Source of the DNA: Escherichia phage IME267
Length of the DNA: 64,000 bases
Sequence record: NC_070983.1
Direction: 5' to 3' (one strand)
This document shows positions 1 to 64,000 of the stretch, piece by piece. Position numbers and translations under genes: made by a program. Under the pieces are notes generated by a model that was given only the letters and a program-made list of their open reading frames with translations, was not told the DNA's origin and ran no database searches. Numbering within the stretch: position 1 is the stretch's first letter; each line of letters starts with the position of its first letter.

Positions 1-35
1 GGCCTTTCTCTCACTCAGTAAAGGGGAACTAAATA

Positions 36-100
36 AACGGGTAGCTAATGAATAGGATGGTATACACGGGGAAAGAATAACGGGGAGTAGGCACGGGGAA
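36..100. repeat. Short direct repeats (ACGGGGA-like, 3-4 copies about 13-14 bp apart) in non-coding left end
   Basis: Read directly: cacgggg / aacgggga / cacgggga recur between about 36 and 100; no convincing ORF here. Confidence 0.4.
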
Positions 101-284
101 ACGCTGGAACGTGGGAGGAGGTGTAAAGGCATTGCCAATAACCCTTTTTTAAATGAGGACTCCCCCCTTTTAGGAAACGCGCTCGGAGAGGCTAGGTCCA
201 TCTGGTCAAATTGAAATTTTAAACTCTTATATATAACTATATGCCCCAACGTTAGTTGTGGATTTAAGAATAAGGAACTATTTT

Positions 285-449
285 ATGTGGAAGATTAAGT
301 TACTAATTAAGCAATTCAAGTGTCAACACGAATACTACCCGATACGGATATCGAGAGGAGATGAACGGTTACATGCTTATTACAAGAGTACATGGAGATG
401 TGCAGACTGTGGTAAGGTGAGGAATAGTAAATGGGTGGATAGGCCTTAA
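285..449 (+). CDS. Small hypothetical protein with Cys/His pairs (possible zinc ribbon)
   Basis: ATG at 285 preceded by TAAGGAA; track ORF 258..449 begins at an upstream GTG; C-x-H ... C-x-x-C spacing. Confidence 0.3.
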   Translation: MWKIKLLIKQFKCQHEYYPIRISRGDERLHAYYKSTWRCADCGKVRNSKWVDRP

Positions 450-565
450 CATGACATGGCCTTAATGGGTATGCCTTAATGTGGGGTAGCCTTTATGAAG
501 TCCCCTTTACTTCAGCGTACATGGGTTTATACATGGGTGGGCCTTTAGATGAGTACGCCTTTATG
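441..565. repeat. Iteron-like array of about 6 GCCTT(A/T)A(A/T)G repeats
   Basis: ggccttaacatg, ggccttaatggg, tgccttaatgtg, agcctttatgaa, ggcctttagatg, cgcctttatggg in 125 bp. Confidence 0.45.
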
Positions 566-600
566 GGTTGATCACTCTCGTTTATCAGAGGAGAACAAAT

Positions 601-849
601 ATGTTTCTAGACTTTTTATCAGAGGTACTTCCCTACTTCCGCACTGAGAAATGTGCATTTGTATTTGATGAAGGGGAGGAGTCAATGACTTGTTTGGGTA
701 GATTAGTAGACCTAGACGATGATGAAGATTTTGATGCTACGATGGACATTAGTTCATTGGGCTGGTTGTACATGAGATGCTTTGTAAGTTACAAGGCTGA
801 AACGTTTAAGGATTATCGCTATAGCGCTGAAGGAGAGAATGATGAATAA
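601..849 (+). CDS. Small acidic hypothetical protein
   Basis: ATG at 601 with GAGGAG 7 nt upstream; track start 568 is TTG; Asp/Glu-rich. Confidence 0.4.
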   Translation: MFLDFLSEVLPYFRTEKCAFVFDEGEESMTCLGRLVDLDDDEDFDATMDISSLGWLYMRCFVSYKAETFKDYRYSAEGENDE

Positions 850-1498
850 CATGACAGGAACTAATACACTGAATGCAATCTATGAGAACATGGGATGTAA
901 AGGCGAGGTTGTTTACAATGGTGGCTCACTCCGTCCTTTATCAGAGGACATTCTCTATCTGAATCGTGTTCATGAAACTACTGGAGGTCAGTCCCGAGTT
1001 GAGATGGCAAAACAATTGGCTCATGGTTCTGTGTACGGTTATGCTCCTTCAACCCGTGAAATATGGGAAGGTTTGATTCCTCGTACAGAAGCTAAAGATG
1101 TGAAAGACTATTTCACTGTAGCAAAAGAAGTTAAACGTAAGTGTCCATCCAATTTAGAAGTTGTTCCGTATGTAGCTGACAAACATGCACACCTACCGGA
1201 CTATGCCCGTGAGATGATTGAGATGATAGAAGAGGCTGAGTATGAAGCTCTGAATAACTATCTCAACTCGAAAGATCAATGGTCACGTAATGTAGTAATT
1301 GATGAAGAAGGTAATGAAGTTGTAACGTGGGTGCATGTTAGTGAACAAGCTCTGGACCCCGAGCTTGAAGAATACAAAAAATTTTTGGCGTCCTCTTCTT
1401 TTGAGGTAGAGAATGACAAATCTATTCCAGTTGGCTGGGAAGGTGAAACTGTAGCTCTCCAGACTTTGTTCAACCTACACGTAGGTGATGTAGATTAA
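839..1498 (+). CDS. Hypothetical protein (219 aa)
   Basis: Long ORF with GAAGGAG upstream; start could be ATG 839 or 842. Confidence 0.5.
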   Translation: MMNNMTGTNTLNAIYENMGCKGEVVYNGGSLRPLSEDILYLNRVHETTGGQSRVEMAKQLAHGSVYGYAPSTREIWEGLIPRTEAKDVKDYFTVAKEVKRKCPSNLEVVPYVADKHAHLPDYAREMIEMIEEAEYEALNNYLNSKDQWSRNVVIDEEGNEVVTWVHVSEQALDPELEEYKKFLASSSFEVENDKSIPVGWEGETVALQTLFNLHVGDVD

Positions 1499-1509
1499 TA
1501 AAAGGTGTT

Positions 1510-1534
1510 GCCTCCTCTCGTGGGAGGCTTTTTG
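1510..1534 (+). terminator. Putative rho-independent terminator
   Basis: gcctcc-tctcgtg-ggaggc hairpin followed by TTTTT just after the stop at 1498. Confidence 0.5.
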
Positions 1535-1563
1535 TTATAACGATAATGTAGAAGGAGTATAAG

Positions 1564-2031
1564 ATGTTTGGAGAAAAAGGAGAACTCACGCCTGCACAGG
1601 TAGCTGAGATTACAGGAAGACTGCCCGGAGTAACGGAAGAACTTGAATCCAAGGGCATGGAACCAAGCACAGGGAAGTTCACTAAAGGTAATAAGTTTGG
1701 ACGACCCAGAGGTAGTAGAGGTAAATTGACACAGCTCATGCTCGATCGTGTTGCTGCTAGTCATCTGTCTCCTGATGAAGTGTTGATTCAGATTTATGAA
1801 GATCCAAGTATTCCACCCGATCTTAGATTCAAGGCTGCAAGTAAAGTCGCTGATCTGGTATATCCTAAGGCAGCTTCTGTTGAGGTTAAGATTGAGGAAG
1901 AGAATGTAATCAATGAAGAATCACTGAACGCACAGATTCGAGACTTCTTGACTGGTGCACTAAAAGTGGATGTGCTACCTCCAGAGGACTCTGAGGACGC
2001 TGAAAAGGGGGAGGAAGCGGACGAGAGTTAA
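1564..2031 (+). CDS. Putative terminase small subunit
   Basis: Sits immediately upstream of the large terminase; basic G-rich N-terminal segment, acidic C-terminus; assignment by position. Confidence 0.35.
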   Translation: MFGEKGELTPAQVAEITGRLPGVTEELESKGMEPSTGKFTKGNKFGRPRGSRGKLTQLMLDRVAASHLSPDEVLIQIYEDPSIPPDLRFKAASKVADLVYPKAASVEVKIEEENVINEESLNAQIRDFLTGALKVDVLPPEDSEDAEKGEEADES

Positions 2032-2097
2032 TAGGAATAAAGGGGAGGGTTCTTTTCGCGAGGGATCTCTCCCTTTCTTATTTTATTGGAGGAATAT

Positions 2098-3639
2098 ATG
2101 TCGTTAGATAAAGAAATCTATGAAGCTCTAACTGGAGACAAGTTGAGTATAGAGGAAAAGAAAGCTTTGCTCAATATGTTAAAAGAAAGGGACCAGTGGA
2201 GAAAATATAACAAGATGTTGGCTTTTAAAGCTTACGACTTTCAGAAGAAATTCTATGCAGCAGGGTTGAAGCATCGCTTTCGATTCCTGTGCGCAGCTAA
2301 CCGTGTTGGTAAATCTTACAGCGAGGCATACGAGTTTGCTTGTCATGTCACAGGTCGCTATCCAACTTGGTGGACAGGTTACAGATTTAATCGACCCATA
2401 TTGGCTTGGGCAGTAGGGATTACAGGGGACTCTACAAGAAAGGTATTGCAAAAGGAGTTGTTTGGAACACCTATCGGAAAGGATATGAATCTAATAGGAA
2501 CAGGTGTTATTCCTCGTGATGCTATCGTATTGGACACGATAGAACGAGATGGGAACAAATTACAGATTGTACAAATTAAGCATCAAAACGCGAGAGGCGA
2601 GTTTGACGGTTTAAGTACATTAGAGTTCCGTTCTACCCAACAGGGTGAACATACATTGATGGGTGCTACAGTTGATTATATTTGGCTGGACGAAGAAGAT
2701 CCATATGAATCTATGGCAATCTTCTCTCAGTGCGTAACACGTACACTTACAACTAAAGGTTTAGTTACTATTACAGCTACACCAGAGAACGGTTTAACAG
2801 AGCTGGTGGATAAGTTTATGAAAGGTGAAGGAGATGAGAACACAGGTTCTCTGTATTTCCAGAATGCTTCTTGGTGGGATGCTCATGTAGATTTAGGTGG
2901 ACATATCACTGACCAAGATATTAAAGACATGACTGAAGGTATTCCAACATGGCAGTTAGAGATGCGTTCAAAAGGTATGCCGTTGCTTGGTTCTGGTTTG
3001 ATTTATGATGTATCAGATGACATGATTAAGTGTGATCCCTTTGAGATACCTGATACGTGGAAACGTGTTTGTGCTATTGATATTGGTATTGATCACCCGA
3101 CAGCCGCTGTTTGGACAGCATATGATGCTAACACTGATACGATTTATGTTTATGACTGCTATAAAGAAGGTGGGTTTACTCCGGTGTACCATGCACCAGC
3201 TATTAATGGTCGTGGTCAGTGGATTCCAGTTATTCTTCCTCACGATGCCGATAATATTGAGAAGGGAAGTGGTTCGTCTGTTGCTCAATTCTATAAGAAT
3301 GCAGGGGTTAATGTACAGAGTGAGACCTTCTACAACAAGATTGGAATGGATGGTAAGAAGAACTTCTTTGTAGAGCCGGGAATTACTGATATTCGTGAAC
3401 GTATGATGTCAGGTCGTTTTAAAATCTTTAACATTGCTTCGTGTGCTAAACTCTTTGAAGAGAAAGCTCGCTATCACCGTAAGGTTGGCAAGATTGTTAA
3501 GGAACATGATGACTTGATGGATGCTATGCGATATTCAGCTTGTTCTGTAACACATCGTGGACGTAGTAAGCATGATGCTAGTTATGGTAGTTCATCGCTT
3601 TATCAAGACAATATTAACAGATGGAATCAGACCTACTAA
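2098..3639 (+). CDS. terL: Terminase large subunit
   Basis: Walker A-like ANRVGKS and Walker B-like IWLDEE; ATG 2098 with GGAGG upstream (track start 2086 is TTG). Confidence 0.85.
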   Translation: MSLDKEIYEALTGDKLSIEEKKALLNMLKERDQWRKYNKMLAFKAYDFQKKFYAAGLKHRFRFLCAANRVGKSYSEAYEFACHVTGRYPTWWTGYRFNRPILAWAVGITGDSTRKVLQKELFGTPIGKDMNLIGTGVIPRDAIVLDTIERDGNKLQIVQIKHQNARGEFDGLSTLEFRSTQQGEHTLMGATVDYIWLDEEDPYESMAIFSQCVTRTLTTKGLVTITATPENGLTELVDKFMKGEGDENTGSLYFQNASWWDAHVDLGGHITDQDIKDMTEGIPTWQLEMRSKGMPLLGSGLIYDVSDDMIKCDPFEIPDTWKRVCAIDIGIDHPTAAVWTAYDANTDTIYVYDCYKEGGFTPVYHAPAINGRGQWIPVILPHDADNIEKGSGSSVAQFYKNAGVNVQSETFYNKIGMDGKKNFFVEPGITDIRERMMSGRFKIFNIASCAKLFEEKARYHRKVGKIVKEHDDLMDAMRYSACSVTHRGRSKHDASYGSSSLYQDNINRWNQTY

Positions 3640-3704
3640 AAATAGGGGAGGCTTTGTCCTCCCTTTAGTAGTTCCTTCCAAGCTATCACCGAGGGAGAGA
3701 TTAG

Positions 3705-5948
3705 ATGGCTAAGAAGAAATTTAGTGAAGATGTTTTGGATGAATTACGCGTTGACCTTCAACGTCGATTCAATTATGCTCAAGGTTATGTAGACTTAGCT
3801 GTAAAAGGCTATGCTCGTGAGGCTTGGGAATACTTCTATGGGAACCTTCCTGCTCCAGTTACTGCTGGTAGCTCTAGTTGGGTAGACCGTACGGTATGGG
3901 AATCAGTGAATGGTACGCTCCAAGATATCATTAATGTGTTCTGTTCTGGTGACGAAGCGGTAACTTTCGTAGCCGATAACCAAGAAGATAGTGATGCTGC
4001 TGACGTAGCCACTAAACTTGTCAACCAAATTTTGTTACGTGATAATCCGGGATATAATATTATCTCTTCAGCGGCACAAGAGTGTCTGGTTACACGTAAC
4101 TCTTTTATTAAATATTATTGGGATGAACAAACTTCTACCCAAACAGAAGAAGCAGAGGGTGTTCCTCCGGAAGCTTTGGCTGCATATGTCCAAGGTTTAG
4201 AAGCTGGTGGGCTTCAAGATTTAGAAATCTTTACCACTGACAACGAAGATGGTACAGTGGATGTTAAAGTAACTTACAAACAAACAGTAAAACGCGTTAA
4301 AGTAGAATATGTTCCTTCAGAACAGGTTTTTGTTGACGAACATGCTACCTCTTTTGCAGATGCTCAGTATTTCTGTCATCGCACACGTAAATCTAAAGAA
4401 GATCTGGTTGCTATGGGCTTCCCTAAAGATGAAATTGAAGCTTTTAATGACTGGACTGATACAATGGACACCACTCAATCTACTGTTGCATGGTCACGTA
4501 CTGACTGGCGTCAGGATATAGATTCAGATATCGGTGTAGACACTGATGATATCGCTTCTATGGTTTGGGTTTACGAGCATTACATCCGTACTGGTGTACT
4601 GGATAAGAATAAAGAAGCAAAACTCTATCAAGTTATTCAAGCAGGTGAGCATATTCTCAGTTGTGAAGAAGTAACTAGCATTCCTTTTGTAACATTCTGC
4701 CCTTATCCTATTCCGGGTTCATTCTATGGACAATCTGTTTATGATATCACCAAAGATATTCAGGATTTGCGTACCGCTTTGGTTCGTGGTTATATCGATA
4801 ACGTAAACAATGCTAACTATGGTCGTTATAAGGCTCTTGTAGGTGCTTATGACCGTCGTTCTCTACTGGATAACCGTCCGGGTGGTGTAGTAGAAATGGA
4901 GCGTCAGGATGCGATTGATCTCTTCCCTTACCACAATCTACCTCAGGGTATTGATGGCTTACTAGGAATGTCAGATGAGTTGAAAGAGACTCGTACTGGT
5001 GTTACTAAGCTTGGTATGGGCATTAACCCTGATGTGTTTAAGAATGATAACGCATATGCAACTGTTGGATTGATGATGAATGCTGCTCAGAACCGTCTCC
5101 GTATGGTCTGTCGTAACATTGCTCACAACGGTATGGTTGAATTGATGCGTGGTATTTATAATTTAGTCCGAGAAAATGGTGAGGTTCCTTTACAAGTACA
5201 AACCCCTCGTGGTATGGTTCAGGTTCATCCTAAACAACTGCCTGCTCGTCACAATCTACAAGTTGTTGTAGCTATCTCTCCTAGCGAGAAATCAGAACGT
5301 GCCCAGAAACTAATCAGCCTGAAGCAATTGATTGCTGCTGATGCTCAGTTAGCACCTCTGTTTACTCTGGAGCAAGATCGTTATATGACTGCACAGATCT
5401 TCGAGTTGATGGGAATTAAAGACACTCACAAATACTTAATGCCTCTGGAACAGTATCAACCGCCAGAACCTTCTCCGATGGAAATCCTCCAGCTTGAGAT
5501 GACTAAAGCACAGGTTGAGAACGTACAGGCTTCTTCTCAGAAGATGATTGCTGATGCATTCGACCAGCGTGAACGTACTACGTTTGAGCAGCAGAAAGCT
5601 GCGGATGAGTTCAGCTTGCGTCAAGAAGAACTGCAATTTAAGCAAGAGAATGCTGCTGATCAGATGACTTTGGAGAATCGTAAAGAAGACAACAGTGCTA
5701 CACTTGAACAAGCTAAGCATAAGTTGGCTCTGCTCCAGCAACAGGTCCGTCAGTACGAATCTGTACTTAAAGAATTGCAGATGACTCTTAACCATCAGGT
5801 TGATGTTGAGAAAGTTGCAAATCAGGCTAAAATTCAAGATAAGACTTTGGAACTCCAAAAGAAAGAAGCAAATGAAACTAAGAAAGAACAGCAAAGTTCA
5901 ATCAAAGATTCACGGATTCCTAACCGTCGTCTTGGTAGTAGAAAATAA
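3705..5948 (+). CDS. Portal protein
   Basis: 747 aa ORF directly after terminase with coiled-coil-like charged C-terminal third; strong RBS. Confidence 0.7.
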   Translation: MAKKKFSEDVLDELRVDLQRRFNYAQGYVDLAVKGYAREAWEYFYGNLPAPVTAGSSSWVDRTVWESVNGTLQDIINVFCSGDEAVTFVADNQEDSDAADVATKLVNQILLRDNPGYNIISSAAQECLVTRNSFIKYYWDEQTSTQTEEAEGVPPEALAAYVQGLEAGGLQDLEIFTTDNEDGTVDVKVTYKQTVKRVKVEYVPSEQVFVDEHATSFADAQYFCHRTRKSKEDLVAMGFPKDEIEAFNDWTDTMDTTQSTVAWSRTDWRQDIDSDIGVDTDDIASMVWVYEHYIRTGVLDKNKEAKLYQVIQAGEHILSCEEVTSIPFVTFCPYPIPGSFYGQSVYDITKDIQDLRTALVRGYIDNVNNANYGRYKALVGAYDRRSLLDNRPGGVVEMERQDAIDLFPYHNLPQGIDGLLGMSDELKETRTGVTKLGMGINPDVFKNDNAYATVGLMMNAAQNRLRMVCRNIAHNGMVELMRGIYNLVRENGEVPLQVQTPRGMVQVHPKQLPARHNLQVVVAISPSEKSERAQKLISLKQLIAADAQLAPLFTLEQDRYMTAQIFELMGIKDTHKYLMPLEQYQPPEPSPMEILQLEMTKAQVENVQASSQKMIADAFDQRERTTFEQQKAADEFSLRQEELQFKQENAADQMTLENRKEDNSATLEQAKHKLALLQQQVRQYESVLKELQMTLNHQVDVEKVANQAKIQDKTLELQKKEANETKKEQQSSIKDSRIPNRRLGSRK

Positions 5949-5957
5949 GGATACTGA

Positions 5958-6194
5958 ATGAATACAAGACAGCAATTCAATAAAGAGCACGCCGCCGCTT
6001 TGGCGGCTCTCAATCACAACGGCATTCTTGACGCAGCATTAGAGGCATTAAAAGAAACCCTCATGAGAGATATCGTATTAACCGAGGCTCATGAGAATAA
6101 GAAACGCGAAGAGTGTTATCAAAAGTATAAAATGGTTGGTAGCTTAAAAGAGGTCATAAAAGCTGCTATCAATAATGCAGGAGATATTTCCTAA
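5958..6194 (+). CDS. Small hypothetical protein between portal and scaffold
   Basis: 78 aa ORF with AAGGA upstream; stop overlaps next start. Confidence 0.45.
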   Translation: MNTRQQFNKEHAAALAALNHNGILDAALEALKETLMRDIVLTEAHENKKREECYQKYKMVGSLKEVIKAAINNAGDIS

Positions 6195-7276
6195 TGGCAA
6201 ATGATTATATTGACCCGAACGATTTTAAATCTTTCCTCCAACTAGACGACTTAAAAGGCTCCTTCAAAGAAGAGCTTAGTCAATTAGAATCAGAACGTGA
6301 ACCAGAAGTGAACATCGATGATGAATTCCCAGAACAGTCTGAGACTTTTGATCTTGATGCTTCCGACCTTCTCGGTGATGACGATACGTTAGCGTTCGAA
6401 GATGAAGATGGTTGGGAAGATCGTGAAGAGGAAGGCGAAGAAGAAGAGGAAGAGTCTGAGTTCTCTGATGAAGAAGATGAAGAAGATGATTCCGGTGAAG
6501 CAGATCACGATGAAGCTGCTAACAGCGACGAAGATGGCGAAGAAGGTGAAGTCTTTGACGTAGATTATGAAACTGTTATCACCCTTCCTGATGGTCGTGA
6601 GATGACTATTGAAGAGTTGTCTAATGGCTATTTGACTGGTGCAGAAATGTCCGAACGTGAGACTACTTTGCAGCGTCATGTTGAAGCTTTTGAAGAACGT
6701 GTTGCTGGCTTGGGGGATGTATTAGAACTAGCTGCCCTAGAAGCAGACCGAGTAATTGAAGATTACAACGGTTTTGATTGGGACAAACTTGCACAAGAAG
6801 ATCCTCAAGCTTATGTAGAAAACAAACGTTTCTTAGAAAAATATACAGCTCGTCGCCAACAGCTTGAACAAGCTCAGCTTAAAATCAAGCAAGAAGCACT
6901 AGCAAAAGAACAACAGCTCTTCCAAGCTAAATGCACTGAGTGTGTAAGCGTACTTAAACGTGAGATTCCTAATTGGGATGACAACTTGTATCAGAACCTG
7001 ATGCAGTATGCAATCGACTTAGGTGCTACAGAAGAAGAAGTGCTGAAAGAGAACCGTCCGTCAATCTTCCTAGCTCTACACAAAGCATACCAGTTTGATA
7101 AAGGTAAGCAGCAGGTGATGGCTAAGATTAAACGTCCCGGCTCTCCACGCAAGGTTGTGAAGTCCGATGCTTCTAAGTCTCGTTCTTCCAATACGCCAGA
7201 CAACGCTAAGGTTGCCAAGGCATTCTCAGAGGGTCGTATTCGTCACGAAGACGCATTTAAGTATCTCGTAGATTAA
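6194..7276 (+). CDS. Putative scaffolding protein
   Basis: Very acidic low-complexity N-terminal half, charged helical C-terminal half, between portal and capsid genes. Confidence 0.6.
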   Translation: MANDYIDPNDFKSFLQLDDLKGSFKEELSQLESEREPEVNIDDEFPEQSETFDLDASDLLGDDDTLAFEDEDGWEDREEEGEEEEEESEFSDEEDEEDDSGEADHDEAANSDEDGEEGEVFDVDYETVITLPDGREMTIEELSNGYLTGAEMSERETTLQRHVEAFEERVAGLGDVLELAALEADRVIEDYNGFDWDKLAQEDPQAYVENKRFLEKYTARRQQLEQAQLKIKQEALAKEQQLFQAKCTECVSVLKREIPNWDDNLYQNLMQYAIDLGATEEEVLKENRPSIFLALHKAYQFDKGKQQVMAKIKRPGSPRKVVKSDASKSRSSNTPDNAKVAKAFSEGRIRHEDAFKYLVD

Positions 7277-7316
7277 TCGACAAATTTATTTTTAATAGTA
7301 TAGGAGCTAATATAAC

Positions 7317-8372
7317 ATGGCAAATCCAACTTTATTTGTATCTTACGACCAGAATGGTAAAAAACTTTCTTTTGCTAACTGGATTTCTGTCCTGTCTCCG
7401 CAAGACACTCCGTTTGTGTCTATGACTGGTAAAGAGTCTATCAATCAGACCATTTTCAGCTGGCAGACCGATGCTCTGGCGAGCGTAGATGCTAACAACG
7501 CCCACGTCGAAGGCTCTCGTGCTGAAGACGGCGAAATGAAACCTACTGTAATTAAGTCCAACGTTACTCAGATCCTGCGTAAAGTTGTTCGTGTTTCTGA
7601 TACTGCTAACACCACCGCTAACTACGGTCGTGGTCGTGAACTGATGTATCAGCTGGAGAAGAAAGGTAAAGAGATTAAACGTGACCTCGAGAAAATCCTG
7701 CTGTCCGGTCAGGCTCGTACCGATATTCTGGCAGACCAGTATCTGACCAACTCTGCAACTGATCCTGCTGTTGTAGGTCAGAATGATACCTCAGCTGCTC
7801 GTAAGACTGGTGCTTTCCAGTTCCTGTGTGCACACAATGGTGTTGCTGGTGGTGTTGTTAAGAAAGAAGATGGTCCTGCTGACCCGGATACTGGTGCAGT
7901 AACTGTTAAAGTTGCACAGAATGCTTCTAACCCGACTACTAACATCGGTTTTGATGAAGCTGATATCTTTGATATGACTCTGCAATTGTATACCGCTGGT
8001 TCTGAAGCAGACATTATCATGATTAACCCTGCTCACGCTAGTATCTTTGCTAAGCTTCAGGAAAACTCTGTTGGTTCTCGTCAGCGTATCTTTGAGAACA
8101 CCAAACAGTTCATCTATGAAGTTAACAGCATCACTGACCCGCTGGGCCAGAGCTATAAAATCATCGTTAACCGTTGGATGCCTGCTGATGCAGTTTACTT
8201 CTTCCGCAGCTCTGACTGGACTCAGATGGTTCTTCGTGCTCCGAAACGTACTGAACTGGCGAAAGATGGTTCTTACGAGAAATGGATGATCGAAATGGAA
8301 GTTGGTCTGCGTCACCGCAACCCGTATGCCTCCGGCGTTCTGTTCACTGCTGCGGGAAAGGTGGCGGCGTAA
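7317..8372 (+). CDS. Major capsid protein (short form)
   Basis: 351 aa ORF after scaffold with strong RBS; position and size typical of podovirus-type capsid genes. Confidence 0.7.
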   Translation: MANPTLFVSYDQNGKKLSFANWISVLSPQDTPFVSMTGKESINQTIFSWQTDALASVDANNAHVEGSRAEDGEMKPTVIKSNVTQILRKVVRVSDTANTTANYGRGRELMYQLEKKGKEIKRDLEKILLSGQARTDILADQYLTNSATDPAVVGQNDTSAARKTGAFQFLCAHNGVAGGVVKKEDGPADPDTGAVTVKVAQNASNPTTNIGFDEADIFDMTLQLYTAGSEADIIMINPAHASIFAKLQENSVGSRQRIFENTKQFIYEVNSITDPLGQSYKIIVNRWMPADAVYFFRSSDWTQMVLRAPKRTELAKDGSYEKWMIEMEVGLRHRNPYASGVLFTAAGKVAA

Positions 8373-8896
8373 CAGTAGACAGTGTGACTGTTAGCCCTGC
8401 GTCTTTAGCAAGTCTAGAGACAGGGGCTACTCGGCAGTTCACTGCAAGCGCGGAGAAAAGTGATGGTTCTACCGAAACAACTGGCTTTACTTGGTCAGTG
8501 ACAGGAGGTGGTTCTATCACTCAGTCGGGTTTGTATACTGCTCCGAGTGCGTCTCAATCCACTGATGTATCCATTACTGCAACTTTAGAAGGTGTTTCTG
8601 GTACAGCAACCATTTCTGAAATTGTTGCTCCTGCTCCTACTATTGTAGCTAAGGGTCCAATTACGGGTAAAACTGGTGGTTCCTCCACTAATTTCACTAC
8701 CATGTTTACTGTAACTAATTCTGCTGCTGCGGATTACACGTTTGTTGTAACTCCTACAGAAGCTGGTACAGTAAGCGCCGCTGGTGCGTTAACCTTAGAT
8801 GCTGCTGCAAGTGGCGAAGTTACTGTTCAAGCAAGTTTGACAGCTGACCCGTCCATCAATGCAACATGCACTTTTACTGGTGTAACACCTGCTTAA
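7317..8896 (+). CDS. Major capsid protein, long form via predicted -1 frameshift, adding an Ig-like (Big_2-type) C-terminal domain
   Basis: Heptamer G_GGA_AAG at 8354..8360 in capsid frame; the -1 frame stays open to 8896 and encodes an Ig-like repeat. Confidence 0.55.
8354..8360 (+). other. Predicted -1 slippery heptamer GGGAAAG
   Basis: X_XXY_YYZ arrangement in capsid frame, 10 nt before the capsid stop codon. Confidence 0.55.
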
Positions 8897-8904
8897 AAAC
8901 TAGA

Positions 8905-8928
8905 CCCTGCCTTCGGGCGGGGTTTTTT
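8905..8928 (+). terminator. Rho-independent terminator after capsid gene
   Basis: ccctgcc-ttcg-ggcgggg hairpin followed by TTTTTT. Confidence 0.6.
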
Positions 8929-8956
8929 CGTTTTAAGACCTATACAAGCTAGTGTG

Positions 8957-8966
8957 TAATGTATAT
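8957..8966 (+). promoter_or_regulatory. TAATGTATAT motif (possible extended -10 element)
   Basis: Exact 10-mer also at 26424 and 35616; TGn-TATATT arrangement about 30 nt upstream of the 8999 start. Confidence 0.3.
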
Positions 8967-8998
8967 TCTTTGTCTACATATAACAAGGAGGACAACCT

Positions 8999-9511
8999 AT
9001 GGCAATGCCAGATTTCAGAGGAGCTTTTACATATAACCCAAATACAGGGCATCTTTTCTGGTCTATGAGTAACATATTCAATAAACAGAAAGGTCAACGT
9101 GCTGGATGTATTAATAGTAAGGGATATCGTGTGTTAACCTTCAAGAAGAAATCTTACCTAGAGCATAGAGTCATAGCTGAACTCTTTCTTCCTAAAGTAG
9201 AAGGGAAGGAGTATGTCAACCATAAGAATGGAATAAAAGATGACAACAGGATTGAGAATCTAGAGTGGTGTACTCAACAAGAAAACTGTGTACATGCTTA
9301 TGAAACAAAACTCTCAACACCAAGGAATCTTGAGGATAATCCTAATTCCAAACTTACTAAAGAACAAGTTCTTTTCTGTTTAGAGAACTATAAACCGAGG
9401 GACAGACAGTTCGGAGCTAGAGCTTTAGCTAGGAAGTTTGGAGTCTCTTCAAGCACAATAAGCCTAATAATCAATGGCACAAACTGGAAGGAGGTATCCT
9501 ATGTTGCCTGA
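8999..9511 (+). CDS. HNH homing endonuclease inserted between capsid and tail genes
   Basis: HNH motif region HRVIAELF...VNHKNGIKDDNRIENLEW; own RBS AAGGAGGA. Confidence 0.75.
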   Translation: MAMPDFRGAFTYNPNTGHLFWSMSNIFNKQKGQRAGCINSKGYRVLTFKKKSYLEHRVIAELFLPKVEGKEYVNHKNGIKDDNRIENLEWCTQQENCVHAYETKLSTPRNLEDNPNSKLTKEQVLFCLENYKPRDRQFGARALARKFGVSSSTISLIINGTNWKEVSYVA

Positions 9512-10250
9512 CGTTCAATACCCCATCAATACCTATGGGTGGCTAAAGAAGGCCGTGGCCCTCTGGGCAGATAGGGACGACGATGAATTTGTTAATCAAA
9601 TTCCAAACTTTATTAACTTTGCAGAGAAAGAGATTTATCGTAACTTACGTATTCCTCCTCTGGAAAAAGAAGTGTATTTAGATATTAAAGATGGAGTAGC
9701 TTACATTCCTCCTGATTACTTAGAAGCTCAATGGATGATGAGAGCCAAAGATGGCACAATCTTCCAAGTAACCTCTCCTGAAGAGATTAGCTATCGTAGA
9801 CAGCATGGAACAATTAACCCATCTCACTGGAATAACCAACCTGTCAACTTTGCTCGTTTCGGTAGTCGTTTCATTTTCTACCCTAGCATCGAAGCAGATA
9901 CTCCGTACTACCCTGATGATGGAAGCCCTTTGATTCCAGCAGAAAACTCAGTGATTCTTAGCTATTATGCAGACCCACCGGAATTCCATGAAGATACAGA
10001 TACTAGTACTATTCTTACTATAGCACCAGAACTTCTTCTGTACTTCACCCTACGTCATGCTTGTCTCTTTGTTCAAGATGATAATGGTGTTCAGAAATGG
10101 TCAGCATTAGGAAAAGCTATCCTTGATGAAATGGTAGAACAGAATAAGAAACAAGAGTACTCAGGTTCACCTATCGCAATTCCGAATAACATGACTCGAC
10201 TTCAGAGCAGCCTGCCTGATATTTATGGTATTCGTACTTCTCGTGTATAA
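9501..10250 (+). CDS. Hypothetical virion protein (possible adaptor or tail component)
   Basis: ATG 9501 with GGAGGT upstream, overlapping the HNH stop; track start 9474 is an upstream in-frame ATG. Confidence 0.5.
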   Translation: MLPDVQYPINTYGWLKKAVALWADRDDDEFVNQIPNFINFAEKEIYRNLRIPPLEKEVYLDIKDGVAYIPPDYLEAQWMMRAKDGTIFQVTSPEEISYRRQHGTINPSHWNNQPVNFARFGSRFIFYPSIEADTPYYPDDGSPLIPAENSVILSYYADPPEFHEDTDTSTILTIAPELLLYFTLRHACLFVQDDNGVQKWSALGKAILDEMVEQNKKQEYSGSPIAIPNNMTRLQSSLPDIYGIRTSRV

Positions 10251-10259
10251 GGAGACAAT

Positions 10260-12902
10260 ATGATCGTTTATAATAACCAAGCACCTGATGCAGTGAATAA
10301 CGTTGGGCAGTTTGGTGCTACTGAAGGCTCTATTGGAGCTTATAAGCAAGCAGCAGAATATGCAGCTGACTCCAAATATTGGGCACTGTTAGCGGAGTCT
10401 AAGTTTGGTACAATTGATGACTTGATCGCTGAAGTAGAGCGTCTGTATCAACAAGGTGTTCTGATGAAGCAGGATATCGAAGATCTTAAGCAGGATTTTA
10501 AAGATCAAGATGCTCGTCTGATGAGCTTGATTGCTCAAACTAACGCAGCAGTATCAGATGCGAATAATGCTGTAGCTCTAATTAACCAGAAACTTATTGA
10601 AGTCCAGAATCAGCTTGACGTTCTGTTAGGAATGTCCGTTGATGTAACCACACTTCCTCCGGGAACTCCGGCTACTGGTTCTTTTAATCCTAACACTGGT
10701 GTAATCTCTTTAGGTATTCCAGAAGGTGATCCCGGAAAAGATGGTTCTGTTAAGGATTTGGATACAGCACCTACTGGTGTTCCAGAGCTAGGTGATTTAG
10801 GTTTCTATGTTGACAAAGATGACAACACCGTCCACAAAACTACTCTAGATAACATTGCTAACTTAATCCCATCTGTTCGTTCTGTCTCTATTAACGGCGG
10901 TCCAGCTCTTGACGGAGAGGTTGCTCTAACAGTTAATAAAGAGACGGTGGGTTTGGGTAATGTCCTGAACGTTGCTCAATATAGCCGTCAAGAGATTAAT
11001 GACAAGTTTGATAAAACTACCAAGACGTACCAATCAAAAGCAGAGGCTGATGCTGATGCTCAGTATCGTCAAGTAGGTGAGAAAGTTTTAGTTTGGGAAG
11101 CTACTAAGTATGAATTCTATACTGTTGCTGCTAACAAAACACTAACTCCTGTTAAAACTGAAGGTAGGATCCTTACTGTTAACTCCCGTTCTCCAGATTC
11201 CAGTGGTAACATTGACATTACTATTCCAACAGGAAACCCTTCTCTGTATCTTGGTGAGATGGTGATGTTCCCTTATGACCCAACGAAGAATATCTCCTAT
11301 CCGGGTGTTCTTCCAGCTGACGGTCGTCTAGTATCTAAAGAATCTGCTTCAGACTTAGGTCCATCTCTTGTCAGTGGACAACTTCCTGTTGTTTCTGAAA
11401 CTGAATGGCAAGCAGGGGCTAAACAATATTTCTCTTGGGGCAAGTTAGCAGACGGTATTACCGATGCGGATTCTACTAATTTTATCAACATTCGACTCCC
11501 TGATTGGACTGGAGGGGAGGCAATAAGAGCACCAGATTCTGATAAAGACTCTCAGTACAATGGGTCTGTACAGGCTCAGAAACCTTATGTTGTTACTGTA
11601 AATAACCAAGCTCCTGATGAGATTACTGGTAATGTGAACATCTCCAGATCAATTTTAGGTGCTGCTTCTTCTGGAGCAAACTCTGACATTACATCTTTAT
11701 CTGGACTCACAACACCGCTATCCATCTCTCAAGGTGGTACTGGAGCTAAAGATGCTGCTGGTGCTCGTTCTAATTTAGGTCTAGGCTCAATAGCTACCCT
11801 CAACACAATACCTGTAGCCAATGGTGGCACAGGAGCAAATACTGTTGATGTTGCTCGTTCCAATTTATCCATAGACCGAATAGATCAAGCCTCCGGGGAG
11901 AGTAAATTATTATCCCCTAACAAAGAAACCTACCTCTTTGTGGATAACAATGGGTGGGGCTGTTATAGTACCTCAGCTGGAAGGGTTGGTGATGTGGCTC
12001 TTTCTGTTGAAAGAGGCGGTACTGGAGCTAAAAATGCTGCTAGTGCCCGATCTAACTTGGGGTTGGGGAGTGTTTCCACTCTAGATAACGTCCCTATCGC
12101 TAGTGGTGGGACAGGGGCTGGAGATGCTGCTGGTGCAAGGTTTAATCTTGGGTTAGGTAACTCAGCCACAATGAATACCGGAACTAACAGTGATAATGTT
12201 CTTAAGGTTGGTGATTTTGGAATTGGAAGACCTGACGGCGCTCTTGTTTTTGATACTACTTCACAAGACCAACTTCTTGCTGGACTTGACACTTATGGGC
12301 TGTGTGTGTTTAGGAATAACCAACAAATAGCAGCACCTTGGGACATATGGAACTACTCCTCAAACCTTTTCTTTAGGGCGGGTGACACATACAGTATGAT
12401 AAGTATTCCGTTTGAGTCTGCTGGTAAGATAAAAGTTTTTGGTGGTGCATCGGGCAGTGGGTGGAAAACCTCAAGGACGGTATATGATACTGTAAATACA
12501 ACTGTTGACGTCAACGGCTTTATCAAAGCAGCGTCACCAATAGTTAAGGTATTCCATGACGGAAGTTTTGAAACAAACGAACAATCTGATGGAGTTAGTG
12601 TTAAGAAAATCTCCACCGGGGTTTATTTAATTTCAGGGTGTCTTGGTCTTAATTCTGATGCAGGATGGGGTGGTGTAGATGGAGGTTTTGAAATCCCAAT
12701 AGACCGAAACAAACAACCTAGAGTTTGGCTTGACTATGAGGTTAAAGAGGATGGTTCTCTTTTAATTAAAACTTATCATAGAACCCATTCAACATCCCCA
12801 GCTTTTGCTAGAAACGAGTTGGAAGGTTTTTCTGACGGAGACCCTGTTGACATTCCTAAGGATGCTTTCATTTCGGTTCGTGTTGAAATGCCTTCTAAGT
12901 AA
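10260..12902 (+). CDS. Tail fibre protein with internal GGTGA...ARSNLGLG repeats
   Basis: 880 aa; four copies of a GGTGAxxAAxARSNLGLG-type motif; strong RBS. Confidence 0.7.
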   Translation: MIVYNNQAPDAVNNVGQFGATEGSIGAYKQAAEYAADSKYWALLAESKFGTIDDLIAEVERLYQQGVLMKQDIEDLKQDFKDQDARLMSLIAQTNAAVSDANNAVALINQKLIEVQNQLDVLLGMSVDVTTLPPGTPATGSFNPNTGVISLGIPEGDPGKDGSVKDLDTAPTGVPELGDLGFYVDKDDNTVHKTTLDNIANLIPSVRSVSINGGPALDGEVALTVNKETVGLGNVLNVAQYSRQEINDKFDKTTKTYQSKAEADADAQYRQVGEKVLVWEATKYEFYTVAANKTLTPVKTEGRILTVNSRSPDSSGNIDITIPTGNPSLYLGEMVMFPYDPTKNISYPGVLPADGRLVSKESASDLGPSLVSGQLPVVSETEWQAGAKQYFSWGKLADGITDADSTNFINIRLPDWTGGEAIRAPDSDKDSQYNGSVQAQKPYVVTVNNQAPDEITGNVNISRSILGAASSGANSDITSLSGLTTPLSISQGGTGAKDAAGARSNLGLGSIATLNTIPVANGGTGANTVDVARSNLSIDRIDQASGESKLLSPNKETYLFVDNNGWGCYSTSAGRVGDVALSVERGGTGAKNAASARSNLGLGSVSTLDNVPIASGGTGAGDAAGARFNLGLGNSATMNTGTNSDNVLKVGDFGIGRPDGALVFDTTSQDQLLAGLDTYGLCVFRNNQQIAAPWDIWNYSSNLFFRAGDTYSMISIPFESAGKIKVFGGASGSGWKTSRTVYDTVNTTVDVNGFIKAASPIVKVFHDGSFETNEQSDGVSVKKISTGVYLISGCLGLNSDAGWGGVDGGFEIPIDRNKQPRVWLDYEVKEDGSLLIKTYHRTHSTSPAFARNELEGFSDGDPVDIPKDAFISVRVEMPSK
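11730..12160 (+). repeat. In-frame tandem repeats encoding the tail-fibre repeat motif
   Basis: ggtggtactggagctaaa-type units recur at about 11733, 11822, 12015 and 12104. Confidence 0.6.
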
Positions 12903-12911
12903 ATTAACAAT

Positions 12912-12930
12912 GCTCCCTTCGGGGAGCTTT
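12912..12930 (+). terminator. Hairpin, possible weak terminator or attenuator
   Basis: gctccc-ttcg-gggagc followed by only TTT before the next RBS. Confidence 0.3.
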
Positions 12931-12942
12931 AAGGAGATTTAA

Positions 12943-15138
12943 ATGTCTAGAGAATTAATGCCCAAATCTGGTATAATGATGCCTCATGTGGTAGTTACTA
13001 GAGATGCCGCAGTAGTGGGTGTATCTACTGTAGATGGGGCCGCTGGTGCTATCAACTTAACAGAAAAATACCTTCAGAAGTCTGACGCTGAAGCAACCTA
13101 TCAAACGAAAGCAGAAGGGGCTACTAAGCAATATGTAACCGATGCTATTAACCCCATTATGACGAATGCTCTTTTTAAAGATGACCCCTTTGTCAATAAT
13201 GACACACCTATCCGCTCCGGTGGTGGTAATGGTGTTGAATCAGTAGACATGATTAAAGTCACTCCTGAGAATAATATCAAACTGGGGAGCTATGCTTCTT
13301 CTGTTCAGGGGGTTGAGATTCATTCTGCTGGTCGTCTTCAGGTTGTTGATCAGAACGATTCTGGAGTCGAAACTAAATACCCGATATACTCCAAAAGGTA
13401 TCGCCCGGAAGTTGAGGATTTACCTTTCGCTTCAATCGGTTCCTACGTCAAAGATTCCAAAGGACGCACTATTGGTGTAACTCGTACTGGTATCAACTCT
13501 GATATCAAACAACTTACCCAGAAGGTAACTTTCACTCAACCCGTTACTGTTCCTGATGCAGTTGGTGATTATGATGCGGTTACTTTGAGACAGCTTCGAA
13601 ACAGCGGTGGTGGTTCTGGTGGTCCTACAATGAGTGGAATTTCTAACTTTGGGATTGGGGATTTTCATTTACGTGATAGTCGTGCTTTTATTCCAGCTTT
13701 TGAAGTTGTGTCTGACGGGCAGCTTTTGAATCGTGCTGACTATCCAGATCTGTGGGCTTATGCACAATTATTGTCACCTATAGAGGATTCAGAGTGGCTT
13801 TCTGACAAGTTTAAGCGTGGTCGGTACAGTACGGGGGATGGTACTACAACCTTCCGTGTACCTGACAGAAACGGCATTCAGGCTGGTTCTGTACGCGCTC
13901 TATATGGTCGTGGTGATGGTGGGTCCAGTTCTGCTAACGGAGACATATTCGAATCCGCCGCACCAAACATCTGGGCGCGGACGGCAAGCTACTCCGGTTC
14001 CAGCTATGCACAGGTTTTTGGTGATATAGCGCAGGGTGCCTTCGTAGCGGATAACACGCTGTTCCCTGCTGCTGCTGGTGATGCTATCCCAGATACAGGC
14101 GCAATCGCTATCTCTGGGCGCTATAACACACTGACCTTTGACGCATCTCGTTCAAGCCCTATTTATGGCGGGTCCGTTGATGAGATTATGGGTCGTAACT
14201 TTGTAGGTGTTTGGACTATTCGTGCTCATGGAGGTTTTACTGCTGCTAACACCTCTTGGTCTGTTATTAACAGTGACACAAACCGTCCTGCTGGTGGAAC
14301 TCGGGTAACTAGCGGTTCAGTTGTTTCTGAATATAAAATTGGTTCAGAAGTAGAAGCCTCTACTACGCTCCAAACTGATGCTTATATCGACGGAGCTTAT
14401 TATGGGATTATCAATGTTTATAATAAAACCAAAGGAGTTACCAAGCAATTAGCTTTTGACGATTCTGGAACCCTGAACTCTGATAGATATGTTGCTCGGT
14501 CTAGAACATTGATGTCTTGGAGTGAAACAGGAAGTCGCAGAGGGACGTTTTCTATAGACAACCAAGGGGTTGGTGCTAACTACTCTTTTAACTCTATACT
14601 GAGTGCTTCCCAAGCATCCCAAGGTGGATACAAAACTACTACCCATGTAGGGATGATTCACAATGATGCTGGATCTTTTGCTGATTCCTGTTGGCATGTT
14701 TCGGGAGATGAAGACAACAAATATGGTTGTCGTTTAACTCTCCGACCAAACAGGAACGAGATTTACTACTACACTTGGCAGCCAAGTTCAACCGGAACTT
14801 ATACTCTTGCTATGAATCCTGTATCTGATGAAAAGTTGAAACATAACATCCAAGATATCTCTCCTGATGAAGCAATTCGTGCGATAAAAGGTTTGGATTT
14901 CAAATCGTTTGTGTACAACAATGATAATCAAGGAAGAACTCGTCGTGGTATCATTGCACAGCAGGCAGAGAAAGTTGAACCTCTTTATGTTAAAACTCGT
15001 AAATTCCATGACAACGATGGGGTAGAGCAGGAACAGAAAGAGTTGGATGCAACTCCAATGCTTTTAGATACCATGCAGGTTGTTCAAGATCTGCTGAAGC
15101 GTATTGAAGTTCTAGAAGCGAAGTTAGCAGAGAAGTGA
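12943..15138 (+). CDS. Tail fibre or tailspike with tail-collar-like segment and C-terminal intramolecular chaperone (S74-type) domain
   Basis: C-terminal NPVSDEKLKHNIQDIS...GLDFKSF motif (Ser codon at 14824..14826); FIPAF...RADYPDLWAYA collar-like segment. Confidence 0.75.
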   Translation: MSRELMPKSGIMMPHVVVTRDAAVVGVSTVDGAAGAINLTEKYLQKSDAEATYQTKAEGATKQYVTDAINPIMTNALFKDDPFVNNDTPIRSGGGNGVESVDMIKVTPENNIKLGSYASSVQGVEIHSAGRLQVVDQNDSGVETKYPIYSKRYRPEVEDLPFASIGSYVKDSKGRTIGVTRTGINSDIKQLTQKVTFTQPVTVPDAVGDYDAVTLRQLRNSGGGSGGPTMSGISNFGIGDFHLRDSRAFIPAFEVVSDGQLLNRADYPDLWAYAQLLSPIEDSEWLSDKFKRGRYSTGDGTTTFRVPDRNGIQAGSVRALYGRGDGGSSSANGDIFESAAPNIWARTASYSGSSYAQVFGDIAQGAFVADNTLFPAAAGDAIPDTGAIAISGRYNTLTFDASRSSPIYGGSVDEIMGRNFVGVWTIRAHGGFTAANTSWSVINSDTNRPAGGTRVTSGSVVSEYKIGSEVEASTTLQTDAYIDGAYYGIINVYNKTKGVTKQLAFDDSGTLNSDRYVARSRTLMSWSETGSRRGTFSIDNQGVGANYSFNSILSASQASQGGYKTTTHVGMIHNDAGSFADSCWHVSGDEDNKYGCRLTLRPNRNEIYYYTWQPSSTGTYTLAMNPVSDEKLKHNIQDISPDEAIRAIKGLDFKSFVYNNDNQGRTRRGIIAQQAEKVEPLYVKTRKFHDNDGVEQEQKELDATPMLLDTMQVVQDLLKRIEVLEAKLAEK

Positions 15139-15142
15139 GATA

Positions 15143-15161
15143 AGCCCCTTCGGGGGCTTTT
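15143..15161 (+). terminator. Rho-independent terminator
   Basis: agcccc-ttcg-ggggct followed by TTTT. Confidence 0.5.
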
Positions 15162-15227
15162 AGGAGTGAAACTGGTGAATAAGTAATGAAACTACTATAT
15201 CCAAAAGGAAAATGAAAGGAGAAGAAA

Positions 15228-15446
15228 ATGAAAATGATGAAACAGGTAACTTATGGTCTAGCTTGCTTAGGGACAGGTTTTGTGATTTCCACAGCAGTAC
15301 CTGTAAATGCAGTAGGCTCTCATTCTACTATAGAAGCTCCTGTAGAGAAGCTTAGTTCTCAATGTAAACAAAGGACCATTCAAAATAATTTGGTTGTTAT
15401 TTGCCCAGACGCTCAATCTTCAGCTCTGAGAAAAATTCTTCCTTAA
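15228..15446 (+). CDS. Small protein with one N-terminal hydrophobic segment (holin or signal-anchored protein candidate)
   Basis: 72 aa, hydrophobic stretch at residues about 8-28, strong RBS, immediately upstream of the lysozyme. Confidence 0.4.
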   Translation: MKMMKQVTYGLACLGTGFVISTAVPVNAVGSHSTIEAPVEKLSSQCKQRTIQNNLVVICPDAQSSALRKILP

Positions 15447-15479
15447 TTGACCTAAAATAACAACAAAAGGAGGTCAAAG

Positions 15480-15971
15480 ATGGACGCTATCGCATTGCCG
15501 CCTGTACAGATGAGCCTAAGTCCGGCTGGTATGGAGTTTATCATGAAGCATGAAGGCATGAGAACTAAAGCCTATAAAGACTCCGCTGGAATCTGGACTA
15601 TATGTGTAGGGGCTACGCGCGATATGAATGGGTATCCAGTAAGACAAGGATTAACGTATTCTATAGAGGATTGTCTAGCTCTGCTAGATAGAGACACACA
15701 AGACTCTGTTCGTGCTACTCAGAAAAACATAAGAGTTCCTATGCTAGCTCATGAATTTGATGCTGTCACTTCTTTCAACTTTAATGTTGGTGGTGGTGCT
15801 TTGTCAGCTTCAAAACTTAGGAAAGTGATCAACGGAGATGTGAAGGGTGATGTTTACTCAGAGTTCTTACGTTGGGATAAGATAACTGTTAAAGGTGTAA
15901 AGCAGCGGAGTCCGGGACTTCACAATCGCAGGGTTGCAGAAGCAAATCTATACACTACAGGAAAATATTAA
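15480..15971 (+). CDS. Lysozyme (T4 lysozyme-like, GH24-type)
   Basis: MKHEGMRTKAYKDSAGIWTICVGAT parallels the T4 lysozyme catalytic Glu/Asp/Thr region. Confidence 0.8.
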   Translation: MDAIALPPVQMSLSPAGMEFIMKHEGMRTKAYKDSAGIWTICVGATRDMNGYPVRQGLTYSIEDCLALLDRDTQDSVRATQKNIRVPMLAHEFDAVTSFNFNVGGGALSASKLRKVINGDVKGDVYSEFLRWDKITVKGVKQRSPGLHNRRVAEANLYTTGKY

Positions 15972-15983
15972 TGGAGGTGCCTT

Positions 15984-16787
15984 TTGGCTATCGAAACAAC
16001 TGCGGTAGTAACTACCGATTTAAACCCCCTATACCCACGGGACAGGGATTATCTTTATGAAGGGGCTGCCCAGATACGACTGGTCAAACAAGTATTAATT
16101 AACACCTTTCCTAACATCACAGAGCCAGTTCAACTTGACTCAGATTCTTTCAACATCTTAGCAAACAAGGTTTCCTTTACTGGAGATTCTATGGATGTTG
16201 GAGGTTTGATGATCAAAAACTTAACTCCGGGAACTGGTGATAAAGATGCTGTAACCAAAGGTCAGATGGAAGCTTTCATGTTAAACTGGATGCAGAATAA
16301 ACTCTATCGTATTGGGGCTTACTATATCACTGAAGAAGATATCAACCCCGGAGATTCTAGCTCTCTTGGTTTTGGTTCTTGGGCTAAAGTAACTGGTGTT
16401 GTTATGGGTACTGGTGTTGTTAACCCTGATGGCTCTGTTCCTAATGCTCAGCGTGTAGAGTTCCAAGCAGGTGGTACTGGTGGTCGTGTATTTAACACAA
16501 TTCGTGCTGACAACATGCCTCTGACTACAATCAATGGTTCTAGTTTTCAAGTTAGTTCTTATTCTCACTCACATAATATCACAATGGGTCGTGGAGATGC
16601 TAGTGGTCACAACAGCAGTCCTAATTGGTATAGTCCGGGTGGTGGTTATACTCAGGTAACTGACACTAACACCCACTCTCACTCAATTACAGGTTCTGTT
16701 AGTTTTGGACGTGATGATGTATCAAGACAACCTATTAACACTTTGCCGCCTTTCAGAGCAGCGCATATCTGGAGACGTATTAGCTAA
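15984..16787 (+). CDS. Tail fibre-like protein
   Basis: TTG start with GGAGGT upstream; LTPGTGDKDAVTKGQM motif resembles fibre N-terminal motifs. Confidence 0.45.
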   Translation: MAIETTAVVTTDLNPLYPRDRDYLYEGAAQIRLVKQVLINTFPNITEPVQLDSDSFNILANKVSFTGDSMDVGGLMIKNLTPGTGDKDAVTKGQMEAFMLNWMQNKLYRIGAYYITEEDINPGDSSSLGFGSWAKVTGVVMGTGVVNPDGSVPNAQRVEFQAGGTGGRVFNTIRADNMPLTTINGSSFQVSSYSHSHNITMGRGDASGHNSSPNWYSPGGGYTQVTDTNTHSHSITGSVSFGRDDVSRQPINTLPPFRAAHIWRRIS

Positions 16788-16796
16788 GGAGGAATT

Positions 16797-19700
16797 ATGG
16801 CGCTTTATCCAATAAAATCTTTAGGGGCTGTAGGGGTTATTGCTGACCAAGCTCCGACTGATTTAGCACCTAATGCTTTCACTAATGCTATCAATGCCCG
16901 CTTTGTAGAGCAAAGAGTTTTTAAGACGGGGGGCAATGCCCCTCTTTCTTATGTAGAAGAAGATAAAGAGATTACACCACTTTCTTTTATATCAATGCCT
17001 TTTGACTACTACAGTGCAGGTAATAGCTTTCTGATTGTTGGTACAGACAAAAAGCTATACAAGCTAACAGATGAAAGTTTGACAGATATTAGCCGAAAGG
17101 TTGCTACTGTCACAAAAAGAGCTTCCGCTTCTATTAAGATATATCCAGTTGTTTCTCAGATTGTTCCTAAAGAAACTTCTATTTCAATGAATTTCAATCA
17201 AACTAAAACCTTGGAAGTTTCTATTCTTCCTGAAGATGCTAACAACACAGCTTTAGTTTGGGAGGTTAGTAATTCTTCTTATGGTAAAGTAGAAGCTGAC
17301 ACCGAGAACCCTAAAACTGCAACCTTGACGTCTTATGAAAAAGAAGGGAATTTAGTAGTTACTGTATCAACAGCTGATAAATCTATTAGTGCTCAGATTG
17401 CAGTAAACATCATAGACGGTGATTCTGGTATCTTCTTAAGTCAGGATACAATAACTGTCCGCAAAGGTGGTAACACAACGCTAACTGCTGTTACTGGAAA
17501 AACTCCTGTAACTTGGGTCTCTAGTAATGCTTCTGTTGTGTCTGTAACACCTAATGCTAATACACTGACAGCTACTTTGTCTGCTAATGGTGAGGGTACT
17601 GTAACAATAACTGCTGATAACGGAACTAAGAGTGCTTCTTGTCAAATTACTGTTATATCTCAGATAGACAGTATCACTCTGAGTCAGACAAGCGTTCAAA
17701 TGAGCAGAGGTACTCAGTATGTTTTAACTGCTACGGTTAATCCTTCAGATGCTCCCAATAAAAACATAACTTGGACTTCCTCTAATCCTGCCATTGCCAC
17801 AGTTTCTGGAAATAGTACAGAAGCGGTAATAACAGGGTTACTAGCTGGGTTTACTGAAATCACAGCTGTTACTCAAGAGGGTGATAGATCAGCAACCTGT
17901 ACAGTGAGAGTTGATTTAGCTGGGAGAATGATGCGAACTTCTGCAATGGCTTTATCAGAACCTGTTGTAGATTCTATACAAGAAGAAGAAACCAATAATA
18001 CTCCTATCGAATCAGAAGAGGTTTTATATTTTGTTAATGAGCCATCTGGAGTTGATACCTCAGGGATGTATGAAGGTAACAACTTCTATGATTACTCAAA
18101 CGTCAATGATATGGAAGGTTTTGCACGAGCTGCACTTATGTCCAGCGATACTCCGTTGCAATCTTTATCACTAGATATCATCGATGCCTCTCTTGATGTT
18201 GGGGAAGATATTGTAATTACAGCCAATGCTTTGCCTGAGGGAGAGTATTTCTATCAGTGGACAGTGGACAAAGCAGGATATGTTTCAACCACATCTACTA
18301 CCGGGAAATCTCTAAAACTGACAGCTATTCGTAAAGGTGAGATCAAAGTTACTTGTACTGCTAGTCAAATGACTCAGAAAGATTATGATGCTTTTGACGA
18401 CTATCCTTGGTATCACACCATAATCTCTAACTGTGCAGTGGCTACCACTCACTATGAAACACCACAGGTCAAAGAATTTGAATCTGAGTATTTCGTAGAT
18501 CTTCCGGGATGGGGTGAGCAAACAGTCGTTGATAATGATGGCAACCCTTCTGTTAAGAAATTTAACTGGAAGTGTGAGCGTATTCGTGCATTCAACAACA
18601 GACTTTTTGCTCTGAATATGAGGGAATCTAATGCATCTGGTGTAACTACTCACTACCCTCTAAGACTTCGGTGGTCGAATTTCGCTAACGAAAACAAAGC
18701 TCCATCTCTTTGGGATGATTATGCTTATGATCGTTTAACAACTTCAGACCTATCAGCAAACATTGTTGGTCAAACTGAGGCTTTGGAAAATGGGTACGCT
18801 GGGTATATAGATTTAGCAGATTCTAACGGAAGCTTGATTGATGTACTTCCTCTGAAAGATTACCTTTTTGTTTACACGGAGTTCGAAACCTACATTGGTT
18901 CTCCAACCAATAACACATATCAGCCTCTTATGTTTAAGAAGCTGTTTAATGACTCTGGCATACTTGCTCCTGAGTGTGCAGTTGAAGTCGAAGGTGGACA
19001 CTTCGTAGTAACTCAAAATGATGTGATCTTACACAATGGTGCATCTAAAAAATCTATAGCATCTAACCGAGTCAAGAATCTTCTCATTAATGAGATCTGT
19101 CTAGTAAACCCTCTAGCTACTAGAGTTCACCTACACCAAGACAAGAAAGAGGTTTGGGTTTTATATGTAGGTCCGGGAGAGCCTAAAGAGAGTTTTGCTT
19201 GTAATAAAGCCGCTGTTTGGAATTATGAGTTTGACACTTGGTCTTTCCGTACAATACCATATGCTCAGTGTATTGGGTTAGTCGATCCACCAGTTCTTGA
19301 GAGAGGTCCAATCTGGGCAGATTTTCAAGAGATCACTTGGGATGATCCCTCTATTAACCAATTAGTCTGGAGAAAGGATGCTAATAACTTCCGTCAAAGG
19401 ATTACAATAGTTGGCTCTTTCCTGAAGGGATTCTATCAAGTGGATGTTGGTGCTCTGGACTACATCTATGACAGAACCAATGATAGGATTATAGAAAAAC
19501 CTTTAGAAATGAGGCTAGAAAGAACTGGTATTGATTTTGATAGTGTCACTAACGAGTGGAATCAAAAACATATTAATAGATTTAGACCTCAAGTCACTGG
19601 TACGGGTACTTATACTTTTGAAGTCGGTGGAAGTCAATTCTCAAACGAGTATGGACACAATCACTCAACTAAAGAGTTTAGGGTAGGCTCAGATCGTCAT

Positions 19701-19817
19701 GTATCCGTGAGACTGAACCATCCATACCTATTCTATAATGTTATAGATAATGATGTTAACAGTAATGCTTCTATGAATGGTTTAACCATAGAGTTTAGTG
19801 TTGGCGGTCGAAGATAA
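16797..19817 (+). CDS. Large tail protein with three Ig-like (Big_2-type) repeats
   Basis: 1006 aa; repeated VxWxSSNxxVAxV...GxxTITA segments in the N-terminal third. Confidence 0.6.
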   Translation: MALYPIKSLGAVGVIADQAPTDLAPNAFTNAINARFVEQRVFKTGGNAPLSYVEEDKEITPLSFISMPFDYYSAGNSFLIVGTDKKLYKLTDESLTDISRKVATVTKRASASIKIYPVVSQIVPKETSISMNFNQTKTLEVSILPEDANNTALVWEVSNSSYGKVEADTENPKTATLTSYEKEGNLVVTVSTADKSISAQIAVNIIDGDSGIFLSQDTITVRKGGNTTLTAVTGKTPVTWVSSNASVVSVTPNANTLTATLSANGEGTVTITADNGTKSASCQITVISQIDSITLSQTSVQMSRGTQYVLTATVNPSDAPNKNITWTSSNPAIATVSGNSTEAVITGLLAGFTEITAVTQEGDRSATCTVRVDLAGRMMRTSAMALSEPVVDSIQEEETNNTPIESEEVLYFVNEPSGVDTSGMYEGNNFYDYSNVNDMEGFARAALMSSDTPLQSLSLDIIDASLDVGEDIVITANALPEGEYFYQWTVDKAGYVSTTSTTGKSLKLTAIRKGEIKVTCTASQMTQKDYDAFDDYPWYHTIISNCAVATTHYETPQVKEFESEYFVDLPGWGEQTVVDNDGNPSVKKFNWKCERIRAFNNRLFALNMRESNASGVTTHYPLRLRWSNFANENKAPSLWDDYAYDRLTTSDLSANIVGQTEALENGYAGYIDLADSNGSLIDVLPLKDYLFVYTEFETYIGSPTNNTYQPLMFKKLFNDSGILAPECAVEVEGGHFVVTQNDVILHNGASKKSIASNRVKNLLINEICLVNPLATRVHLHQDKKEVWVLYVGPGEPKESFACNKAAVWNYEFDTWSFRTIPYAQCIGLVDPPVLERGPIWADFQEITWDDPSINQLVWRKDANNFRQRITIVGSFLKGFYQVDVGALDYIYDRTNDRIIEKPLEMRLERTGIDFDSVTNEWNQKHINRFRPQVTGTGTYTFEVGGSQFSNEYGHNHSTKEFRVGSDRHVSVRLNHPYLFYNVIDNDVNSNASMNGLTIEFSVGGRR

Positions 19818-19823
19818 CAAATA

Positions 19824-19850
19824 GGGGCTTCGGCCCCTTTTATTGTTTTT
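19824..19850 (+). terminator. Rho-independent terminator
   Basis: ggggc-ttcg-gcccc followed by TTTT and a further T-run. Confidence 0.6.
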
Positions 19851-19864
19851 AATTGGAGGTACTT

Positions 19865-20833
19865 ATGGGTGCTGGAGGTTTTCGAAAGAACACTGGTAGA
19901 AACAACACCACACTTCCGTACAATGTTGGTTTTCTAAACAATGTGCAGGATACAGAAACTTACAACGTTGCCGTCTATGATGAACTACAAAAAGTTAGTA
20001 CAGCAACTAATCAGATGTTTCAAGCTATTGATGAAATACATGAAGAAATTGATGTTAGGATTAAAGCTCTTAATGCAATGAATCTTCAATTTGATGAACT
20101 TGAAAACAGAATTACTACAGAGATCGAAACAGCTATTGCTGATATTCAAACACAGATGGGCAATCTGTCCACTGAAGATATTTGGGATAATTCAGTACAA
20201 CCGCCAGTTAAGCTAGAAAGTTCTATGGCAGGGTTTAAAACTTCTATAGAAGGTAATGAGGTTAAGATACAATCTGTTGAGGGAATCGTAAACCAGCAGG
20301 GAGAGGAAATTGGCTTAGTTCAAACAGAGATCTCCAACATTAACAGCAGCCTATCTTCTTATATGAAGCTATCTGACTACGAGGCTACGTGGGGGGTTAA
20401 CTCAAATGTCAACGGTAGGTATGCTGGTGTCAAGTTAACTAACAACGGAACAAACAGTCAATTCCAAGTAACAGCTAACAAATTTATTGTTGGTGATGGC
20501 AGCTCTGGTAACACACCTTTTGTGTTTGAGGGTGGTAGGGCTAGAATGGAGTTCGCTGACATAAAGAACGTCAACATCACAACTGCTCAGATTGCCAACG
20601 CTAGGATCCAATGGGCACAGATTGATAACGTATCTATCTCCAATGCTCAGATTCAGAATTTATCAGCGGATAAAATCACTGCTGGTTCTATGTGGGGTTC
20701 TAACTGGAGACTTACTGTTGGTGGTGATTTTGTTATGGGTGGTACAGGTGGTTCTCAGTTGTGGATGAATGGTAATAGAATAGATTTTTATGATGGGAGT
20801 GGAACTCTTCGCATAAGAATAGGGAGTTGGTAA
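19865..20833 (+). CDS. Tail fibre-like protein
   Basis: ATG 19865 with GGAGGT upstream (track start 19853 is TTG); NVNITTAQIANARIQWAQIDNVSISNAQIQN repeat. Confidence 0.5.
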   Translation: MGAGGFRKNTGRNNTTLPYNVGFLNNVQDTETYNVAVYDELQKVSTATNQMFQAIDEIHEEIDVRIKALNAMNLQFDELENRITTEIETAIADIQTQMGNLSTEDIWDNSVQPPVKLESSMAGFKTSIEGNEVKIQSVEGIVNQQGEEIGLVQTEISNINSSLSSYMKLSDYEATWGVNSNVNGRYAGVKLTNNGTNSQFQVTANKFIVGDGSSGNTPFVFEGGRARMEFADIKNVNITTAQIANARIQWAQIDNVSISNAQIQNLSADKITAGSMWGSNWRLTVGGDFVMGGTGGSQLWMNGNRIDFYDGSGTLRIRIGSW

Positions 20834-20834
20834 C

Positions 20835-21869
20835 ATGGCATATGGAATATGGACACGCCCGGTTGGTCCGGGTCCAGCGGCCCCTGCTGATATTTATATT
20901 GATAGTGGTAGCACATTCCCTCAACTCAGAAATAGGGTCAGTGGGAATTTCTCTTTTAGTGGAAATACCTGTGACTTGCCTATAAGTGGTTGGGATGGTA
21001 GTGGTCAGATAGTTATAGTTCCAACAGGGTCTGTTGTTTGGGAGAGATACATACCTCCCAATTTAACATCTGATGTATATTGGATAACTGACATATCTGT
21101 TATTAATAACTCAACCTTCAGAGTTACTATGGACTATAATGTAAACGGTTGGATATTTGATATGGCTTTTAATGTGTATCAAATATGGCCTAGAGCTAAT
21201 AGGAACTATGGAATCACATTCTCCAACTCTGCTGACTATTTCTCAATCTCTGATTCTGGAGTTGTTGGTCAATGTATTTGGGCTTGGGAAGGTGACATAA
21301 ATGGTTCTCTTCAAATACCAGATATTGGTGGTTTTGATATGAGCCGAGCAACTGTCTACGCAAATTGGAGTAACGGAGGAGCAGGGCTTCTATACAATCC
21401 ATCCAATAGGGTTGTTTATGTGTACCAGAACAGGTCTCATGATAATGGTAACACAAACCAAACAGGATCCATTGGCGGTGTTAGAATTGCCGTCTTCTGT
21501 GATGGTTCTGGAGTACCGACTCATAATGGAGGTTTAAATATCTTTTCTCCAAATGGGTCTCAGTGTGTATTTTCTACATATAGAACCCCTTTTAGTGTTG
21601 AGGGATTTATGCCTATGAGTGGTGGTAACACATCTCTGGCCTATCCAATGATACCACTATCTTACGGAGCCGGAGCAATAAGAGGCAGGACTAGTGGTTG
21701 GTATTTTCAACACACAAGATCTCACATGATGAATGGCTCTTCTTTCAGCACAGGTTTCGGTAGGATGATTTACTCTTGGAGTGACCAATACGATTTAGGA
21801 GGAGGTGGTGCTCTCGGATTAAGCATTCCGATATTAGATGCTAGGAAAATATTCAGGAGTATACAATAA
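20835..21869 (+). CDS. Hypothetical virion protein
   Basis: 344 aa ORF within the tail-gene block, AGGGAG RBS. Confidence 0.5.
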   Translation: MAYGIWTRPVGPGPAAPADIYIDSGSTFPQLRNRVSGNFSFSGNTCDLPISGWDGSGQIVIVPTGSVVWERYIPPNLTSDVYWITDISVINNSTFRVTMDYNVNGWIFDMAFNVYQIWPRANRNYGITFSNSADYFSISDSGVVGQCIWAWEGDINGSLQIPDIGGFDMSRATVYANWSNGGAGLLYNPSNRVVYVYQNRSHDNGNTNQTGSIGGVRIAVFCDGSGVPTHNGGLNIFSPNGSQCVFSTYRTPFSVEGFMPMSGGNTSLAYPMIPLSYGAGAIRGRTSGWYFQHTRSHMMNGSSFSTGFGRMIYSWSDQYDLGGGGALGLSIPILDARKIFRSIQ

Positions 21870-21878
21870 GGAGTTATT

Positions 21879-22676
21879 ATGTCAATTAGAATGGGTATTG
21901 AAGAACTAGACCCAATGGTTCAACAGGCTTCAAAGAAGTATGGGATTCCTGCTGCTTTGATTCATGCTGTAATCCAAAGAGAGTCTAGTGGTCGTCCTAC
22001 AGTGGCTTCTGGAACTGGTCCTGTAGGCTTAATGCAGATTAGTAAAGGGTTGGCTAAAGATTATGGTTACAAACTTGAAGATAGGTTAGACCCTGCAAAG
22101 AATATTGACATGGGTGCTAGATATTTAAGAGATAACCTGAAAGCTTTTGACGGTGATGTGAGGAAGGCTTTGGTGGGGTATTCAGAAGGGACTGGTGGTG
22201 CTAAGCAAATGTTTGCTGGTAAGAAAGGGTTTACACCTCAAGCTTTAGATTCAATGAATAATAAGCTGTTCCTACCATTCTTTGATAAGAACACAGCAGC
22301 GGCACAAGTGGCTAATCCTGTAGGTGCTTTGAAAGCAGTACAGCCTGTGGACCAGTTTGATTCTAATACGCTGACTAGAGAAGGTGCTGCAAACGCTCCT
22401 ACTCAAGCAGAGATAGCTGCAAGCAAGGCTGGAGCTTTAGGTGGTCGTCCCGTAGAGTTTTACTCTGATGAACAATCTACTGGGGAAAATCAAAAACCTC
22501 AACAGAACTTTGGAAATGCTGTATTGGCAGCTGCTTCTATGCTTGCAGGAAAACAGCCTAACTCTCAAACCGTACAGAGAGCACATGCCCCTACTCAAGC
22601 AGGTTCTCGATATAGTCCACAAACACAAGCCGTGCTGAGACGTTTGTCTAGCATAGGTACTGATATTTACAGATAA
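21879..22676 (+). CDS. Lytic transglycosylase (SLT domain) virion protein
   Basis: ESSGRPTVASGTGPVGLMQISKGLAKDYGY matches the SLT catalytic-Glu region. Confidence 0.75.
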   Translation: MSIRMGIEELDPMVQQASKKYGIPAALIHAVIQRESSGRPTVASGTGPVGLMQISKGLAKDYGYKLEDRLDPAKNIDMGARYLRDNLKAFDGDVRKALVGYSEGTGGAKQMFAGKKGFTPQALDSMNNKLFLPFFDKNTAAAQVANPVGALKAVQPVDQFDSNTLTREGAANAPTQAEIAASKAGALGGRPVEFYSDEQSTGENQKPQQNFGNAVLAAASMLAGKQPNSQTVQRAHAPTQAGSRYSPQTQAVLRRLSSIGTDIYR

Positions 22677-22685
22677 GGAGGACGT

Positions 22686-23738
22686 ATGTCTCTTTTCGGT
22701 TCTGCTCCTAAATCTAAGACTACGGTAGCTCCGTCTTCTCAGGTTGATGCTCTTCTGAAACAGATTGTAGCAAATGCTCAGGCTATGAATCAAAACGATC
22801 AAGGTTTTATTAATCGTAACATAGCAGGTTTTAATGAAAATCAAACAGCAGCTCTTTCTAATTTAGCAAATTCTAACACACTCAACCAACTCAGTCAGAT
22901 GTACACCCCTAGAACTCAACAAGGGTTGGACCAGATGAATGAGTTGGCTCAGAAATATCAAAACCTAGTTAATAAGGGTGGTATCTCCGCTCAAGATGTT
23001 AATAATTTTAGCTCTGGACTGAATAACTCTGCACTAGCTAAGTCTACAGGCAAAGCTGCTGCTAATGTATCTCTTGGCAATGGCTCTGACTCAGGCTCTC
23101 TGAGACGCGCTGCTGCTCAAGGTGCTGCTCTTTCTTCAGCGAATACTAACCTCTCTCGCTCTATTCAGGGTAAAAATATGGGTGTTAGTAATCTTCTGAA
23201 TAACAACTCTTATCAGCAAGGTTTGCTCAATGCTCAGTCTGGTTTAGCAAATCAGAATCTGAACCTAGGAGCTGCTGGGGTGCAAGCTGGTCAACAGGCA
23301 ATACAGAATCAGCTCACTGCTGGAAACCTTCAACAGCAGCAAGATCAACTCCAAGCTAACAACAATTGGGAGAATGCTATTGGTAGTCAGCGGTATGGTT
23401 GGAATCAGCTTAACAATCAGCTTAATGTATTAAACTCAGTAAGTCCAATGGCTGGGTACACTATTACTAATAGAGGTGCTGCCCCTAATGCTTCACAACA
23501 AATCCTTGGTGCTGGGGTTACTGGTCTTGGTATTGCTGGTCGTCTAGGTGCTTTTACCCCTAATCAGCAAACTACTAATGCTTGGAACTCATACAATGCT
23601 TCTGGAGGTCAAGCTGGGATGGCTGGTCCTATGATTGGCGGCTCAAACCTGTCTCAACAGAATGGTCAGAGCAACTGGCTATCTACCGCAGGAAGTAATA
23701 TCTTAGGTGGTGTTCTAGGAGCCTTTGGAGCAAATTAA
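22686..23738 (+). CDS. Q/N/G-rich internal virion protein, paralog 1
   Basis: Low-complexity Gln/Asn/Gly/Ala-rich; N-terminal region similar to the next ORF. Confidence 0.5.
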   Translation: MSLFGSAPKSKTTVAPSSQVDALLKQIVANAQAMNQNDQGFINRNIAGFNENQTAALSNLANSNTLNQLSQMYTPRTQQGLDQMNELAQKYQNLVNKGGISAQDVNNFSSGLNNSALAKSTGKAAANVSLGNGSDSGSLRRAAAQGAALSSANTNLSRSIQGKNMGVSNLLNNNSYQQGLLNAQSGLANQNLNLGAAGVQAGQQAIQNQLTAGNLQQQQDQLQANNNWENAIGSQRYGWNQLNNQLNVLNSVSPMAGYTITNRGAAPNASQQILGAGVTGLGIAGRLGAFTPNQQTTNAWNSYNASGGQAGMAGPMIGGSNLSQQNGQSNWLSTAGSNILGGVLGAFGAN

Positions 23739-23747
23739 GGAGGAGCT

Positions 23748-24716
23748 ATGGCTTTATTTAGTGGTGGGAGTAGCAAGACTACTTCTAAAATGACAAGACC
23801 TGACTACATTCAGTCCTATATTGATCAGTTGGTCAATCAGGTTAATAACACTAGTTCAGGCGATTATGTGTATCGAGAAATTGTTGGACTTAATCAAAAC
23901 CAGCAAGAAGCTCTGAATAATCTATCACAATCTGGTGCATTAGGTGCACTTTCTTCTCAGTATATGGATGCTGCTCAATCTGGCTTAGGTTATCTAGATA
24001 ATGCATACTCTGGATATAACAACCTGTCTAACTCTGGTCAAATCACTGGGGAACAGATTGGTGCTCTTGCAGGCCAGCTCTATGACGATGAGGCTGTGCA
24101 AGCAGCTATTGCAGCGAATAATGAACAAACCCAACAGAGTTTGGCTAGGAATGCACTTCCTCAAATCTCTCAGCAGTTTGCTGGTCAGCAAGGTTCTGGT
24201 GCACGTATGGCTAAATCTTTTGCTCAGGGTGATGCTCTGAACCAGATGCAGAACACAGCAACTAATATTACTAACAGTGCCTACGACTCCGCTCTAACTC
24301 AAGCACAGAACATTCTTTCTGGTAATAGACAAACACAAGCATCTGCTTTAGGTGGTTTATCTAACATTGGCTCCAATCTTGCTAATCTAGGAAACCAAGC
24401 TGGTCAGTTATCACAACAGCAAATGATGAATCAGTGGAATGCAGGACTGCAACAGCAGCAACAACAGCAATCTGATTTGAACAATGCTTATGAGAATGCT
24501 CAGAATGCTGCTAATTGGGGTTGGCAGGATATTAACAATCAACTAGGTGCTGCCGGGGTTCTTAATGGAGCTTTAGGGACAACCACAACTACTAAAACAT
24601 CTGGTGGTAGTGGAGGCTTCCTAGGTGGTGCTGCGAGTGGTGCTGCTGCTGGTTCAGCTTTTGGCCCTTGGGGCGCTTTAGCTGGCGGTGTTATCGGTGG
24701 ATTAGCTAGCTCTTAA
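23748..24716 (+). CDS. Q/N/G-rich internal virion protein, paralog 2
   Basis: Shares MxLF..., NxNQxxALxNLxxS and Q/N-rich architecture with 22686..23738. Confidence 0.5.
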   Translation: MALFSGGSSKTTSKMTRPDYIQSYIDQLVNQVNNTSSGDYVYREIVGLNQNQQEALNNLSQSGALGALSSQYMDAAQSGLGYLDNAYSGYNNLSNSGQITGEQIGALAGQLYDDEAVQAAIAANNEQTQQSLARNALPQISQQFAGQQGSGARMAKSFAQGDALNQMQNTATNITNSAYDSALTQAQNILSGNRQTQASALGGLSNIGSNLANLGNQAGQLSQQQMMNQWNAGLQQQQQQQSDLNNAYENAQNAANWGWQDINNQLGAAGVLNGALGTTTTTKTSGGSGGFLGGAASGAAAGSAFGPWGALAGGVIGGLASS

Positions 24717-24730
24717 TTAGGAGAATAATT

Positions 24731-26398
24731 ATGCAACAAACTTCTTATGCGTATCTTCGCAGTCAAGACCCAAGAAATCAGATTTATGGTGTTAAACAAG
24801 GGGCCGCTTCGGCCTCTCCATACATGGCAAGACCTGCTTATCCAGCTGCTGATGTTTCTATGTATAACCGGAGACCTCCTGCTTCTCCTGTAGGTTTGTC
24901 TTCTCTTGTTGCCAATGCTCAAGAAGACCAAGAAGCTATGTTAAATCCGGGATTTAGACAGCGCCTTATGGAAGCAGAGAATCAAGGAACTCCTACAAGC
25001 CTTCAGGGTATTGATATTGGTGAACCAGCTCCTGCTATGAATAACCCAGATCTATCCTCTGATGAGGGTCTACAAGCTGCTGGGTTGATGCCTAGTGACC
25101 CACTTCCTGTTACTCCTCCTCGTAAACCTCTGGAAGAAACAGATAAAGAGTTCTCTCCAGTTCAAGTGGAACAGGCTCAGAATGTTATTAACACTTTAGC
25201 TAATAGTAATCCAGCTCCTGAAGGTATGGCTGGTGCAACTCGTGCTAAAGACCAAGAACGTATTAATAATGATATTATGGAAGTAGCTAAAGCTAAAGAC
25301 CCAGCACAAGCTTGGAATGAGCTTCAGAAGCAACCGTTCTATCAGAAGTCTAGTTTCTATACAGGGTTGATGGGTGTTGGTCTTTCTATTATGTCTGGTA
25401 AGTCCCCTATTGAAGCTTTCCAGATTGGCTCTGGTTTGGCTGCTCAGGATGAAACTAAACAACAGTTAGAAGCTAATCGTGATGCTCTGTTAGAGCAAGG
25501 CTACTCTCAAGACTCGGTTGCTGCTGCAATTGCTTCAGGAGATCCTTCTCTTCTTAAAATGCGTCAAATTAGTCCTCAGGAGAAAATGGCTCTTGCTGCT
25601 CAAGATGAAGAACGTGCTAACCGTGAATGGGATAGACGTCAGCAGATTCAAGAGAACTCTATGCGAGAGCGTGCTGCTGAGACTCGTCGTGCTGCTGAAG
25701 AACGTGCTGATGCACAATTTGCTAAACAGAAAGAGCTTATTGAATATCGTGATAAGGTTAAAGCAGACCGCGCTGAACAAGCTGCTCAGAGCTTCAACTT
25801 CAGTACGAAAGAGCTTCGTAACGTTCAGAATACTGCTGAAGGTTCTGTTGCTAAGCAGTGGGCAGAAAAAGCTGCTCTGTTTAAACAGTCTCATAAGGAC
25901 TTGGATTTGGCAGATCAGGCTATTAAAGATAAAGACTACCAATCCGCTCGTACCGCTTACATGCAGGCTATTATGAACTCCGCAAGGGCAGAAATTGGTG
26001 CTAACCGCTCTCTCCAAGCTGATGACTTGGCTCACTTTGCAGAAGACCCATCAATCTTTGTTAAGGTTGGTAATACTTGGTCACTTAAAGCAGGCTATCG
26101 TCCTTCTGATGCTGCTCTGTCATACGCTCGTAAGCAGGCAACTGTTGGTGCTTCTTCGGCTGACAAAGGTGTTCTGGAGTCTAAGAAATCAACTATTGAT
26201 GCTTATGTGGGTTCTGGCATGAATAAGAAACGTGCAACAGCTTTGGTTAACCGTGGTATACCTTCTGGCGGTTTCTATGACCCATACAAGACTTTTGATG
26301 CAGAAGCTGAAGAATCTGTTGGTGGAGATGCAACCAATCCTCGCTTAACAGGTGCTCTTTCTTCTTCAGCGACAGATACGAGTTGGATGTTACAGTAA
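24731..26398 (+). CDS. Internal virion protein with coiled-coil region
   Basis: 555 aa, charged helical central region, within the internal-protein block. Confidence 0.5.
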   Translation: MQQTSYAYLRSQDPRNQIYGVKQGAASASPYMARPAYPAADVSMYNRRPPASPVGLSSLVANAQEDQEAMLNPGFRQRLMEAENQGTPTSLQGIDIGEPAPAMNNPDLSSDEGLQAAGLMPSDPLPVTPPRKPLEETDKEFSPVQVEQAQNVINTLANSNPAPEGMAGATRAKDQERINNDIMEVAKAKDPAQAWNELQKQPFYQKSSFYTGLMGVGLSIMSGKSPIEAFQIGSGLAAQDETKQQLEANRDALLEQGYSQDSVAAAIASGDPSLLKMRQISPQEKMALAAQDEERANREWDRRQQIQENSMRERAAETRRAAEERADAQFAKQKELIEYRDKVKADRAEQAAQSFNFSTKELRNVQNTAEGSVAKQWAEKAALFKQSHKDLDLADQAIKDKDYQSARTAYMQAIMNSARAEIGANRSLQADDLAHFAEDPSIFVKVGNTWSLKAGYRPSDAALSYARKQATVGASSADKGVLESKKSTIDAYVGSGMNKKRATALVNRGIPSGGFYDPYKTFDAEAEESVGGDATNPRLTGALSSSATDTSWMLQ

Positions 26399-26423
26399 TC
26401 TAAGACCTAAGTCCTATCTCTTA

Positions 26424-26433
26424 TAATGTATAT
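26424..26433 (+). promoter_or_regulatory. TAATGTATAT motif (possible extended -10 element)
   Basis: Exact 10-mer shared with 8957 and 35616, 36 nt upstream of the 26469 start. Confidence 0.3.
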
Positions 26434-26468
26434 AGGAGGTAGGACATTTTTATTTATAAGGAGACGTT

Positions 26469-29400
26469 ATGGCTAATTTAAAATCGTGGGAAGAAGCTTC
26501 CAAAGCTCCTGCGTATCTGAATGCCTCTCCAGAGCAACAGGCTCAAATGAGAGAACAATACAAGGCAGCAGGGGGCACTATTCCTGAGACTCAACCACAA
26601 GAGCAACCACAACAAGAAGAACGAGGTGCTATTGGGGAGTTTGCTCAAGGTGTGTCTAACGCTCTTCAATCCGGTGGTGCTAACATTGCAGCTAGTGCTG
26701 CTAGAGGTATAGGTGGGCTGGTAGAGATTGGTGAAAACTTAACTGGTTCAGAAACAAGCTACGGTAAGCGTATTCAAGAGAACTCCAAGCAATTGCTGGA
26801 AGAGCGCTTATCTAAGATAGAAGATGGTTTTGGTAAAACAGCTGGTCAGTATGCTGGAGTTGCTGCTGATATTGGTTTGACAGTTGCAAACCCTGCTGTT
26901 GCTGCTGCTGTTATTGCGGCTCGTGAAACAGGTCGTGCATATGCTGACCAAACTCCAAAAGAAGACGAAGACAAGTCAGTTCTGGATGCTGCTCTTGTTG
27001 GTGGTGCTAACTACGCTGCTCAGAAAATCCTTCCGGGTATGACTGGTACAGCTTCTACTACTCTTGGTCGTGTAGGACAAAGCGTAGCCTCTAACGCAGT
27101 TGCTGGTGCTAAGGGTGGTGCTATTGTTGGTGCTGCTGAAGCTCAGAACAAATATGGGGATGACACTACTCTAGCTAACATATTAGAAGGGGCTATTGAA
27201 GAGGGTGCACTCGGTGCTGCTTATGGTGGGGCGATTGGTGGGGTTCATGGGTTAATAAGCCGTCCTAGCCCTCAAGTGTTTGATCGTACTCCTGAGCATG
27301 TTAAGACTGACATTGCTGCTGAAGATGAGGCTATTCGTAAAGCTGCTAACGCTGATGAACTCCGTGAAGCCTATGCTAAAGCTGAGAATGCTAATGCTGC
27401 CTCTGCTTTAAACCTTCTGGATGAAAATGGTTTCCGAATCACAGATGCAGTTGCTATGGACTCTCCTGCTGTTCAGCGTATCTTAAATACAGACCAAAGT
27501 CGTGCAGAGAAGGCTGCTACGGTTCAGAAAGATAGCTCTAACGTTCCCGGTCTTAATCCTCTCGCTTCTCCTAAGAAGACTCAAGGTAAAGCTTTTGCTG
27601 ACAATGAGTACAACCAGAAACAAGCTGTGGCAATGAAAGATGCAATGGCTGACTACACTAAAGATAACACCAAAGCCCTTACTGATGTTCTAGACAACCT
27701 AGACCGAGAGTTAGTAGCTCTGAGAGCAAGTGGTGATTTTACTGGTAGTGCTATTGACATTAAAAACCGTACTCAAGCTGATCGTGATTTTATTGATGCT
27801 TATAAAACTTTTTACAGTGAAGCTAATCGTTTCAAAGCTCGTGATGGTGAAGACCTAAACAACTTCATTGATAAAGCTACTCAGTTGCAGAAGCTCTCTG
27901 AAAATGTTTCTCCAGAAATGAAGAAGGCCATTGGTGGATTAAAGAAACTAAAAGGTATGCCTGAAGGTTTTAACCCTATCCAAGATGCTTTCACTCTGAA
28001 TAATACAGCTAAGTTCATGAGTAACCAAGACCGTGGTTGGACCTCTCTGACTGATGACGGTTTTCGTGAAGCTCCGGCTCCTGTGTTAGTTAAGAATCCT
28101 CTCGGTGCAGCCAAGTATGTACTTAACCGCTTTACTTCCGATCGTGCTCGTGCTCAACGTGAGAAGCAACAGTCAGCTAATAGTGAAGCTATCCGCTCTT
28201 TGGCTAGGGCTGATTTAGAAGTACAACGAGCTAGGACTCAGGCTGAAGAAGCAAGAGCAAAAATGGAAGAAGAACCAACCACAGAAGACATCAAATTCCG
28301 TACTCAAAATGATGCACCTTCCGAACCGGTTCGTGAGGAGCCTTCTGCTACTACTGTGACGGAAGAAATTCCTTCCTCTCCAGCTCCAACTGAAACACCT
28401 CTTACTGCGAGGGATTTGGTTGCTCAAAGACGTGCTCTCCAACAAGCAGAGCTTAGACGTCAAGAAGCTGAAGCTGCTCAGGCTCAAGAAAGTGCTACAC
28501 CAGAACCTGAACCGCAGCAAGAAGCTCTTACAGCTAGAGAATTAGTAGCTCAGCGTAGGGCTGTAGCAGAGGCTAAGAAGCGTCAAGAGGCAGAGGAAGC
28601 AGAACGTGCTAAAGAAGCTCCTGAGGAGGCCGTAGAAGAGCCTAAAGAGAAACCTGAGCCATTACCTGCTCGTGCTCCTAAAGCTCCTGAGAAGGCTCCT
28701 GAGCCTGTTAAACCGTCACTTGGTGTAGAGCGTCTAGCTTCTATGTCAACTGCTGCTCGTCAAGCAACGAAAGACCGTGCTGATCGATTTGCTCGTTCTT
28801 TATATTCGGCTGCTGCTAAAGCTAAAGCCACTGCGGAAAACTTCCTTTCTTACAAAGGAGACCCTAAAGAGCTTATGCGTCGTATCCGTCAGGAAGACCA
28901 AGCAAACAACACACAGCGTCATGAAGAGATGGCTAGAAACCAACTAGCTTCACAGCAAGGCATTGCTTCTGCTAAATCTCAACATGTTCGTGCTTCTTTT
29001 GCTGGTTGGGTGAAAGAACGTGGGTTGCCTTCTGATATTGCTACTAAGGCTTTACGGGCTGAAGAGAAAGGTTTAGGTGGGAACGTCACAAGTCTAGATT
29101 CACTGAAGCGAAGAGCTGAGCGTTTATATCAGAAACAAAGAGATGATGAGTTTGACCGTCTCTATCGAGAGGCTCTGGAAGAGAATAAAGCTTTTGATAA
29201 GAGAGATGCTCCTAAACTGGTAGACCAGAAGAAAGAGCTTCAGGATGAAATTGGTGCGTTGCTTGATGCTGAACCGTTACGTCCTGCTCAGAAAGATGCT
29301 ATGCGTAGGATTATGGAAGACTTCGTGGAGAGTAAGTTTAAATCTTCAGAGAGAGCTGGAAGGGTTGAGGCTTTGGAAGTTGGTCAGATGAAGGATGTGT

Positions 29401-30914
29401 GGGATGGGTTTATTAATACCTATAACCGAGAAGTTAACATGTTCAACAAGGCTAACAAGAATTCTCAATACGAAGCAGCAGCTAAACACTTGCAAGCACG
29501 TCAAGAACGTCTTGAGACGCTCCGTAACAGAGCTAAAGCTCGCAGTGATGCTAAGGCAGCCATGGAGGCTGAGAAGCAGTCCTTGGAGGCTATAGCGGCT
29601 CAGAAATCAGAGATAGAGAAGATGTTCAAAGAATTGCCTGAAAGTGTCAGAGAGGCTCAGGAAGGGCGTACTTTGAAACAGCTTGCTGCTCACCATGATA
29701 AGAACTCTCCAGTACCACCAGAGCGTTTCCGTAGTATCATTGAACGTATTCACAACGCTGAGAGTGATTACCTCGATCGCAAACGTCGTTTGACCGAAGC
29801 AGAGGAAGATGCTCGTGAAGCTAAGTGGAATAGGATGTATGAACAGGCTGAGGAAATGAACCGTAAGTTTGATATCGATGCTAGAGTGAAGAGAGATAAG
29901 GCTCTGAAGGAAGCTCAAGAACGAGAAAATGACTTAATGGCAGTTCAACGTCAGCGTGACGACATTCATAAGCGTTTGGTCAATACTCTGGAAGAGAAGG
30001 GAGTTTCTAGAGAAGATGCTGAAGCATATGCTGGGTCTTACATGGATAATCGGTATGCTTTGTTAGAGAAACCAATGACTCCAGTGGAACATCAGAATGC
30101 TCGTGCTCGTATCGAATCTGACGTAGAGAAGTTTGTTAAGAAATACGAAACAGCTACTCCAATCGAAAGAGAGATTGCTAAAGCAACTGGTGATGCAGAT
30201 GGGAAACCTTCTGACTTAGATGCAGAAACATTAAAAGCTATCGAAGATGCTCGTAAAGTTGATTCCGATTTTAAGAAACTCTTAGATGAAGAGAAGGAAA
30301 TGGAGAAGATTCGTTCAGCTCTACCTGAAGATGAAAGATCTCAGGCGAACTCTGATATTCTGGAAAGTATTAAGAAACAGGAAGATGATTTTGCTAGCAA
30401 AGCAGAGAAAGCTTTTATTGAAGGGAAGGACTTGCAGGAGTTAGCGAGTGTTGCAGAAGTTCTAGATAGGGTTCATGGTGCAGACAAGGCTGGTAACAAC
30501 CGTCGATTTGTACGTGCTCTACAGACTGCTGCCGAGAACAAGAAACGTTATGGGGATAATCCAGTGGCTTGGTTTAGTGCTGATGATTACTCTGCTATTG
30601 CGAAACTTGGTGCTGCTTCGGCAGGTGGTAACAAATCTCGAGCACTTGAGAAAATCTTTGGTTCTACAGCAGAACAAGCTAAAGGGAAACTTTTAGGGCG
30701 GGATGATGTAGCTAAGATTAGACGTGTGATTGAAGCGAATCCCAATGTTAAGATTCCTTCTTACAAGACAACTACTCGACAAGAGTACATGCAGTTCTTG
30801 GAGAAGTATAATGACGAGGGAGAGTTGAAAGTCAAACGTGGTTCTCTGTCTGACAAGTTGGAGAGAGGTAAGCGTCAAGCTAAACTCCGTGTTAGAGTTC
30901 GAGCTAAGGAGTAA
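26469..30914 (+). CDS. Very large virion protein (internal or ejection protein, or tape-measure-like)
   Basis: 1481 aa, Gly/Ala-rich N-terminus then extended charged coiled-coil regions; last gene of the + block. Confidence 0.55.
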   Translation: MANLKSWEEASKAPAYLNASPEQQAQMREQYKAAGGTIPETQPQEQPQQEERGAIGEFAQGVSNALQSGGANIAASAARGIGGLVEIGENLTGSETSYGKRIQENSKQLLEERLSKIEDGFGKTAGQYAGVAADIGLTVANPAVAAAVIAARETGRAYADQTPKEDEDKSVLDAALVGGANYAAQKILPGMTGTASTTLGRVGQSVASNAVAGAKGGAIVGAAEAQNKYGDDTTLANILEGAIEEGALGAAYGGAIGGVHGLISRPSPQVFDRTPEHVKTDIAAEDEAIRKAANADELREAYAKAENANAASALNLLDENGFRITDAVAMDSPAVQRILNTDQSRAEKAATVQKDSSNVPGLNPLASPKKTQGKAFADNEYNQKQAVAMKDAMADYTKDNTKALTDVLDNLDRELVALRASGDFTGSAIDIKNRTQADRDFIDAYKTFYSEANRFKARDGEDLNNFIDKATQLQKLSENVSPEMKKAIGGLKKLKGMPEGFNPIQDAFTLNNTAKFMSNQDRGWTSLTDDGFREAPAPVLVKNPLGAAKYVLNRFTSDRARAQREKQQSANSEAIRSLARADLEVQRARTQAEEARAKMEEEPTTEDIKFRTQNDAPSEPVREEPSATTVTEEIPSSPAPTETPLTARDLVAQRRALQQAELRRQEAEAAQAQESATPEPEPQQEALTARELVAQRRAVAEAKKRQEAEEAERAKEAPEEAVEEPKEKPEPLPARAPKAPEKAPEPVKPSLGVERLASMSTAARQATKDRADRFARSLYSAAAKAKATAENFLSYKGDPKELMRRIRQEDQANNTQRHEEMARNQLASQQGIASAKSQHVRASFAGWVKERGLPSDIATKALRAEEKGLGGNVTSLDSLKRRAERLYQKQRDDEFDRLYREALEENKAFDKRDAPKLVDQKKELQDEIGALLDAEPLRPAQKDAMRRIMEDFVESKFKSSERAGRVEALEVGQMKDVWDGFINTYNREVNMFNKANKNSQYEAAAKHLQARQERLETLRNRAKARSDAKAAMEAEKQSLEAIAAQKSEIEKMFKELPESVREAQEGRTLKQLAAHHDKNSPVPPERFRSIIERIHNAESDYLDRKRRLTEAEEDAREAKWNRMYEQAEEMNRKFDIDARVKRDKALKEAQERENDLMAVQRQRDDIHKRLVNTLEEKGVSREDAEAYAGSYMDNRYALLEKPMTPVEHQNARARIESDVEKFVKKYETATPIEREIAKATGDADGKPSDLDAETLKAIEDARKVDSDFKKLLDEEKEMEKIRSALPEDERSQANSDILESIKKQEDDFASKAEKAFIEGKDLQELASVAEVLDRVHGADKAGNNRRFVRALQTAAENKKRYGDNPVAWFSADDYSAIAKLGAASAGGNKSRALEKIFGSTAEQAKGKLLGRDDVAKIRRVIEANPNVKIPSYKTTTRQEYMQFLEKYNDEGELKVKRGSLSDKLERGKRQAKLRVRVRAKE

Positions 30915-30920
30915 ACAAGA

Positions 30921-30960
30921 AAAGCCCCCAACCTGTAAAAAGGAAGGGGGCTTCTTTATT
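30921..30960. terminator. Putative bidirectional terminator at the convergence point
   Basis: gccccc...gggggc stem flanked by T-rich runs on both strands, between the 30914 and 31032 gene ends. Confidence 0.45.
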
Positions 30961-31031
30961 TCTAGATGTTAGAATCCATCAAATTCATCATACATCCCAA
31001 TTTTCTTCTTCAAAGTCAACCATAAAACCTC

Positions 31032-31331
31032 CTAGATTAAATCGTAATACTTAATAATATCAGAGAGCTTAAACTCTCTAATGTCATTCTTGTCATTATC
31101 CCAAGCAGTCATTATCCAACAAGGTTTGCCCCCATTATGATAAGGGGAAGAAGCAACTGAGGTTCGTATAGGAATAACGGAGCGGTCTGCAATCTCGCCT
31201 CTCCAATTACGATAGCTAAAGCGAAGAATTTGTTTCGTAGATACTTGATCATTTGTGCTTTCCTTGTTCATTGATTCAAAGACTTCTTTTTCTTCAGGAG
31301 TCTCTAGATTTTTTAAATTCACGTCTTGCAT
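31032..31331 (-). CDS. Hypothetical protein
   Basis: ATG 31331 with AAGAGGA upstream; track start 31454 would overlap the HNH gene by 160 nt. Confidence 0.4.
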   Translation of the reverse strand: MQDVNLKNLETPEEKEVFESMNKESTNDQVSTKQILRFSYRNWRGEIADRSVIPIRTSVASSPYHNGGKPCWIMTAWDNDKNDIREFKLSDIIKYYDLI

Positions 31332-31698
31332 CGTTTTCCTCTTTAGTTTTAATCTTATGGCACGGTTCTTTACATAAGACCTGAAAGCCATCTTTCTCAA
31401 CCAAAGCTCTCTCAATAATCTCATCCCAAGTAGCTTCATGGTCCACTGGAACAATAGGCTCGATGTGGTCGACAGCCACCTCTTTCAGAGGAGAGTCATT
31501 ACCGCACATGGCACACTTGTAGTGCATTGCCAGCTTGCCAGTCTTAGGATTGATTTTACGTTCTGTCTGAGCTTCTTTGAGAGCATCAAACATAGGCTTC
31601 CACTTTCTAGTCAGAGAACGAATCCCTGACTTAATGAAGGAGTTGTAACGTGCTTCAGTCCACTGATTTGAACATCTTGTCTTCTCAGCCTTCGCCAT
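31294..31698 (-). CDS. HNH endonuclease
   Basis: CAMCGNDSPLKEVAVDHIEP ... LCKEPCHKIK has HNH-type Cys/His spacing. Confidence 0.6.
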   Translation of the reverse strand: MAKAEKTRCSNQWTEARYNSFIKSGIRSLTRKWKPMFDALKEAQTERKINPKTGKLAMHYKCAMCGNDSPLKEVAVDHIEPIVPVDHEATWDEIIERALVEKDGFQVLCKEPCHKIKTKEENDARREFKKSRDS

Positions 31699-31876
31699 AA
31701 CCTACATCCATATCAGCGTCTTCCCAAATGCGTTTATTGACTCGGTGTGATTCTTTATCAGCACGAGGGATACGACCTGTGCGACGATCAAATGCTTGGT
31801 GCTTAATCTTTTGATCTTTACGAGATTCACGAGTAGAGAAGTTTTCATCATACGAACGATAGTCAAATTTACCCAT
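31685..31876 (-). CDS. Small hypothetical basic protein
   Basis: 63 aa ORF tiling between neighbours; no motif recognised. Confidence 0.3.
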   Translation of the reverse strand: MGKFDYRSYDENFSTRESRKDQKIKHQAFDRRTGRIPRADKESHRVNKRIWEDADMDVGYGEG

Positions 31877-31886
31877 TATAATATCC

Positions 31887-32708
31887 TTATTCCCAAGTTT
31901 TATCTAACCATGACCAATCAAAGAGGTCACCTTCAGCTTGTCCAACGAAGAGCAATCGAGCGTTTTCTAACATCTTATCTTCTGCTTCTTCCTCGAACCT
32001 CTTATAGTATTCCATTCGTATAATATGATAAAGAGTCCACTTATCGAATACCTTCTCAATAAGTTTGATTGCAGCCTTGCTACCAATGCCTTTACGGCGC
32101 ATAACCAAGTTGCCACCCCACATCATTTCAACCTTCTCACCACAACCGGGAATATTATCTGTATTATCCCCAATCAACATTTGGTAGAAGAAATTCTGCC
32201 ATGCTACTTCTTCTGATACATAATGAGGAGGTACTTCTTTCTGTCTTTCTCCACAAGCCCAACGATAATGCCATCCGGGAGTGATTAACAAATCTTTATC
32301 ACGAGTACAGATAATCGTATTCTTATCTCGTCTCTGTCTTTCAGCTAGGGCATCATCTGCCTCTCTCCCAAAGACTTCTATATACTCGTAATTTTCTTTA
32401 ATATAATCACTAACGTTCTGCCAGTGGTGGGGTCTTTCTCCCGGTGGGCGATTAGCTTTGTAGCCTTGCTGTTTAGCAATGTTAAATCGAAAGTTACCAC
32501 CTTCACTGAAGTAAAAGATTGTTTTCTCACAACCTGACCTTGCAATGATTACATCAATTTTGTGTTGAAGTCGTTCAATCAAGAATCCATAATCAACTGG
32601 AACACGACCTGTGTCTAGAAAAGGATGCTCTTGTGTAAGAGCACCGACTTCATATCGCAGAACATCTGCATCCACAATTGCTACTTCAGGATAGATTACA
32701 TCAGACAT
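31887..32708 (-). CDS. 5'-3' exonuclease (flap endonuclease family)
   Basis: AIVDADVLRY, GYKANR, EADD, TRDKDL, IGDNTDNIPG motifs; ATG 32708 just after the kinase stop (track start 32735 is TTG). Confidence 0.75.
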   Translation of the reverse strand: MSDVIYPEVAIVDADVLRYEVGALTQEHPFLDTGRVPVDYGFLIERLQHKIDVIIARSGCEKTIFYFSEGGNFRFNIAKQQGYKANRPPGERPHHWQNVSDYIKENYEYIEVFGREADDALAERQRRDKNTIICTRDKDLLITPGWHYRWACGERQKEVPPHYVSEEVAWQNFFYQMLIGDNTDNIPGCGEKVEMMWGGNLVMRRKGIGSKAAIKLIEKVFDKWTLYHIIRMEYYKRFEEEAEDKMLENARLLFVGQAEGDLFDWSWLDKTWE

Positions 32709-33297
32709 AGAGTTCTCTCCGTGTCCGTACAACAATCCAGTTTAAATAATCTACTGCATCTTCTACAGTAGAATTATTCGCTAGGTAGTATGTATTTCTC
32801 TGACTACCTTCAATGTAGGAACGAGAATCTCCTTTAAAATCACAACCTTCACGAATCACCTGAATTACCTGAACATGGAAATGTTTCTCTAGTTCTTCAA
32901 CTTCGGCTTTGAACCCACCATCAGAGAAGACGATAACATCATTCTGTGATGGGATACGTTGTTGAATACTGCTAACAGCAAGTTTACCCATGCAGGTCTC
33001 ACCAAACATAGGCTTCAGGTAATTCTCGCTAGTTGCAATCATCAAGTCTCGAACTGACTTACCGTCCCATTCAGGACGGCTATGCTCTTTCCACTCACGA
33101 TCGTTGTACAGCTCCATGAACTCATAAAGAGGTAGACCTAATGCAGCAGCAGCCACTCGATACATAGGCTCCTTAAAAGCCTTTACATGAGGCCTAAACT
33201 CGGTGTTACCAAGTGTTTTCTCTAACCAAGAATTAGCGATTGTATCTTTACCACAACCCGGTGGTCCATTCAGAATTACTACTAATGGTTTACTCAT
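32701..33297 (-). CDS. Deoxynucleoside monophosphate kinase-like P-loop kinase
   Basis: P-loop VVILNGPPGCGKDT resembles the T4 dNMP kinase N-terminus. Confidence 0.65.
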   Translation of the reverse strand: MSKPLVVILNGPPGCGKDTIANSWLEKTLGNTEFRPHVKAFKEPMYRVAAAALGLPLYEFMELYNDREWKEHSRPEWDGKSVRDLMIATSENYLKPMFGETCMGKLAVSSIQQRIPSQNDVIVFSDGGFKAEVEELEKHFHVQVIQVIREGCDFKGDSRSYIEGSQRNTYYLANNSTVEDAVDYLNWIVVRTRRELYV

Positions 33298-33947
33298 TAT
33301 TGAATCATCCCTTGAAGATCTTCTTTATCAAAGTGCTTCTCTACTACCGCTTCATACAGATCACGATTCTCTGAATAACGACGATAGAAGGTTCCGTGTG
33401 AAATTCCCAACTCTTGCTGGATGTGATCATGTGGGATGCCGAGAAAGAGCATTGAGAACATGCTTGCCATCTTACGGTTTTCCATAATGTCACTCAGGTC
33501 TTGGAAGAAGAAAAAGATTCTAGATTCCAAGAACGGGTCTCCAGTAGAATCATGCTTATCCATCGCAATCTCTAAAGGACTTTCCCATGAATTCATCTCA
33601 GGAGGTCTAAACATATCAGCCTCTGGAATAGAGTAGATACGTCGGTCTCCAACTGTCTGGCGATTAGAACGAATCGACCAGATGATATTCTTGACACGAT
33701 AAGTCATGTGCTCAATATCTTTTTCATCAGTGAGCAGAAGTTCTTCTTGCTTTGCAAACACAAAACGCCAAGCGTTCAGTAATACTTCCTGAGCAACATC
33801 CTCTGCCTCGTGATAGTCTTTAATGTCATACATAAAATACTTATGCACAACTTTCCAGTTCTCTCGATAAAATTCATCGAAGGTTGGATAATATTTAATA
33901 GGAATGCCATGAATACGATAGCGTGTGGGTGTTGTCTTCTTCTTCAT
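33297..33947 (-). CDS. Putative sigma-70 family (ECF-like) sigma factor
   Basis: [15 protein letters not shown] resembles sigma region 2; C-terminal segment resembles region 4 helix-turn-helix. Confidence 0.4.
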
Positions 33948-33971
33948 AAGTCGTCCTTAACTTACTTTATG

Positions 33972-34196
33972 TTAGGCTACACAGAATAGATACATTGCTG
34001 TGTCAGGACAAGGAATGGCTGTCTGAATACCACTTACCTTAATCCACATATCTTCTTCAGAGTCATAATAGGCCCAATAGGATTGGTCTCCATCTACAAA
34101 GAACTTAAAGGTTCGTCCCCAAACTTGATTGTTGTATTCCCATACTGCATGAAGTTGGGTAACGCCTTCTGGTATTGTAAGTTCTGCTCTTATCAT
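33972..34196 (-). CDS. Hypothetical protein
   Basis: 74 aa ORF, Trp/Tyr-rich; no motif recognised. Confidence 0.35.
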   Translation of the reverse strand: MIRAELTIPEGVTQLHAVWEYNNQVWGRTFKFFVDGDQSYWAYYDSEEDMWIKVSGIQTAIPCPDTAMYLFCVA

Positions 34197-34453
34197 TGTA
34201 TCCCTCTCTCTTTGAGAGCTTTAAGTAAACCATTGTGATTAGCAGCACAGGTTGTATAATTATCCTGATACCACTCAAGTGTTGTTGCAAGTGCTACTCC
34301 CTGTCCACTCTGAAGTAAAGGGAGGTCTATATCACACTCAGTTTTTAGGTTTGTTGGTAAGGGCACTAACTGCCTGCTGTTGTCTCTCGTTGAACAAGCT
34401 GACATACTCATCGCTAGCACACACATTGTAAAAAACTGGCTTAGTCTTTTCAT
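34193..34453 (-). CDS. Small lipoprotein, o-spanin candidate
   Basis: Signal peptide with lipobox-like MSAC; start lies inside the preceding gene in another frame. Confidence 0.35.
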   Translation of the reverse strand: MKRLSQFFTMCVLAMSMSACSTRDNSRQLVPLPTNLKTECDIDLPLLQSGQGVALATTLEWYQDNYTTCAANHNGLLKALKERGIQ

Positions 34454-34685
34454 AATGCATCTCTTTGTAAATAGTTTCTGTGTTCTTCTTCCAGTTTGAT
34501 AAACTAGTTAGAACTTTCTGAGCCACTTCATCAGCAGCCTTAGCTCTCTCAATCTCGATCTCTTGTTGTTTCTTCTCTTGGTCAAGAGTGTTACTATCAT
34601 TTCTATATTGCTCAAACTTCATGCCACCAAAGAAAATAATAGCTGTGAAAATAAGAAAGCCTATATTGTTTTGAAGCTTTTCCAT
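34338..34685 (-). CDS. N-terminally anchored membrane protein with helical domain, i-spanin candidate
   Basis: ATG 34685 with GGAG upstream (track GTG 34709 lies in a terminator hairpin); one N-terminal hydrophobic segment then charged helical region. Confidence 0.35.
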   Translation of the reverse strand: MEKLQNNIGFLIFTAIIFFGGMKFEQYRNDSNTLDQEKKQQEIEIERAKAADEVAQKVLTSLSNWKKNTETIYKEMHYEKTKPVFYNVCASDEYVSLFNERQQQAVSALTNKPKN

Positions 34686-34696
34686 TTTAACTCCAA

Positions 34697-34723
34697 CGAA
34701 AAAAGCCACCCGAAGGTGGCTAA
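34697..34723 (-). terminator. Rho-independent terminator
   Basis: agccacc-cgaa-ggtggct hairpin followed on the - strand by a T-run. Confidence 0.55.
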
Positions 34724-34744
34724 GCTATTACAAGGAGAGATTCA

Positions 34745-35485
34745 TTAGAAAGGGCTGTCATCTTCTTCAAAGGTAGACTGCGGCTCTTCGTTAATAGTAG
34801 GGATACTTGGAGTAGCATCTTTCTGTTCCGTATCAGAAGCTTTAGTAACTTCACGACCAGCCAGAGGGATATTCTTAGCATCGTTAGCTTGAGTCAAGAG
34901 GTTGCGTTGGAATGGAAAGATTGCTTGATAAGCAGCTAAGTTAGCGTCAGTCTCAGCATACGGTTCGAAGAAGATCAACTCACTACGAGGAGCACCTACC
35001 GCGTCACGATATTTAGTCGGGATTGGAGTGATGCTTTTAATGGAGTTTTTCTTCTCACCAGCTTTATTGGTGTAAGAGTTAACCAGAATGTTAACAGGCT
35101 GACCTAACAGCATATCTTTAAACCAACCCAAATCACCTTTCAGTGCTTGAACACTTGGGTCGATCATTTTAATCAGATTTAGAATACCAGAGTTCTTAGC
35201 TCGTGGGTTTACATCGAAAGATTTAAACTGGCAAGCAGGACGAGGGTCCAGAGGTTTGCCTTCATTATCAGTCCCTGTTGCATCTACGCCAATCAGCTCA
35301 AAAGCTAAGTCCATACGGAAAGCTGGGTTCTTAGGGGTAACTGCTTTGGTCTTAGGGTCAATCCAAGGGTCACGATTGTGAACACCCAAACCTACAACAC
35401 GAACAATACGTGCTTCGTACTCACCATCAGGGATTACATCGTAGTTGGATTTACGGGATACAGACAGTTCAGGGATCATAGACAT
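34745..35485 (-). CDS. ssb: Single-stranded DNA-binding protein (T7 gp2.5-like candidate)
   Basis: Acidic C-terminal tail ending FEEDDSPF; AAGGAA RBS; sits in the replication block. Confidence 0.55.
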   Translation of the reverse strand: MSMIPELSVSRKSNYDVIPDGEYEARIVRVVGLGVHNRDPWIDPKTKAVTPKNPAFRMDLAFELIGVDATGTDNEGKPLDPRPACQFKSFDVNPRAKNSGILNLIKMIDPSVQALKGDLGWFKDMLLGQPVNILVNSYTNKAGEKKNSIKSITPIPTKYRDAVGAPRSELIFFEPYAETDANLAAYQAIFPFQRNLLTQANDAKNIPLAGREVTKASDTEQKDATPSIPTINEEPQSTFEEDDSPF

Positions 35486-35900
35486 ATTAATATTTCCTTA
35501 TATAGATTTAAGATTGTTGCTCTCTTTGAGCGGTTTGTATACTATATACATTACACTTATACAGATAAGGTTCTATTATACTATAACCTTTTTGGTAGTA
35601 GATAATGACAAGTAGTAATGTATATATGGTATAGCTAGTAAAGCTATTGCAGGCTTGTATATTGGGCAATCATTGTAACCCTTGCAAGTACCGAAGGGCA
35701 GGAGACACCTGCGAGATAAAAATAGAGAATTAAGGAAATCCTTGATTTAGGTTGTAGGGACTCCTAGGGACTTTGATTCTCTATTTAAAAGAATATTAAT
35801 TACTTACTACCTAAATAATTAACTAACTTACTTAAACCAAATTCAATAATAATAGATAAAAAGATTATTCCTAAGAAAGCTAAGAAGTAAAGAACATAAG
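35486..35900. promoter_or_regulatory. 415-bp AT-rich non-coding region with short direct repeats (promoter and/or origin candidate)
   Basis: No ORF on either strand; repeats TATACTATA x2, TAGGGACT x2, TTACTTA x2, GTAGTA x2; TAATGTATAT at 35616. Confidence 0.3.
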
Positions 35901-36152
35901 TTACCACTCCATCATTCCTTTTAATCTAGATTCTTCTACTATTCGCTGATAAAGTAAGTTAGATTCAGCTTGATCTTTTAACATCTTACTGTATTGATCT
36001 CTGAGACTATCTTTATAAACAACAGGTGGTTTAAATAGTGATGATACTTTGTTCTTTTCTTCTTTCATCAAAAATCTTCCTAATCTCTTGCAGAGATACA
36101 GCTTTAAAGTTGATTTGTTCCATCGAAGTACAGAAGTATCTCCAATCACCAA
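35901..36152 (-). CDS. Hypothetical protein (start uncertain)
   Basis: ORF overlaps the phosphoesterase gene end; real start probably an internal Met. Confidence 0.25.
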   Translation of the reverse strand: MVIGDTSVLRWNKSTLKLYLCKRLGRFLMKEEKNKVSSLFKPPVVYKDSLRDQYSKMLKDQAESNLLYQRIVEESRLKGMMEW

Positions 36153-36660
36153 TCACATGATTATGAGTATGAGCATAGATGTTGAACTTCCCTCTCATTT
36201 CATCAGAGTGAATAGGAATATGAGTTACCCAAAACTCTTTGTACTTATAATCACCACTGATGTGTCTAAAGACTTTCATCATATCAGGGAGAAGTTCTAA
36301 TCTATCATGGTTCCCTAAGACAAGATGTTTCTCTCCCTTTACTTCAGCGATAATATCAAGTGCATACTTCTCAAACACCCAGTCACCTGTAAAGAAAGTT
36401 TTATCACGTTTAGTAACATGGTCAAACGCTGCTAAGATAGCTTTGTCGTGTTCTTCAATACTACTAAACCTCTTCCTAAAGCTACAGATGTTACGATGGC
36501 CTAGGTGACCATCACCTGCAAAATAAACTTCAGCCATTCTCGTATGTGTCCTCATAATATGAATAGTTGAAGGATTCAGCTTTCGTTTCAGCCTCCTCCA
36601 TATCATCTGTTTCCAGAATAACTTTCCAGCCAAAACCTTCAGGATACTCAGCTCCTTCAT
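36031..36660 (-). CDS. Metallophosphoesterase (calcineurin-like)
   Basis: GDGHLGH, GDWVFE and GNHD metal-binding motifs. Confidence 0.7.
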   Translation of the reverse strand: MKELSILKVLAGKLFWKQMIWRRLKRKLNPSTIHIMRTHTRMAEVYFAGDGHLGHRNICSFRKRFSSIEEHDKAILAAFDHVTKRDKTFFTGDWVFEKYALDIIAEVKGEKHLVLGNHDRLELLPDMMKVFRHISGDYKYKEFWVTHIPIHSDEMRGKFNIYAHTHNHVIGDWRYFCTSMEQINFKAVSLQEIRKIFDERRKEQSIITI

Positions 36661-36680
36661 CTAGCCAGACTTTATATCGT

Positions 36681-37166
36681 TTAGATTGAAGAGACATGCT
36701 CTTGCTCCTTCTCTTGTCTACACTTGGCAGCCTCTTCTAAAGTGTCAAAGGTTCCTAAGTATAAGGTCTTCCCTTGAATAAATATATTTGCAATGTATCG
36801 GCCTTTGCTTAAGTAGACACCCTTAACTCCAGACCTGTTATTTGAGTTGAGTCCTTTGTTCCAAGAGTTTACTTCATTGGTCACAAGACGAAGGTTAGAA
36901 AGTCTATCATCCAGTGGGTTTCGGTTGATGTGATCAATCTGAGTTTCCGGAAAAGTTCCGTGCTTTAAACACCAGATAACTTGATATCTTCTAAAAGTAA
37001 AACCTTGACAGCAGAGTTTCCATCTTCCGAGGGAGTCGATACACCCTGCTTCATCTCCTGCCCTGATTTTAGTCCCTCTTCGAACTTTCCAGTATACTTG
37101 ACCTGTTTCAAAATTGGCTTCAAAGAAGTCATGTATGATTTTAGATTTTACATCCTTCGCAATCAT
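36681..37166 (-). CDS. HNH endonuclease with AP2-type DNA-binding domain
   Basis: IDHINRNPLDDRLSNLRLVTN plus SGVKGVY...LGTFDTLEEAA; ATG 37166 with GGAGGT upstream (track start 37211). Confidence 0.75.
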   Translation of the reverse strand: MIAKDVKSKIIHDFFEANFETGQVYWKVRRGTKIRAGDEAGCIDSLGRWKLCCQGFTFRRYQVIWCLKHGTFPETQIDHINRNPLDDRLSNLRLVTNEVNSWNKGLNSNNRSGVKGVYLSKGRYIANIFIQGKTLYLGTFDTLEEAAKCRQEKEQEHVSSI

Positions 37167-37347
37167 CAAGACCTCCAAGTAAAGACAAGGACAGTAAGCG
37201 AGACTGTTCATCCGATACTAACGTATCAACCTCTTCTTTCAGAGCCATAAGCTCAACAAAAGTTAACAGTTCATGTCGGTCAGCAATCACTTGGTATTTG
37301 TAGTCATTGATATGTGGTGCGCTTTGTACAATGTAAATATTAGACAT
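37141..37347 (-). CDS. Small hypothetical protein
   Basis: ATG with AGGGAG RBS; 68 aa. Confidence 0.4.
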   Translation of the reverse strand: MSNIYIVQSAPHINDYKYQVIADRHELLTFVELMALKEEVDTLVSDEQSRLLSLSLLGGLDDCEGCKI

Positions 37348-37571
37348 TATAAAATCTCCCTTTGTTTAGCATTAATGACTGACATTGCTGTGATTGGGTT
37401 GTTTGTTCCGAGATACTCCAGAACAGGTGGACTACTTGCTGGTTTACCAGCCTCTATATAATTCTTAACCTTACCACCAAGAACTGCCAGAGAAGCCTGA
37501 GCTTCTGCCTCATCAGTATGAACTCGGTCAACTACTTTCTTTCCAATCTTATAAGTATGAACCCAAATCAT
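37347..37571 (-). CDS. Small hypothetical protein
   Basis: ATG with GAGGAAG RBS; stop overlaps next start. Confidence 0.45.
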   Translation of the reverse strand: MIWVHTYKIGKKVVDRVHTDEAEAQASLAVLGGKVKNYIEAGKPASSPPVLEYLGTNNPITAMSVINAKQREIL

Positions 37572-37774
37572 TTAACTTCCTCAATATCAACTAATTCAAA
37601 ACTTCCTATTTCTTCAAGCTTAATAATCTCTTTAACCTTCTCAACAGCTTTAATAGGGTTTTCTTCTTCTACAACTTTACACCCTGATACTTCAAGACTG
37701 CCTGTTCCACGAAGGTATAAATTCAACTTATAAACTACTTTGTAGTATTTCATCGTGCTCCCAATTTCTTTCAT
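37568..37774 (-). CDS. Small hypothetical protein
   Basis: 68 aa, ATGA-type overlap with the downstream gene. Confidence 0.45.
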   Translation of the reverse strand: MKEIGSTMKYYKVVYKLNLYLRGTGSLEVSGCKVVEEENPIKAVEKVKEIIKLEEIGSFELVDIEEVK

Positions 37775-37907
37775 AATATCCAGAGTTGTAGTTTAGGGCG
37801 CATTTCTCGGCCTCTTCTATGTCGTCTGTGTTTAGGATATTAACCCAACCACCAACTTCATCAAAACCCTCTTCTACCTCATTGAACCACACGCTGTATT
37901 TCTTCAT
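37728..37907 (-). CDS. Small acidic hypothetical protein
   Basis: Internal ATG 37907 forms an ATGA overlap with the upstream small ORF; track start 37943. Confidence 0.35.
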   Translation of the reverse strand: MKKYSVWFNEVEEGFDEVGGWVNILNTDDIEEAEKCALNYNSGYYERNWEHDEILQSSL

Positions 37908-38083
37908 CTTGATAAGACCCTTCCCCAATCCTTGATGTAACATCGACCATCAACCCACTTGGTCTCTGATTTAAACTCTTGAGAGATTCTTGTTTCACAG
38001 TCTTCTTTACTGTAATCACCAAGAGCATCCATCACCCAAAGAAACAGAGCAATTACAATAGACCAGATTAGAAACTTCTTCAT
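37904..38083 (-). CDS. Small protein with N-terminal hydrophobic segment (59 aa, below track threshold)
   Basis: Own translation: MKKFLIWSIVIALFLWVMDALGDYSKEDCETRISQEFKSETKWVDGRCYIKDWGRVLSR; ATGA overlap with the HAD gene stop. Confidence 0.3.
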   Translation of the reverse strand: MKKFLIWSIVIALFLWVMDALGDYSKEDCETRISQEFKSETKWVDGRCYIKDWGRVLSR

Positions 38084-38472
38084 CGTATCACCAGAGGCTC
38101 TTCAGAGTACACAGGAGAGGTTATTTCTACCGGAGGTGCTGCTCTAAGGTCATTAAGCCTTACGCCCTTCAGCATACCATCTAGGTGGTCCATTTTAGGG
38201 ATACCTACAGGGAAGTCATCAATCCAAACATCCACAAAGAAACCCAAGCTCTGAGTGACGGAATCCTTCTGAACACCATTGCAAAAGATAACAGGAATAT
38301 CTAGACTTGCTGCATCTGCTAGAAGCTCCTCATTTGAATACCCATTAGGTTGAGCAAAACGATAGGTGACAATACGTACATCATGTCCACGAGATTTCAT
38401 AAGACCTACAATGTGGGTCCACATCTCTTTGTCCACTGTAAAAGTATCATCATAATCTAAACCAATATTCAT
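38080..38472 (-). CDS. Small HAD-like phosphatase
   Basis: N-terminal DYDDT (DxDxT) and C-terminal WIDDF acidic motif. Confidence 0.5.
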   Translation of the reverse strand: MNIGLDYDDTFTVDKEMWTHIVGLMKSRGHDVRIVTYRFAQPNGYSNEELLADAASLDIPVIFCNGVQKDSVTQSLGFFVDVWIDDFPVGIPKMDHLDGMLKGVRLNDLRAAPPVEITSPVYSEEPLVIR

Positions 38473-38487
38473 ATTAGCCTCTTAGAC

Positions 38488-38517
38488 AAGAAAAGCCACC
38501 CGAAGGTAGCTTATTTA
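38488..38517 (-). terminator. Rho-independent terminator
   Basis: agccaccc-gaa-ggtagct hairpin, the same sequence family as at 34697 and 42197. Confidence 0.45.
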
Positions 38518-38756
38518 TTCTGTGTTTCCAGTTCGCTGATACGAACTTTCAAACCGTTAATCTCAGCCTGAGCAGCTTCTAGTTTAATTAGAGCTTCTTC
38601 AGCGTCAGCTTCTGTTTGAAGAACCGCAGTGGTTAGTTCGTATAAAGCTTGGCGGAGAGAATCTTTTCCCATAGCATGAATCTGTGCAACAAAGAATTGC
38701 TTACCTTCCGTGGTTTCCAAAGTCTCTTTTAATTCTTTAGATGTTAAAATCATCAT
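38511..38756 (-). CDS. Small coiled-coil hypothetical protein
   Basis: 81 aa, heptad-like charged sequence; TAATG overlap with the upstream small ORF. Confidence 0.5.
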   Translation of the reverse strand: MMILTSKELKETLETTEGKQFFVAQIHAMGKDSLRQALYELTTAVLQTEADAEEALIKLEAAQAEINGLKVRISELETQNK

Positions 38757-38923
38757 TACTCCCTTTCATAAATTTTAAGAACTGTACCGCCATCTGCTTC
38801 AATCTGAGCAACTACTTCATCGCGCTCTTCATCAGAATAAACCAGTTGGTTGTGAAATTTGCCTGTACTATCTTGGAAATACACATTCCATTTTGGAGCA
38901 GGTTTACGAATCAAATCCATCAT
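38756..38923 (-). CDS. Small hypothetical protein (55 aa, below track threshold)
   Basis: Own translation: MMDLIRKPAPKWNVYFQDSTGKFHNQLVYSDEERDEVVAQIEADGGTVLKIYERE; GAGGAG 8 nt upstream. Confidence 0.45.
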   Translation of the reverse strand: MMDLIRKPAPKWNVYFQDSTGKFHNQLVYSDEERDEVVAQIEADGGTVLKIYERE

Positions 38924-39054
38924 TGATCTTTCTCCTCTCGTTCAACCCATGTATGGAAAAGCTCCCCATACACTTTGGCATCATCAAAACGTCCTTCTTC
39001 CTGTGCGAGTTTTTGTTGCTTCAAGCACCATTCAGAACTTTTTACTTCTTCCAC
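38920..39054 (-). CDS. Small hypothetical protein (44 aa, GTG start, below track threshold)
   Basis: AAGGAG 8 nt before GTG; ATGA overlap with the next gene. Confidence 0.35.
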   Translation of the reverse strand: MEEVKSSEWCLKQQKLAQEEGRFDDAKVYGELFHTWVEREEKDQ

Positions 39055-39068
39055 TTCCTTGTCTCCTT

Positions 39069-39096
39069 AAAAAGAACTAATCAATAAGACTAGTTC
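39069..39096 (-). terminator. Weak hairpin plus T-run (terminator or operator candidate)
   Basis: gaacta...tagttc inverted repeat followed on the - strand by TTTTT; 10-mer gaactaatca also at 39126. Confidence 0.3.
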
Positions 39097-39135
39097 ATTT
39101 CGTAATACGATTCAGCTCTTCCACTGAACTAATCA

Positions 39136-39447
39136 CTACTTCTCCACCACAAAGAGGTTAACTTCAATGAAAGTTTCGTATTGTGTTGACTCCTGCTTAC
39201 GGGTGTAGTAGAAATGACGACCTTCTAATGCACCTCCGTACTGAGTGGCACATCTTTTAACCATCTCTTTTATCACATCTACAACTGATTCGCCTTTCCA
39301 CGGACGTAACCCCTGAGTTGGGACTTTTGCTGTACAGGTTACTTGTGTGTAACCTACATCTTGTAGAGATATCTCAAGAATCAGCTTTGCCCAAGCATCA
39401 AAATTAAGCTTGGGGTTATATTTAACTTCAGTTTTGATATCAATCAT
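39136..39447 (-). CDS. Hypothetical protein
   Basis: 103 aa ORF, stop overlaps the polymerase start region. Confidence 0.45.
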   Translation of the reverse strand: MIDIKTEVKYNPKLNFDAWAKLILEISLQDVGYTQVTCTAKVPTQGLRPWKGESVVDVIKEMVKRCATQYGGALEGRHFYYTRKQESTQYETFIEVNLFVVEK

Positions 39448-41291
39448 TAGTGAGTATGATTCCAGTTTAATCCAATCTTACAATCTGATGCAAGAGGACA
39501 TTCCATCTTGAGGTATTCCCCTGCTTTACGAACACATTCTTCAGTGAGGGTACGAAGTTTGTTAACATCATCACGATGTACAGTGAACTGTCCTTCATCA
39601 TGCATGTCAATAACCTTCGCACAACGAACACCATCCCGCTCAATCCATTTATTGAGGAATAGCATTGCATACTTCATAACAATCGCCCCAGCGCTCTGTA
39701 AGAGTGTATTTAAGGCTTTATGGACCATAACCTTTCCAGTTGCATCTCTTCTCATTGTAATACGACGTCCATCCACACCGTAGATGTATCCACTTTGCGC
39801 TTTCTCTGTCATACGTTCAATAAGGATTGCAATACAAGGGTTCTCTGCTAAGAATCTTGCTCTCATGATAGCCCCTTCGTCAGAGCCACCACCTACAATA
39901 CTTCCTAACTTAGCGTCACCTGCCCCATAGTTAAAGGCATATATAAACGTCTTAGCGTTATCACGAGTAGGAAGACCAGCAAGTTTTTGGTTATGTGAGT
40001 GAATGTCTCCTTCTAAAAGAATATCTCTGTACATAACAGCAGAAGCTAGACCACGTTCAGCTTCTCGTTTCTTAGCCGGGTTGTTTTCTCGCTCTGCTTC
40101 AGCGAGCATCTCACGACATTCTTTAATAAGGTAGTGAGCTAGCATCCTCAGCTCAAGACCAGAGCCATCGTAACCTAAGAAGATTTCACGACCAGCAGGA
40201 ACATAGAACTTATAGGCACCTACAGGTTTGTCTTTCTTGCCCGGTTTTCCCACTTCGTAGATAATGTTAGTACCCTTTCGTACGTAACACCCATCAGGGA
40301 TATGGTTGGTAATGATGAAAGGATGGTTATGACTATCGTCTGAGGAATAGTCAGATTGAAAAAGACTGCGGCACTCGTGACCAAACAAACCGCGAGAAGG
40401 AATATTAACAACAATGCGATGTTTAAAACGAAATGTCGGAGTAGCGCAGCTATTAGCTTCGGCGGACAACTTACCATCTTTACGTTCCTTGTCGATAAGC
40501 CCGCTAATCAAACCTAGCCTGTGAGCCGCTACAACGCGTCTCTTAAGCAAACTTCCTACACCCCCTAGCTCACCCCCAAGCCCCTCTTCAAGAGTCTCCT
40601 CAAGGTTTGTAGGGGCTGTGGGCCACTTGTTTGATGTAGCCAAAGCTTTTTTGATTTCATCAAAGGTTACAGGTTTCTTCCTATTCGGATTAAGACCTAA
40701 ACCACTGACGTAGGCTTTCATGTAGTTGACAGTGTGATAACGGAAATGTTTATCCAAAAATCTTCGGATATCAGCATCTATCATCTCCGCTGTCTGTTTC
40801 TCTTTAGCATTACCTCGAATCCAAGCAGAATACCATGCAGAGTATGTACCATACTTCTTCATAGCTCTACGGATTTCAAATGTATTCCAAGGTTTCTTAG
40901 AATAATTCCACTCTGGAGGTATGAAGCCCTCATCCATCAAGGCTTCTTTAATACGTGCATCTTTCGATGGGTCGAAGTCTACATACTCAACGCAAGTAAA
41001 CGCCCCACCGATATCTTCTCTTTTAAGACCAACCCTATCGCAATAGAGCTGAGGCCACTTCTGTAAAGCACCTGATTTCTTAAAAGGCTTAGCATAAGTT
41101 GAACCATCCACCCGCATTTTAGGGAGGAGAGGAATCAGTTCTTTATCAATATTGACAATAATCTCTTTGAGAAGGTGAACAAACCACCGAGCGTTTCTTC
41201 TGTTGAAGTTGACTCCATGCTTCGCTTGTTTTGAGATTATATCAGCGACTGTCATCTCCGTTATGAAAGGTAACTTATCAGGGTTATCCAT
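39447..41291 (-). CDS. DNA polymerase, family A, polymerase domain only
   Basis: Motif A YDGSGLELR, motif B RDNAKTFIYAFNYG, motif C VIDMHDEGQF; ATG 41291 with AAGGAG upstream (track GTG 41294). Confidence 0.85.
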   Translation of the reverse strand: MDNPDKLPFITEMTVADIISKQAKHGVNFNRRNARWFVHLLKEIIVNIDKELIPLLPKMRVDGSTYAKPFKKSGALQKWPQLYCDRVGLKREDIGGAFTCVEYVDFDPSKDARIKEALMDEGFIPPEWNYSKKPWNTFEIRRAMKKYGTYSAWYSAWIRGNAKEKQTAEMIDADIRRFLDKHFRYHTVNYMKAYVSGLGLNPNRKKPVTFDEIKKALATSNKWPTAPTNLEETLEEGLGGELGGVGSLLKRRVVAAHRLGLISGLIDKERKDGKLSAEANSCATPTFRFKHRIVVNIPSRGLFGHECRSLFQSDYSSDDSHNHPFIITNHIPDGCYVRKGTNIIYEVGKPGKKDKPVGAYKFYVPAGREIFLGYDGSGLELRMLAHYLIKECREMLAEAERENNPAKKREAERGLASAVMYRDILLEGDIHSHNQKLAGLPTRDNAKTFIYAFNYGAGDAKLGSIVGGGSDEGAIMRARFLAENPCIAILIERMTEKAQSGYIYGVDGRRITMRRDATGKVMVHKALNTLLQSAGAIVMKYAMLFLNKWIERDGVRCAKVIDMHDEGQFTVHRDDVNKLRTLTEECVRKAGEYLKMECPLASDCKIGLNWNHTH

Positions 41292-41307
41292 CACCCACTC
41301 CTTATAG

Positions 41308-41661
41308 TTATTGGTATATTAAGTCTGTGAATGCTTGGTTGTCTTCAACAATATCTAAAGCTTCATATGAATCAGCCAATTCATCCACATAAAAGACTGC
41401 TGGAATATCTTCTGCTCGCTGTCTACGAGATTCCCTTTGTTCATTGATATTTCTTTGAACCTGTGCAAGTTTCATACCCCACACCTGATCATACAACTCT
41501 GGATATTTGTCACTAACCACTACATAATTTCGAGCTGGTTGGTTTCTATTAATCTTCGCTGTCAACTCAATAAACTGGCGAAACTCTTGAATAGAGAGGT
41601 TGTCATGAATATTATCCCATTTGAGAACGCAGTGACGTTCTAGGCGTTGAGGTACTGGCAT
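41308..41661 (-). CDS. Hypothetical protein
   Basis: 117 aa ORF tiling between neighbours. Confidence 0.45.
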   Translation of the reverse strand: MPVPQRLERHCVLKWDNIHDNLSIQEFRQFIELTAKINRNQPARNYVVVSDKYPELYDQVWGMKLAQVQRNINEQRESRRQRAEDIPAVFYVDELADSYEALDIVEDNQAFTDLIYQ

Positions 41662-41664
41662 AAC

Positions 41665-41922
41665 TTACTCCACTGTCGGGAATGGTTTTAGGTTGTTCAT
41701 GGCTGTACGAACATCAGCACAGATTTCAGGATCACGATAAGAGAGGAATTTACCATCCTTACCACGAATCATTACATTAGTCCGTGCTGTTTTATTAGGC
41801 AATAAAGAAATCCCTCCAATAAGATGGTTGGTAGGGTGTTGTCCTTGATTAACCTTGTAGTCATGAGTCTGAGCGTCACCATTAAAGAGATGATCACGAA
41901 TTTGGATTAAGCTAATCTTCAT
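41665..41922 (-). CDS. Small hypothetical protein, tandem paralog A
   Basis: Shares KTARTNVxxRGxDGKFxSxRD and NLKPFP with the adjacent ORF; internal ATG chosen. Confidence 0.45.
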   Translation of the reverse strand: MKISLIQIRDHLFNGDAQTHDYKVNQGQHPTNHLIGGISLLPNKTARTNVMIRGKDGKFLSYRDPEICADVRTAMNNLKPFPTVE

Positions 41923-41923
41923 A

Positions 41924-42175
41924 TTATGCACCAAAGTTAGGGAAAGGTTTCAGATTTTCAATAGACTTAGCAATACGCTTAGGAACAGCCTTATCACGGA
42001 AGGAGATGAACTTTCCATCAGGACCACGAAGGGCTACATTAGTACGAGCTGTTGTTTTGTTAAACTGAATCATCTCAACAGAGCTTGTAACATTTTCTAC
42101 AGGAAAAGTATAGCTCTCAGTTGTGTTCAGAGAAGGGAGGAAATCAGTTACAGTGATGTAAGTTACTTTAGACAT
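41924..42175 (-). CDS. Small hypothetical protein, tandem paralog B
   Basis: ATG 42175 with AAGGT upstream; track GTG start 42211 lies in a terminator hairpin. Confidence 0.45.
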   Translation of the reverse strand: MSKVTYITVTDFLPSLNTTESYTFPVENVTSSVEMIQFNKTTARTNVALRGPDGKFISFRDKAVPKRIAKSIENLKPFPNFGA

Positions 42176-42196
42176 ATTTATTACCTTAGGTTCTAT

Positions 42197-42226
42197 AAAA
42201 GAAAAGGCCACCCGAAATGGGTAGCC
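42197..42226 (-). terminator. Rho-independent terminator
   Basis: ggccaccc-gaaat-gggtagcc hairpin followed on the - strand by a T-run. Confidence 0.5.
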
Positions 42227-42231
42227 TTATA

Positions 42232-42549
42232 TCAACTTGAGCTTAAAGCTCCTTTGCGACCGCCTGCTGATTTTCCAGCACGATCTCCACTTTTGCCGCC
42301 GTTCGAGCGATTTCGAGAGACTGATTCAACACGTAAGTTACTTGACGCATTAGAACCTCCCGACTTGATTGATCGTTTGTGTCCAACATCTTTACCTCGG
42401 ACAGCAGCTTTTCCATCGCGCTTTTCAACGATGCGACGTGCACGGTGGCGCTGAGCATCTCCGCTCTTGCTACCAACGCCGGTCTCACCCCTTGCGATTG
42501 CAGTTCTTCGTTCTTGTGCATAATCACGTTTCGCCTTATCGGTCATCAT
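42232..42549 (-). CDS. Small basic Gly/Ser/Lys/Arg-rich protein
   Basis: AAGGAG 4 nt before ATGATG at 42549; preferred over the overlapping frame 42243..42527. Confidence 0.5.
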   Translation of the reverse strand: MMTDKAKRDYAQERRTAIARGETGVGSKSGDAQRHRARRIVEKRDGKAAVRGKDVGHKRSIKSGGSNASSNLRVESVSRNRSNGGKSGDRAGKSAGGRKGALSSS

Positions 42550-42593
42550 AACTCCTTAATATATCAGTGTACACTAAGGAGTATACATTATGT

Positions 42594-43331
42594 TTATGAT
42601 TTTTCAGATTCCATTGCTTTAACAATAGCTTTACAGAAACCTGAACGAACAATATCATCTGATTCGCCATCTACTAGAGCGGCAAATTCAAATAACTGGT
42701 GACGGTAGATGAAATCAGTAGCCCAATCAAGACCGCTCTCACCACGCATGTCGTGCTGGTTAGTGTCCCCCATGCAGAACATCTGAGAGGTTTCACCAAG
42801 ACGTGTCATGATTGAATATGCTTCATCAGGAGTAGTGTTCTGGAACTCATCAACAATCACGATAGCATCATTGAACGAGCGACCACGTAGATATTCCAGA
42901 GGTACGAACTCAATATTACCATTACCTACTTGACATTCGTAGAAACCTTTACCGTAGCGCTGAGTAATAACATCAACGATTGGCATTAGGTATGGTTCAA
43001 ACTTCTCACGAAGCCCACCGGGAAGTAATCCAAGACTATTACCCATACCAACAGCAGGTCGGCTTAGGATAATCTTCTCAATCTTCCCACTCTTCAGAGC
43101 ATCAATCACTGTAGAAGTGATTACGAAGGTCTTACCACAACCAGCAGGAGCATCTGTGAATACAACCTGTTTGGTTTTAATTGCATCAAGCAGCTCACTC
43201 TGGAATTGGTTCTGAGGTACTACCGGCTTAGCAAGAACTACTTCTTCAAATTCCCGCTTTCCTTTCTTGGTGACGAGAGCTTCACGACGTAATTCTCTCC
43301 GTGATGCTTTCCGAGATTCTCTACGACTCAT
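42594..43331 (-). CDS. phoH: PhoH-like P-loop ATPase
   Basis: Walker A DAPAGCGKT, Walker B-like IVIVDEFQN; GGAGGT RBS. Confidence 0.8.
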   Translation of the reverse strand: MSRRESRKASRRELRREALVTKKGKREFEEVVLAKPVVPQNQFQSELLDAIKTKQVVFTDAPAGCGKTFVITSTVIDALKSGKIEKIILSRPAVGMGNSLGLLPGGLREKFEPYLMPIVDVITQRYGKGFYECQVGNGNIEFVPLEYLRGRSFNDAIVIVDEFQNTTPDEAYSIMTRLGETSQMFCMGDTNQHDMRGESGLDWATDFIYRHQLFEFAALVDGESDDIVRSGFCKAIVKAMESEKS

Positions 43332-43509
43332 TTCCTACCTCCGTGTTCTTCATATAAGAAGCTACAGGATTTACACTCTGAGCAATGGATACCTATAACC
43401 TTAATTTCGACAAACTTCTTATTCTTCCCTTTAGTCGGGGAGCCTTTGGCAAGCTCCCGTATTACTTTCGAGTCCAAATGGAGAAGAGTTGATTCACATT
43501 TAAAACATT

Positions 43510-43830
43510 TCAGATTGATTTGTCCTTATGTAAACGGTATACTTCAGTAGCCATACAAGCTATACGCTCGTCATGTGGGAGATGCATACCAGTAGAGCCG
43601 TTCCATCCTTCGAACTCTGAATCAAAGAATCCAATAGGCTCGGGATACATCTCTTGCAAGGTGGTTAAGTCATCAGCCACTTGTTGCCACTTATCGTCAG
43701 ACCAGATTGGGTCATCCAACCAATAATACAAATAGGAGTGGATAAGCATCTGTGTTCTATGTCGTTTAATCACTTCAGCAGGACTGATTTCATTTCCGTT
43801 ACCAGTCCTAAATGTATTATTGTTGATCAT
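43510..43830 (-). CDS. Hypothetical protein
   Basis: 106 aa; ATGA overlap with the upstream gene. Confidence 0.45.
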   Translation of the reverse strand: MINNNTFRTGNGNEISPAEVIKRHRTQMLIHSYLYYWLDDPIWSDDKWQQVADDLTTLQEMYPEPIGFFDSEFEGWNGSTGMHLPHDERIACMATEVYRLHKDKSI

Positions 43831-44306
43831 TCCAAAACCCTTTCTTCTAAATCATAAAAGATTTGATTTGTCCCATTATTCTCAACAAGCGCTGTTCCAT
43901 TATCTAGCAGGGTAGCAACTTGGGAATAAGGAATGTTCTTTAACATCAGAGCATTAATGGTCGGCTTGTTTTTGAAGTAAGCGACAGGCTCAACATAGAA
44001 GGAAATCCCACGACTTCCTTTAATTGGGGTGCTTGAAGATAGAACCCAAATTGTTTCTGGCTTGTCTATTTCCTTTTCAACACCAACCTCAACAAGAGAG
44101 TCAGCAGCGAAACCTACAGGACGCCTAGAAGAACCAAGCAACCGAACATATCCCGGTAATTTTGACATATTAGACCAACTACCAGTGTTTTCATTAAACA
44201 CAGGTCTTACATCACCATATGCCCAAACCAGATTATCATAGTCACGGGCTATGTATTTAACCCAATCAGGAACATCATACTCCCTTCCTTCAAAAATAGC
44301 TTTCAT
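43827..44306 (-). CDS. Hypothetical protein
   Basis: 159 aa ORF. Confidence 0.45.
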   Translation of the reverse strand: MKAIFEGREYDVPDWVKYIARDYDNLVWAYGDVRPVFNENTGSWSNMSKLPGYVRLLGSSRRPVGFAADSLVEVGVEKEIDKPETIWVLSSSTPIKGSRGISFYVEPVAYFKNKPTINALMLKNIPYSQVATLLDNGTALVENNGTNQIFYDLEERVLE

Positions 44307-44478
44307 TTAGATAACCTTGTGCTTATAGATGTTAGGGTTGTAGTAATGCAACCAGTTTATGTATTGCTTCTGTTCGAGGTAGTGCCTGCAATCATGACAA
44401 AAAGCATGACCCAAACCTGTTTCCTCGTTCAGCTTGAAATTGATAAGAAGCTTCTGCTTTCGACAGAAGCTACATGCT

Positions 44479-45129
44479 TTAGTGGGCTTCACGTAATGCA
44501 TCCCAAGAGATTGGATATATTTTACGAAGCTCTTCATCAATGGTTGATGCGAACACTCGTACTTCGTACTGAGCATGGTCTGACAGTCGCTGACGACACA
44601 ACTCTGACCAACCATATAGAGAACCGGTCCATACCCACTCAGTGATCATACCCTGAGGTAATACGAATCGAGCTTGTTCTGGAGCAATAAACTTAATCAA
44701 CTCATCATATGACTCAAGAGCTGTTTCATATGCCCGATTAATCAGAACTAGTGCAGAGTTTTGCGCTCCTGTGGTGAGGAGATTCCCTGCACCTGCATGG
44801 AGGTCCGAAGGTCTTTCAAAAACCTCTTTAGGGATGAAGAGTTCAACTGCTCCATCTTTATACCTCCGGGACATTTCGTTCCACGAGAATCCAACTTGAT
44901 GCTTGCCCAGCTGTCTCGCAATTGCGATTGGCGCTTTGCATCGGAAGCTAATTGTCGGATGGCGGAATGGTGTGACATGCTTTTCTCTGGCAAGGAACTT
45001 GATAAGGCGTTCATCTCGTTCATTTAACTCTCCTTCACGAGTAACCCCAAAGGAAACTCGAGCTGCATTAACAACAGATTTATCAGAACCCATTGCTTCA
45101 ATTAGTGTTGCTTGTAATTGTTCGTTCAT
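44479..45129 (-). CDS. thyX: ThyX-like flavin-dependent thymidylate synthase homolog with a variant substrate-binding motif
   Basis: ARVSF...TPFRH...KAPIxxARQ...SxxxxSRRY...SDHAQYE parallels ThyX, but the RHR motif position reads KHQ. Confidence 0.7.
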   Translation of the reverse strand: MNEQLQATLIEAMGSDKSVVNAARVSFGVTREGELNERDERLIKFLAREKHVTPFRHPTISFRCKAPIAIARQLGKHQVGFSWNEMSRRYKDGAVELFIPKEVFERPSDLHAGAGNLLTTGAQNSALVLINRAYETALESYDELIKFIAPEQARFVLPQGMITEWVWTGSLYGWSELCRQRLSDHAQYEVRVFASTIDEELRKIYPISWDALREAH

Positions 45130-45143
45130 CCTTGAATTCTTCC

Positions 45144-45359
45144 TTAGTAATGAATCTTTTTATAAATCAGGTTGCTTCCACTTTCTGTTTCAATCCCTTT
45201 CTGGATTGTAATCTTAGAAGCACCGGTATTAGCAATTTTTAAAGCTCGTTTAAAGCGGCGAGCCTCTCTCCGTGTTGTGTATGAGGAGAAGCTAGGGATT
45301 GTACTATCAAAATTAAACCACTTAACTACCCAAAAAGTAATCCAAGGTTTCTTTTCCAT
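45144..45359 (-). CDS. Small basic protein, paralog family member 1 of 3
   Basis: Shares W..W, TRxEARxxKK and C-terminal KxxY with 47224..47439 and 47439..47651. Confidence 0.45.
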   Translation of the reverse strand: MEKKPWITFWVVKWFNFDSTIPSFSSYTTRREARRFKRALKIANTGASKITIQKGIETESGSNLIYKKIHY

Positions 45360-45360
45360 A

Positions 45361-45636
45361 TTAAATACCTTTCAGAGCTGTATCTAAAAACGCACGGAGG
45401 TTTGATTCAGTTTGCATACCGGACAAGCTGTAGTGAGCACCACTGTTCATGTTAGGAACCACAAAGGATGGGATACTGCGAACACCATATTCAATGGCTC
45501 GCTCTCGACCATCACCTTCAGAGATATTTACTTCTTCAACTTCTACGTTGTAATCAGCTACAACTTTCTTAAACACAGGAGCCATAGCTGCACATGGAGC
45601 ACATGAATTACTATAAAACTTAATTACTTTACTCAT
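45361..45636 (-). CDS. Thioredoxin or glutaredoxin-like protein
   Basis: CAPC active-site motif in a thioredoxin-length protein; ATG 45636 with AAGGAA upstream (track start 45690). Confidence 0.65.
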   Translation of the reverse strand: MSKVIKFYSNSCAPCAAMAPVFKKVVADYNVEVEEVNISEGDGRERAIEYGVRSIPSFVVPNMNSGAHYSLSGMQTESNLRAFLDTALKGI

Positions 45637-45826
45637 TCTATTCCTTGTTAATAAACAGGTTGATATGACGCTGGGTAGCAGGAACAACAATAAAAGATTT
45701 ATACTGACCTTTTGCTAAGTCATGAGCAATCTTCTTTGTCTGACCAAGACCCATCACACAGCCACTAACGATAATGGCATGTGCTTGTAATTCTTCAGGT
45801 AGGTTTAGTTTCACTCTTTGGGTTCC

Positions 45827-46012
45827 TTATAGCATGCAAAGAATAATAACAAGAGGTAGTGTTATAGCAAAATGTACCAGAACAACACTACCTAGCTTGA
45901 TAGCTTTAACATCCTCTTCTGCTGGGTTTTCTTTAATTGCTAAATTTCGAGCTTTATATATAACAGTACCAACTATTAACGACCACACGGCCCACACAAT
46001 CAGTGAAATCAT
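45827..46012 (-). CDS. Small membrane protein, tandem paralog 1
   Basis: Two hydrophobic segments around a conserved KENP loop; similar to the adjacent ORF. Confidence 0.4.
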   Translation of the reverse strand: MISLIVWAVWSLIVGTVIYKARNLAIKENPAEEDVKAIKLGSVVLVHFAITLPLVIILCML

Positions 46013-46021
46013 ATCAAACCC

Positions 46022-46201
46022 TTATGCAGTCAACAGGTGGAGAAGGAAAGGAATAACAACAGAGAAAATTACCAGAGCAATGCTGCCATGTTTAATGGGT
46101 TTAGCGTCATTCGGGTTCTCTTTAAGCATCTGTTTCTGAGCTACATAAACGATACCGCCAACAAAAATTGCCCATACAGACCATACGATTGCTGAAAACA
46201 T
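46022..46201 (-). CDS. Small membrane protein, tandem paralog 2
   Basis: ATG 46201 gives a 59 aa protein colinear with 45827..46012 (IVWxVWxxxVG...KENP...). Confidence 0.4.
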   Translation of the reverse strand: MFSAIVWSVWAIFVGGIVYVAQKQMLKENPNDAKPIKHGSIALVIFSVVIPFLLHLLTA

Positions 46202-46264
46202 ACTCATATCCTTATAAAGAAGTTCGCCCCACCTCTTAAACAAAGAGACAGGGCGGAGGTTTGA

Positions 46265-46831
46265 TTAGTAAGACACATCACCACTGGAGTGGGACATGTT
46301 GCTCTTGACGAAGTAACAGAACTTGCCAAGACCTTCATTAATTTCTTGAAGCATACTCTGGTCCACTGGATAGGTGCACAAGTCTGAATCAAACTCATCC
46401 ATCTTCTCAATGATACACATAAGAGTCATGCACACGTCGGAAAGCATACCATCCATGTCGAGATCAGCGTTACCTTCTCGGAACCAAGCACGACCTAAAT
46501 AATTACTAGCAGTAGCATCCACTTTAACACAATGAAAGCGCATACGCTCTGCTATTCGGTCGCCTGCCTCACGAGCATAATCTTCTAGTTCATCGAACAT
46601 ACCATGAACACCTTGGAAACCGGCTCCAGAGACGTTCCAGTGGTAGTTCTTTGCTTTGATGTGTAGAAGTTCAAGGTTAGCCTGCACACCGCAAAGAATG
46701 TGCTCTAGGCTGTTACTGCTAATCAGTTTATTCATTCCCTCAAGACGAGAGATAGAAGAGTCAGCAGTAGAGAATGGGTTGCTAGAACCCACTCGTGTTA
46801 GTTCTGGTAAGTCGAAGACATTATTATGCAT
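46265..46831 (-). CDS. Dps or ferritin-like protein
   Basis: LLHIKAKNYHWNVSGAGFQGVHGMFDELEDYAREAGDRIAERM matches the Dps ferroxidase-site helix pattern. Confidence 0.6.
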   Translation of the reverse strand: MHNNVFDLPELTRVGSSNPFSTADSSISRLEGMNKLISSNSLEHILCGVQANLELLHIKAKNYHWNVSGAGFQGVHGMFDELEDYAREAGDRIAERMRFHCVKVDATASNYLGRAWFREGNADLDMDGMLSDVCMTLMCIIEKMDEFDSDLCTYPVDQSMLQEINEGLGKFCYFVKSNMSHSSGDVSY

Positions 46832-47171
46832 TAGGTGCATCCCCTTCTAAGTTAGTTGAATTAGCTACGTTACGAGCAATGTTGTCCATGACCTGCTGGG
46901 TAATAACAATGCAATTCTGTGGGTCTACAGACTTAGAACGCCCCATTTCAGGGTCATAGACTTTGACTCGCTTGGCTGTTGAGCCAGTAACTTGCAACAC
47001 TTTGAGAAGATAACCTTGGTTTCCAATAGACCATGCAACAACATCACGATTCTTGATATAACGACCAAGCATATCACGATGATAGAACTGCTGCATAACT
47101 TTAGCTTTGCTAATCTCTTCAGATGGCGGGGCCACTTTACTCAAATCTAACATAACTCTCTCCTGTTTCAT
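46824..47171 (-). CDS. Hypothetical protein
   Basis: 115 aa ORF. Confidence 0.45.
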   Translation of the reverse strand: MKQERVMLDLSKVAPPSEEISKAKVMQQFYHRDMLGRYIKNRDVVAWSIGNQGYLLKVLQVTGSTAKRVKVYDPEMGRSKSVDPQNCIVITQQVMDNIARNVANSTNLEGDAPNA

Positions 47172-47223
47172 ACAATATTCTTATACTGTATATACATTTG
47201 AGAGTTATCATATCTACTACCAA

Positions 47224-47439
47224 CTAGTAATAAACTTTGCTGGATATGAATCCAGCACTGTTATGGATATTTTCAATCCAACGATGAATCTCCACCTTTT
47301 CAGCGATTCCTAAAGCTTTTGTAGCTTTTATAGTTTTCTTAGCAAGACGAGCCTCTTGTCTTGTGTTGAATAATTGAATACAATCACCACCAAGAGCTTT
47401 GTTAGCCCATTTAGTACGAACTGCCCACAATTTATCCAT
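47224..47439 (-). CDS. Small basic protein, paralog family member 2 of 3
   Basis: MDKLWAVRTKW...TRQEARLAKK...KVYY, colinear with the other two members. Confidence 0.45.
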   Translation of the reverse strand: MDKLWAVRTKWANKALGGDCIQLFNTRQEARLAKKTIKATKALGIAEKVEIHRWIENIHNSAGFISSKVYY

Positions 47440-47651
47440 TAGTAATGTACCTTTCCACTGATATAGAAACGACCTGATTTAAAGTCCTGAGCTTTATGAA
47501 TAGTGATCTTGTCGATGGTGCTTTCACAGCTTAATAGGAACTTCTTATGAGCGCGAGCTTCTTGACGGGTGTTTCTAATACCCATTGACTCTGTACCACT
47601 GCTCCAGTGAATACGAACTACCCAACGTCTTTTCATTGTTCCAAACTCCAT
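47439..47651 (-). CDS. Small basic protein, paralog family member 3 of 3
   Basis: ...RRWVVRIHW...TRQEARAHKK...KVHY; stop overlaps the next start. Confidence 0.45.
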   Translation of the reverse strand: MEFGTMKRRWVVRIHWSSGTESMGIRNTRQEARAHKKFLLSCESTIDKITIHKAQDFKSGRFYISGKVHY

Positions 47652-47842
47652 TATCTGTCAACCGATTTAGGGACAAACTGCATTACACAGACCTGACTAC
47701 GAGGGAGATTTATTTCACAAGCGGCTCTTCTCGTCTCAATCTTAACGCTAGAATCTGGACCAACGTTAGATATAAATACTCCCATAGCAAATGCCCCAAC
47801 TACAAAACCAATAGCTAAGTAAGTAGCTTTTTCCTCTTTCAT
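47651..47842 (-). CDS. Small membrane protein
   Basis: 63 aa with one N-terminal hydrophobic helix. Confidence 0.35.
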   Translation of the reverse strand: MKEEKATYLAIGFVVGAFAMGVFISNVGPDSSVKIETRRAACEINLPRSQVCVMQFVPKSVDR

Positions 47843-47847
47843 CTTGG

Positions 47848-48381
47848 TTATACACCCTTAGATGCAACTACACCATTACTGCCGTTGTATCGACCCTTCA
47901 CTGCATAAGAGTCATCACCAGCGTGAGAGTGTTCGAACATAACCATTTGACCAACACGCATCCCAGCACGAACTCGTAAGCTATGATTATGGGTAACGTT
48001 ATGAAATTCAAAGGTTAGTTTACTGCTGTTAAACCCTGCATCAGCCCAACCAGCATGGAGGTGGTTTAAACCACAACGAGCCATTGAGGAGCGAAGTACA
48101 AACAGGCTTGAGATGTTATCTGGAAGGTTAAACTCTTCCATTGAGTGCGCTAAGAAGAATTGCCCCGGAGTGATAACAATACCATCTTCAGGGATTTTTA
48201 CTTCTTTCCACTTGAGGTTTTCTTTAGCATCAATGTCAACAATTCCGTCAGCCTGTTCTTCAACAAGGATAGTATCACCAATACGGATATCCACGCTAGC
48301 AGCGTTAACATATTTATGCTCCGCATCTAAAAAGCCATTATCAATAACGCTGTGTAATTCTTGAGAACCTAAAAGACTCAT
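47848..48381 (-). CDS. dcd: dCTP deaminase
   Basis: LRSSMARCGLNHLHAGWADAGF matches the dCTP deaminase signature; AAGGAG RBS. Confidence 0.75.
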   Translation of the reverse strand: MSLLGSQELHSVIDNGFLDAEHKYVNAASVDIRIGDTILVEEQADGIVDIDAKENLKWKEVKIPEDGIVITPGQFFLAHSMEEFNLPDNISSLFVLRSSMARCGLNHLHAGWADAGFNSSKLTFEFHNVTHNHSLRVRAGMRVGQMVMFEHSHAGDDSYAVKGRYNGSNGVVASKGV

Positions 48382-49814
48382 GAGTTTCTGTCTCCTTGTA
48401 CAGATGATGCCAAATTATTAATCATGTTACGAGCTGTTTCACGAGATAATGTAACACCTGCTAAGTTGTTATGAAGCTCACCAGATAGCTCACGAGCAGC
48501 AGCTCGAAGTTCTGTACCAAGTGTAGTATCGGAGTGAGCCAAACCATTACGACGACTATAAGGTCGAGGAGCTTCGTTAGCGTCATTAGCCAATGATGCA
48601 AAACCAATATGAGCAGCTTCACGAGCCGCTATAGTTGACACTCGATCTTCCGTAGGGGTTGGCAAATCACCAACTTCTACACGTTCTATATCACCAGCAC
48701 GTAGACCCTGAACGACTGAGCTTACTGTTTCCCATGAACGACGAGAACGCTGTAAATCACCCATTGACGGAGAAGGAATAGGACGAGCAGTTCCTCCTTG
48801 GACATGCCATGTACGAGTATCCATTCCAGAAGAGCGTGCACTACCAAAACTGCCAGTGAAAGTGTCACGAGGTGCCATTGTAGGAGGAACTGCGAATCTT
48901 TCCTGTTGCCAAGAATCGCGTCTGTTAGTTCCCGGAGTCCAAGGCTGCGTGATTGCTTCAGCACCTATAGTGGTTAATCCGCTAGACCATTCTGTCTGTA
49001 GGTTAACTTCCTCGTCCAGATAACTACGACCCCTTTCCTGAGGAATGTTTAATATAGTTTCCATCATCTTCAGGGTATAATGACGACGCTGATTCTGATA
49101 TAAATTTACACCAGCCATAGGTCCAACTAAATCACTAATCAGGTGAACTTCTGGCTCACCGAAAGCTCCCATTGCAAGGTGCATATATTCGATAGAACTG
49201 CTATAAACTGCAACAGTTGCTTCAGGCCACTTTTTGTGAACATACTTCATTTCACGACTAGATACCACAGGAATGTCACGAGTGTATGACATTGCAAACA
49301 AACCTTCGTTTGACACATACATGTCATCAAGAGACATGAACCCCTGACAGATCATAGGAAAGCGACGGCTTAAAGTATCCATATCCAAAGGTAGATTAAT
49401 CATCATCTGGATTTTAACTTGATCAATCTCAATTTCCAGAATCTCTTGGAAAGTGAAAAGTGATTCAGTATAGGTTGTTCCACTGATAGGCTGAACTAGT
49501 CGAGATGTGACTTGAAGTCCTTTACTCTCTGTCCAAGACAAGAAGTTGTCAAGGAACAGTGCAGCATTACTTACGTTAGCAGGGCTGTTTTCCTGACGAG
49601 TGTTCCAACGAAACCCTCCTTGAACTAGGAAGATATCAACATCATTCGGAGTTCTATTTTGAAAGAACGTATCACGGATAGCACCACCTGCAATAACAGG
49701 GTAGATACCATCAGGAACTACGTTATCTCTGATCAGGTTACGAATCAGGTCAAGCCCTACACTGAGGGCTTCTCCTTCTTGAAGGTTTAATTCAGACAAT
49801 GGAATCTTAATCAT
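48378..49814 (-). CDS. Nucleotidyltransferase with CCA-adding/poly(A) polymerase-type head domain and low-complexity Ser/Arg/Thr-rich C-terminal half
   Basis: AGGAIRDTFFQNRTPNDVDIF fits the GGxxRD...DxD Pol-beta superfamily motif; ATG 49814 (track TTG 49829). Confidence 0.55.
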   Translation of the reverse strand: MIKIPLSELNLQEGEALSVGLDLIRNLIRDNVVPDGIYPVIAGGAIRDTFFQNRTPNDVDIFLVQGGFRWNTRQENSPANVSNAALFLDNFLSWTESKGLQVTSRLVQPISGTTYTESLFTFQEILEIEIDQVKIQMMINLPLDMDTLSRRFPMICQGFMSLDDMYVSNEGLFAMSYTRDIPVVSSREMKYVHKKWPEATVAVYSSSIEYMHLAMGAFGEPEVHLISDLVGPMAGVNLYQNQRRHYTLKMMETILNIPQERGRSYLDEEVNLQTEWSSGLTTIGAEAITQPWTPGTNRRDSWQQERFAVPPTMAPRDTFTGSFGSARSSGMDTRTWHVQGGTARPIPSPSMGDLQRSRRSWETVSSVVQGLRAGDIERVEVGDLPTPTEDRVSTIAAREAAHIGFASLANDANEAPRPYSRRNGLAHSDTTLGTELRAAARELSGELHNNLAGVTLSRETARNMINNLASSVQGDRNS

Positions 49815-49816
49815 TT

Positions 49817-50365
49817 CTACATTTTCCAATTTAGAGATGGGGGATTCTTATAATCAAATCCAGCCATTTGACAAAGACACATGTAAACTTTAACTGTCAA
49901 GTTAACGTCTTGCTCACAATAGGTGAACATGTCTTCAGTGAATGCGTCCCATGCCTCCTCCTGTTCTCCATAATCTCCTTTCAGCTCCCCAAGAAACTCG
50001 CCCCATTGTTTGAGGCCGTGACCACGAGGGCCATGTCTAGGGTCGCCTTTGGGGTATTCTGGACTATCACCAATACGGTCAGGCTTGAGATATCTACTCA
50101 GGCACAAAGTATCGAAGACGTTAAAGCGAAAAGGTATCACATGAGAATAAAACTTAAACAAAGCAGGAAGGTCAAAATCAATAATATTGTGACCTATTAC
50201 TACATCAGCTTCTTTCAGTTTGTGTAGTGCTTCTTCAATTTGGTGAGGGCGATACCCCCACCGCTCTCCAGATAATACATCAAATATCCAGATACACCAG
50301 ACATTCTGAATACCATCATAGAGATTATCCCCCTCGATATCAAACGCATACAGTTTCTTTACCAC
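49817..50365 (-). CDS. Stand-alone DnaQ-like 3'-5' exonuclease
   Basis: Exo I FDIEGD and Exo [11 protein letters not shown] motifs; GTG start with GGGGAGG upstream, overlapping the primase stop. Confidence 0.7.
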
Positions 50366-52149
50366 GGACGTGCCTCCCCTTCTTGTGCAAGTAAGGAAGC
50401 TGCATCCTCTCCATTGGTAACGGTAAAAGGATGCTCTTCATCAACTTCATGATCTTCTCGTTCTACAAGACGACCTGTTTCATTGATGTATTTGGTATAG
50501 CAAACCCCTGTCTGTCCATAGTTACGCTCTTTGAGCAGTCGTATGATTGACAAGTTTTTACCTAACCCATCCGCTTGTTTGTTACGTTCAAAACCAATAA
50601 TACACTGACACCAGCGCATCAATGAACGTGAACCAGTAAACTGTACTTCTTTAACCTGACCACCTTCTTCGTGGGGTGCACCACCTGCCGGAGCGTTCAA
50701 GTGAGATAATACAAAAGCAGTGAAGTCTAATTCCTTACACATACCAGCAAGCTCTGAAGCAATCTTGCTGATTTCTGTGTTTACCTCAGATGGGGTTAAG
50801 TGAGATACCAATGCAGTGATGTTATCAAGAATGATAAATTTACACTGATTCTCAACTACCCAAAAGCGAATACACTGCTTAATGTCTTCCCACTCGTTCT
50901 GCCCAAAGTTGTCATACAAGAAAAACTTATCAGCGTATCGAAGTGCTTCATCTCGTAGCTGGCTTTCTTCGTACTCAACATCCGGTCGGTGGAATGGAAT
51001 AGATGCAGATTTACCTGCAATGTTCTTAACAGACATGCCTACCTTCTCTTCCAAGAAGAAGCCACCACCATTAAAACCATGCTCAAGGCAAAGCCATGCT
51101 ACTAGTTCGTGTGCGATTAAGGTTTTACCTGAACCAACACCACCGCCGATTGCAACCATCTCTCCCCAACGAATACCAAAGGTCATGTCGTTAAGAGTTT
51201 TCCACGGATAAGGAATACCCCATTCCGCTTTCTTCAGAGCATCTTCGAGGCAATCAAAAACTGTAACAGCTCCAGCAGGAGATTCCCGCTTAGCTGAATA
51301 TTTCAGATTGTTGAAAAGCTCTTGACCTCTCCCTGCAAGTAACATGTCGTTTGCATCTTTGATTTCCTTTTCTTGTCCGTTATAAGTGAACGTACCTTTT
51401 GGAATCCTTGCAAACTTAACATGCGGGTACAGAGAACGACCCTTAGTTAAAGCAATCTCACCTGCATCATCATTGTCCATGCAGAGTACAATCTCCTCGA
51501 AACCATTAATAAAATCACGGTTTCTTGATAATACAGAAGAGATTGAACCTGCACCGAACGGAAGAGAGACGCAAGCAGGTTTGATGTTAGTTGCGTTTGT
51601 AAACGCGGTAAGTACGTGGAACCCAGACATACAAGAGAGAGGATCTTCAAAGATGAAGAGTTTCTTGTTGTATACGTCACCACGTTGTGCTTGAGCCATA
51701 CCAAACAAGTCGGCTTCTTTCACATTACCTACATAATAGAACTTCTTGCTGTCTAGAAGTTTTACTTCATATCCAACAATGTTCCCATCACGTTCACGAG
51801 GGAAGAAGTAGCTGTCAGGAGTTTGACCATCTGTTTGGCTTAAACCGATACGGCATCCATAACGTTCAGATACAGCTTTAGGAATTAAGCGACGAGTCAA
51901 CTCTCCCTGAGGAAGCTCTAAGCAATCGTCTAGGACTTCTCGGAGTTCTTCAGGGGACAGCTCTTTCTTTTCATTAGGAGTGGGCGTCGTTCCTTTCTCG
52001 AAGATTTCATACGCACCACATCTGTTACATGAACCCCACTCCTCACCGGACTCTTCATTTCGGAAGAGAATCATGTGATTGCGGGTCTTATCACGACCAT
52101 GAGAGATACACTCTTTACAGCCAGTGTCTCCCAAAATGATCTTTGACAT
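50359..52149 (-). CDS. Primase-helicase (T7 gp4-like)
   Basis: N-terminal Cys4 zinc ribbon, TOPRIM-like region, C-terminal Walker [10 protein letters not shown]; AAGGAGG RBS. Confidence 0.85.
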
Positions 52150-52184
52150 GCTCTATCCTCCTTGGAATTCCTTGAGCAATCTTC

Positions 52185-52391
52185 TTAGTAAAACGATCGT
52201 ATTTCTTCCCACACATCATCTTGCAAGTTTCTAAAACCCTGCAAGGTTTGCTTTGTTCTGTGAATAAATTCTTCAGAGTGCTTATCAGGTGTGAGCATAC
52301 TGACAAACTTTTCATAGCGATTAATCTTCCACCGCATCTTCAAGTAGTCAGATTCCAGCTTTCTTAACTTCTGCCTGTCAGTTACTGTCAT
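52185..52391 (-). CDS. Small hypothetical protein (start uncertain)
   Basis: Internal ATG 52391 minimises overlap with the upstream gene; track start 52487. Confidence 0.3.
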   Translation of the reverse strand: MTVTDRQKLRKLESDYLKMRWKINRYEKFVSMLTPDKHSEEFIHRTKQTLQGFRNLQDDVWEEIRSFY

Positions 52392-52809
52392 CCTTCTCAC
52401 CTGCCAGATATGCTGTCCAGTCACCAGATTCAACCAGAACATCTTGTTCTTCGTCGATGTGATAAATCCACGCTTCCACAGTTTCACCGCTGTCTAATAA
52501 TACTGGAATCAGTGTACGCTTGTAAAAGGTGTATGGGTTATCATTACCACGATGACCTTCCAGACCGTCATATGGACCTTCCAGACCAGCTTGGGTTGTT
52601 TCAAAGACTTCTACACGAACAGGCTTACCATTGCTGTCATGCTCCAAAGATACACTTGGGAAGTATGCTGTGCAATACTGATACAGGTTACAGTTGTTTA
52701 CTGTCCACCCTTCACCAATAGACACACCACCTGCACGAGCATTGATAGCGTGGTTGTGTTGACCTTTACGAAGAGAACCATACGTTGCAACTAATACTTT
52801 ATCAGACAT
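52378..52809 (-). CDS. Gamma-glutamyl cyclotransferase-like (AIG2/GGCT fold) protein
   Basis: N-terminal VATYGSLRKGQHNH matches the YGS/TLxxG signature of the family. Confidence 0.6.
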   Translation of the reverse strand: MSDKVLVATYGSLRKGQHNHAINARAGGVSIGEGWTVNNCNLYQYCTAYFPSVSLEHDSNGKPVRVEVFETTQAGLEGPYDGLEGHRGNDNPYTFYKRTLIPVLLDSGETVEAWIYHIDEEQDVLVESGDWTAYLAGEKDDSN

Positions 52810-52813
52810 TACA

Positions 52814-53011
52814 TTACCTTTTGTTTAAAATTTCTTTTGTACAAGAAGTCCCGTTACACACGAGAACTGTTTGAGTTATAGAATCGACAACTGTTACATG
52901 GCTGCCGCATTGAGTTATGATTTGACCTCTCCCTGAATCTTTAGAGATGCATTCATCAGCGGCGATCGCTGACACACTGAATAAGGAGAGTAAAAATAGA
53001 ATCTTTTTCAT
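52814..53011 (-). CDS. Small secreted Cys-containing protein
   Basis: Signal peptide MKKILFLLSLFSVSAIA followed by 4 Cys in 45 residues. Confidence 0.4.
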   Translation of the reverse strand: MKKILFLLSLFSVSAIAADECISKDSGRGQIITQCGSHVTVVDSITQTVLVCNGTSCTKEILNKR

Positions 53012-53017
53012 GGCTGC

Positions 53018-53434
53018 TTACCAATCATGTTGGAAACCAGAATATCCAGAGAAGATGATTGATCGGATTGGCTTTTCAGGGAATTCTTCAAAACATCCCT
53101 TAATGGCTTTCTTGGTTTCATCAGAAATTGACTCTTTTTCACCAAACCAATATTCTTCAAAAATATCAGAGAAGATATAAGTTCGGTATCTTTCCAAGTC
53201 ATAAAAACCTTCCACTGCACTTGTAACAGCTCTACTAATTACACTTGAAGCTACAGGAAATAAGTCACCGTGTTCCAGAAACAAGCACCAACGATCAAAG
53301 AGAGGAATCTCTTCATCTTTCAGAAGACTTTCTAACTCTTCCTTTGCCTCTTTCTTGTGCTTCTCAAAGAGGTTTTTGGAATACTCTACATCTAAGATAC
53401 GACTTTTAAACATATCCAGTTTATTATTAACCAT
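53018..53434 (-). CDS. Hypothetical protein
   Basis: 138 aa ORF. Confidence 0.45.
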   Translation of the reverse strand: MVNNKLDMFKSRILDVEYSKNLFEKHKKEAKEELESLLKDEEIPLFDRWCLFLEHGDLFPVASSVISRAVTSAVEGFYDLERYRTYIFSDIFEEYWFGEKESISDETKKAIKGCFEEFPEKPIRSIIFSGYSGFQHDW

Positions 53435-53491
53435 TTTACAACCTCTAGTTAAATTCGAACTAGCCTCCTCTTTCGAAGAGGCTAAAGCAAA

Positions 53492-53677
53492 TTATTCTAC
53501 TTCGAAGTGTTTGATCACACCAGTCAGTACATCAGATTGGAATGTACCAACTAGCTCTGTACCTCGGAAGAAGTTAACACTTGTTCCAAGTGATTCAAAG
53601 CGATCTGCTTGAATGTCCAGAGATTGAATATTTCCTTCTGCTGACATTGTACGAAACATGATTGTGTATTTATTCAC
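53492..53677 (-). CDS. Small hypothetical protein
   Basis: 61 aa, ATGA overlap with the upstream gene. Confidence 0.35.
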   Translation of the reverse strand: MNKYTIMFRTMSAEGNIQSLDIQADRFESLGTSVNFFRGTELVGTFQSDVLTGVIKHFEVE

Positions 53678-53916
53678 AGACTTGTTACTCCCTTATCTGC
53701 TTGTGCAATTGCGATGATACGCTCAGCACATTCCATTGAATATTTATCACCTCGTTTGAGGAAGGTGATGATTGCAGAGAACTGATTACCAATCACTCTC
53801 TTATTTGTGATACCAAACTCTTCACAGAGTTGGTTGATAGCTTTACGAGAGCCTACAATCAGAGGCTCTTTTTCTTCGGTCATTCCACGGCTGATCAAAT
53901 CTTCGATAGACAACAT
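53674..53916 (-). CDS. Small hypothetical protein
   Basis: 80 aa ORF. Confidence 0.4.
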   Translation of the reverse strand: MLSIEDLISRGMTEEKEPLIVGSRKAINQLCEEFGITNKRVIGNQFSAIITFLKRGDKYSMECAERIIAIAQADKGVTSL

Positions 53917-53942
53917 TACAAATTCCTTTTTGTTTAATTTAA

Positions 53943-55178
53943 TTACAGAGTTACTGCTACTTCGCTACCTTCAACATTGACAGACTCTAACTTGCGAGGG
54001 TTATGAATCTGGACTGGATTGACCGGAACGTTCCAACCACTGCGGTAGAAGTTACGACCATCACAGAACAGGATGACATTGGCAGACATTGCATTCGGTT
54101 GCAGGTTGTTGTGGACATGACGGATATTTGCAATCCAGTAGCCACGAGACAAAGTGTAGCCAGTAGGTGCATTACGAATAGTTTGAGTATTCATCTGACC
54201 TTCCAGTTGCATTTCTTCAGGAACCACATCAACTGAATCAATCGGCTGTGCTACTTGTCCTTCCAGTGCAAAGTTTTCATCATCAGCACTTTCAATATCA
54301 TCCACCAACTCACCGTCTCCATCTTCAATCGGAGTCTGGTAAACCACTTTATACTGAGGAGTATAGAGAGGGTTCTGAGCTTTAACAAACTCAAGAATGT
54401 TATGACGGTAGGTATCCAGAGTTGTACCAGTCAGGCCCGGTGCTGTATTAACTTCCAGTACCCACGCTTCTTGACCTTTGGTGATAATATCAACTGCACC
54501 GAAATCCAGACCTATTGATTCAACAGCTTTCACTGCATTGATCAGAGAGGCGTCATTCGGAGCATCTGTGAAGGAGCTTGAGTAAACCCAGCCAGTGTGG
54601 TGATTACGAATATCTTCACGATAGTTAGGGTCTTCGCGATAACCATTGCGACGAATCTTCTTCTGAACATAGGTGATTACACCTTTGAACACATGGACAC
54701 GCCACTCACGACGTGGGCCTTGAATGCCTTTAGTGTACAGTTCAGCTCGACCAAGACCATCACCCGGTTCTACAACAACAATGCCCGAACCAGAGTGACC
54801 AGTCAGCTCATGGCGCTCATACACAATATTACCAGTGTTTGACCACTCTTGAGCAGTCTCTTGAACATCTGTGTATTCCACAGTTTTAACACCTGCTTGG
54901 TCCATCACGCTGAAAGCACGACGTTTGTTCGCTGCCATATGTAAGGCTGCGGTACGGTTAAGGACGGTTGCAGAACCAAAGAATGATTCAGGATAGCGAC
55001 GGTTCCCGTAGTTAACAACCACATCACCTTCACGAGAACGCCAGCGGCTATTCTCTGAAAGAAGACCCATCACGTTAGCATTGATTCGTTCATCACGGAT
55101 AGTATCACTGATAGCAGATACTAGAGCGTTAACAGAATCAGACGGGCCATACGGAAGAACACGGATACGAGTAGTCAT
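53943..55178 (-). CDS. ATP-grasp ligase (RimK-like) with C-terminal extension
   Basis: GAVDIITKGQEAWVLEVNTAPGLTG matches the ATP-grasp C-terminal motif (D...E.N..PG). Confidence 0.65.
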   Translation of the reverse strand: MTTRIRVLPYGPSDSVNALVSAISDTIRDERINANVMGLLSENSRWRSREGDVVVNYGNRRYPESFFGSATVLNRTAALHMAANKRRAFSVMDQAGVKTVEYTDVQETAQEWSNTGNIVYERHELTGHSGSGIVVVEPGDGLGRAELYTKGIQGPRREWRVHVFKGVITYVQKKIRRNGYREDPNYREDIRNHHTGWVYSSSFTDAPNDASLINAVKAVESIGLDFGAVDIITKGQEAWVLEVNTAPGLTGTTLDTYRHNILEFVKAQNPLYTPQYKVVYQTPIEDGDGELVDDIESADDENFALEGQVAQPIDSVDVVPEEMQLEGQMNTQTIRNAPTGYTLSRGYWIANIRHVHNNLQPNAMSANVILFCDGRNFYRSGWNVPVNPVQIHNPRKLESVNVEGSEVAVTL

Positions 55179-55180
55179 TT

Positions 55181-55402
55181 TTAGATACCTTTTAGTTTAA
55201 GAATTTCGTTACGACAGGATTGAATTTTAGCTTCGATTGCCCAATACTCAGCGAACATTTCGTCTTCTTGGGCATCGCTTGGAGAGTCGATTAAGTTAAA
55301 AGCAAACGGATACAGCTTTCGCTGCTCCGTTACCAGTTGTTGAAGTCGGAGTTGTTGATACTCCAGCATTGTCAGGTGAGGCTTAGCTCCCTTGCTTGAC
55401 AT
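55181..55402 (-). CDS. Small hypothetical protein
   Basis: Track start 55411 is TTG; ATG at 55402. Confidence 0.4.
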   Translation of the reverse strand: MSSKGAKPHLTMLEYQQLRLQQLVTEQRKLYPFAFNLIDSPSDAQEDEMFAEYWAIEAKIQSCRNEILKLKGI

Positions 55403-55616
55403 GAGGCTCAACTTTAATCCCCTTCATTTTAACATAGTCAGCCAACACGTTATTGATAACGGTTGGAAAAGGGATTTCTACTGGAGAGTCAACCAGCTTC
55501 CCAATACCTTCTTGCATCCACTTCTGGATTGCTCGGAGGTTATCACATCCTGTGCTTGTCATCGGAATACGGCGGGTAGTTACCACGTTATCCAACATCA
55601 GTTTACGAACTTCCAT
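55383..55616 (-). CDS. Small hypothetical protein
   Basis: 77 aa ORF. Confidence 0.35.
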   Translation of the reverse strand: MEVRKLMLDNVVTTRRIPMTSTGCDNLRAIQKWMQEGIGKLVDSPVEIPFPTVINNVLADYVKMKGIKVEPHVKQGS

Positions 55617-55627
55617 AACTATACCTC

Positions 55628-57661
55628 TTAGTGTTTACCTTTACAGTAATCTGAATTACAGATCACCCTGTTTTCTTTGTTCAGTGAGCAAGTTTCTGCA
55701 TCACGCCACGGAATTTGTTTATAACAGACTGCACAAAACCCAATTGAAGTCCAGAGGGCTTTTGTAAACTCAGCTGTTCGTTGTCCATCGTAACTGACAA
55801 CTGTTTTTCGGAGAGAGGTTGACTTTTCTGGAAATGTCTCCGCTTTCTCAGCGGGTACCTCCTTTGGGGCATTCTTTGGACCATAAACAGAGATGGCATA
55901 AGTATCACCACCACGTTTTTCCAAATACGAATTAGGAACATCTGCAAGTGTGATGTCCCCTGAACGTTTTGCTGAGCTGACCATTACAATCATACGGCTA
56001 AGCATACGTTCATCAACACGAACAGCTACTTCAGGACGACGTGGGTTGGTTGTGTCTACTGCTTTAGTCCAAATATAACCTTCAGATAGAGTAACATTCT
56101 TTACTTTATCTTTGATTTCTTTGGAGCAGATATAACAAACGTCTTCACCACGAAGTTTACTCATTTCGTTGTCAAACTCGAAATCAGTCTTGACTTCACC
56201 ACAGATAGCACATACACCCAAAGGCACATCTTCTTCCTCTTCAGAGGTTTTAGATAACGCTTCGAAGCATTCTGGATGCCAGTATGCCTGATAAGCAAAC
56301 ACAGCCTTACGAGCATCTTTCCAGTCAATGTGCTTATCACAACCACCACAGTCACCATGAGAGTGAGATTCCCAGAACTTACGAGTGACTTCTACACCAT
56401 TCTTAGTGATGAAGGAGTCCTCTGCATCAAAAGGGATATCATCATCAAAATCAGCAGTAGTGCTTTGAGGCTCCTTATCTGTAGCATCAACAAACAGCCC
56501 TGAAGTTAGTACGAGGCGAATCATACTGTCCACTTCGGAGATACAAGCAATCGTCCCGCGATATACTACCTTTGGGTTTTCAAGAGCCTTAAGATATTCA
56601 TCTTTGGCTACGTTGTGAACATCCCCTTCGACATACTCTTGAGCTTTATCATCGTAGATGTAACCAACCATCTTACCACGATCTGTGTTGTTATAAGCAT
56701 GGAACTCGTGAGGAATAATATCCACACGACCATCACGACGATAAGGAAGACCACGATCGGCAGCCAGTTTGTTCTGGTCTTCAATCGCTTTACGACGACG
56801 AATGTCTCCGCTTGTCACGCCGGGCTTGTCGTCTTTGTTTCCGTAAATGTCGCTTGTGCTGCTGCTTGATTTGTTTGTCTGTTGGTTCTGATAAAGAGAG
56901 GAGTTCGAGTAATAGCCGCCCCAGCGACTCGTTACCGTAAAAACCGGAAGCGTGTGCTCCACCTCTTGAACCAGAGTCATACGACTGTTAGACACATCAA
57001 AGATATACTCAGTTCCCACTTTACATTCGAAGTGGTCATTGATACGGTTCTTATGGGACTTAGAACGCTCTAAAATCCACATAAGCATAGCTTCTTCAGA
57101 AGCTCCAAACCAATCCAAACCACAGCGGGCTAGGTGGAAAGGACGCTCATCATTACGGATAATGTGAAGCGTGTTGTCTTTAGCATCATGCCAAATCAAA
57201 GTGAATGCACCATCCAGTTTTTGGATAGTCTCTGCTGCTCCAATGGTGTTAATTGAGTGGCAGATGTTTTCACTATCAACTTCGAAACGCTTACTGTCAG
57301 GAAGGAGATCTTGATCTAACAGGGTTCCATTATGAACCAGAGTAATATCCCCGTGAGTAAATGGGTGAGCATTTCGAGCATTGACAGCCCCACGAGTGGC
57401 ATGTCGGCTGTGACCAACAATCCACGAAGGAGGAACTACGTAGTTCGTAAGCCCTTTGGTAATATTTGTATATTCTGTCTGGAGCATAAAAGCATAAGAA
57501 GGAAGAGCTTCTTTATAAGAGAAGACTTGCTTTTCACCTTTACGCTGACCAAACACACCAGTTGAGTGCTGTCCACGGAAAACACCAGCATACAGAAGTT
57601 GGTTGAAAATGTCCAAATCTGCTGAGGTCATGTTGCCGCCAGCTAATACGATACCACAAAT
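55628..57661 (-). CDS. Class II (Ntn-type, PurF-like) glutamine amidotransferase domain protein with Cys-rich C-terminal region; predicted AUU start
   Basis: In-frame upstream of the track ATG (57631): TAG-AAA-ATT-TGT... encodes CGIVLAGGN, then RGQHSTGV, GHSRHATRGAVNARNAHPF, LVHNGTL as in PurF. Confidence 0.65.
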   Translation of the reverse strand: MCGIVLAGGNMTSADLDIFNQLLYAGVFRGQHSTGVFGQRKGEKQVFSYKEALPSYAFMLQTEYTNITKGLTNYVVPPSWIVGHSRHATRGAVNARNAHPFTHGDITLVHNGTLLDQDLLPDSKRFEVDSENICHSINTIGAAETIQKLDGAFTLIWHDAKDNTLHIIRNDERPFHLARCGLDWFGASEEAMLMWILERSKSHKNRINDHFECKVGTEYIFDVSNSRMTLVQEVEHTLPVFTVTSRWGGYYSNSSLYQNQQTNKSSSSTSDIYGNKDDKPGVTSGDIRRRKAIEDQNKLAADRGLPYRRDGRVDIIPHEFHAYNNTDRGKMVGYIYDDKAQEYVEGDVHNVAKDEYLKALENPKVVYRGTIACISEVDSMIRLVLTSGLFVDATDKEPQSTTADFDDDIPFDAEDSFITKNGVEVTRKFWESHSHGDCGGCDKHIDWKDARKAVFAYQAYWHPECFEALSKTSEEEEDVPLGVCAICGEVKTDFEFDNEMSKLRGEDVCYICSKEIKDKVKNVTLSEGYIWTKAVDTTNPRRPEVAVRVDERMLSRMIVMVSSAKRSGDITLADVPNSYLEKRGGDTYAISVYGPKNAPKEVPAEKAETFPEKSTSLRKTVVSYDGQRTAEFTKALWTSIGFCAVCYKQIPWRDAETCSLNKENRVICNSDYCKGKH

Positions 57662-57738
57662 TTTCTAATCCACCTGAAGGGTAAACCCTTTCATCTAATT
57701 AACCTTTAAATGCGCCCTGTATAAGAGCGCCCGTTGTG

Positions 57739-58839
57739 TTACAGCAGTCGTTCTAATTGCATTTCCAGATGGTCTGGAATATAACCAGTGACGTTATCAT
57801 CACTGCTACCTGATTCACGCATCAATGCAAACATGTGACGAATTTCACGAACCGTTGCGATTCGAGTGCTTTCAATCTGAGGGGTGTAGTAGGTCATGAT
57901 CTCTTCGTAGACACTGTTGGCATTACCGCGCACATATCCCAAGAAACCATAGAAGTCATTCATATCACGTAAGTTGATAAGGACTTCACCATCAGGGCCA
58001 GTCTGTTGCACACGAACACGACCAACCAAAGTCACAGATTGCTCACGACAGAAGAGAATATCACGAGCAAGACGATACCCTTCAGTGAGATCACTGTCTC
58101 TTGGAGTATAGTCTAGGGGTAGATGTTGAATCATAGGAGCGAAGCGCAGCTCATTCAACTTCTCAACATAAGCTTCATTGTCTAAATCTGCATATTCAAC
58201 AGCCAGTTTCTTGAGAACCAAGAAGCGGTTGACCAGATTCAGAAGTTGGCTCTTTTTCCACTTCGGCTCTGAGATACGGAACTCAACAGAACCAAATTGA
58301 GATAGAGGCAAAAGATTAAGGGAGGTATATTTATCCCAGCTATTAACAAGAGAGTGGAAGAAAGCTTCCCCGTCTCGGTTGAACGCTGACGAAGCATTCA
58401 TAACTTGTGCTTGAACGACAGCAAAAGCTGGACAGAAGTTGCTACGATAGCGATGGTATCCAGAACATTTGAACATCATCTTTTCATAGAACGTCCATCC
58501 AAGAATAACTTTCTTAAGGATATTACTATCAGCGTCACGCATATCCATATGAACGTGAGTGGAGCAGCGCCAAGTTCCCTCGGCTCCAGAATCCTGTACT
58601 GCTTCACTCAGATTGTTAATAGCACGAAGTAATTCTTCACCGTTGTAAGGTCGTGCACACACTAATTCACAACCATCACGAAGAGAGCCATCTTCAGTAC
58701 AAACCCACATATCAGCGTCAATATCAGTTGTACCTTCGACTTCTAACTCAATACCAACACCACACTGAAAAGCAATACTTGGATGCGGTTCAGATAAGCG
58801 AGGGTTACGGTATCCAAAAACTTGTGCTACGGTTGTCAT
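57739..58839 (-). CDS. Glutamine synthetase-fold carboxylate-amine ligase (amidoligase / GCS2-like)
   Basis: N-terminal QCGVGIELEVEG resembles the TLGIELEMQVV first-strand motif of YbdK-type ligases. Confidence 0.5.
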   Translation of the reverse strand: MTTVAQVFGYRNPRLSEPHPSIAFQCGVGIELEVEGTTDIDADMWVCTEDGSLRDGCELVCARPYNGEELLRAINNLSEAVQDSGAEGTWRCSTHVHMDMRDADSNILKKVILGWTFYEKMMFKCSGYHRYRSNFCPAFAVVQAQVMNASSAFNRDGEAFFHSLVNSWDKYTSLNLLPLSQFGSVEFRISEPKWKKSQLLNLVNRFLVLKKLAVEYADLDNEAYVEKLNELRFAPMIQHLPLDYTPRDSDLTEGYRLARDILFCREQSVTLVGRVRVQQTGPDGEVLINLRDMNDFYGFLGYVRGNANSVYEEIMTYYTPQIESTRIATVREIRHMFALMRESGSSDDNVTGYIPDHLEMQLERLL

Positions 58840-59462
58840 AATGATTCCACCAACTCTACATTATATGATGACAGGTCTGAAGAAATATGCTTGAACTTCT
58901 CCAGAAGGTTTAAAGATTGACGACCATTGTCGCCATAACCAGCTTCAAGAAGCACGTTTCCAACGTAAGCTCCTTTGTAATAAACTTTTCCATCGACAGG
59001 GTTGATATAGATGAAACGAGTAACCAACCCTTCAAACTCTGGATTAAACAGGTTGTACACCAAATCACCCGGAATCGAACGTCCGAGAGAAGGTGGAGTA
59101 CCACGAAGTTTATTCCCCATCAATCCTTTAGCTCGCTGACGAACAGGGTTGATATGGGTCCAGCTCACCATGTTATTACCATGCTGAAGGTATCCTACAT
59201 CTGGAGACTCCAGAATGAGGCTGTGATCAAACACTGGGATATTACTAACAATCTGACGTTCAAACTGACCTTCGGAGTTTTTAGTCCAGCGTTCCGCCTC
59301 AAACACTAAAGACATTTCAGCGTCGTGTGAGTAGTCGTCAATATCAAAGTTACCTTGCTGACGAACATCAAGCACATATAGAGGGAGGTTTTTACCATCA
59401 GGTGATCGCTGAGCAATCCATGTTCCACAATAATAGTGTTGAAAATCTCTTAACAAGCTCAC
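58836..59462 (-). CDS. Hypothetical protein in ligase cluster
   Basis: 208 aa; ATGA overlap with the amidoligase gene. Confidence 0.45.
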   Translation of the reverse strand: MSLLRDFQHYYCGTWIAQRSPDGKNLPLYVLDVRQQGNFDIDDYSHDAEMSLVFEAERWTKNSEGQFERQIVSNIPVFDHSLILESPDVGYLQHGNNMVSWTHINPVRQRAKGLMGNKLRGTPPSLGRSIPGDLVYNLFNPEFEGLVTRFIYINPVDGKVYYKGAYVGNVLLEAGYGDNGRQSLNLLEKFKHISSDLSSYNVELVESL

Positions 59463-59471
59463 AATATCACC

Positions 59472-60278
59472 TTATACAATCTGGAGTTTAGAGGAGAATT
59501 TATCCGCTTCTTTAACATCGTTACTGTTGATGATGTTGTGAAGCTTTTCAATTGGAAGGCGAGAGTGAAGTGACATCAATACTTCCATATCACAGCCTTG
59601 AACAACCTTATCAACTTGCTCATAAACAAACTTGCGGGTTGACTTCTCGCCAATCCAGAAGTTAGAAAGAGAACGATATTCAATGCCGTAATCCTTGTAA
59701 CGAATAGCAGAAGCCTTTCCGTATAACTCTTTACGACGAGTGTCTTTATCCATGATCACAGCTGGCAAGGACAGGAAGTAATCACACAACACACCCAACA
59801 TCATTTGAGTCTGACGACTAATTTCCAGCGTACCAGCGACGCCAAGGTGAACGTGACCGCCAGCAGTACGCAGACCTTTGTCTGTCGCTACTGGTGAAGG
59901 GTTCTTTTGTCCAGTGAAGGCATTGAAATCAGGAGTACAACCAAATACAAAGGCTGACGGATGGAAAGATTCCAGCTCTTCTGAAGTGAACACATGAGAG
60001 CTAATCCCAAGTGCTGCCTCCATGCCACGTTCATTGAGAACTTTGTTAGTCAGATCAATACCACGCTGAATGTTATCATTAAACGCTTCAAACCCTTTCT
60101 GTGGGTTAATATCAAACTCGGCCAGAACGTTGTCTTCTTGAAGACGAACATCAGGAGCCAGATCAATTTTATTATCTTTAGAACAGCCCAGCTTACCAGC
60201 CACAGAGGTGATAATACCGGAAGCAGTACGAACAAACATTTCAGGGTCAGAGCCAATAAGGAAAGCGCGCTTAGTCAT
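59472..60278 (-). CDS. Hypothetical protein, possible second GS-fold ligase
   Basis: ATG 60278 with GGAG upstream (track GTG 60323); N-terminal FLIGSDPEMFV weakly resembles the ligase first-strand motif. Confidence 0.3.
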   Translation of the reverse strand: MTKRAFLIGSDPEMFVRTASGIITSVAGKLGCSKDNKIDLAPDVRLQEDNVLAEFDINPQKGFEAFNDNIQRGIDLTNKVLNERGMEAALGISSHVFTSEELESFHPSAFVFGCTPDFNAFTGQKNPSPVATDKGLRTAGGHVHLGVAGTLEISRQTQMMLGVLCDYFLSLPAVIMDKDTRRKELYGKASAIRYKDYGIEYRSLSNFWIGEKSTRKFVYEQVDKVVQGCDMEVLMSLHSRLPIEKLHNIINSNDVKEADKFSSKLQIV

Positions 60279-61221
60279 TGTAATACTCCACGAGTTCATC
60301 AAAAAGGGAAACAACACGAGCACCAGCTTCTTCTGGTGTCATTGAGGAAGGTACTGCTTGCATCAGACGTTCGATAAAACTTTGAACAGTAATTCTGTCC
60401 ATACGCTGATCTAATACTTCTCGCTTGTGGCCTGCACAAGTTGACCAGAGACGTAACCACTCACTCATACTCTCATAATGGTCAGGGTCTTGGTCACGAC
60501 GACGTGCCATACGACGGAGAACTCCATCATTATGGTTTCGTACATAACCATCTCGGTTGTCATCAACACCGAATACATTCTGAACCCATACGTTTTCAGA
60601 AAATTCATCAGTGGTGCAAATTAATGGCAGAAATGCAATTGCACTCATGTCGCCATCAAAATAAGTCGCTGCTGACTCATCGGTTGAGTCTACGTCATTA
60701 CTATAACACCAGCGACCAAAGAAGTTACGACTTAAACCAGCTAAGCGTAGAGCTAAACCGATTCGTTGTCGCTTAAGCAACTCTTCCTTGTCTTGTACGC
60801 CTTCCTGAAGGAACTCCATTCCATTAAAATCACCATCCAAATAGCTACGGATGGTCATTAGTCCAGTAAACACCTTATCTGCTGGATGGTTTCGAAGGTT
60901 CACGGCAATAGAGTTCACCGAAGTGACAGAGAACATATCTTTATAGCAAGACATTGAGTTAAAAATGTCTGTTGCTTCAACTAAAGCTCTTTCGATATCT
61001 TTAGCTGGTACGCCATAAAAATTGTGAGGCCAGAAGTTAATAACTTCAATTTCTGAAGTTCTGTCACGAAGGCTTGTTCGGTTACGACTTTCACCGTTAA
61101 TGTCTGTAACAGAATACATGTGCATACAGTTAAAAGTACCAAAGCAAGCTCTTCCTTTGAACACTGACTCACCGAAATCCTCTGCCGGTGTTACCGGAGC
61201 AATCGATGCGGAGATTGACAT
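60271..61221 (-). CDS. Hypothetical protein in ligase cluster
   Basis: 316 aa ORF. Confidence 0.45.
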   Translation of the reverse strand: MSISASIAPVTPAEDFGESVFKGRACFGTFNCMHMYSVTDINGESRNRTSLRDRTSEIEVINFWPHNFYGVPAKDIERALVEATDIFNSMSCYKDMFSVTSVNSIAVNLRNHPADKVFTGLMTIRSYLDGDFNGMEFLQEGVQDKEELLKRQRIGLALRLAGLSRNFFGRWCYSNDVDSTDESAATYFDGDMSAIAFLPLICTTDEFSENVWVQNVFGVDDNRDGYVRNHNDGVLRRMARRRDQDPDHYESMSEWLRLWSTCAGHKREVLDQRMDRITVQSFIERLMQAVPSSMTPEEAGARVVSLFDELVEYYND

Positions 61222-61229
61222 ATTCGCCT

Positions 61230-62447
61230 CTATTTATTAAAGAATAATTTTTCCATAATGGTTTCCCACTCTTCTGAGGGGAGGGTTGAGAACCCGTTTC
61301 CGTGAAGCCTGTTTGTCATGCAACTAATAATATTGTACATGTTGTAGCTTCGGGTGGATTCTGTTCCATTGTTCCAGTTATAACCGAAAACAATTTTATC
61401 GAAGGAGGTTTTATCCGTAGTTACTTCTCGGATAAACTCAACCAAGAGCGATTTCTCTGTGATGACCGCACGTTCACCATCTGGCAGATTGCAATACTGA
61501 GGAAGAAGGATTGGTAAGAACATCGAATTGTTCACTCGACAATCACGAACACCTTCACTGCGATAGATTAGGCTTGAGAAGTCTTCATCACGCAGGTGTC
61601 CTTCACCTTCAGTGTATTCACACTGTCGCCACTTGGTCTGGCGAGGCTCAATCATTGTACTACCAACGCCTACTGTATACAGAGACGCTTGGAAAATACA
61701 TGAATCGTAATCATTCCCTGTTAAAGCAACTTGCTCGTTGCCGAACACATCCACTGAAGAGTTAATCAGTCGGCTGAATGCAAGAGAGGCTAGTGGAGAC
61801 CAACCTTTCTTATACATCTTGTTCAGCATTTCATACACAGCAGATTTTTCATCATCTGTATAGAATGTACGATTCAGCATCAGATAGAACAGAGCGCGAT
61901 CAGCAGGACAACCATCAGTACAAACACCCATGAATCCTACTTCATGCCATACCAGACATGAGTCAGAATCTTTATCCATGAATGCTTCAAAGGCTTCCAT
62001 TACAGCCCTGTCAGTAACATCAGGACGGTTGTTTTCTTCTGCCCATGTTTCTACATGAGAAGGAGGACGAGGGTCTCCATTCTCCACCCCTTCGCGGAAA
62101 TATTGAGTGGTAATAGGCTTTTTATCACCATAACGTTTTACACCATAAGCGGGAAGGTGTGTACCAGAGTTCCAGATGTACTTAATTTCGGACATAGGCA
62201 TCATGTTTTCGAGAACGTTCTCTTCAGCAGTGCCTTGACGAACCATCATATTTTCACTCCACACCTTAATGCGGATATTCCAGCCGTAGTTGCTGTCATA
62301 CGTGTTATAATAATCAGGATCACCATCTTCATCTTCATCATAATCACCACCCTGATAGTAACCTGCTTTCAGGAAACCATAACAAGGAGGCCAGACGGTT
62401 ACAACATCATCTGATTCTTTCCAGCTTTGAAGTGTTACAGGGAACAT
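61230..62447 (-). CDS. Hypothetical protein in ligase cluster
   Basis: 405 aa ORF with AGAGGT RBS; acidic Tyr/Asp-rich N-terminal segment. Confidence 0.45.
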   Translation of the reverse strand: MFPVTLQSWKESDDVVTVWPPCYGFLKAGYYQGGDYDEDEDGDPDYYNTYDSNYGWNIRIKVWSENMMVRQGTAEENVLENMMPMSEIKYIWNSGTHLPAYGVKRYGDKKPITTQYFREGVENGDPRPPSHVETWAEENNRPDVTDRAVMEAFEAFMDKDSDSCLVWHEVGFMGVCTDGCPADRALFYLMLNRTFYTDDEKSAVYEMLNKMYKKGWSPLASLAFSRLINSSVDVFGNEQVALTGNDYDSCIFQASLYTVGVGSTMIEPRQTKWRQCEYTEGEGHLRDEDFSSLIYRSEGVRDCRVNNSMFLPILLPQYCNLPDGERAVITEKSLLVEFIREVTTDKTSFDKIVFGYNWNNGTESTRSYNMYNIISCMTNRLHGNGFSTLPSEEWETIMEKLFFNK

Positions 62448-62458
62448 CTTTTACCTCT

Positions 62459-62821
62459 TTACTCTGCTACCAAAAGGCTCAGAGATTTGCGAATGTAGTC
62501 AATACTACGGAAGTTTCGATAACTCTCTTGGAAGCGCATCTTTTCAAACTCTGCTTCCTGAAGCTCTACCTCTGCTGCTTTATATCCTGATAAAGCTAAA
62601 CTTACCACATCCTGAGGTAAGGTATTACGACGGCGAATAAGATATTTATTCGCTTTTAGTTTACCTTGTGCACGAGCCATTTTGGCCTTTGCCGCCTTGA
62701 TACCATGAGAAATCCAAAGCAGTTGCTGTTTCAGATCTTCCTCATCCATACCACCTAAATCATTTGCTACTTTATGCAGCGTAGACAGGTTCACATGGCC
62801 TTTAATGGGGCGTAGGTTCAT
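62459..62821 (-). CDS. Hypothetical basic helical protein
   Basis: 120 aa with AGGAGA RBS. Confidence 0.45.
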   Translation of the reverse strand: MNLRPIKGHVNLSTLHKVANDLGGMDEEDLKQQLLWISHGIKAAKAKMARAQGKLKANKYLIRRRNTLPQDVVSLALSGYKAAEVELQEAEFEKMRFQESYRNFRSIDYIRKSLSLLVAE

Positions 62822-62985
62822 AACTTCTCCTGTTTGTCACATTGATTGGTTAGCCAGTTGTAAGACCCACTGTTGTTCTTGCTTAACTCGCAAGATGCAA
62901 AAGAGTACATCCTGACAAACCCCACAGTGGCTAAGCAAATAAAGATTGCTGCCAATAAGAATTTAGCTTTCAACTTATTATCCAT
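62818..62985 (-). CDS. Small membrane or secreted protein (55 aa, below track threshold)
   Basis: Own translation: MDNKLKAKFLLAAIFICLATVGFVRMYSFASCELSKNNSGSYNWLTNQCDKQEKL; AGAGGT RBS; ATGA overlap downstream. Confidence 0.4.
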   Translation of the reverse strand: MDNKLKAKFLLAAIFICLATVGFVRMYSFASCELSKNNSGSYNWLTNQCDKQEKL

Positions 62986-63004
62986 ACAACCTCTTCTTTG
63001 AGCT

Positions 63005-63030
63005 TAAAAAAGGACTCTCCTAAGAGAGCC
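63005..63030 (-). terminator. Putative rho-independent terminator
   Basis: ggctctc-ttag-gagag(t)cc hairpin followed on the - strand by TTTTTT. Confidence 0.4.
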
Positions 63031-63226
63031 AAGCTTTAAGGCCAATTAAATAGATATCACCCAATATCTGTGGATAACCTGCTCTTAAAATATTCTATCC
63101 GACGGATGTTCGAGGATTATTCCTCTCCCTAGCATCGGCCCCATACGGGAAAGATTAAATTAAGTTTAGGTTAGTTGAGCCAGAATAGCTCACATAGCCC
63201 TCTGATACTCACAAGGGCTATAGATG

Positions 63227-63475
63227 TTACTCTGTGGCTCCGTCGAATCGGAGGATTGCTGCTGGAACAGGGTATACTTCCAGATCTTCATCCAGTCGGT
63301 ATAGATGCCCTGTACTTAAATTTACAGCTGTTACTGGCTTAGAGTGGCCTCCAGCCTGTATGGAAGGAACTCTGATAAAGAACTCTTCTGGATATTCAAC
63401 AGAGTGGAACACACTTCCTGAATAAAGATCTTTTATTTTAGAAGTTTGTTTAGGAGTTTTATCAGCAATTTTCAT
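63227..63475 (-). CDS. Hypothetical protein
   Basis: 82 aa; TAATG overlap with the upstream gene. Confidence 0.4.
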   Translation of the reverse strand: MKIADKTPKQTSKIKDLYSGSVFHSVEYPEEFFIRVPSIQAGGHSKPVTAVNLSTGHLYRLDEDLEVYPVPAAILRFDGATE

Positions 63476-63708
63476 TACAGACCTTTCTTAGCACGATCTT
63501 TGGCAGTTTTGCCAGTGCGGATACGATGGGAAACATTAACCAGCTCGCCACCTTCGACGATGGTTACGCTTTTGTTTTTCGCAATATCAAACACAGTTTT
63601 CTCTGTGCCGCCCAGACGAATCTGTTTAGGCTCACTGTGGGTCTGAGTTGATTTAGACTGGAACTGGAACGGCTGACGGATGGCATCAATTGCGCTAACT
63701 TTAGACAT
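63475..63708 (-). CDS. Hypothetical basic protein
   Basis: 77 aa ORF with AAGGT upstream. Confidence 0.4.
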   Translation of the reverse strand: MSKVSAIDAIRQPFQFQSKSTQTHSEPKQIRLGGTEKTVFDIAKNKSVTIVEGGELVNVSHRIRTGKTAKDRAKKGL

Positions 63709-63736
63709 GTTTTTATTACCTTACATTAAAGAGAGA

Positions 63737-63970
63737 TTAAACAACGAATTGGAACGCTTCGTATCCAAACTTGTATAAGAAATCGTGTTTGAACTTTACT
63801 ACACGACCACGATCGCGGAAAGCTTTCAGGCGACTGCTGAACCCAACCATTGGCTCAGGGTCAATAGGGCTACGAATCTTCATAGCTACAGAGTGCAGCT
63901 TGAAGCGTTTACCAGTGCTACAGGCCATCATCACATACTCCATACGAGTAGTCCAGATGTTGAGCACCAT
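63737..63970 (-). CDS. Hypothetical protein
   Basis: 77 aa ORF near the window edge. Confidence 0.4.
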   Translation of the reverse strand: MVLNIWTTRMEYVMMACSTGKRFKLHSVAMKIRSPIDPEPMVGFSSRLKAFRDRGRVVKFKHDFLYKFGYEAFQFVV

Positions 63971-64000
63971 GCTTGTTTTCTCCGCTGACCAACCAGTCTT

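Follow-up and report, generated by a model that had tools for sequence, protein, structure and literature searches.

The window, that is the whole stretch of 64,000 nt analysed, belongs to a Kuravirus-like (phiEco32/SU10/SU7-type) E. coli podophage. Its SU7-like genus is Suseptimavirus, whose records list two genes at the locus described here. [quoted passage not shown] The features found are collected in Table 1.

Table 1. Features of the capsid locus, in window coordinates
Feature	Position	Strand	Basis or remark
Major capsid protein gene, 0 frame	7317..8372	+	ORF list; Pfam SU10_MCP, E 2.6e-79
ATG of the mechanical ORF 8282..8896	8282..8284	+	capsid-frame codons AAA TGG (Lys-Trp)
7-bp stem (CUGCUGC / GUGGCGG), heptamer in loop	8347..8367	+	fold
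Slippery heptamer G_GGA_AAG, predicted -1 shift site	8354..8360	+	phase by direct sequence reading
-1 frame extension, C-terminal part of the predicted 526-aa fusion	8360..8896	+	open frame; 178 aa + TAA 8894..8896
Gly-Gly-Gly linker, -1 frame	8360..8368	+	GGS or GSGG in relatives' translations
0-frame stop TAA of the short capsid protein	8370..8372	+	9 nt past heptamer
Ig-like domain 1, Big_2 type, extension residues 6-83	8375..8608	+	Pfam PF02368
GTG, annotated start of a separate 'Ig-like domain protein' (SU7_9, phi32_12)	8384..8386	+	GenBank annotations
Hairpin within Big_2 coding sequence (extended form 8386..8439)	8393..8428	+	fold
Ig-like domain 2, extension residues about 91-178	8630..8893	+	divergent beta-sandwich module
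Intrinsic terminator, 10-bp stem, 6 G-C pairs, T run	8902..8935	+	terminator scan

The product of the capsid gene alone is an HK97-fold, SU10-type capsid protein of 351 aa (38.6 kDa), 99.7–100% identical to the capsid proteins of SU7 and 101114UKE3; in the syntenic region around the gene Pfam SU10_MCP, SU10_portal and SU10_adaptor are all matched. The locus is orthologous to the phiEco32 gp11-12 type, with which it shares the capsid gene, the position of the heptamer and the extension.

At its 3' end the capsid gene reads, in the 0 frame, GCG GGA AAG GTG GCG GCG TAA, and G_GGA_AAG is the only X_XXY_YYZ motif found in phase within the gene. This heptamer had been placed, by the sequence-only reading, in the capsid frame and near its stop: the phase is correct, and the gap to the stop is 9 nt. 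Since GGGAAAG is not enriched in the window (5 copies, with 7.2 expected), the motif by itself proves nothing. The heptamer is invariant in 15 loci, with capsid identities of 79–99%: 14 of them are Kuravirus-like (window included), while the last, L029, is a metagenomic relative at 79% identity. It also recurs in Privateer and vB_CsaP_009, at 58% capsid identity. Over the 14 Kuravirus-like loci both GGGAAAG and the upstream TTCACTGCTGC are unchanged, while the bases immediately downstream vary. For efficiency in E. coli, G_GG.A_AA.G ranks within the top three heptamers (PMC4066793).

The -1 frame had been described as open up to 8896, for about 180 residues. The count is 178, entered at 8360 and starting GGGVTVDSVTVSPASL; the junction, ...FTAAGK/GGGVTVD, is translated exactly as previously given, and the capsid-Ig fusion, expected to be of roughly 526 residues, is computed as 526 aa and 55.5 kDa, to be compared with 351 aa and 38.6 kDa for the short form. 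Across the frame junction the predicted fusion contains the stretch FTAAGKGGGVTVD, and one of its tryptic peptides, GGGVTVDSVTVSPASLASLETGATR, would be impossible from a product started at GTG 8384.

At this base composition, the chance of a -1 frame staying open for 178 codons is about 2e-5; inside the capsid gene, the longest open run in alternative frames is 88 codons, and 38 in the frame of the extension. When the extension is compared with diverged relatives, changes fall mostly at third positions and dN/dS is 0.21–0.26: it is under purifying selection. PHROG 13745, 'Ig domain containing protein', matches it with an E value of 1e-80. In all relatives besides SU10 the extension is open for 178–372 codons, and in two of them (L007, L019) a 3-nt insertion preserves the frame relation. 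The forms taken by the linker, together with dN/dS and third-position changes, show the -1 frame to be coding from the heptamer on.

The extension had been credited with one Ig-like domain. Its Ig-like nature and its Big_2-type pattern are borne out, but the domains are two, not one. The first scores 24.8 bits against Big_2 (PF02368; cut-off 22.8), and is a member of that family; its region is modelled by AlphaFold2 with pLDDT 84–89. The second reaches 17.2 bits, below the same cut-off of 22.8, and in its AlphaFold2 model, of moderate confidence (pLDDT 57–84), is all-beta and Ig-like: it is better described as an Ig-like module of divergent type than as a Big_2 member. It weakly matches, by sequence, the C-terminal domain of T5 pb6 (residues 377–457; E 0.24). 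The same module occurs in several copies in the 892-aa fusion of YF01; in P0020 it continues a capsid homologue in frame, and P0001 has it repeated. Sequence searches of the extension against PDB returned weak matches only (E 0.09–0.25); to assign a fold, a structure model was needed. The AlphaFold2 model of the extension features two beta-sandwich domains; in PDB the structure that it matches best is the Big_2 tandem of LigA (E 1.9e-6), and further structural matches include RB49 Hoc and the Ig domain of T5 pb6.

Mirzaei et al. (PMC4281155) had already remarked, in SU10, on the stem which carries the heptamer in its loop; among relatives, 5–7 of its 7 pairs are kept in all variants of the 3' arm. 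The hairpin within the Big_2 coding sequence starts 33 nt past the heptamer, or 25 nt in its extended form, and is too distant for a classical stimulator. In L006 and L007 two of its stem pairs are changed on both sides and still paired, while two apical pairs are broken; with only five distinct sequences, covariation is suggestive, not significant. Of classical stimulators none was found: no hairpin or pseudoknot begins 5–9 nt past the heptamer, and no SD-like element lies about 10 nt ahead of it. Structure prediction on 8361..8440, proposed as a check by the sequence-only reading, gave an 80-nt fold of ordinary stability (z = -1.24), in which no canonical stimulator was found. A 151-nt fold, which takes in the stem around the heptamer along with coding-region pairings, has z = -3.1. 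As no classical stimulator was found, frameshift efficiency could be low; a stimulatory element is not, however, a strict requirement, and none is known to be needed at the lambda G/GT frameshift.

The terminator hairpin earlier read at 8905..8928 is real, with a stem scanned at 8902..8925, then a T run. It follows the extension, not the capsid stop, and closes a transcription unit made of capsid gene plus extension; in the records of SU10 and Privateer terminators are annotated at the same place. Rfam produced sub-threshold matches only, all on the terminator. The search for an internal sigma-70 promoter, serving the extension, gave 4 matches, where the background is 3.7.

The capsid gene and the overlapping -1 ORF very probably constitute one translational unit, connected by a -1 frameshift. 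Phase and conservation of the heptamer, the lack of a conserved start, an Ig-like extension under selection and the position of the terminator all support the frameshift predicted from the bare sequence. Most ribosomes would stop at TAA 8370, producing the 351-aa HK97-fold capsid protein of 38.6 kDa. A minority would slip back by one base on G_GGA_AAG, with the P-site tRNA-Gly re-pairing from GGA to GGG, and the A-site tRNA-Lys from AAG to AAA. The slipped ribosomes would continue in the -1 frame up to 8896, and their product would consist of capsid residues 1–348, the Gly3 linker, the Big_2 domain and the second Ig-like domain. This long form may be expected to co-assemble as a minor subunit of the prolate head, with both Ig-like domains facing outward, where they would probably let the virion adhere weakly to carbohydrates or to other material on surfaces. 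Published work on relatives suggests that the fusion is made and present in virions, while slippage rate, surface location and function of the long form are features that we only infer. Slippage at the level of transcription was also considered, and was rejected by reasoning, because GGGAAA has no long homopolymer run.

In most GenBank records the Ig-like ORF is annotated as an independent gene, and gp10 is handled as a separate protein in the SU10 structure paper (PMC9509320). Such a gene, using its own start (GTG 8384 or ATG 8282), would encode a free protein of ~17–21 kDa, either capsid-binding or not; this is very improbable, in view of the behavior of both starts. GTG 8384 is probably not a real one: its anti-SD duplex, at -1.7 kcal/mol, equals background, while neighbouring genes range from -6 to -11.4, and the codon is replaced by GTA or ATA in four relatives (L006, L007, L008, L019), where the next in-frame starts are found 99–138 nt in, within the Big_2 domain. 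For EP335, annotators had to pick a start 84 nt past the capsid stop. ATG 8282, in turn, is incidental, arising from conserved Lys-Trp codons of the capsid frame: between it and the ORF a stop codon intervenes in phiEco32, SU10, MN05, EP335 and relatives further away, and the -1 frame of relatives opens only downstream of its position, at NGSW or DGSW. The heptamer is constant, while the candidate starts are variable. The earlier suspicion, that the ORF 8282..8896 is probably not an independent gene, agrees with all this. Moreover, a number of proteins (P0063, P0061, P0062, P0020, SE131 gp028 and a 410-aa protein of BUCT695) are in-frame fusions, in which an SU10-type capsid domain continues, from the same point past ...NPFASGVL, into Big_2 domains or the domain-2 module; frameshift is favoured over an independent gene because relatives carry the same capsid-Ig junction in frame.

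A free Ig protein could also be coupled to capsid translation, by termination at TAA 8370 and reinitiation at GTG 8384, 12 nt downstream. The distance is short, and it is general knowledge that couplings of this sort require little or no SD. Yet in the four relatives which have lost the GTG the heptamer is retained and the ORF is complete; the stop directly adjoins the heptamer in Privateer and vB_CsaP_009, and the annotation of the Privateer long form as fused to capsid is based on mass spectrometry. Reinitiation is accordingly given even less credit than an independent gene. The same low credit goes to an extension which is decaying or effectively silent, with the heptamer a conserved by-product of the capsid C-terminal Ala-Gly-Lys codons, slippage negligible and the long form playing no part. 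Besides the failure to find a stimulatory structure near the heptamer, the case for it comes from SU10, which has apparently lost the extension and is viable: its head, by cryo-EM, is without extra density, and no long band is seen in gels (PMC9509320, PMC9965538). SU10, on the other hand, is no fair test of the long form, because its deposited sequence contains a 1-nt insertion, by which the extension ends after 11 residues. In its mass-spectrometry table, coverage is 50.3% of about 526 aa for '9+10' and 78.1% of 352 aa for capsid alone; as '9+10' covers no more residues than capsid alone, peptides from the Ig part are not shown by the table itself. Silence is also hard to reconcile with the length of the open frames and the dN/dS values reported above, and with a conservation of the slippery site exceeding amino-acid requirement: Gly and Lys may be coded by non-slippery codons, but GGA AAG is constant. 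Among more distant relatives, A_AAG is retained in all those with a -1 ORF, and is absent at this position where there is no -1 ORF.

Relatives at 59–74% identity feature long -1 Ig-domain ORFs behind G_GUA_AAG, ACA_AAG or UCA_AAG, sites where the P-site tRNA cannot re-pair, while lineages without A_AAG have a second capsid gene, arisen by duplication, that runs in frame into Ig domains. Such non-canonical sites occur in Aeromonas phage LAh_8 and in the metagenomic relatives L010-L013, L025, L026 and L028. For the wider SU10-type family, the recoding signal might be just A_AAG, 0–4 codons before the stop, rather than the heptamer, a suggestion to which we give almost, but not quite, as much belief as doubt. 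If it were true, frameshifting and gene duplication would be interchangeable evolutionary routes to minority Ig-bearing subunits. The non-canonical sites would then need further stimulators, for which a GC hairpin, 6 nt downstream in L010-L012, and the stem with the slip site in its loop are candidates.

The practical value of the frameshift reading lies in annotation. In SU7, 101114UKE3, MLP3, phiEco32 and the majority of the 124 phage genomes that match, the Ig-like ORF stands as a gene of its own, named 'Ig-like domain protein' or 'hypothetical protein' and begun at an arbitrarily chosen GTG; among the records examined, the fusion is annotated only in the Privateer RefSeq record, where the long capsid form is a join, and in YF01, as a fused protein. 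In the paper on the SU7 genome, neither the capsid protein nor Ig domains nor frameshifting is mentioned. With the long form, some of the roughly 715 capsid subunits would each carry two Ig-like domains, and this, in a group of coliphages which are therapeutic candidates, may affect surface or mucus adherence and immunogenicity. It would also offer a natural display site. In principle, none of these points is new.

Ig-like domains on phage structural proteins, often added through frameshifts, were reportedly surveyed by Fraser et al. in 2006. In phage Ig decorations, such as T4/RB49 Hoc and T5 pb6, Big_2-type and related domains are appended to structural proteins, as here; the role proposed for them is to adhere weakly to surfaces (cited in PMC9965538). 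Hoc is a separate capsid-binding protein, whereas here the domains are predicted to be covalently carried by a fraction of the capsid subunits. The 10A/10B system of T7 (and T3) is similar in that a podophage HK97-fold capsid gene undergoes a -1 shift a few codons before its stop, producing a minor long subunit, at a rate of about 10% in T7 (quoted in PMC9965538). It differs in the slippery sequence, GTG GTT TTC, in the 53-aa extension and in the capsid protein family.

The heptamer had also been identified with that of lambda G/GT: an identical G_GGA_AAG is indeed found in lambda G, in the same phase, 15 nt before the stop, compared with 9 nt here, and the two sites share the 11-mer CTGCGGGAAAG. 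The flanking stem of the window is missing in lambda, where 2 of the 7 pairs form. Lambda G/GT, which frameshifts at a rate of about 3.5% (quoted in PMC9965538), concerns a tail chaperone, with unrelated proteins and purpose, while virion decoration is predicted here; the gene in the window being a podophage major capsid protein, the locus is not of the lambda G/GT type, and only the heptamer is in common.

The capsid/Ig frameshift of this phage group is already published, and is not new. For phiEco32, Savalia is said to have described, in 2008, a slippage on GGGAAAG that links capsid protein and Ig-like ORF. Slippage has been described for SU10, in 2014, and phiEco32 (PMC4281155), and a frameshift for the whole Kuravirus-like group, YF01 included, in the 2023 YF01 paper (PMC9965538). 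For Privateer two gel bands were reported in 2021, with the long form detected by mass spectrometry (PMC7881722). Privateer is a Proteus phage of the Grimontviridae, where an SU10-type capsid gene with a C-terminal G_GGA_AAG is followed by a -1 Ig-like extension of ~170 aa, then by a terminator; it differs in that capsid identity is 58%, the stop comes directly after the heptamer, and the first extension domain is of another Ig type. PhiEco32 gp11/gp12, SU10 CDS9/CDS10 and YF01 gp8 (Gordonclarkvirinae) are, in contrast, the orthologous gene and site. In YF01 the extension is much longer, with domain 2 in repeated copies; the 892-aa fusion deposited there at NCBI aligns with 99% of the predicted one, and 83% of the residues are identical. 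The Kuravirus-like systems have in common with the window the heptamer, a Gly-rich linker, Big_2 with domain 2 behind it, and the place of the terminator: from these the window shows no essential difference.

The 3' end of the capsid gene reads, in the capsid frame, ...GCT GCG GGA AAG GTG GCG GCG TAA: the heptamer GGGAAAG, in the phase G_GGA_AAG, lies at 8354..8360, and the stop codon at 8370..8372. It is the only in-phase X_XXY_YYZ motif of the gene; in the window, GGGAAAG is not enriched (5 copies, 7.2 expected). From 8360, the -1 frame reads GGGVTVDSVTVSPASL... and continues for 178 residues, up to the TAA at 8894..8896; at the present base composition, an alternative frame would stay open for 178 codons by chance with a probability of about 2e-5. 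The short form of the capsid protein has 351 aa (38.6 kDa), while the predicted fusion has 526 aa (55.5 kDa). The factual statements of the sequence-only reading are all correct, to within a few bases: heptamer, phase and stop are as it had placed them, the -1 frame, described as open to 8896 for about 180 residues, is indeed so, and the terminator hairpin, given as 8905..8928, was recovered by scanning only a few bases away.

Over 7317..8930, the DNA shares 99.5% identity with Escherichia phage vB_EcoP_SU7 (Gordonclarkvirinae, Suseptimavirus) and 93–99% with dozens of prolate podophages of the Kuravirus-like (phiEco32/SU10-type) group. A homing-type HNH_3 endonuclease gene, with a strong Shine-Dalgarno (SD) sequence (-11.4 kcal/mol), is found between the terminator of the capsid extension and the adaptor gene, and overlaps the adaptor ORF start by 38 nt. 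SU7 does not have it at the corresponding position; it is present in only 9 phage records (MLP3, PAS59, TH38, XT18, XT32 and others), which fits the expectation for a mobile insertion. The 9-mer TAATGTATA occurs 5 times in the window, against 0.5 expected; one copy is just past the capsid terminator, 34 nt upstream of the HNH start. This 9-mer probably corresponds to the promoter element to which the sigma factor encoded by phiEco32 responds (Pavlova et al. 2012).

Coordinates of features in the window and, where a phage or locus (L-number) is named, in capsid loci of relatives
Feature	Position	Details
Portal, SU10-type	3705..5948	
Scaffolding protein	6194..7276	
Major capsid protein, SU10-type	7317..8372	Pfam SU10_MCP, E 2.6e-79
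7-bp stem, heptamer in loop	8347..8353 with 8361..8367	
Hairpin within Big_2 coding sequence	8393..8428 (extended 8386..8439)	33 nt from slip site; stable
Intrinsic terminator	8902..8925	stem plus T run, 3' of extension
HNH endonuclease	8999..9511	
Adaptor, SU10-type	9474..10250	
TAATGTATA copies	8957..8965; 26424; 35545; 35616; 42582	35545 and 42582 on minus strand
Tandem capsid paralogues, SE131 (L021)	1485..4261	
Tandem capsid paralogues, BUCT695 (L035)	2501..4781	
Tandem capsid paralogues, GAP52 (L023)	2492..4629	
Tandem capsid paralogues, APT65 (L024)	569..3427	
Tandem capsid paralogues, L014		
Candidate non-canonical slip site, Aeromonas phage LAh_8 (L022) and L010–L013		G_GUA_AAG
Candidate non-canonical slip site, L025		GUA_AAG
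Candidate non-canonical slip site, L026		ACA_AAG
Candidate non-canonical slip site, L028		UCA_AAG

The extension had been described as a single Ig-like domain of the Big_2 type. A Big_2 domain is found at extension residues 6–83, with a Pfam score (24.8 bits) barely over the gathering score of 22.8; the count of one does not hold, since the structural model shows two Ig-like domains. Residues ~91–178 score 17.2 bits, below threshold, and are weakly similar to the C-terminal domain (residues 377–457) of the T5 tail tube protein pb6 (E 0.24). The AlphaFold2 model, obtained from an input alignment of 13 sequences (mean pLDDT 76.6), features two all-beta domains, with pLDDT of 84–89 in the first and 57–84 in the second. 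The PDB entry that it matches best is Leptospira LigA, over a tandem Big_2 segment (E 1.9e-6); the Ig domain of T5 pb6 and RB49 Hoc are also among the matches. On the basis of model and matches, the extension is counted as two predicted Ig-like domains.

Natural in-frame fusions show that Ig-like domains at exactly this point of the capsid fold are a functional arrangement. In three homologous proteins (P0063, P0061, P0062) an SU10-type capsid domain is followed, directly after ...RHRNPFASGVL, by Big_2 domains in ordinary in-frame continuity, while in a fourth (P0020) the in-frame join after the same residues is to the same module as domain 2 here. The search with the predicted fusion also found a deposited 892-aa 'major capsid protein' of YF01 (99% query cover, 83% identity). 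Second capsid paralogues of Salmonella phage SE131 (gp028, 586 aa) and Aeromonas phage BUCT695 (410 aa) are in-frame Ig fusions as well.

The alternative, an independent downstream gene with its own start, is what the majority of public records annotate: in SU7, phiEco32, MN05 and ShigP1 a 170-aa 'Ig-like domain protein' begins at the GTG equivalent to window 8384. Other records leave the region unannotated. Yet this GTG has no SD sequence: its anti-SD duplex (-1.7 kcal/mol) is at the level of the regional background (-1.74), unlike those of the portal, scaffold, capsid, HNH and fibre genes (-6 to -11.4 kcal/mol). Nor is it conserved: L006, L007, L008 and EP335, four relatives with the heptamer and the whole ORF, have GTA or ATA in its place, and their next in-frame start is 99–138 nt further downstream, within the Big_2 domain. 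The ATG at 8282, from which a mechanically called ORF (8282..8896) starts, is a by-product of the capsid-frame codons AAA TGG (Lys-Trp), and is cut off from the heptamer by a stop codon in phiEco32, SU10, MN05, EP335 and more distant relatives. The proposal that 8282..8896 is not an independent gene is thus upheld.

Throughout 14 Kuravirus-like loci the heptamer and the preceding 11 bases are invariant; the bases directly after it vary, encoding in the -1 frame a Gly/Ser linker in every case (GGG, GGS or GSGG). Two relatives have 3 nt inserted, which keeps the frame relation. Against relatives at dS 0.6–1.2, the extension has a dN/dS of 0.21–0.26, with third-position changes dominant; in the same comparison the capsid body has 0.08–0.12. 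Judged from substitution patterns, the extension is genuinely protein-coding. The frameshift interpretation is strongly supported, and very probably correct.

The capsid/Ig frameshift is an already described property of the Kuravirus-like group. Corban et al. 2021 (PMC7881722) reported this signal in Privateer, together with two gel bands and mass-spectrometric detection of the long form, and the Privateer RefSeq record includes the frameshift join; an extended isoform of ~500–550 aa, gaining an Ig-like domain, is described in PMC9965538. The mass-spectrometry table of SU10 reports forms of 38.5 and 55.4 kDa (Mirzaei et al., PMC4281155). The coverage of '9+10' (50.3% of ~526 aa) amounts to no more residues than that of the capsid (78.1% of 352 aa), so that the table alone does not prove that Ig-part peptides were seen. 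SU10 itself has been described as having a premature -1-frame stop and as showing no extended form by cryo-EM or SDS-PAGE (PMC9965538, PMC9509320). The truncation is confirmed in the deposited SU10 sequence (KM044272; locus L017, ~3563..3582), which has one extra base compared with all relatives, and whose extension ends after 11 residues. With the extra base, CAGTAGACAGTGTGACTG becomes a perfect palindrome, CAGTAGACACTGTCTACTG; the extension may have been truly lost, or the base may be an artefact of assembly at a hairpin. In the SU7 genome paper the capsid frameshift goes unmentioned.

In the proposed mechanism, most ribosomes would terminate at 8370, while a minority would slip by -1 on G_GGA_AAG, with tandem re-pairing of tRNA-Gly and tRNA-Lys, and would then add the linker plus both Ig-like domains. 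Co-assembly of the long with the short form is expected. G_GG.A_AA.G is one of the three best heptamers, and tRNA-Lys with a UUU anticodon is notoriously shifty on AAG (PMC4066793). An SU10-type head contains ~715 capsid subunits (PMC9509320), and the frameshift rates quoted in PMC9965538, from lambda to T7, are 3.5–10%. Combining the two values, each head would be expected to carry a few tens of Ig-bearing subunits. By analogy with the T7 10B C-terminus, which is used for phage display, the Ig-like domains may be surface-exposed, with an adherence function. Phage Ig-like domains in general provide a second analogy for both properties (Fraser et al. 2006, cited by PMC9965538).

Folding of the site region revealed no hairpin or pseudoknot starting 5–9 nt past the heptamer; no SD-like element was found ~10 nt upstream of it, and no Rfam match at the slip site. 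The stem holding the heptamer in its loop, already noted for SU10 (Mirzaei et al., PMC4281155), has an invariant 5' arm, while the 3'-arm variants GUGGUGG, GCGGCGG, GCAGUGG, GUAGUGG and GCGGGAG keep 5–7 of the 7 pairs. A different stem is possible around the heptamer in Privateer, vB_CsaP_009 and L029, a metagenomic locus. In the hairpin within the Big_2 coding sequence, two pairs are changed on both sides and still paired in relatives (U:A to G:C, U:G to G:C; only five distinct sequences), even where amino acids are altered. Neither stem is placed like a classical stimulator.

L029 (79% capsid identity) keeps G_GGA_AAG, with an extension of ~440 aa; its post-heptamer bases (CAGGAGGAGCAG, 3557..3571) contain a perfect SD-like AGGAGG 3 nt past the slip site, which may simply reflect the linker Gly-Gly codons. 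In Privateer and vB_CsaP_009 (58% identity) a TAA directly follows G_GGA_AAG, and the -1 ORF has ~170 aa. Other relatives (59–74% capsid identity) have no canonical heptamer: all feature an A plus an AAG Lys codon, one codon before the stop, and a -1 ORF of 109–323 codons encoding Ig-like domains. GenBank lists these ORFs as separate genes (LAh_8 gp070, for example, as 'tail protein'). In L010–L012 a short GC hairpin (GCGCCC-CUAC-GGGCGU) is found 6 nt downstream of the site. No other tetramer approaches A_AA.G in slipperiness in E. coli, although A_AA.G requires a stimulator (PMC4066793). The capsid gene of L015 (56% identity) ends with GTA AAA AAG GCG TAA (4421..4433), a dnaX-type A_AAA_AAG; its -1 extension has 42 residues only.

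A_AAG is absent at the corresponding position in relatives without a -1 ORF (GAP52, ECO319P1, APT65, Vp_R1, BUCT695), several of which have tandem capsid paralogues instead. Two to four such paralogues are present in several relatives (SE131, BUCT695, GAP52, APT65, L014); in SE131 and BUCT695 the downstream one carries the in-frame Ig-like domains. Since tandem-paralogue lineages have no frameshift signal, capsid duplication appears to be another way of obtaining a minor capsid subunit with Ig-like domains.

This pattern of A_AAG-only sites and paralogues, unlike the rest of the analysis, was not found stated in the publications consulted. That distant relatives may reach the same end by A_AAG-only sites or capsid gene duplication is a useful comparative point; the remaining use is an annotation correction in SU7-like genomes. 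As for known systems, the sequence-only reading had named the same heptamer in lambda, rightly: gene G carries it in the same phase as the capsid gene described here, with the stop 15 nt after it, though around the lambda heptamer no stem is possible.

Follow-up and report, generated by a model that had tools for sequence, protein, structure and literature searches.

The window, a 64,000-nucleotide stretch of Escherichia phage IME267 (NC_070983.1), carries on its minus strand a single ORF of 216 amino acids at positions 44479..45129, running from ATG to stop, which codes for a flavin-dependent thymidylate synthase (ThyX) of a KHQ/SRRY subfamily. The gene starts 12 nt past the stop of its upstream neighbor, with a Shine-Dalgarno-like AAGGAAG preceding it, and the locus is 98.9% identical to that of vB_EcoP_HC-25922; IME267 is a podophage of the phiEco32/ECBP2 group (Gordonclarkvirinae), and in GenBank records the gene is already named ‘thymidylate synthase’ or ‘ThyX’. 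The Pfam Thy1 profile (PF02511) matches the protein over profile positions 1-190 of 191 with 146.5 bits (cutoff 24.8; E=1e-42), the NCBIfam ‘thyX’ equivalog TIGR02170 scores 123.7 bits, above its cutoff of 87.9, and PHROG 85 ‘thymidylate synthase’ (phrog_85) scores 209 bits. PDB sequence matches include T. thermophilus Thy1 (5.7e-29) and T. maritima ThyX (3.9e-26), the latter at about 33% identity. With 38 homologues as input, AlphaFold2 gives a model of mean pLDDT 95 and pTM 0.88, and this predicted single chain aligns in Foldseek with the T. maritima ThyX-FAD-dUMP complexes at TM-scores of 0.80-0.84. In fold (TM 0.84), length and passing of the equivalog cutoff, the phage protein is thus like the canonical ThyX/FDTS enzymes, namely T. 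maritima TM0449, T. thermophilus Thy1, PBCV-1 A674R and M. tuberculosis ThyX. It is a ThyX family member, as the original prediction had it, and has a ThyX fold; the motif strings quoted there (AARVSF, TPFRH, KAPIAIARQ, SWNEMSRRY and SDHAQYE) are all found in the ORF.

The signature motif of the ThyX family is usually written as RHRx7S. This literal signature is absent from the phage protein, which reads KHQx8S: HMMER alignments to T. maritima (Tm) and T. thermophilus ThyX place K76-H77-Q78 (44896..44904, minus strand) opposite Tm R78-H79-R80, the contact site for the phosphate and ribityl of FAD and for the flavin N1, and reveal a one-residue insertion ahead of the conserved Ser. The original prediction, which noted KHQ where RHR was expected, had therefore read the motif correctly. 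Further on, S87-R88-R89-Y90 (44860..44871, minus strand) comprises the catalytic-region Ser, the dUMP-binding Arg and the Tyr lid (Tm S88, R90 and Y91) together with a subfamily-specific Arg, R88, at the position of Tm G89. The Tm sequence used here matches the PDB alignment, and its numbering agrees with the names of the PDB mutants H53A, S88A, R90A, Y91F, E144R and R174K.

What these residues do is known from canonical enzymes. The RHR residues, described as a highly conserved motif, hydrogen-bond FAD at its AMP phosphate and at the ribityl and phosphate of its FMN half, with the first Arg also hydrogen-bonding the isoalloxazine and helping to hold dUMP; a Ser and an Arg from the neighboring subunit (Mtb R190, equivalent to Hp R165) likewise hydrogen-bond the phosphates and ribityl of FAD (PMC6514825). 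We equate this trans-subunit Arg with Tm R165 by spacing. Tm R78 itself faces N1/C2=O of the reduced flavin (PMC11940539), and the Tyr ‘lid’ shields C5/N5 from solvent (PMC6514825). In PolB of Streptomyces cacaoi (PDB 4P5A), a UMP/dUMP C5-methylase of polyoxin biosynthesis with the fold and flavin chemistry of ThyX, R82, S96’, R98’ and R166’ hold the phosphate of the nucleotide, and R86, the first Arg of RHR, makes its only contact with the ribose O3’ (PMC5003785). By a +8 mapping these four phosphate-binding residues correspond to Tm R74, S88, R90 and R147, all of which are kept in the phage protein. The premise that the RHR arginines contact the nucleotide phosphate, from which the original prediction had suspected an altered substrate or product, is accordingly largely wrong: RHR mainly binds FAD (PMC6514825), and the phosphate-binding residues are conserved.

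A column census of a 126-row alignment, consisting of 125 diverse subfamily members and the phage ThyX, separates what is held constant from what has changed. The residues contacting dUMP, uracil and the flavin ring that the phage protein shares with canonical ThyX (Tm H53, Q75, E86, S88, R90, Y91, E144, R147, R174 and Q180) are near-invariant, at 122-126 of the 126 rows, as are P56 and F57; H59 (121/126) and E182 (120/126) lie slightly below, and the equivalent of Tm R74 is less conserved (104/126). In the phage protein the dUMP-binding and catalytic residues are kept without exception: R72 (the R74 equivalent), Q73, E85, S87, R89, Y90, R154, R181 and H51, the last corresponding to the folate/NADPH His53. 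A second set of positions changes jointly, comprising R78 to K, R80 to Q, E58 to R/A, N163 to S, R165 to Y/A/L and N169 to R/E, while H79 and a Ser or Thr at Tm55 stay. Tm G89, which changes along with them, is an Arg in 122 of 126 rows, and this is the R88 of the phage ‘SRRY’. It is thus by KHQx8S, the loss of E58 and R165, and the N163 to S and G89 to R changes that the phage protein departs from canonical ThyX. At the motif itself, the first position is K in 104 rows and R in 21, the second H in 111 and S in 14, and the third Q in 69, K in 18 and T in 15, with other residues in the remainder; downstream of the three positions follows x-G-x3-(N/S)-E-x-S-R-R-Y. At the level of sequence, these co-varying changes suggest a re-wired cofactor pocket in which the flavin-ring and uracil chemistry is untouched, and we infer that R88 makes up for the missing arginines.

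Two samples of relatives speak to how widely the variant is shared. The first holds the best 120 homologues, with identity down to 51%, from a search of 5.8 billion proteins: none of the 120 has RHR, all have KHQ save one with KSQ, and the motif lies in a near-invariant block, ARQLGKHQxGFSWNExSRRYKD. The second comes from running HMMER exhaustively against 1.84 billion representatives clustered at 50% identity, which gave 6,921 ThyX-like clusters; among the best 150 of these cluster representatives (39-59% identity, 142-207 bits), RHR occurs in 0/150. Since a KHQ-type motif is present in 120/120 close and 150/150 diverse representatives, KHQ is not peculiar to IME267. Four representatives even have inteins sitting exactly within the motif (...VVHN|SWNE), and intein insertion points are typically critical sites of the protein. 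This pattern of conservation indicates that the variant motif is under purifying selection and that KHQ is a signature of a subfamily, rather than an anomaly of one phage. An alignment to many ThyX sequences had been proposed as a check with the original prediction, and it finds K-H-Q to be a common ThyX variant, the first outcome named there as counting against the idea, with a non-RHR (K/R)-(H/S)-x...S-R-R-Y arrangement in 270/270 of the retrieved relatives (the best 120 plus the best 150 of 6,921) and also in native bacterial genes.

Among phages, the variant forms one of two alternatives. We sampled 16 phage thyX genes across the range of identity, and the 15 that are readable, all but that of Rheinheimera phage barba, fall into two clean architectures with complete co-variation of the motif positions in 15/15. 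The first combines RHR with Glu at Tm58, S-(G/A/Q)-R-Y and mostly Arg at Tm165, and occurs in Thermus phage G20c, a mycobacteriophage, and Gordonia, cyanophage, Staphylococcus and Acidovorax phages. The second combines K-(H/Y)-x with a residue other than Glu at 58, S-R-R-Y (S-M-R-Y in one case) and a residue other than Arg at 165, and occurs in IME267, an Aeromonas phage, N4-like Klebsiella and Vibrio phages, the T7-like Lauvirus and CRP-403, an Alcaligenes phage and the Streptomyces phage Warpy. In sequence and subfamily-profile searches of the PDB, no entry reached the scores typical of the KHx subfamily, and our literature searches found no biochemistry of any KHQ-type ThyX. KHQ thus marks a large, uncharacterised ThyX branch that spans phages and bacteria.

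The bacterial side of this branch emerged when a single genome for each GTDB species was scanned with sequence patterns. This yielded 50 loci coding for relatives, of KHQ or KSx type wherever the motif was read; as the patterns, built from 21 closer sequences, pre-select KHQ types, these loci show presence and not frequency. We called the genes neighboring such loci and scanned them with Pfam. On the complete 1.79-Mb chromosome of a Spirochaetia bacterium (OZ251568.1; locus L003), the gene is flanked on one side by citrate synthase, an aldo-keto reductase and an SDR, and on the other by dihydroorotate dehydrogenase (pyrD) and an OMP-decarboxylase/phosphoribosyltransferase fusion (pyrF/E); a further locus (L004) has an equal gene order as judged by ORF size alone. 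Three Chloroflexota/Dehalococcoidia MAGs have in common a neighborhood of E2 (2-oxoacid dehydrogenase), thyX and MFS. Elsewhere the neighbors are AcrB, IspH/LytB and MlaA (Nitrospinota), an enolase-superfamily protein and a class-V aminotransferase (Poribacteria), MscS, RecD2 and an M48 peptidase (Dependentiae), and ClpX and an EndoIII-like protein (a Rickettsiales MAG). Three alphaproteobacterial loci lie in replication modules of prophage type, with pol A and RNR in one isolate (L019) and one MAG (L042), and a helicase and a GcrA-like regulator in a second isolate (L027). The Spirochaetia, Chloroflexota, Nitrospinota, Poribacteria and Dependentiae proteins resemble the phage protein in the motif ARQL.KHQ.G..WNE.SRRY, at 41-46% identity and the same length. 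We know of no cellular organism that replaces thymine wholesale, and we therefore read the bacterial KHQ genes as coding for real thymidylate synthases; they are best interpreted as housekeeping thymidylate synthase genes. Since a subfamily that includes native bacterial thyX deviates from the signature in the same way, RHRx7S as usually written is too narrow, and the phage protein belongs inside the ThyX family.

The resemblance to the bacterial enzymes has a limit in the flexible loop that follows SRRY. A WR.R....KQGS loop is present in 120/125 diverse and 46/47 cellular subfamily members, and canonical T. thermophilus ThyX has a similar one. Unlike the phage clade, the bacterial and most metagenomic members thus keep this loop: at the corresponding place (44788..44823, minus strand) the IME267 protein has VFERPSDLHAGA, a clade-specific substitute evident from the subfamily alignments. 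IF.RP..LH.G replaces the KQGS loop in 88 of 119 close relatives, the IME267 protein among them, and the remaining 31 of 119 have RP.KLMTQ.A in its place. The enterobacterial-phage clade further reads ‘SRRYKD’, not ‘SRRYVD’. Because the phage clade has replaced the loop, the bacterial KHQ enzymes are imperfect proxies for it; however, the loss itself proves nothing about function, since KQGS is missing from T. maritima ThyX too, and that enzyme is a proven synthase.

Other genes of the window fit with a role of this protein in nucleotide supply. The dCTP deaminase named in the original prediction at 47848..48381 (minus strand), which converts dCTP to dUTP, is recovered by PF22769 (119.7 bits) and phrog_1663 (199.6 bits). 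The dNMP kinase named there at 32701..33297 (minus strand), a probable one converting dTMP to dTDP, is likewise recovered, by PHROG 139 only (phrog_139, 141.7 bits) with Pfam staying sub-threshold; the gene is labelled ‘hypothetical’ in ECBP2. The ‘ligase cluster’ that had been grouped with these two matches PF14395 (phiEco32-like COOH.NH2 ligase), Amidoligase_2 and GATase, catalogued phiEco32-type amidoligase families established from this group of phages, and has no demonstrated connection to nucleotides. A gene for a thioredoxin-fold protein (45361..45690, minus strand; PF00085, 46.5 bits) is found two genes upstream of thyX. A thioredoxin near thyX recurs in Rheinheimera phage barba and in a 90-kb Salmonella phage, whose module comprises primase/helicase, pol-exo, dCTP deaminase, PhoH, thioredoxin, ThyX, a ferritin-like protein and pol A; in a 53-kb coliphage, ThyX adjoins primase-helicase and pol A. 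The dCTP deaminase, ThyX and dNMP kinase are the expected setting for a supply line from dCTP via dUTP, dUMP and dTMP to dTDP.

Taking these lines of evidence together, we consider the IME267 protein to be, most probably, an active flavin-dependent synthase that makes ordinary dTMP, with this predicted activity carried by a distinct and widespread subfamily. Ordinary dTMP synthesis, the default of the original prediction, is the best explanation in view of the conserved catalytic and dUMP-binding residues and the housekeeping context in bacteria. KHQ is no evidence for non-canonical DNA, and the idea that it signals an altered substrate or product is not supported. The predicted reaction would be dUMP + CH2-H4folate + NADPH to dTMP. 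In it, the Lys at the first motif position would retain a positive charge at flavin N1/C2=O, near dUMP, a place where Lys can serve instead of Arg in flavoenzymes generally. The third Arg of the motif is absent, as are E58 and the trans-subunit R165 in Tm numbering, while the near-invariant R88 has been gained beside the dUMP-binding Arg. Upstream in the pathway, dCTP deaminase would turn dCTP into dUTP, from which the host Dut would then provide dUMP for ThyX. By such a rebalancing of pools, ThyX, dCTP deaminase and dNMP kinase would raise the dTTP supply for a genome of 42% GC (42.2% across the window), the host genome having a GC content of about 51%.

The same reaction could also be run on a different cofactor economy, with looser FAD binding, use of FMN, or a different reductant or mode of NAD(P)H binding. 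Several of the changed residues would be in the right place for this: E58, N163 and N169, which we take to be FAD-contacting positions in T. maritima ThyX, change along with RHR and R165, which are assigned to the FAD phosphates and ribityl (PMC6514825). NADP+ takes the FAD site in Mtb ThyX (PMC6514825), the phage clade differs in the positively charged WR.R..KQGS loop, and the thioredoxin-fold gene near thyX recurs in unrelated phages. On the other hand, the invariant new R88 and the retained Lys and His could well make up for the lost phosphate contacts, H79 and the Ser or Thr at Tm55 are still there, and the adjacency of thioredoxin has other explanations. We accordingly regard a changed cofactor economy as unlikely, and ordinary FAD-dependent synthesis of dTMP as the better account.

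A more radical departure has to be considered on account of the restriction phenotype of these phages. Gordonclarkvirinae are reported to be ‘remarkably resistant to RM systems’, no modification pathway being known for them, and Humolli et al. (BASEL) speculate on dU-DNA made via dCTP deaminase and an adjacent nucleotidyltransferase, with ThyX unmentioned (PMC11990801). In a short report, HindIII and BfaI failed to cut DNA of the relative EcM-vB1 (PMC11699686), whose genome has 34 HindIII, 187 BfaI and 13 EcoRI sites. The same report gives this phage a TEM-based ‘Myoviridae’ label (PMC11699686), which is odd beside its genomic grouping with these podophages.

The phenotype would be explained by a neo-functionalised ThyX that binds dUMP and transfers the methylene but, through hydration of an exocyclic methylene, releases a C5 product other than methyl (e.g. 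5-hydroxymethyl-dUMP), which the dNMP kinase and polymerase would then bring into DNA. Beyond the in vivo RM resistance and the refractory EcM-vB1 DNA, this proposal can draw on the clade-specific loss of the KQGS loop near the active site, on ThyX chemistry passing through an exocyclic methylene (PMC8989533), and on the difficulty of squaring a conserved ThyX with the dU-DNA on which the BASEL authors speculated. However, all residues with a known action on dUMP or on the flavin ring are conserved, the Tyr lid included, KHQ/SRRY is common to bacterial housekeeping enzymes, and T. maritima ThyX is likewise without the KQGS loop. A precedent that speaks for the proposal, and leaves it a small chance, comes from phage pyrimidine hydroxymethylases and hydroxylases of the ThyA superfamily, such as T4 gp42 and SPO1 gp29. 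There, small active-site changes yield modified DNA precursors, and a single substitution marks the 5-hydroxy-dCMP synthases, e.g. RB69 gp48 (PMC13326640, PMC8989533). The ThyA superfamily is unrelated to ThyX in fold and mechanism, the phage ThyX has no such diagnostic substitution, and our searches found no ThyX-family counterpart of ThyA-type hydroxymethylases in phages. The 5-hmdU pathway requires a ThyA-type dUMP hydroxymethylase, a 5-hmdU DNA kinase and an aGPT-Pplase (PMC8989533), and none of these, nor any known thymidine-hypermodification gene, was seen in Pfam and/or PHROG scans of 32 products of the window or, for the 5-hmdU genes, in the ECBP2 and EcM-vB1 annotations. Our literature searches, the Privateer and BME3 papers included, returned nothing direct on ThyX-based phage base modification or on nucleoside analysis of Kuravirus-like DNA.

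The composition of the phage DNA also bears on this question. CCWGG and CTGCAG are avoided altogether (0 observed against 85 and 18 expected, respectively), and GATC (123 against 251) and GAATTC (8 against 22) are depleted, which implies that restriction can act on the DNA there. The termini of phiEco32 were mapped by restriction profiling (PMC9965538), and the report on EcM-vB1 is short, with an odd taxonomic assignment; both weigh further against a modified base. Depletion of sites was considered as the whole cause of the restriction resistance, and it holds only in part, as HindIII, EcoRV, EcoKI and EcoP1 sites are not depleted. On balance, we regard a neo-functionalised ThyX as quite improbable, and it is correspondingly very doubtful that the enterobacterial-phage ThyX clade, with its KHQ/SRRYKD motif and LH.G loop, makes a C5-modified dUMP or feeds a DNA modification of some other kind. 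Nonetheless, the published restriction-resistance data leave some room for non-canonical DNA in this phage group.

Two further readings fare worse. PolB is the only ThyX-family member found in our searches with a proven non-standard substrate range, and it has a canonical-type S-A-R-Y and owes its specificity to tyrosines of Loop 1/Loop 2 (PMC5003785). We rejected a PolB-like UMP C5-methylase, as the phage protein is less similar to PolB than to ThyX (65 bits against 104 for T. thermophilus; 139 against 204 bits with the subfamily profile) and its loop VFERPSDLHAGAGNLL is without tyrosines where PolB has Tyr124/Tyr126. A pseudogene, or a degenerate and inactive ThyX remnant with a non-catalytic role, could be read from the absence of two of the three signature-motif residues, but this can practically be set aside, with the variant motif unchanged in hundreds of sequences whose identity reaches as low as about 40% and all catalytic residues kept in a full-length protein of confident fold.

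ThyX serves as a target for antibacterial drugs. Its RHR motif, described as highly conserved (PMC6514825), proves to be replaced by K-H-Q, along with changes at further positions taken to contact FAD, in at least 150 clusters at 50% identity, among them native genes from several phyla of bacteria and genes of many phages. The subfamily appears to hold its cofactor in a structurally uncharacterised manner, and for annotation the textbook motif proves too narrow. Were the phage clade to make a modified nucleotide after all, it would be the first case of a ThyX-family enzyme serving the modification of DNA bases and would account for the restriction resistance. As it stands, a ThyX that is conserved and, to all appearances, competent speaks against dU-DNA in Gordonclarkvirinae, so that their marked resistance to restriction still needs an explanation of another kind.

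The thyX gene is flanked on the same minus strand by genes for a thioredoxin-fold protein (45361..45690) and a ferritin/Dps-like protein (46265..46840); we noted no ribonucleotide reductase among the genes of the window. The thioredoxin-thyX-ferritin association is found again in a 90-kb Salmonella phage, there with an ATP-cone protein, and in the Rheinheimera phage barba a thioredoxin gene adjoins thyX. Elsewhere, the ThyX of Streptomyces phage Warpy (L052) is of a KYT type, with its motif lengthened by an 8-residue insertion, and has a glutamate at the otherwise invariant position of T. maritima His53, making it more deviant than the version in the window. Four metagenomic ThyX cluster representatives (P0121, P0132, P0224 and P0265) show inteins (...HNF.GNG.VVHN, then S/C-x-NE) inserted within the KHQ...SWNE motif, where the protein is most strongly conserved. 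HNH homing endonucleases are also dispersed throughout the replication module, both in the window (36681..37211, minus strand) and in the related phage ECBP2 (locus L001), where one splits the DNA polymerase gene (ECBP2_0048-0050).

Directly downstream of thyX lies a small Zn-ribbon ORF (CxxC...CxxC; 44307..44615, minus strand), which, as listed, overlaps the 3' end of thyX by 137 nt. Since its PHROG match is limited to residues 46-102, translation probably begins at an internal methionine at about 44501. The ORF weakly matches Lar-like restriction alleviation proteins (phrog_5558, E=8e-4). The gene directly after thyX in the related phage EcM-vB1, which we assume, by position only, to be its homologue, is annotated as an 'anti-restriction nuclease'. 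With respect to restriction sites, CCWGG and CTGCAG are wholly missing from the window (about 85 and 18 expected, respectively), GATC is halved (123 versus 251 expected) and GAATTC is reduced (8 versus 22 expected), with HindIII, EcoRV, EcoKI and EcoP1 sites at or above expectation. The EcM-vB1 genome displays the same pattern of depletion and retention.

The window further encodes a minus-strand cluster of GATase, Amidoligase_2 and phiEco32-type COOH.NH2 ligase genes (53943..62447), along with a gamma-glutamyl cyclotransferase (52378..52809). The families of this cluster have already been catalogued by name; several genes inside it had no Pfam match. Finally, a 483-aa 'nucleotidyltransferase' (48378..49829, minus strand; phrog_12715, 553 bits) sits between the dCTP deaminase and a pol-exo subunit. 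It returned neither a Pfam match nor a PDB relative, and is missing at the equivalent position of the module in the 90-kb Salmonella phage (L070). The BASEL authors regard it as a possible DNA-modification gene (PMC11990801).

Follow-up and report, generated by a model that had tools for sequence, protein, structure and literature searches.

The closest described system is the amidoligase cluster of phage phiEco32, whose first account, a computational one of 2009, is credited by PMC10580990 and PMC11318856 to Iyer et al. Pfam family PF14395 carries the name of the phiEco32 module ("phiEco32-like COOH-NH2 ligase type 2"), and the cluster genes are already annotated in GenBank relatives. The cluster studied here is this phiEco32-type phage amidoligase module and is thus not novel. 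The window analysed (64,000 nucleotides of Escherichia phage IME267, NC_070983.1) belongs to a Suseptimavirus/Kuravirus-like coliphage and has 99.3% nucleotide identity to Escherichia phage 4E8. Other Gordonclarkvirinae showed 74-99% nucleotide identity to the window, and phiEco32 genes 76-90 were syntenic with the cluster region gene for gene. A preliminary description of the window knew of no experimentally characterised phage pathway of this composition; our literature searches likewise found no experimental characterisation of any such cluster.

The preliminary description had proposed a multi-enzyme amide-bond cluster of four enzyme classes, encoded by co-oriented, translationally coupled genes of the - strand, and had suggested profile searches as a check. 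All of its open reading frames were present at the positions in Table 1, and when the searches were run, Pfam, NCBIfam and profile comparisons upheld the ATP-grasp, Ntn amidotransferase, GS-like and GGCT assignments. Stop and start codons overlap by 4-14 nt at 62818-62821, 60271-60278, 58836-58839, 53674-53677 and 52378-52391; the remaining intergenic gaps are mostly 2-11 nt. In phage SU7 a terminator is annotated at the position equivalent to the upstream hairpin. The cluster, read here as co-transcribed, adjoins the primase-helicase gene, as had been described, and has DNA polymerase, dCTP deaminase and ThyX as further neighbours; its genes are located among DNA-replication genes, a block that is middle-class in phiEco32.

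Table 1. Features of the amidoligase cluster, in order of transcription (positions in the window)
Position	Strand	Feature	Remarks
63013..63030	-	Terminator-like hairpin, then T-run	Bounds cluster on upstream (transcription-proximal) side
62818..62985	-	55 aa small hydrophobic protein	First gene past terminator; Gordonclarkvirinae only
62459..62821	-	120 aa protein, phrog_11370	Gordonclarkvirinae only
61230..62447	-	405 aa X-family protein	phiEco32 gp88 equivalent
60271..61221	-	316 aa X-family paralogue	phiEco32 gp87 equivalent
59472..60278	-	COOH-NH2 ligase type 2, GS/GCS-like (Pfam classification)	Core; PF14395
58836..59462	-	208 aa protein C208, phrog_4877	Core; always between both GS-like ligases
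57739..58839	-	Amidoligase_2, GS-like carboxylate-amine ligase (Pfam classification)	Core; PF12224
55628..57661	-	677 aa class II (Ntn) glutamine amidotransferase or amidohydrolase	Core
55383..55616	-	77 aa small protein	Next after amidotransferase
55181..55411	-	~74-76 aa small protein, phrog_13464	Gordonclarkvirinae only; start approximate
53943..55178	-	411 aa RimK-like ATP-grasp ligase	Core; Pfam, profile, NCBIfam
53674..53916	-	80 aa phiEco32 gp79 homologue	75% identity, E 7e-47
53492..53677	-	61 aa small protein, phrog_8591	Gordonclarkvirinae only
52814..53434	-	DUF7020 protein (138 aa) and 65 aa Cys-rich signal-peptide protein	Variable insertion
52378..52809	-	143 aa gamma-glutamyl(amine) cyclotransferase (GGCT; AIG2/GGACT-like)	Accessory; PF06094
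52185..52391	-	~68 aa small protein, phrog_10819	Between GGCT and primase-helicase; start taken from SU7 and phiEco32 gp76 annotation

A collinear five-gene core (COOH-NH2 ligase type 2, C208, Amidoligase_2, Ntn amidotransferase with Zn-ribbons, RimK-like ATP-grasp) was found in 309 isolate phage records and at least 536 IMG/VR viral contigs, an arrangement far beyond chance. Its order was near-invariant across 79 viral loci, where the numbers of loci with each gene were 78 (Amidoligase_2), 74 (amidotransferase), 68 (ATP-grasp), 67 (COOH-NH2 ligase) and 62 (C208). The signature families PF14395, C208 and X are essentially phage-restricted: 100,044 species genomes yielded 26 loci, and those with sufficient flanking sequence resemble phage contigs. 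Archaeal and CPR bacterial bins also included contigs with homologous clusters, and such clusters occur in viruses whose assigned hosts are Poseidoniales archaea (PMC11706807); the host assignments are uncertain in both cases.

The ATP-grasp assignment was confirmed with homologues. Taken singly, the sequence matched Pfam RimK ATP-grasp weakly, at 18.3 bits (1.9e-3) against a cut-off of 21. A profile of eight phage homologues matched solved RimK/alpha-L-glutamate ligases across the whole core (7qys, 7e-7; 5zct, 2.5e-6; 4iwx, 2.9e-6), with D-Ala-D-Ala ligases as a secondary similarity, and NCBIfam returned MptN (2.2e-9) and the RimK family (3.8e-6). Beyond the catalytic core (approximately residues 1-290) lie an acidic linker and, at the C-terminus, a small beta domain. 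In eight divergent homologues per enzyme the catalytic residues were conserved; in the ATP-grasp K85, R122, S129-G130, E158-R160-H162, N192, D230 and E242-N244 were invariant.

Both GS-like ligases are real, including the one that had been listed only as a possible second copy, and their GS-fold assignment comes from Pfam models only. Amidoligase_2 matched PF12224 (E 3.1e-8, 34.2 bits, cut-off 22), with G29-E31-E33-E35, H95, H97, R130, E186 and R188 invariant; COOH-NH2 ligase type 2 matched PF14395 (E 2.6e-8, 33.8 bits, cut-off 25; ORF taken as 59472-60323), with Q47, D49, E54, H142, H144 and E200-Y201-R202 invariant. Profile searches with the two ligases found no solved homologue, and hhalign gave no link between the Amidoligase_2 and COOH-NH2_lig families.

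The amidotransferase matched GATase_6 (PF13522, 2.6e-14; ORF taken as 55628-57631). Its start at 57661, correctly placed in the preliminary description, is an ATT codon that is the same in phiEco32 and gives MCGIVLAGG..., so that the nucleophile Cys (Cys1), which is seen only with this start, is the mature N-terminus; an MCG[LIV] start was seen in 59 of 74 homologues. The earlier label "PurF-like" holds for the N-terminal Ntn domain and fails for the rest of the protein, whose C-terminal half consists of a beta domain and repeated CxxC Zn-ribbons. Pfam and alignment revealed no PRTase, SIS or Asn-synthase acceptor domain; the protein must therefore work with partners or as a hydrolase.

GGCT was identified by PF06094 (E 8.9e-16, 59 bits, cut-off 22.8), in agreement with the YGSL motif noticed earlier (residues 10-13), and has a 'VEVFE...LDxLEG'-type segment. 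Other phage lineages carry Peptidase_C26 in its place (Pfam 4.6e-18), a protein of unrelated fold and the same chemistry. Among 68 core-bearing loci, 31 had GGCT only, 27 Peptidase_C26 only, 1 both and 9 neither; the two occurred together in 3 of the 26 genome-collection loci. Gamma-glutamyl cleavage thus appears to be a required pathway step. The alternation is largely clade-structured and therefore represents few independent events.

C208 consists of SH3/Tudor/BAH-like beta barrels and is non-enzymatic; no catalytic signature was found in it. Conservation is highest in a basic loop at 104-118 (I-N-P-V-R-Q-R-x-K-G-L-x-G-N-K), predicted to be disordered, and the protein is probably a scaffold, adaptor or acceptor. 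The 405 aa X-family protein has 28 invariant residues (including C22, D183-R184, D248, H284 and R286), a pattern that looks enzyme-like; its confident predicted structure had no relative among solved structures. Judged by hhalign, the 405 aa and 316 aa proteins are remote paralogues, linked through the 7-11 gp106-like family, which aligned with the 316 aa protein at 95.5% (E 1.5e-8), with the 405 aa protein at 80% and with a marine ~300 aa family at 75%.

The preliminary description had also counted several proteins without recognisable motifs. Such proteins are present, among them the 77 aa protein, which is kept in Gordonclarkvirinae, 7-11-like and LUZ24-like phages (14 loci); one of the supposed unknowns is the gp79 homologue. 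phiEco32 gp79 inhibits sigma70-RNA polymerase and activates gp36-dependent transcription (PMC8948821), and its homologue, a transcription regulator of this type, is therefore not a pathway member, though embedded in the cluster. The DUF7020 island is missing from SU7 and Bas87 and lies outside the conserved module.

Transient gamma-glutamyl handles have precedents in PuuA/PuuD, EgtA/EgtC and BtrJ/BtrG (butirosin biosynthesis). Our preferred but tentative explanation, of less than even confidence, is a gamma-glutamyl-handle ligation pathway whose acceptor would be a small amine-bearing molecule or short peptide, produced in the infected cell, and not DNA. The cluster proteins would jointly form a pathway of ATP-dependent ligation, possibly as a complex that C208 and the beta/Zn-ribbon domains organise. 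One GS-like ligase would activate the gamma-carboxylate of glutamate and join it to the acceptor amine as a gamma-glutamyl amide. The second GS-like ligase and the RimK-like ATP-grasp would make further amide bonds, most plausibly adding glutamate or another amino acid to a free carboxylate, and the Cys1 Ntn domain would either pass ammonia from glutamine to one ligase or hydrolyse an amide. GGCT would act last, removing the handle as 5-oxoproline and freeing the amine.

The phage restriction of PF14395, C208 and X is unusual for small-molecule biosynthesis, and a macromolecular, phage-encoded target fits at least as well; the non-enzymatic C208 and the Zn-ribbon and beta domains on the enzymes hint at protein-protein or protein-substrate recognition. 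These features favour a reading that we consider possible, if rather unlikely, in which the ligases put glutamate, oligo-glutamate or a peptide tag on a phage or host protein. C208, with its basic loop predicted to be disordered, would be the obvious phage candidate, trimming or reversal of the tag would fall to GGCT or C26 together with the Ntn hydrolase, and an acidic tagged protein could serve as a DNA mimic or regulator in replication. RimK, the closest solved relative of the ATP-grasp, glutamylates ribosomal protein S6; PafA/Dop, which act in pupylation, are two GS-like ligases, paired as here; and GGACT-type enzymes cleave gamma-glutamyl-epsilon-lysine. However, none of the cluster's named small ORFs or their homologues has a Pup-like GGQ/GGE end, nor was a LysW-like carrier detected whose C-terminal Glu is conserved, and C-terminal Glu was not enriched in the cluster (22/160 inside vs 80/657 outside). 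Invariant residues of C208 across eight lineages are just R108, K163 and G168, of which K163 gives way to Arg in the marine C208-like family's representative. GGCT requires a glutamate with a free alpha-amino group, which suits free gamma-glutamyl amides over protein-linked ones. Amidation is possible in murein stem peptides, which have a gamma-glutamyl bond, and this, with the secondary similarity to D-Ala-D-Ala ligases, would agree with modification of the envelope (murein peptide or receptor) against superinfection by other phages, an idea that later papers (PMC10580990, PMC11318856) trace, for phiEco32, to Iyer et al. 2009. We consider it improbable: the proposal is computational only, the genes lie among replication genes of strictly lytic phages, by-eye inspection of the core enzyme translations revealed no signal peptides or membrane anchors, and the putative archaeal and CPR hosts, uncertain as they are, lack murein.

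Bases with an appended amino acid or gamma-glutamyl group, whether added ahead of replication or afterwards, would suit the replication neighbours and would account for the strong restriction-modification resistance reported for Gordonclarkvirinae, which site depletion alone does not explain, since the window retains 26 EcoRV, 8 EcoRI, 6 EcoKI and 116 EcoP1I sites. Nevertheless, we regard DNA or nucleotide hypermodification as very unlikely. Vicosavirus Rembedalsseter has the cluster, and nanopore comparison of its native and whole-genome-amplified DNA gave no modification motif in a study that flagged hypermodification in other phages (PMC11780129). In the window CCWGG (0 vs 86 expected), PstI (CTGCAG, 0 vs 18) and SacI (GAGCTC, 0 vs 17) sites are absent and GATC and GGCC occur at about half the expected count, which speaks for exposure of the DNA to restriction. 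Pfam detected no hydroxymethylase, 5-HMUDK kinase, aGPT-Pplase, DpdA or Mom-like protein in the cluster, the thymidylate synthase is an ordinary ThyX, and adjacency to the replisome genes, common to all lineages as is the same primase, may be inherited synteny. Of the three roles first suggested, nucleobase modification is thus disfavoured by the nanopore result and the strong restriction-site avoidance. Annotations often label the cluster 'AMG' or 'moron', and an auxiliary metabolic role, boosting host nitrogen, glutamate or glutathione metabolism, was suggested for the cluster-bearing Poriferisphaera phage ZRK32, reported to promote growth on nitrate/ammonium (PMC10945688). We give this the least credence, as the ZRK32 support is indirect and such genes do not typically keep five members in strict collinearity, a non-enzymatic partner among them. 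Cellular genomes almost entirely lack the signature families, which were therefore not borrowed from host metabolism, and in NCBIfam no cluster enzyme reached the family cut-offs of GlmS, PurF, AsnB, RimK or EgtC.

To the earlier accounts of the module our analysis adds its distribution, the GGCT/Peptidase_C26 alternation, the characterisation of C208 and the X family, and the recognition of the gp79 homologue.

All open reading frames of the preliminary description were confirmed on the minus strand; they lie close together, overlapping at five stop/start junctions and otherwise mostly separated by 2-11 nt. In nucleotide comparisons, the 11 kb region matched Escherichia phage 4E8 over its full length at 99.3% identity, vB_EcoP_SU7 (Suseptimavirus, Gordonclarkvirinae) at 98%, and Kuravirus phages at about 74-80%, which identifies the window as DNA of a C3-morphotype coliphage of the phiEco32 group. 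Gene content and order were those of phiEco32 genes 76-90, upstream of primase/helicase. PF14395, PF12224, a class II amidotransferase, ATP-grasp, and AIG2/GGCT (gamma-glutamyl cyclotransferase) lie in one operon; every defining domain of the phiEco32 amidoligase neighbourhood is present, in a phage of the same subfamily, Gordonclarkvirinae. No essential difference was found; in the window, a DUF7020 gene and a secreted-peptide gene are inserted between the gp78 homologue and the GGCT gene.

The cluster is an already known bioinformatic entity. The phiEco32-like neighbourhood was described computationally by Iyer, Abhiman, Burroughs & Aravind (2009, Mol Biosyst 5:1636, as cited in PMC10580990 and PMC11318856), the module has Pfam entries (PF14395, 'Phage phiEco32-like COOH.NH2 ligase-type 2', and PF12224, Amidoligase_2), and its annotation in genome papers is routine. 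GenBank/RefSeq records of relatives carry the labels gamma-glutamyl cyclotransferase, ATP-grasp or 'ribosomal protein S6 glutaminyl transferase', glutamine amidotransferase, amidoligase, and COOH.NH2 ligase. The finding is a rediscovery of a described and annotated module, and its presence is no surprise to a phage genomicist. Literature searches found no experimental characterisation of the cluster.

Features of the amidoligase cluster and nearby genes in the window
Feature	Coordinates	Strand	Product or profile match
191 aa protein, replication block	46265-46840	-	Ferritin/Dps-like domain PF00210, 8e-8
483 aa protein	48378-49829	-	'Nucleotidyltransferase' in relatives
GGCT	52378-52809	-	GGACT/AIG2 PF06094, E 8.9e-16, 59 bits (cut-off 22.8), profile positions 2-119 of 120
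DUF7020 insertion	52814-53434	-	138 aa DUF7020 protein (Pfam 2.7e-20) and 65 aa Cys-rich protein with a clear signal peptide (MKKILFLLSLFSVSAIAADE...)
gp79 homologue	53674-53916	-	80 aa; 75% identity to phiEco32 gp79
RimK-like ATP-grasp		-	RimK, E 1.9e-3, 18.3 bits (Pfam cut-off 21; sub-threshold as single sequence)
Amidotransferase, ATT start codon	57659-57661	-	GATase_6, 2.6e-14, 53.8 bits (cut-off 27)
Amidoligase_2	57739-58839	-	PF12224, E 3.1e-8 (above curated cut-off)
C208, SH3/Tudor-like	58836-59462	-	208 aa
COOH-NH2 ligase type 2	59472-60278	-	PF14395, E 2.6e-8, 33.8 bits (cut-off 25)
X family, 316 aa protein	60271-61221	-	
X family, 405 aa protein	61230-62447	-	
Terminator-like hairpin	63013-63030		Upstream boundary of cluster

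Pfam searches bore out the GGCT, class II amidotransferase, and GS-like ligase assignments, including the second GS-like ligase, which had been proposed tentatively. The YGSL motif of the GGCT protein lies at residues 10-13. Both GS-like ligases scored above cut-off for member models of the GS/GCS superfamily. Profile searches against PDB sequences revealed no solved-structure relative of either below E 0.1, and hhalign gave a probability of 0.2% for homology between the two families, from shallow alignments (Neff 2.5). For the RimK-like ATP-grasp call, a profile of eight divergent phage homologues matched solved RimK and alpha-L-glutamate ligases at 7e-7 to 7e-6 over the whole catalytic core. 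MptN and RimK ranked top in NCBIfam, with scores far under the family cut-offs (TIGR00768, 26.5 vs 143.4; MptN, 36.8 vs 350; PRK10446, 20.5 vs 331). The core alignment to solved RimK spans ~210 residues and keeps the ATP-/Mg-binding residues of RimK/MptN/CofF ligases: K85, S129-G130, E158-R160-H162, D230, and E242-N244 were invariant, and the conserved Lys, the Glu-x-Asn Mg ligands, and a flexible Gly-rich loop are all present. Unlike RimK, the phage protein bears a C-terminal acidic linker and beta domain that do not align to it. RimK itself attaches L-Glu at the C-terminal end of ribosomal protein S6.

The amidotransferase aligned with the GlmS N-terminal domain from residue 1 (NCBIfam). It had been called PurF-type; this held for the Ntn domain but not for a fused acceptor or synthase domain, since PRTase, SIS, Asn synthase, and GltB had no Pfam or NCBIfam match in it. 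The C-terminal half is a beta domain with CxxC Zn-ribbons. Because no such domain is fused, the protein is not an orthologue of PurF, GlmS, or AsnB. Purine biosynthesis (PurF, PurD, PurK) would be an ordinary explanation but was dismissed, since scores were far under equivalog cut-offs and the PRTase domain is absent. The original enzyme calls, and the hedged interpretation put on them, were right. By sequence, the cluster is shown to encode three ATP-dependent amide ligases, all intact and drawn from two superfamilies, together with an Ntn Cys1 amidotransferase or hydrolase (with Zn-ribbons and no acceptor domain), a beta-barrel partner that is not an enzyme, and a gamma-glutamyl cyclotransferase.

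The amidotransferase start at 57661 was correct. The mechanically listed ORF begins at ATG 57631; ten codons upstream, immediately after an in-frame stop, lies ATT-TGT-GGT-ATC, preceded by Shine-Dalgarno-like GGTGGA. Initiation at this ATT opens the ORF with M-C-G-I-V. The ATT start is needed because the catalytic Cys must fall at position 2, and the N-terminal nucleophile indeed directly follows the initiator Met. The phiEco32 amidotransferase has the same ATT start (locus L090, about 8522-8524), and an MCG[LIV] N-terminus was found in 59 of 74 homologues from viral contigs. The weak ATT start may throttle amidotransferase expression. With an ORF caller limited to ATG/GTG/TTG, the protein comes out 10 residues short and without its nucleophile.

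Profile-profile comparisons linked the 316 aa protein to a 7-11 gp106-like family at 95.5%, and linked that family to the 405 aa protein (80%) and to a marine family of ~300 aa (75%) encoded immediately upstream of the COOH-NH2 ligase. By this chain, the 405 and 316 aa proteins are remote paralogues of one phage-specific family, X. A modelled X member (405 aa) matched no solved fold. PDB sequence and profile searches gave no meaningful match for C208, either X protein, Amidoligase_2, or the COOH-NH2 ligase.

A Pup-like tag or LysW-type carrier was considered and dropped: neither a conserved terminal Glu/Gln nor GGQ/GGE occurs in the window cluster's named small ORFs or in their homologue families. 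C-terminal Glu occurred at 13.8% inside the cluster vs 12.2% outside. Three unrelated lineages, Salinivibrio phage CW02 (L006 1-8100) and loci L076 (5400-11700) and L077 (1-10700), have 6-9 tandem paralogues of 60-125 aa interspersed in the amidoligase cluster. By eye these are possibly SH3-like ('MKFKVGD...' starts), and they have conserved tails LLEENV, EEVLYEI, and SSLDYM..EDK.II. We rejected the LLEENV and EEVLYEI tails as modification sites. Back-translation suggests that these tail motifs coincide with the Shine-Dalgarno site and ATG start of the overlapping paralogue that follows (the example ...GAG GTG TTG TAT GAA GTT TAA holds GAGG and ATGAAGTTT); they probably reflect, at least in part, nucleotide-level constraint rather than tagging.

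The gp79 homologue sits between the ATP-grasp and GGCT genes. In phiEco32, gp79 is a middle protein that inhibits sigma70-RNA polymerase and activates transcription dependent on gp36, the phage sigma factor (PMC8948821). The DUF7020/65 aa insertion is present in the window and ECBP2 and missing in SU7 and Bas87; it may represent a moron whose product is secreted or periplasmic. Neither the gp79 homologue nor this insertion is part of the pathway. The exact phiEco32 gp36 promoter motif (TAATGTATA) did not occur on the minus strand inside the cluster, and a sigma70-type promoter scan of the cluster was below shuffle expectation. In SU7, an HNH homing endonuclease gene (L001 10663-11133) separates the genes of the 316 aa X protein and COOH-NH2 ligase; it is missing from the window cluster at about 60271-60323. 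In UFV-P2, another HNH gene separates Amidoligase_2 from the amidotransferase. Homing endonuclease genes have repeatedly targeted the cluster. The 191 aa protein with a ferritin/Dps-like domain is labelled merely 'DNA binding protein' in relatives.

A tblastn search with the COOH-NH2 ligase matched 309 phage records, among them Gordonclarkvirinae, Grimontviridae (7-11, Privateer, Vp_R1), LUZ24-like Bruynoghevirus/Vicosavirus, Zobellviridae (PA11, CW02), and Pseudoalteromonas and Vibrio podophages. A profile scan found the module in at least 536 IMG/VR contigs. The order COOH-NH2 ligase, C208, Amidoligase_2, class II amidotransferase, ATP-grasp was almost invariant in 79 retrieved loci, usually followed by primase/helicase where the flank was long enough. 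A scan of prokaryotic genomes, one per species for 100,044 species, gave only 26 loci; those with enough flank were mostly short MAG contigs sharing the core genes, several of them with an adjoining phage primase. The module's signature families thus occur almost exclusively in phages.

Of the 68 viral loci that contain the core, 31 had GGCT only, 27 Peptidase_C26 (C26) only, one both, and nine neither. The C26 protein (~218 aa; Peptidase_C26 / class I GATase-like, PF07722 4.6e-18) has a GICRGHQ nucleophile elbow and an HPE motif. The folds of GGCT and C26 are unrelated, and the outcome is equal: a gamma-glutamyl group is taken off an amine. This alternation indicates that gamma-glutamyl amide cleavage is an integral step of the pathway, with the caution that the split is largely clade-structured and that three genome-collection loci have both enzymes. 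The X family accompanied GGCT in 23/32 loci and C26 in 0/27, and the ATP-grasp protein is longer in GGCT-type loci.

In the chemistry we propose, the gamma-carboxylate of glutamate would be joined to an amine, further amide bonds would be added, the Ntn domain would supply or remove amide nitrogen, and the gamma-glutamyl handle would finally be taken off as 5-oxoproline. Gamma-glutamyl handles are used in putrescine (PuuA/PuuD), ergothioneine (EgtA/EgtC), and butirosin (BtrJ/BtrG) pathways. The phage cluster may parallel these in combining a GS-like or ATP-grasp ligase with a gamma-glutamyl-removing enzyme, which varies by phage: Peptidase_C26, an Ntn class II amidohydrolase, or GGCT. It differs in that no oxidase, dehydrogenase, carrier protein, or other tailoring enzyme was detected in it, and sequence kinship is at superfamily level only. 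A small-molecule or peptide acceptor is the leading, if tentative, possibility.

A protein acceptor is rather doubtful. Pupylation (PafA/Dop/Pup) offers an analogy, in that two paralogous-class GS-like carboxylate-amine ligases are accompanied by an amide-hydrolysing activity and a gamma-glutamyl-lysine bond would be possible; however, the named small ORFs of the cluster and their homologues include no GGQ/GGE-ended Pup-like protein, there is no proteasome context, and the phage ligases had no PafA/Dop match in PDB searches. A cell-envelope role, attributed to Iyer et al. in the papers citing them (PMC10580990, PMC11318856), seems unlikely, and a role in general nitrogen metabolism (PMC10945688) highly improbable. 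The phage restriction of the signature families argues against a host-derived auxiliary metabolic gene. DNA as the acceptor would account for the BASEL report, which leaves the cluster unmentioned, that Gordonclarkvirinae are remarkably resistant to restriction-modification (RM) without a known modification pathway, and the cluster adjoins replication and nucleotide-metabolism genes (its neighbours are Dcd, ThyX, PhoH, the ferritin-like protein, and a metallophosphoesterase). The same situation recalls phage DNA hypermodification (5-hmdU/5-hmdC-derived amino-acid/polyamine adducts, 7-deazaguanines, Mom), but no defining enzyme of those pathways was detected: the cluster ORFs scanned had no Pfam match to ThyA-like dU/dC hydroxymethylase, 5-HMUDK kinase, aGPT-Pplase, DpdA/QueC, or Mom-like acyltransferase. 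Moreover, Vicosavirus Rembedalsseter has a complete cluster, and nanopore comparison of native and amplified DNA gave no modification motif in it, in a study that flagged probable hypermodification in other phages (PMC11780129). Together with the site avoidance described below, this makes DNA modification very unlikely. The BASEL authors proposed a gene pair as a possible DNA-modification route; it includes the 483 aa 'nucleotidyltransferase', which is flanked by the DNA polymerase exonuclease subunit on one side and dCTP deaminase on the other and had no Pfam match at E 1e-3.

Some restriction sites were extremely depleted in window 1-64000. CCWGG (0 observed vs 86 expected), CTGCAG (0 vs 18), and GAGCTC (0 vs 17) were absent, CCATGG (1 vs 10) and GGTACC (1 vs 7) were rare, and GATC and GGCC were at about half the expected number. 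This avoidance suggests selection by EcoRII-type and a few other type II systems and implies that the phage DNA is exposed to restriction enzymes, which argues against its being modified. Sites for EcoRV (GATATC, 26), EcoKI (6), and EcoP1I (116), as well as AAGCTT and CATATG, were not depleted. Because the 26 EcoRV, 6 EcoKI, and 116 EcoP1I sites leave the published broad RM resistance unexplained, we retain as a slim possibility that a phage-restricted system of seven families (three ligases, Ntn amidotransferase, GGCT or C26, SH3/Tudor-like C208, and X proteins) decorates a phage protein or the replicating genome with a glutamate-based tag or polymer, causing the near-complete type I, II, and III RM resistance of Gordonclarkvirinae. 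If true, this would add a novel type of anti-restriction chemistry and, in X, a novel enzyme fold.

With 309 isolates spread over four or more families, and no fewer than 536 viral contigs from metagenomes, the module is among the most widespread multi-enzyme sets of tailed phages without an assigned function; in this lineage it occupies about 9 kb, roughly 12% of the genome. The recently isolated Gordonclarkvirinae that infect E. coli K-12 (BASEL Bas86-93), the same phages that show unexplained restriction resistance, make it genetically tractable. Working out what the module does would probably uncover a novel metabolite or protein modification serving phage-host conflict, and the X family might add an enzyme fold that is new.
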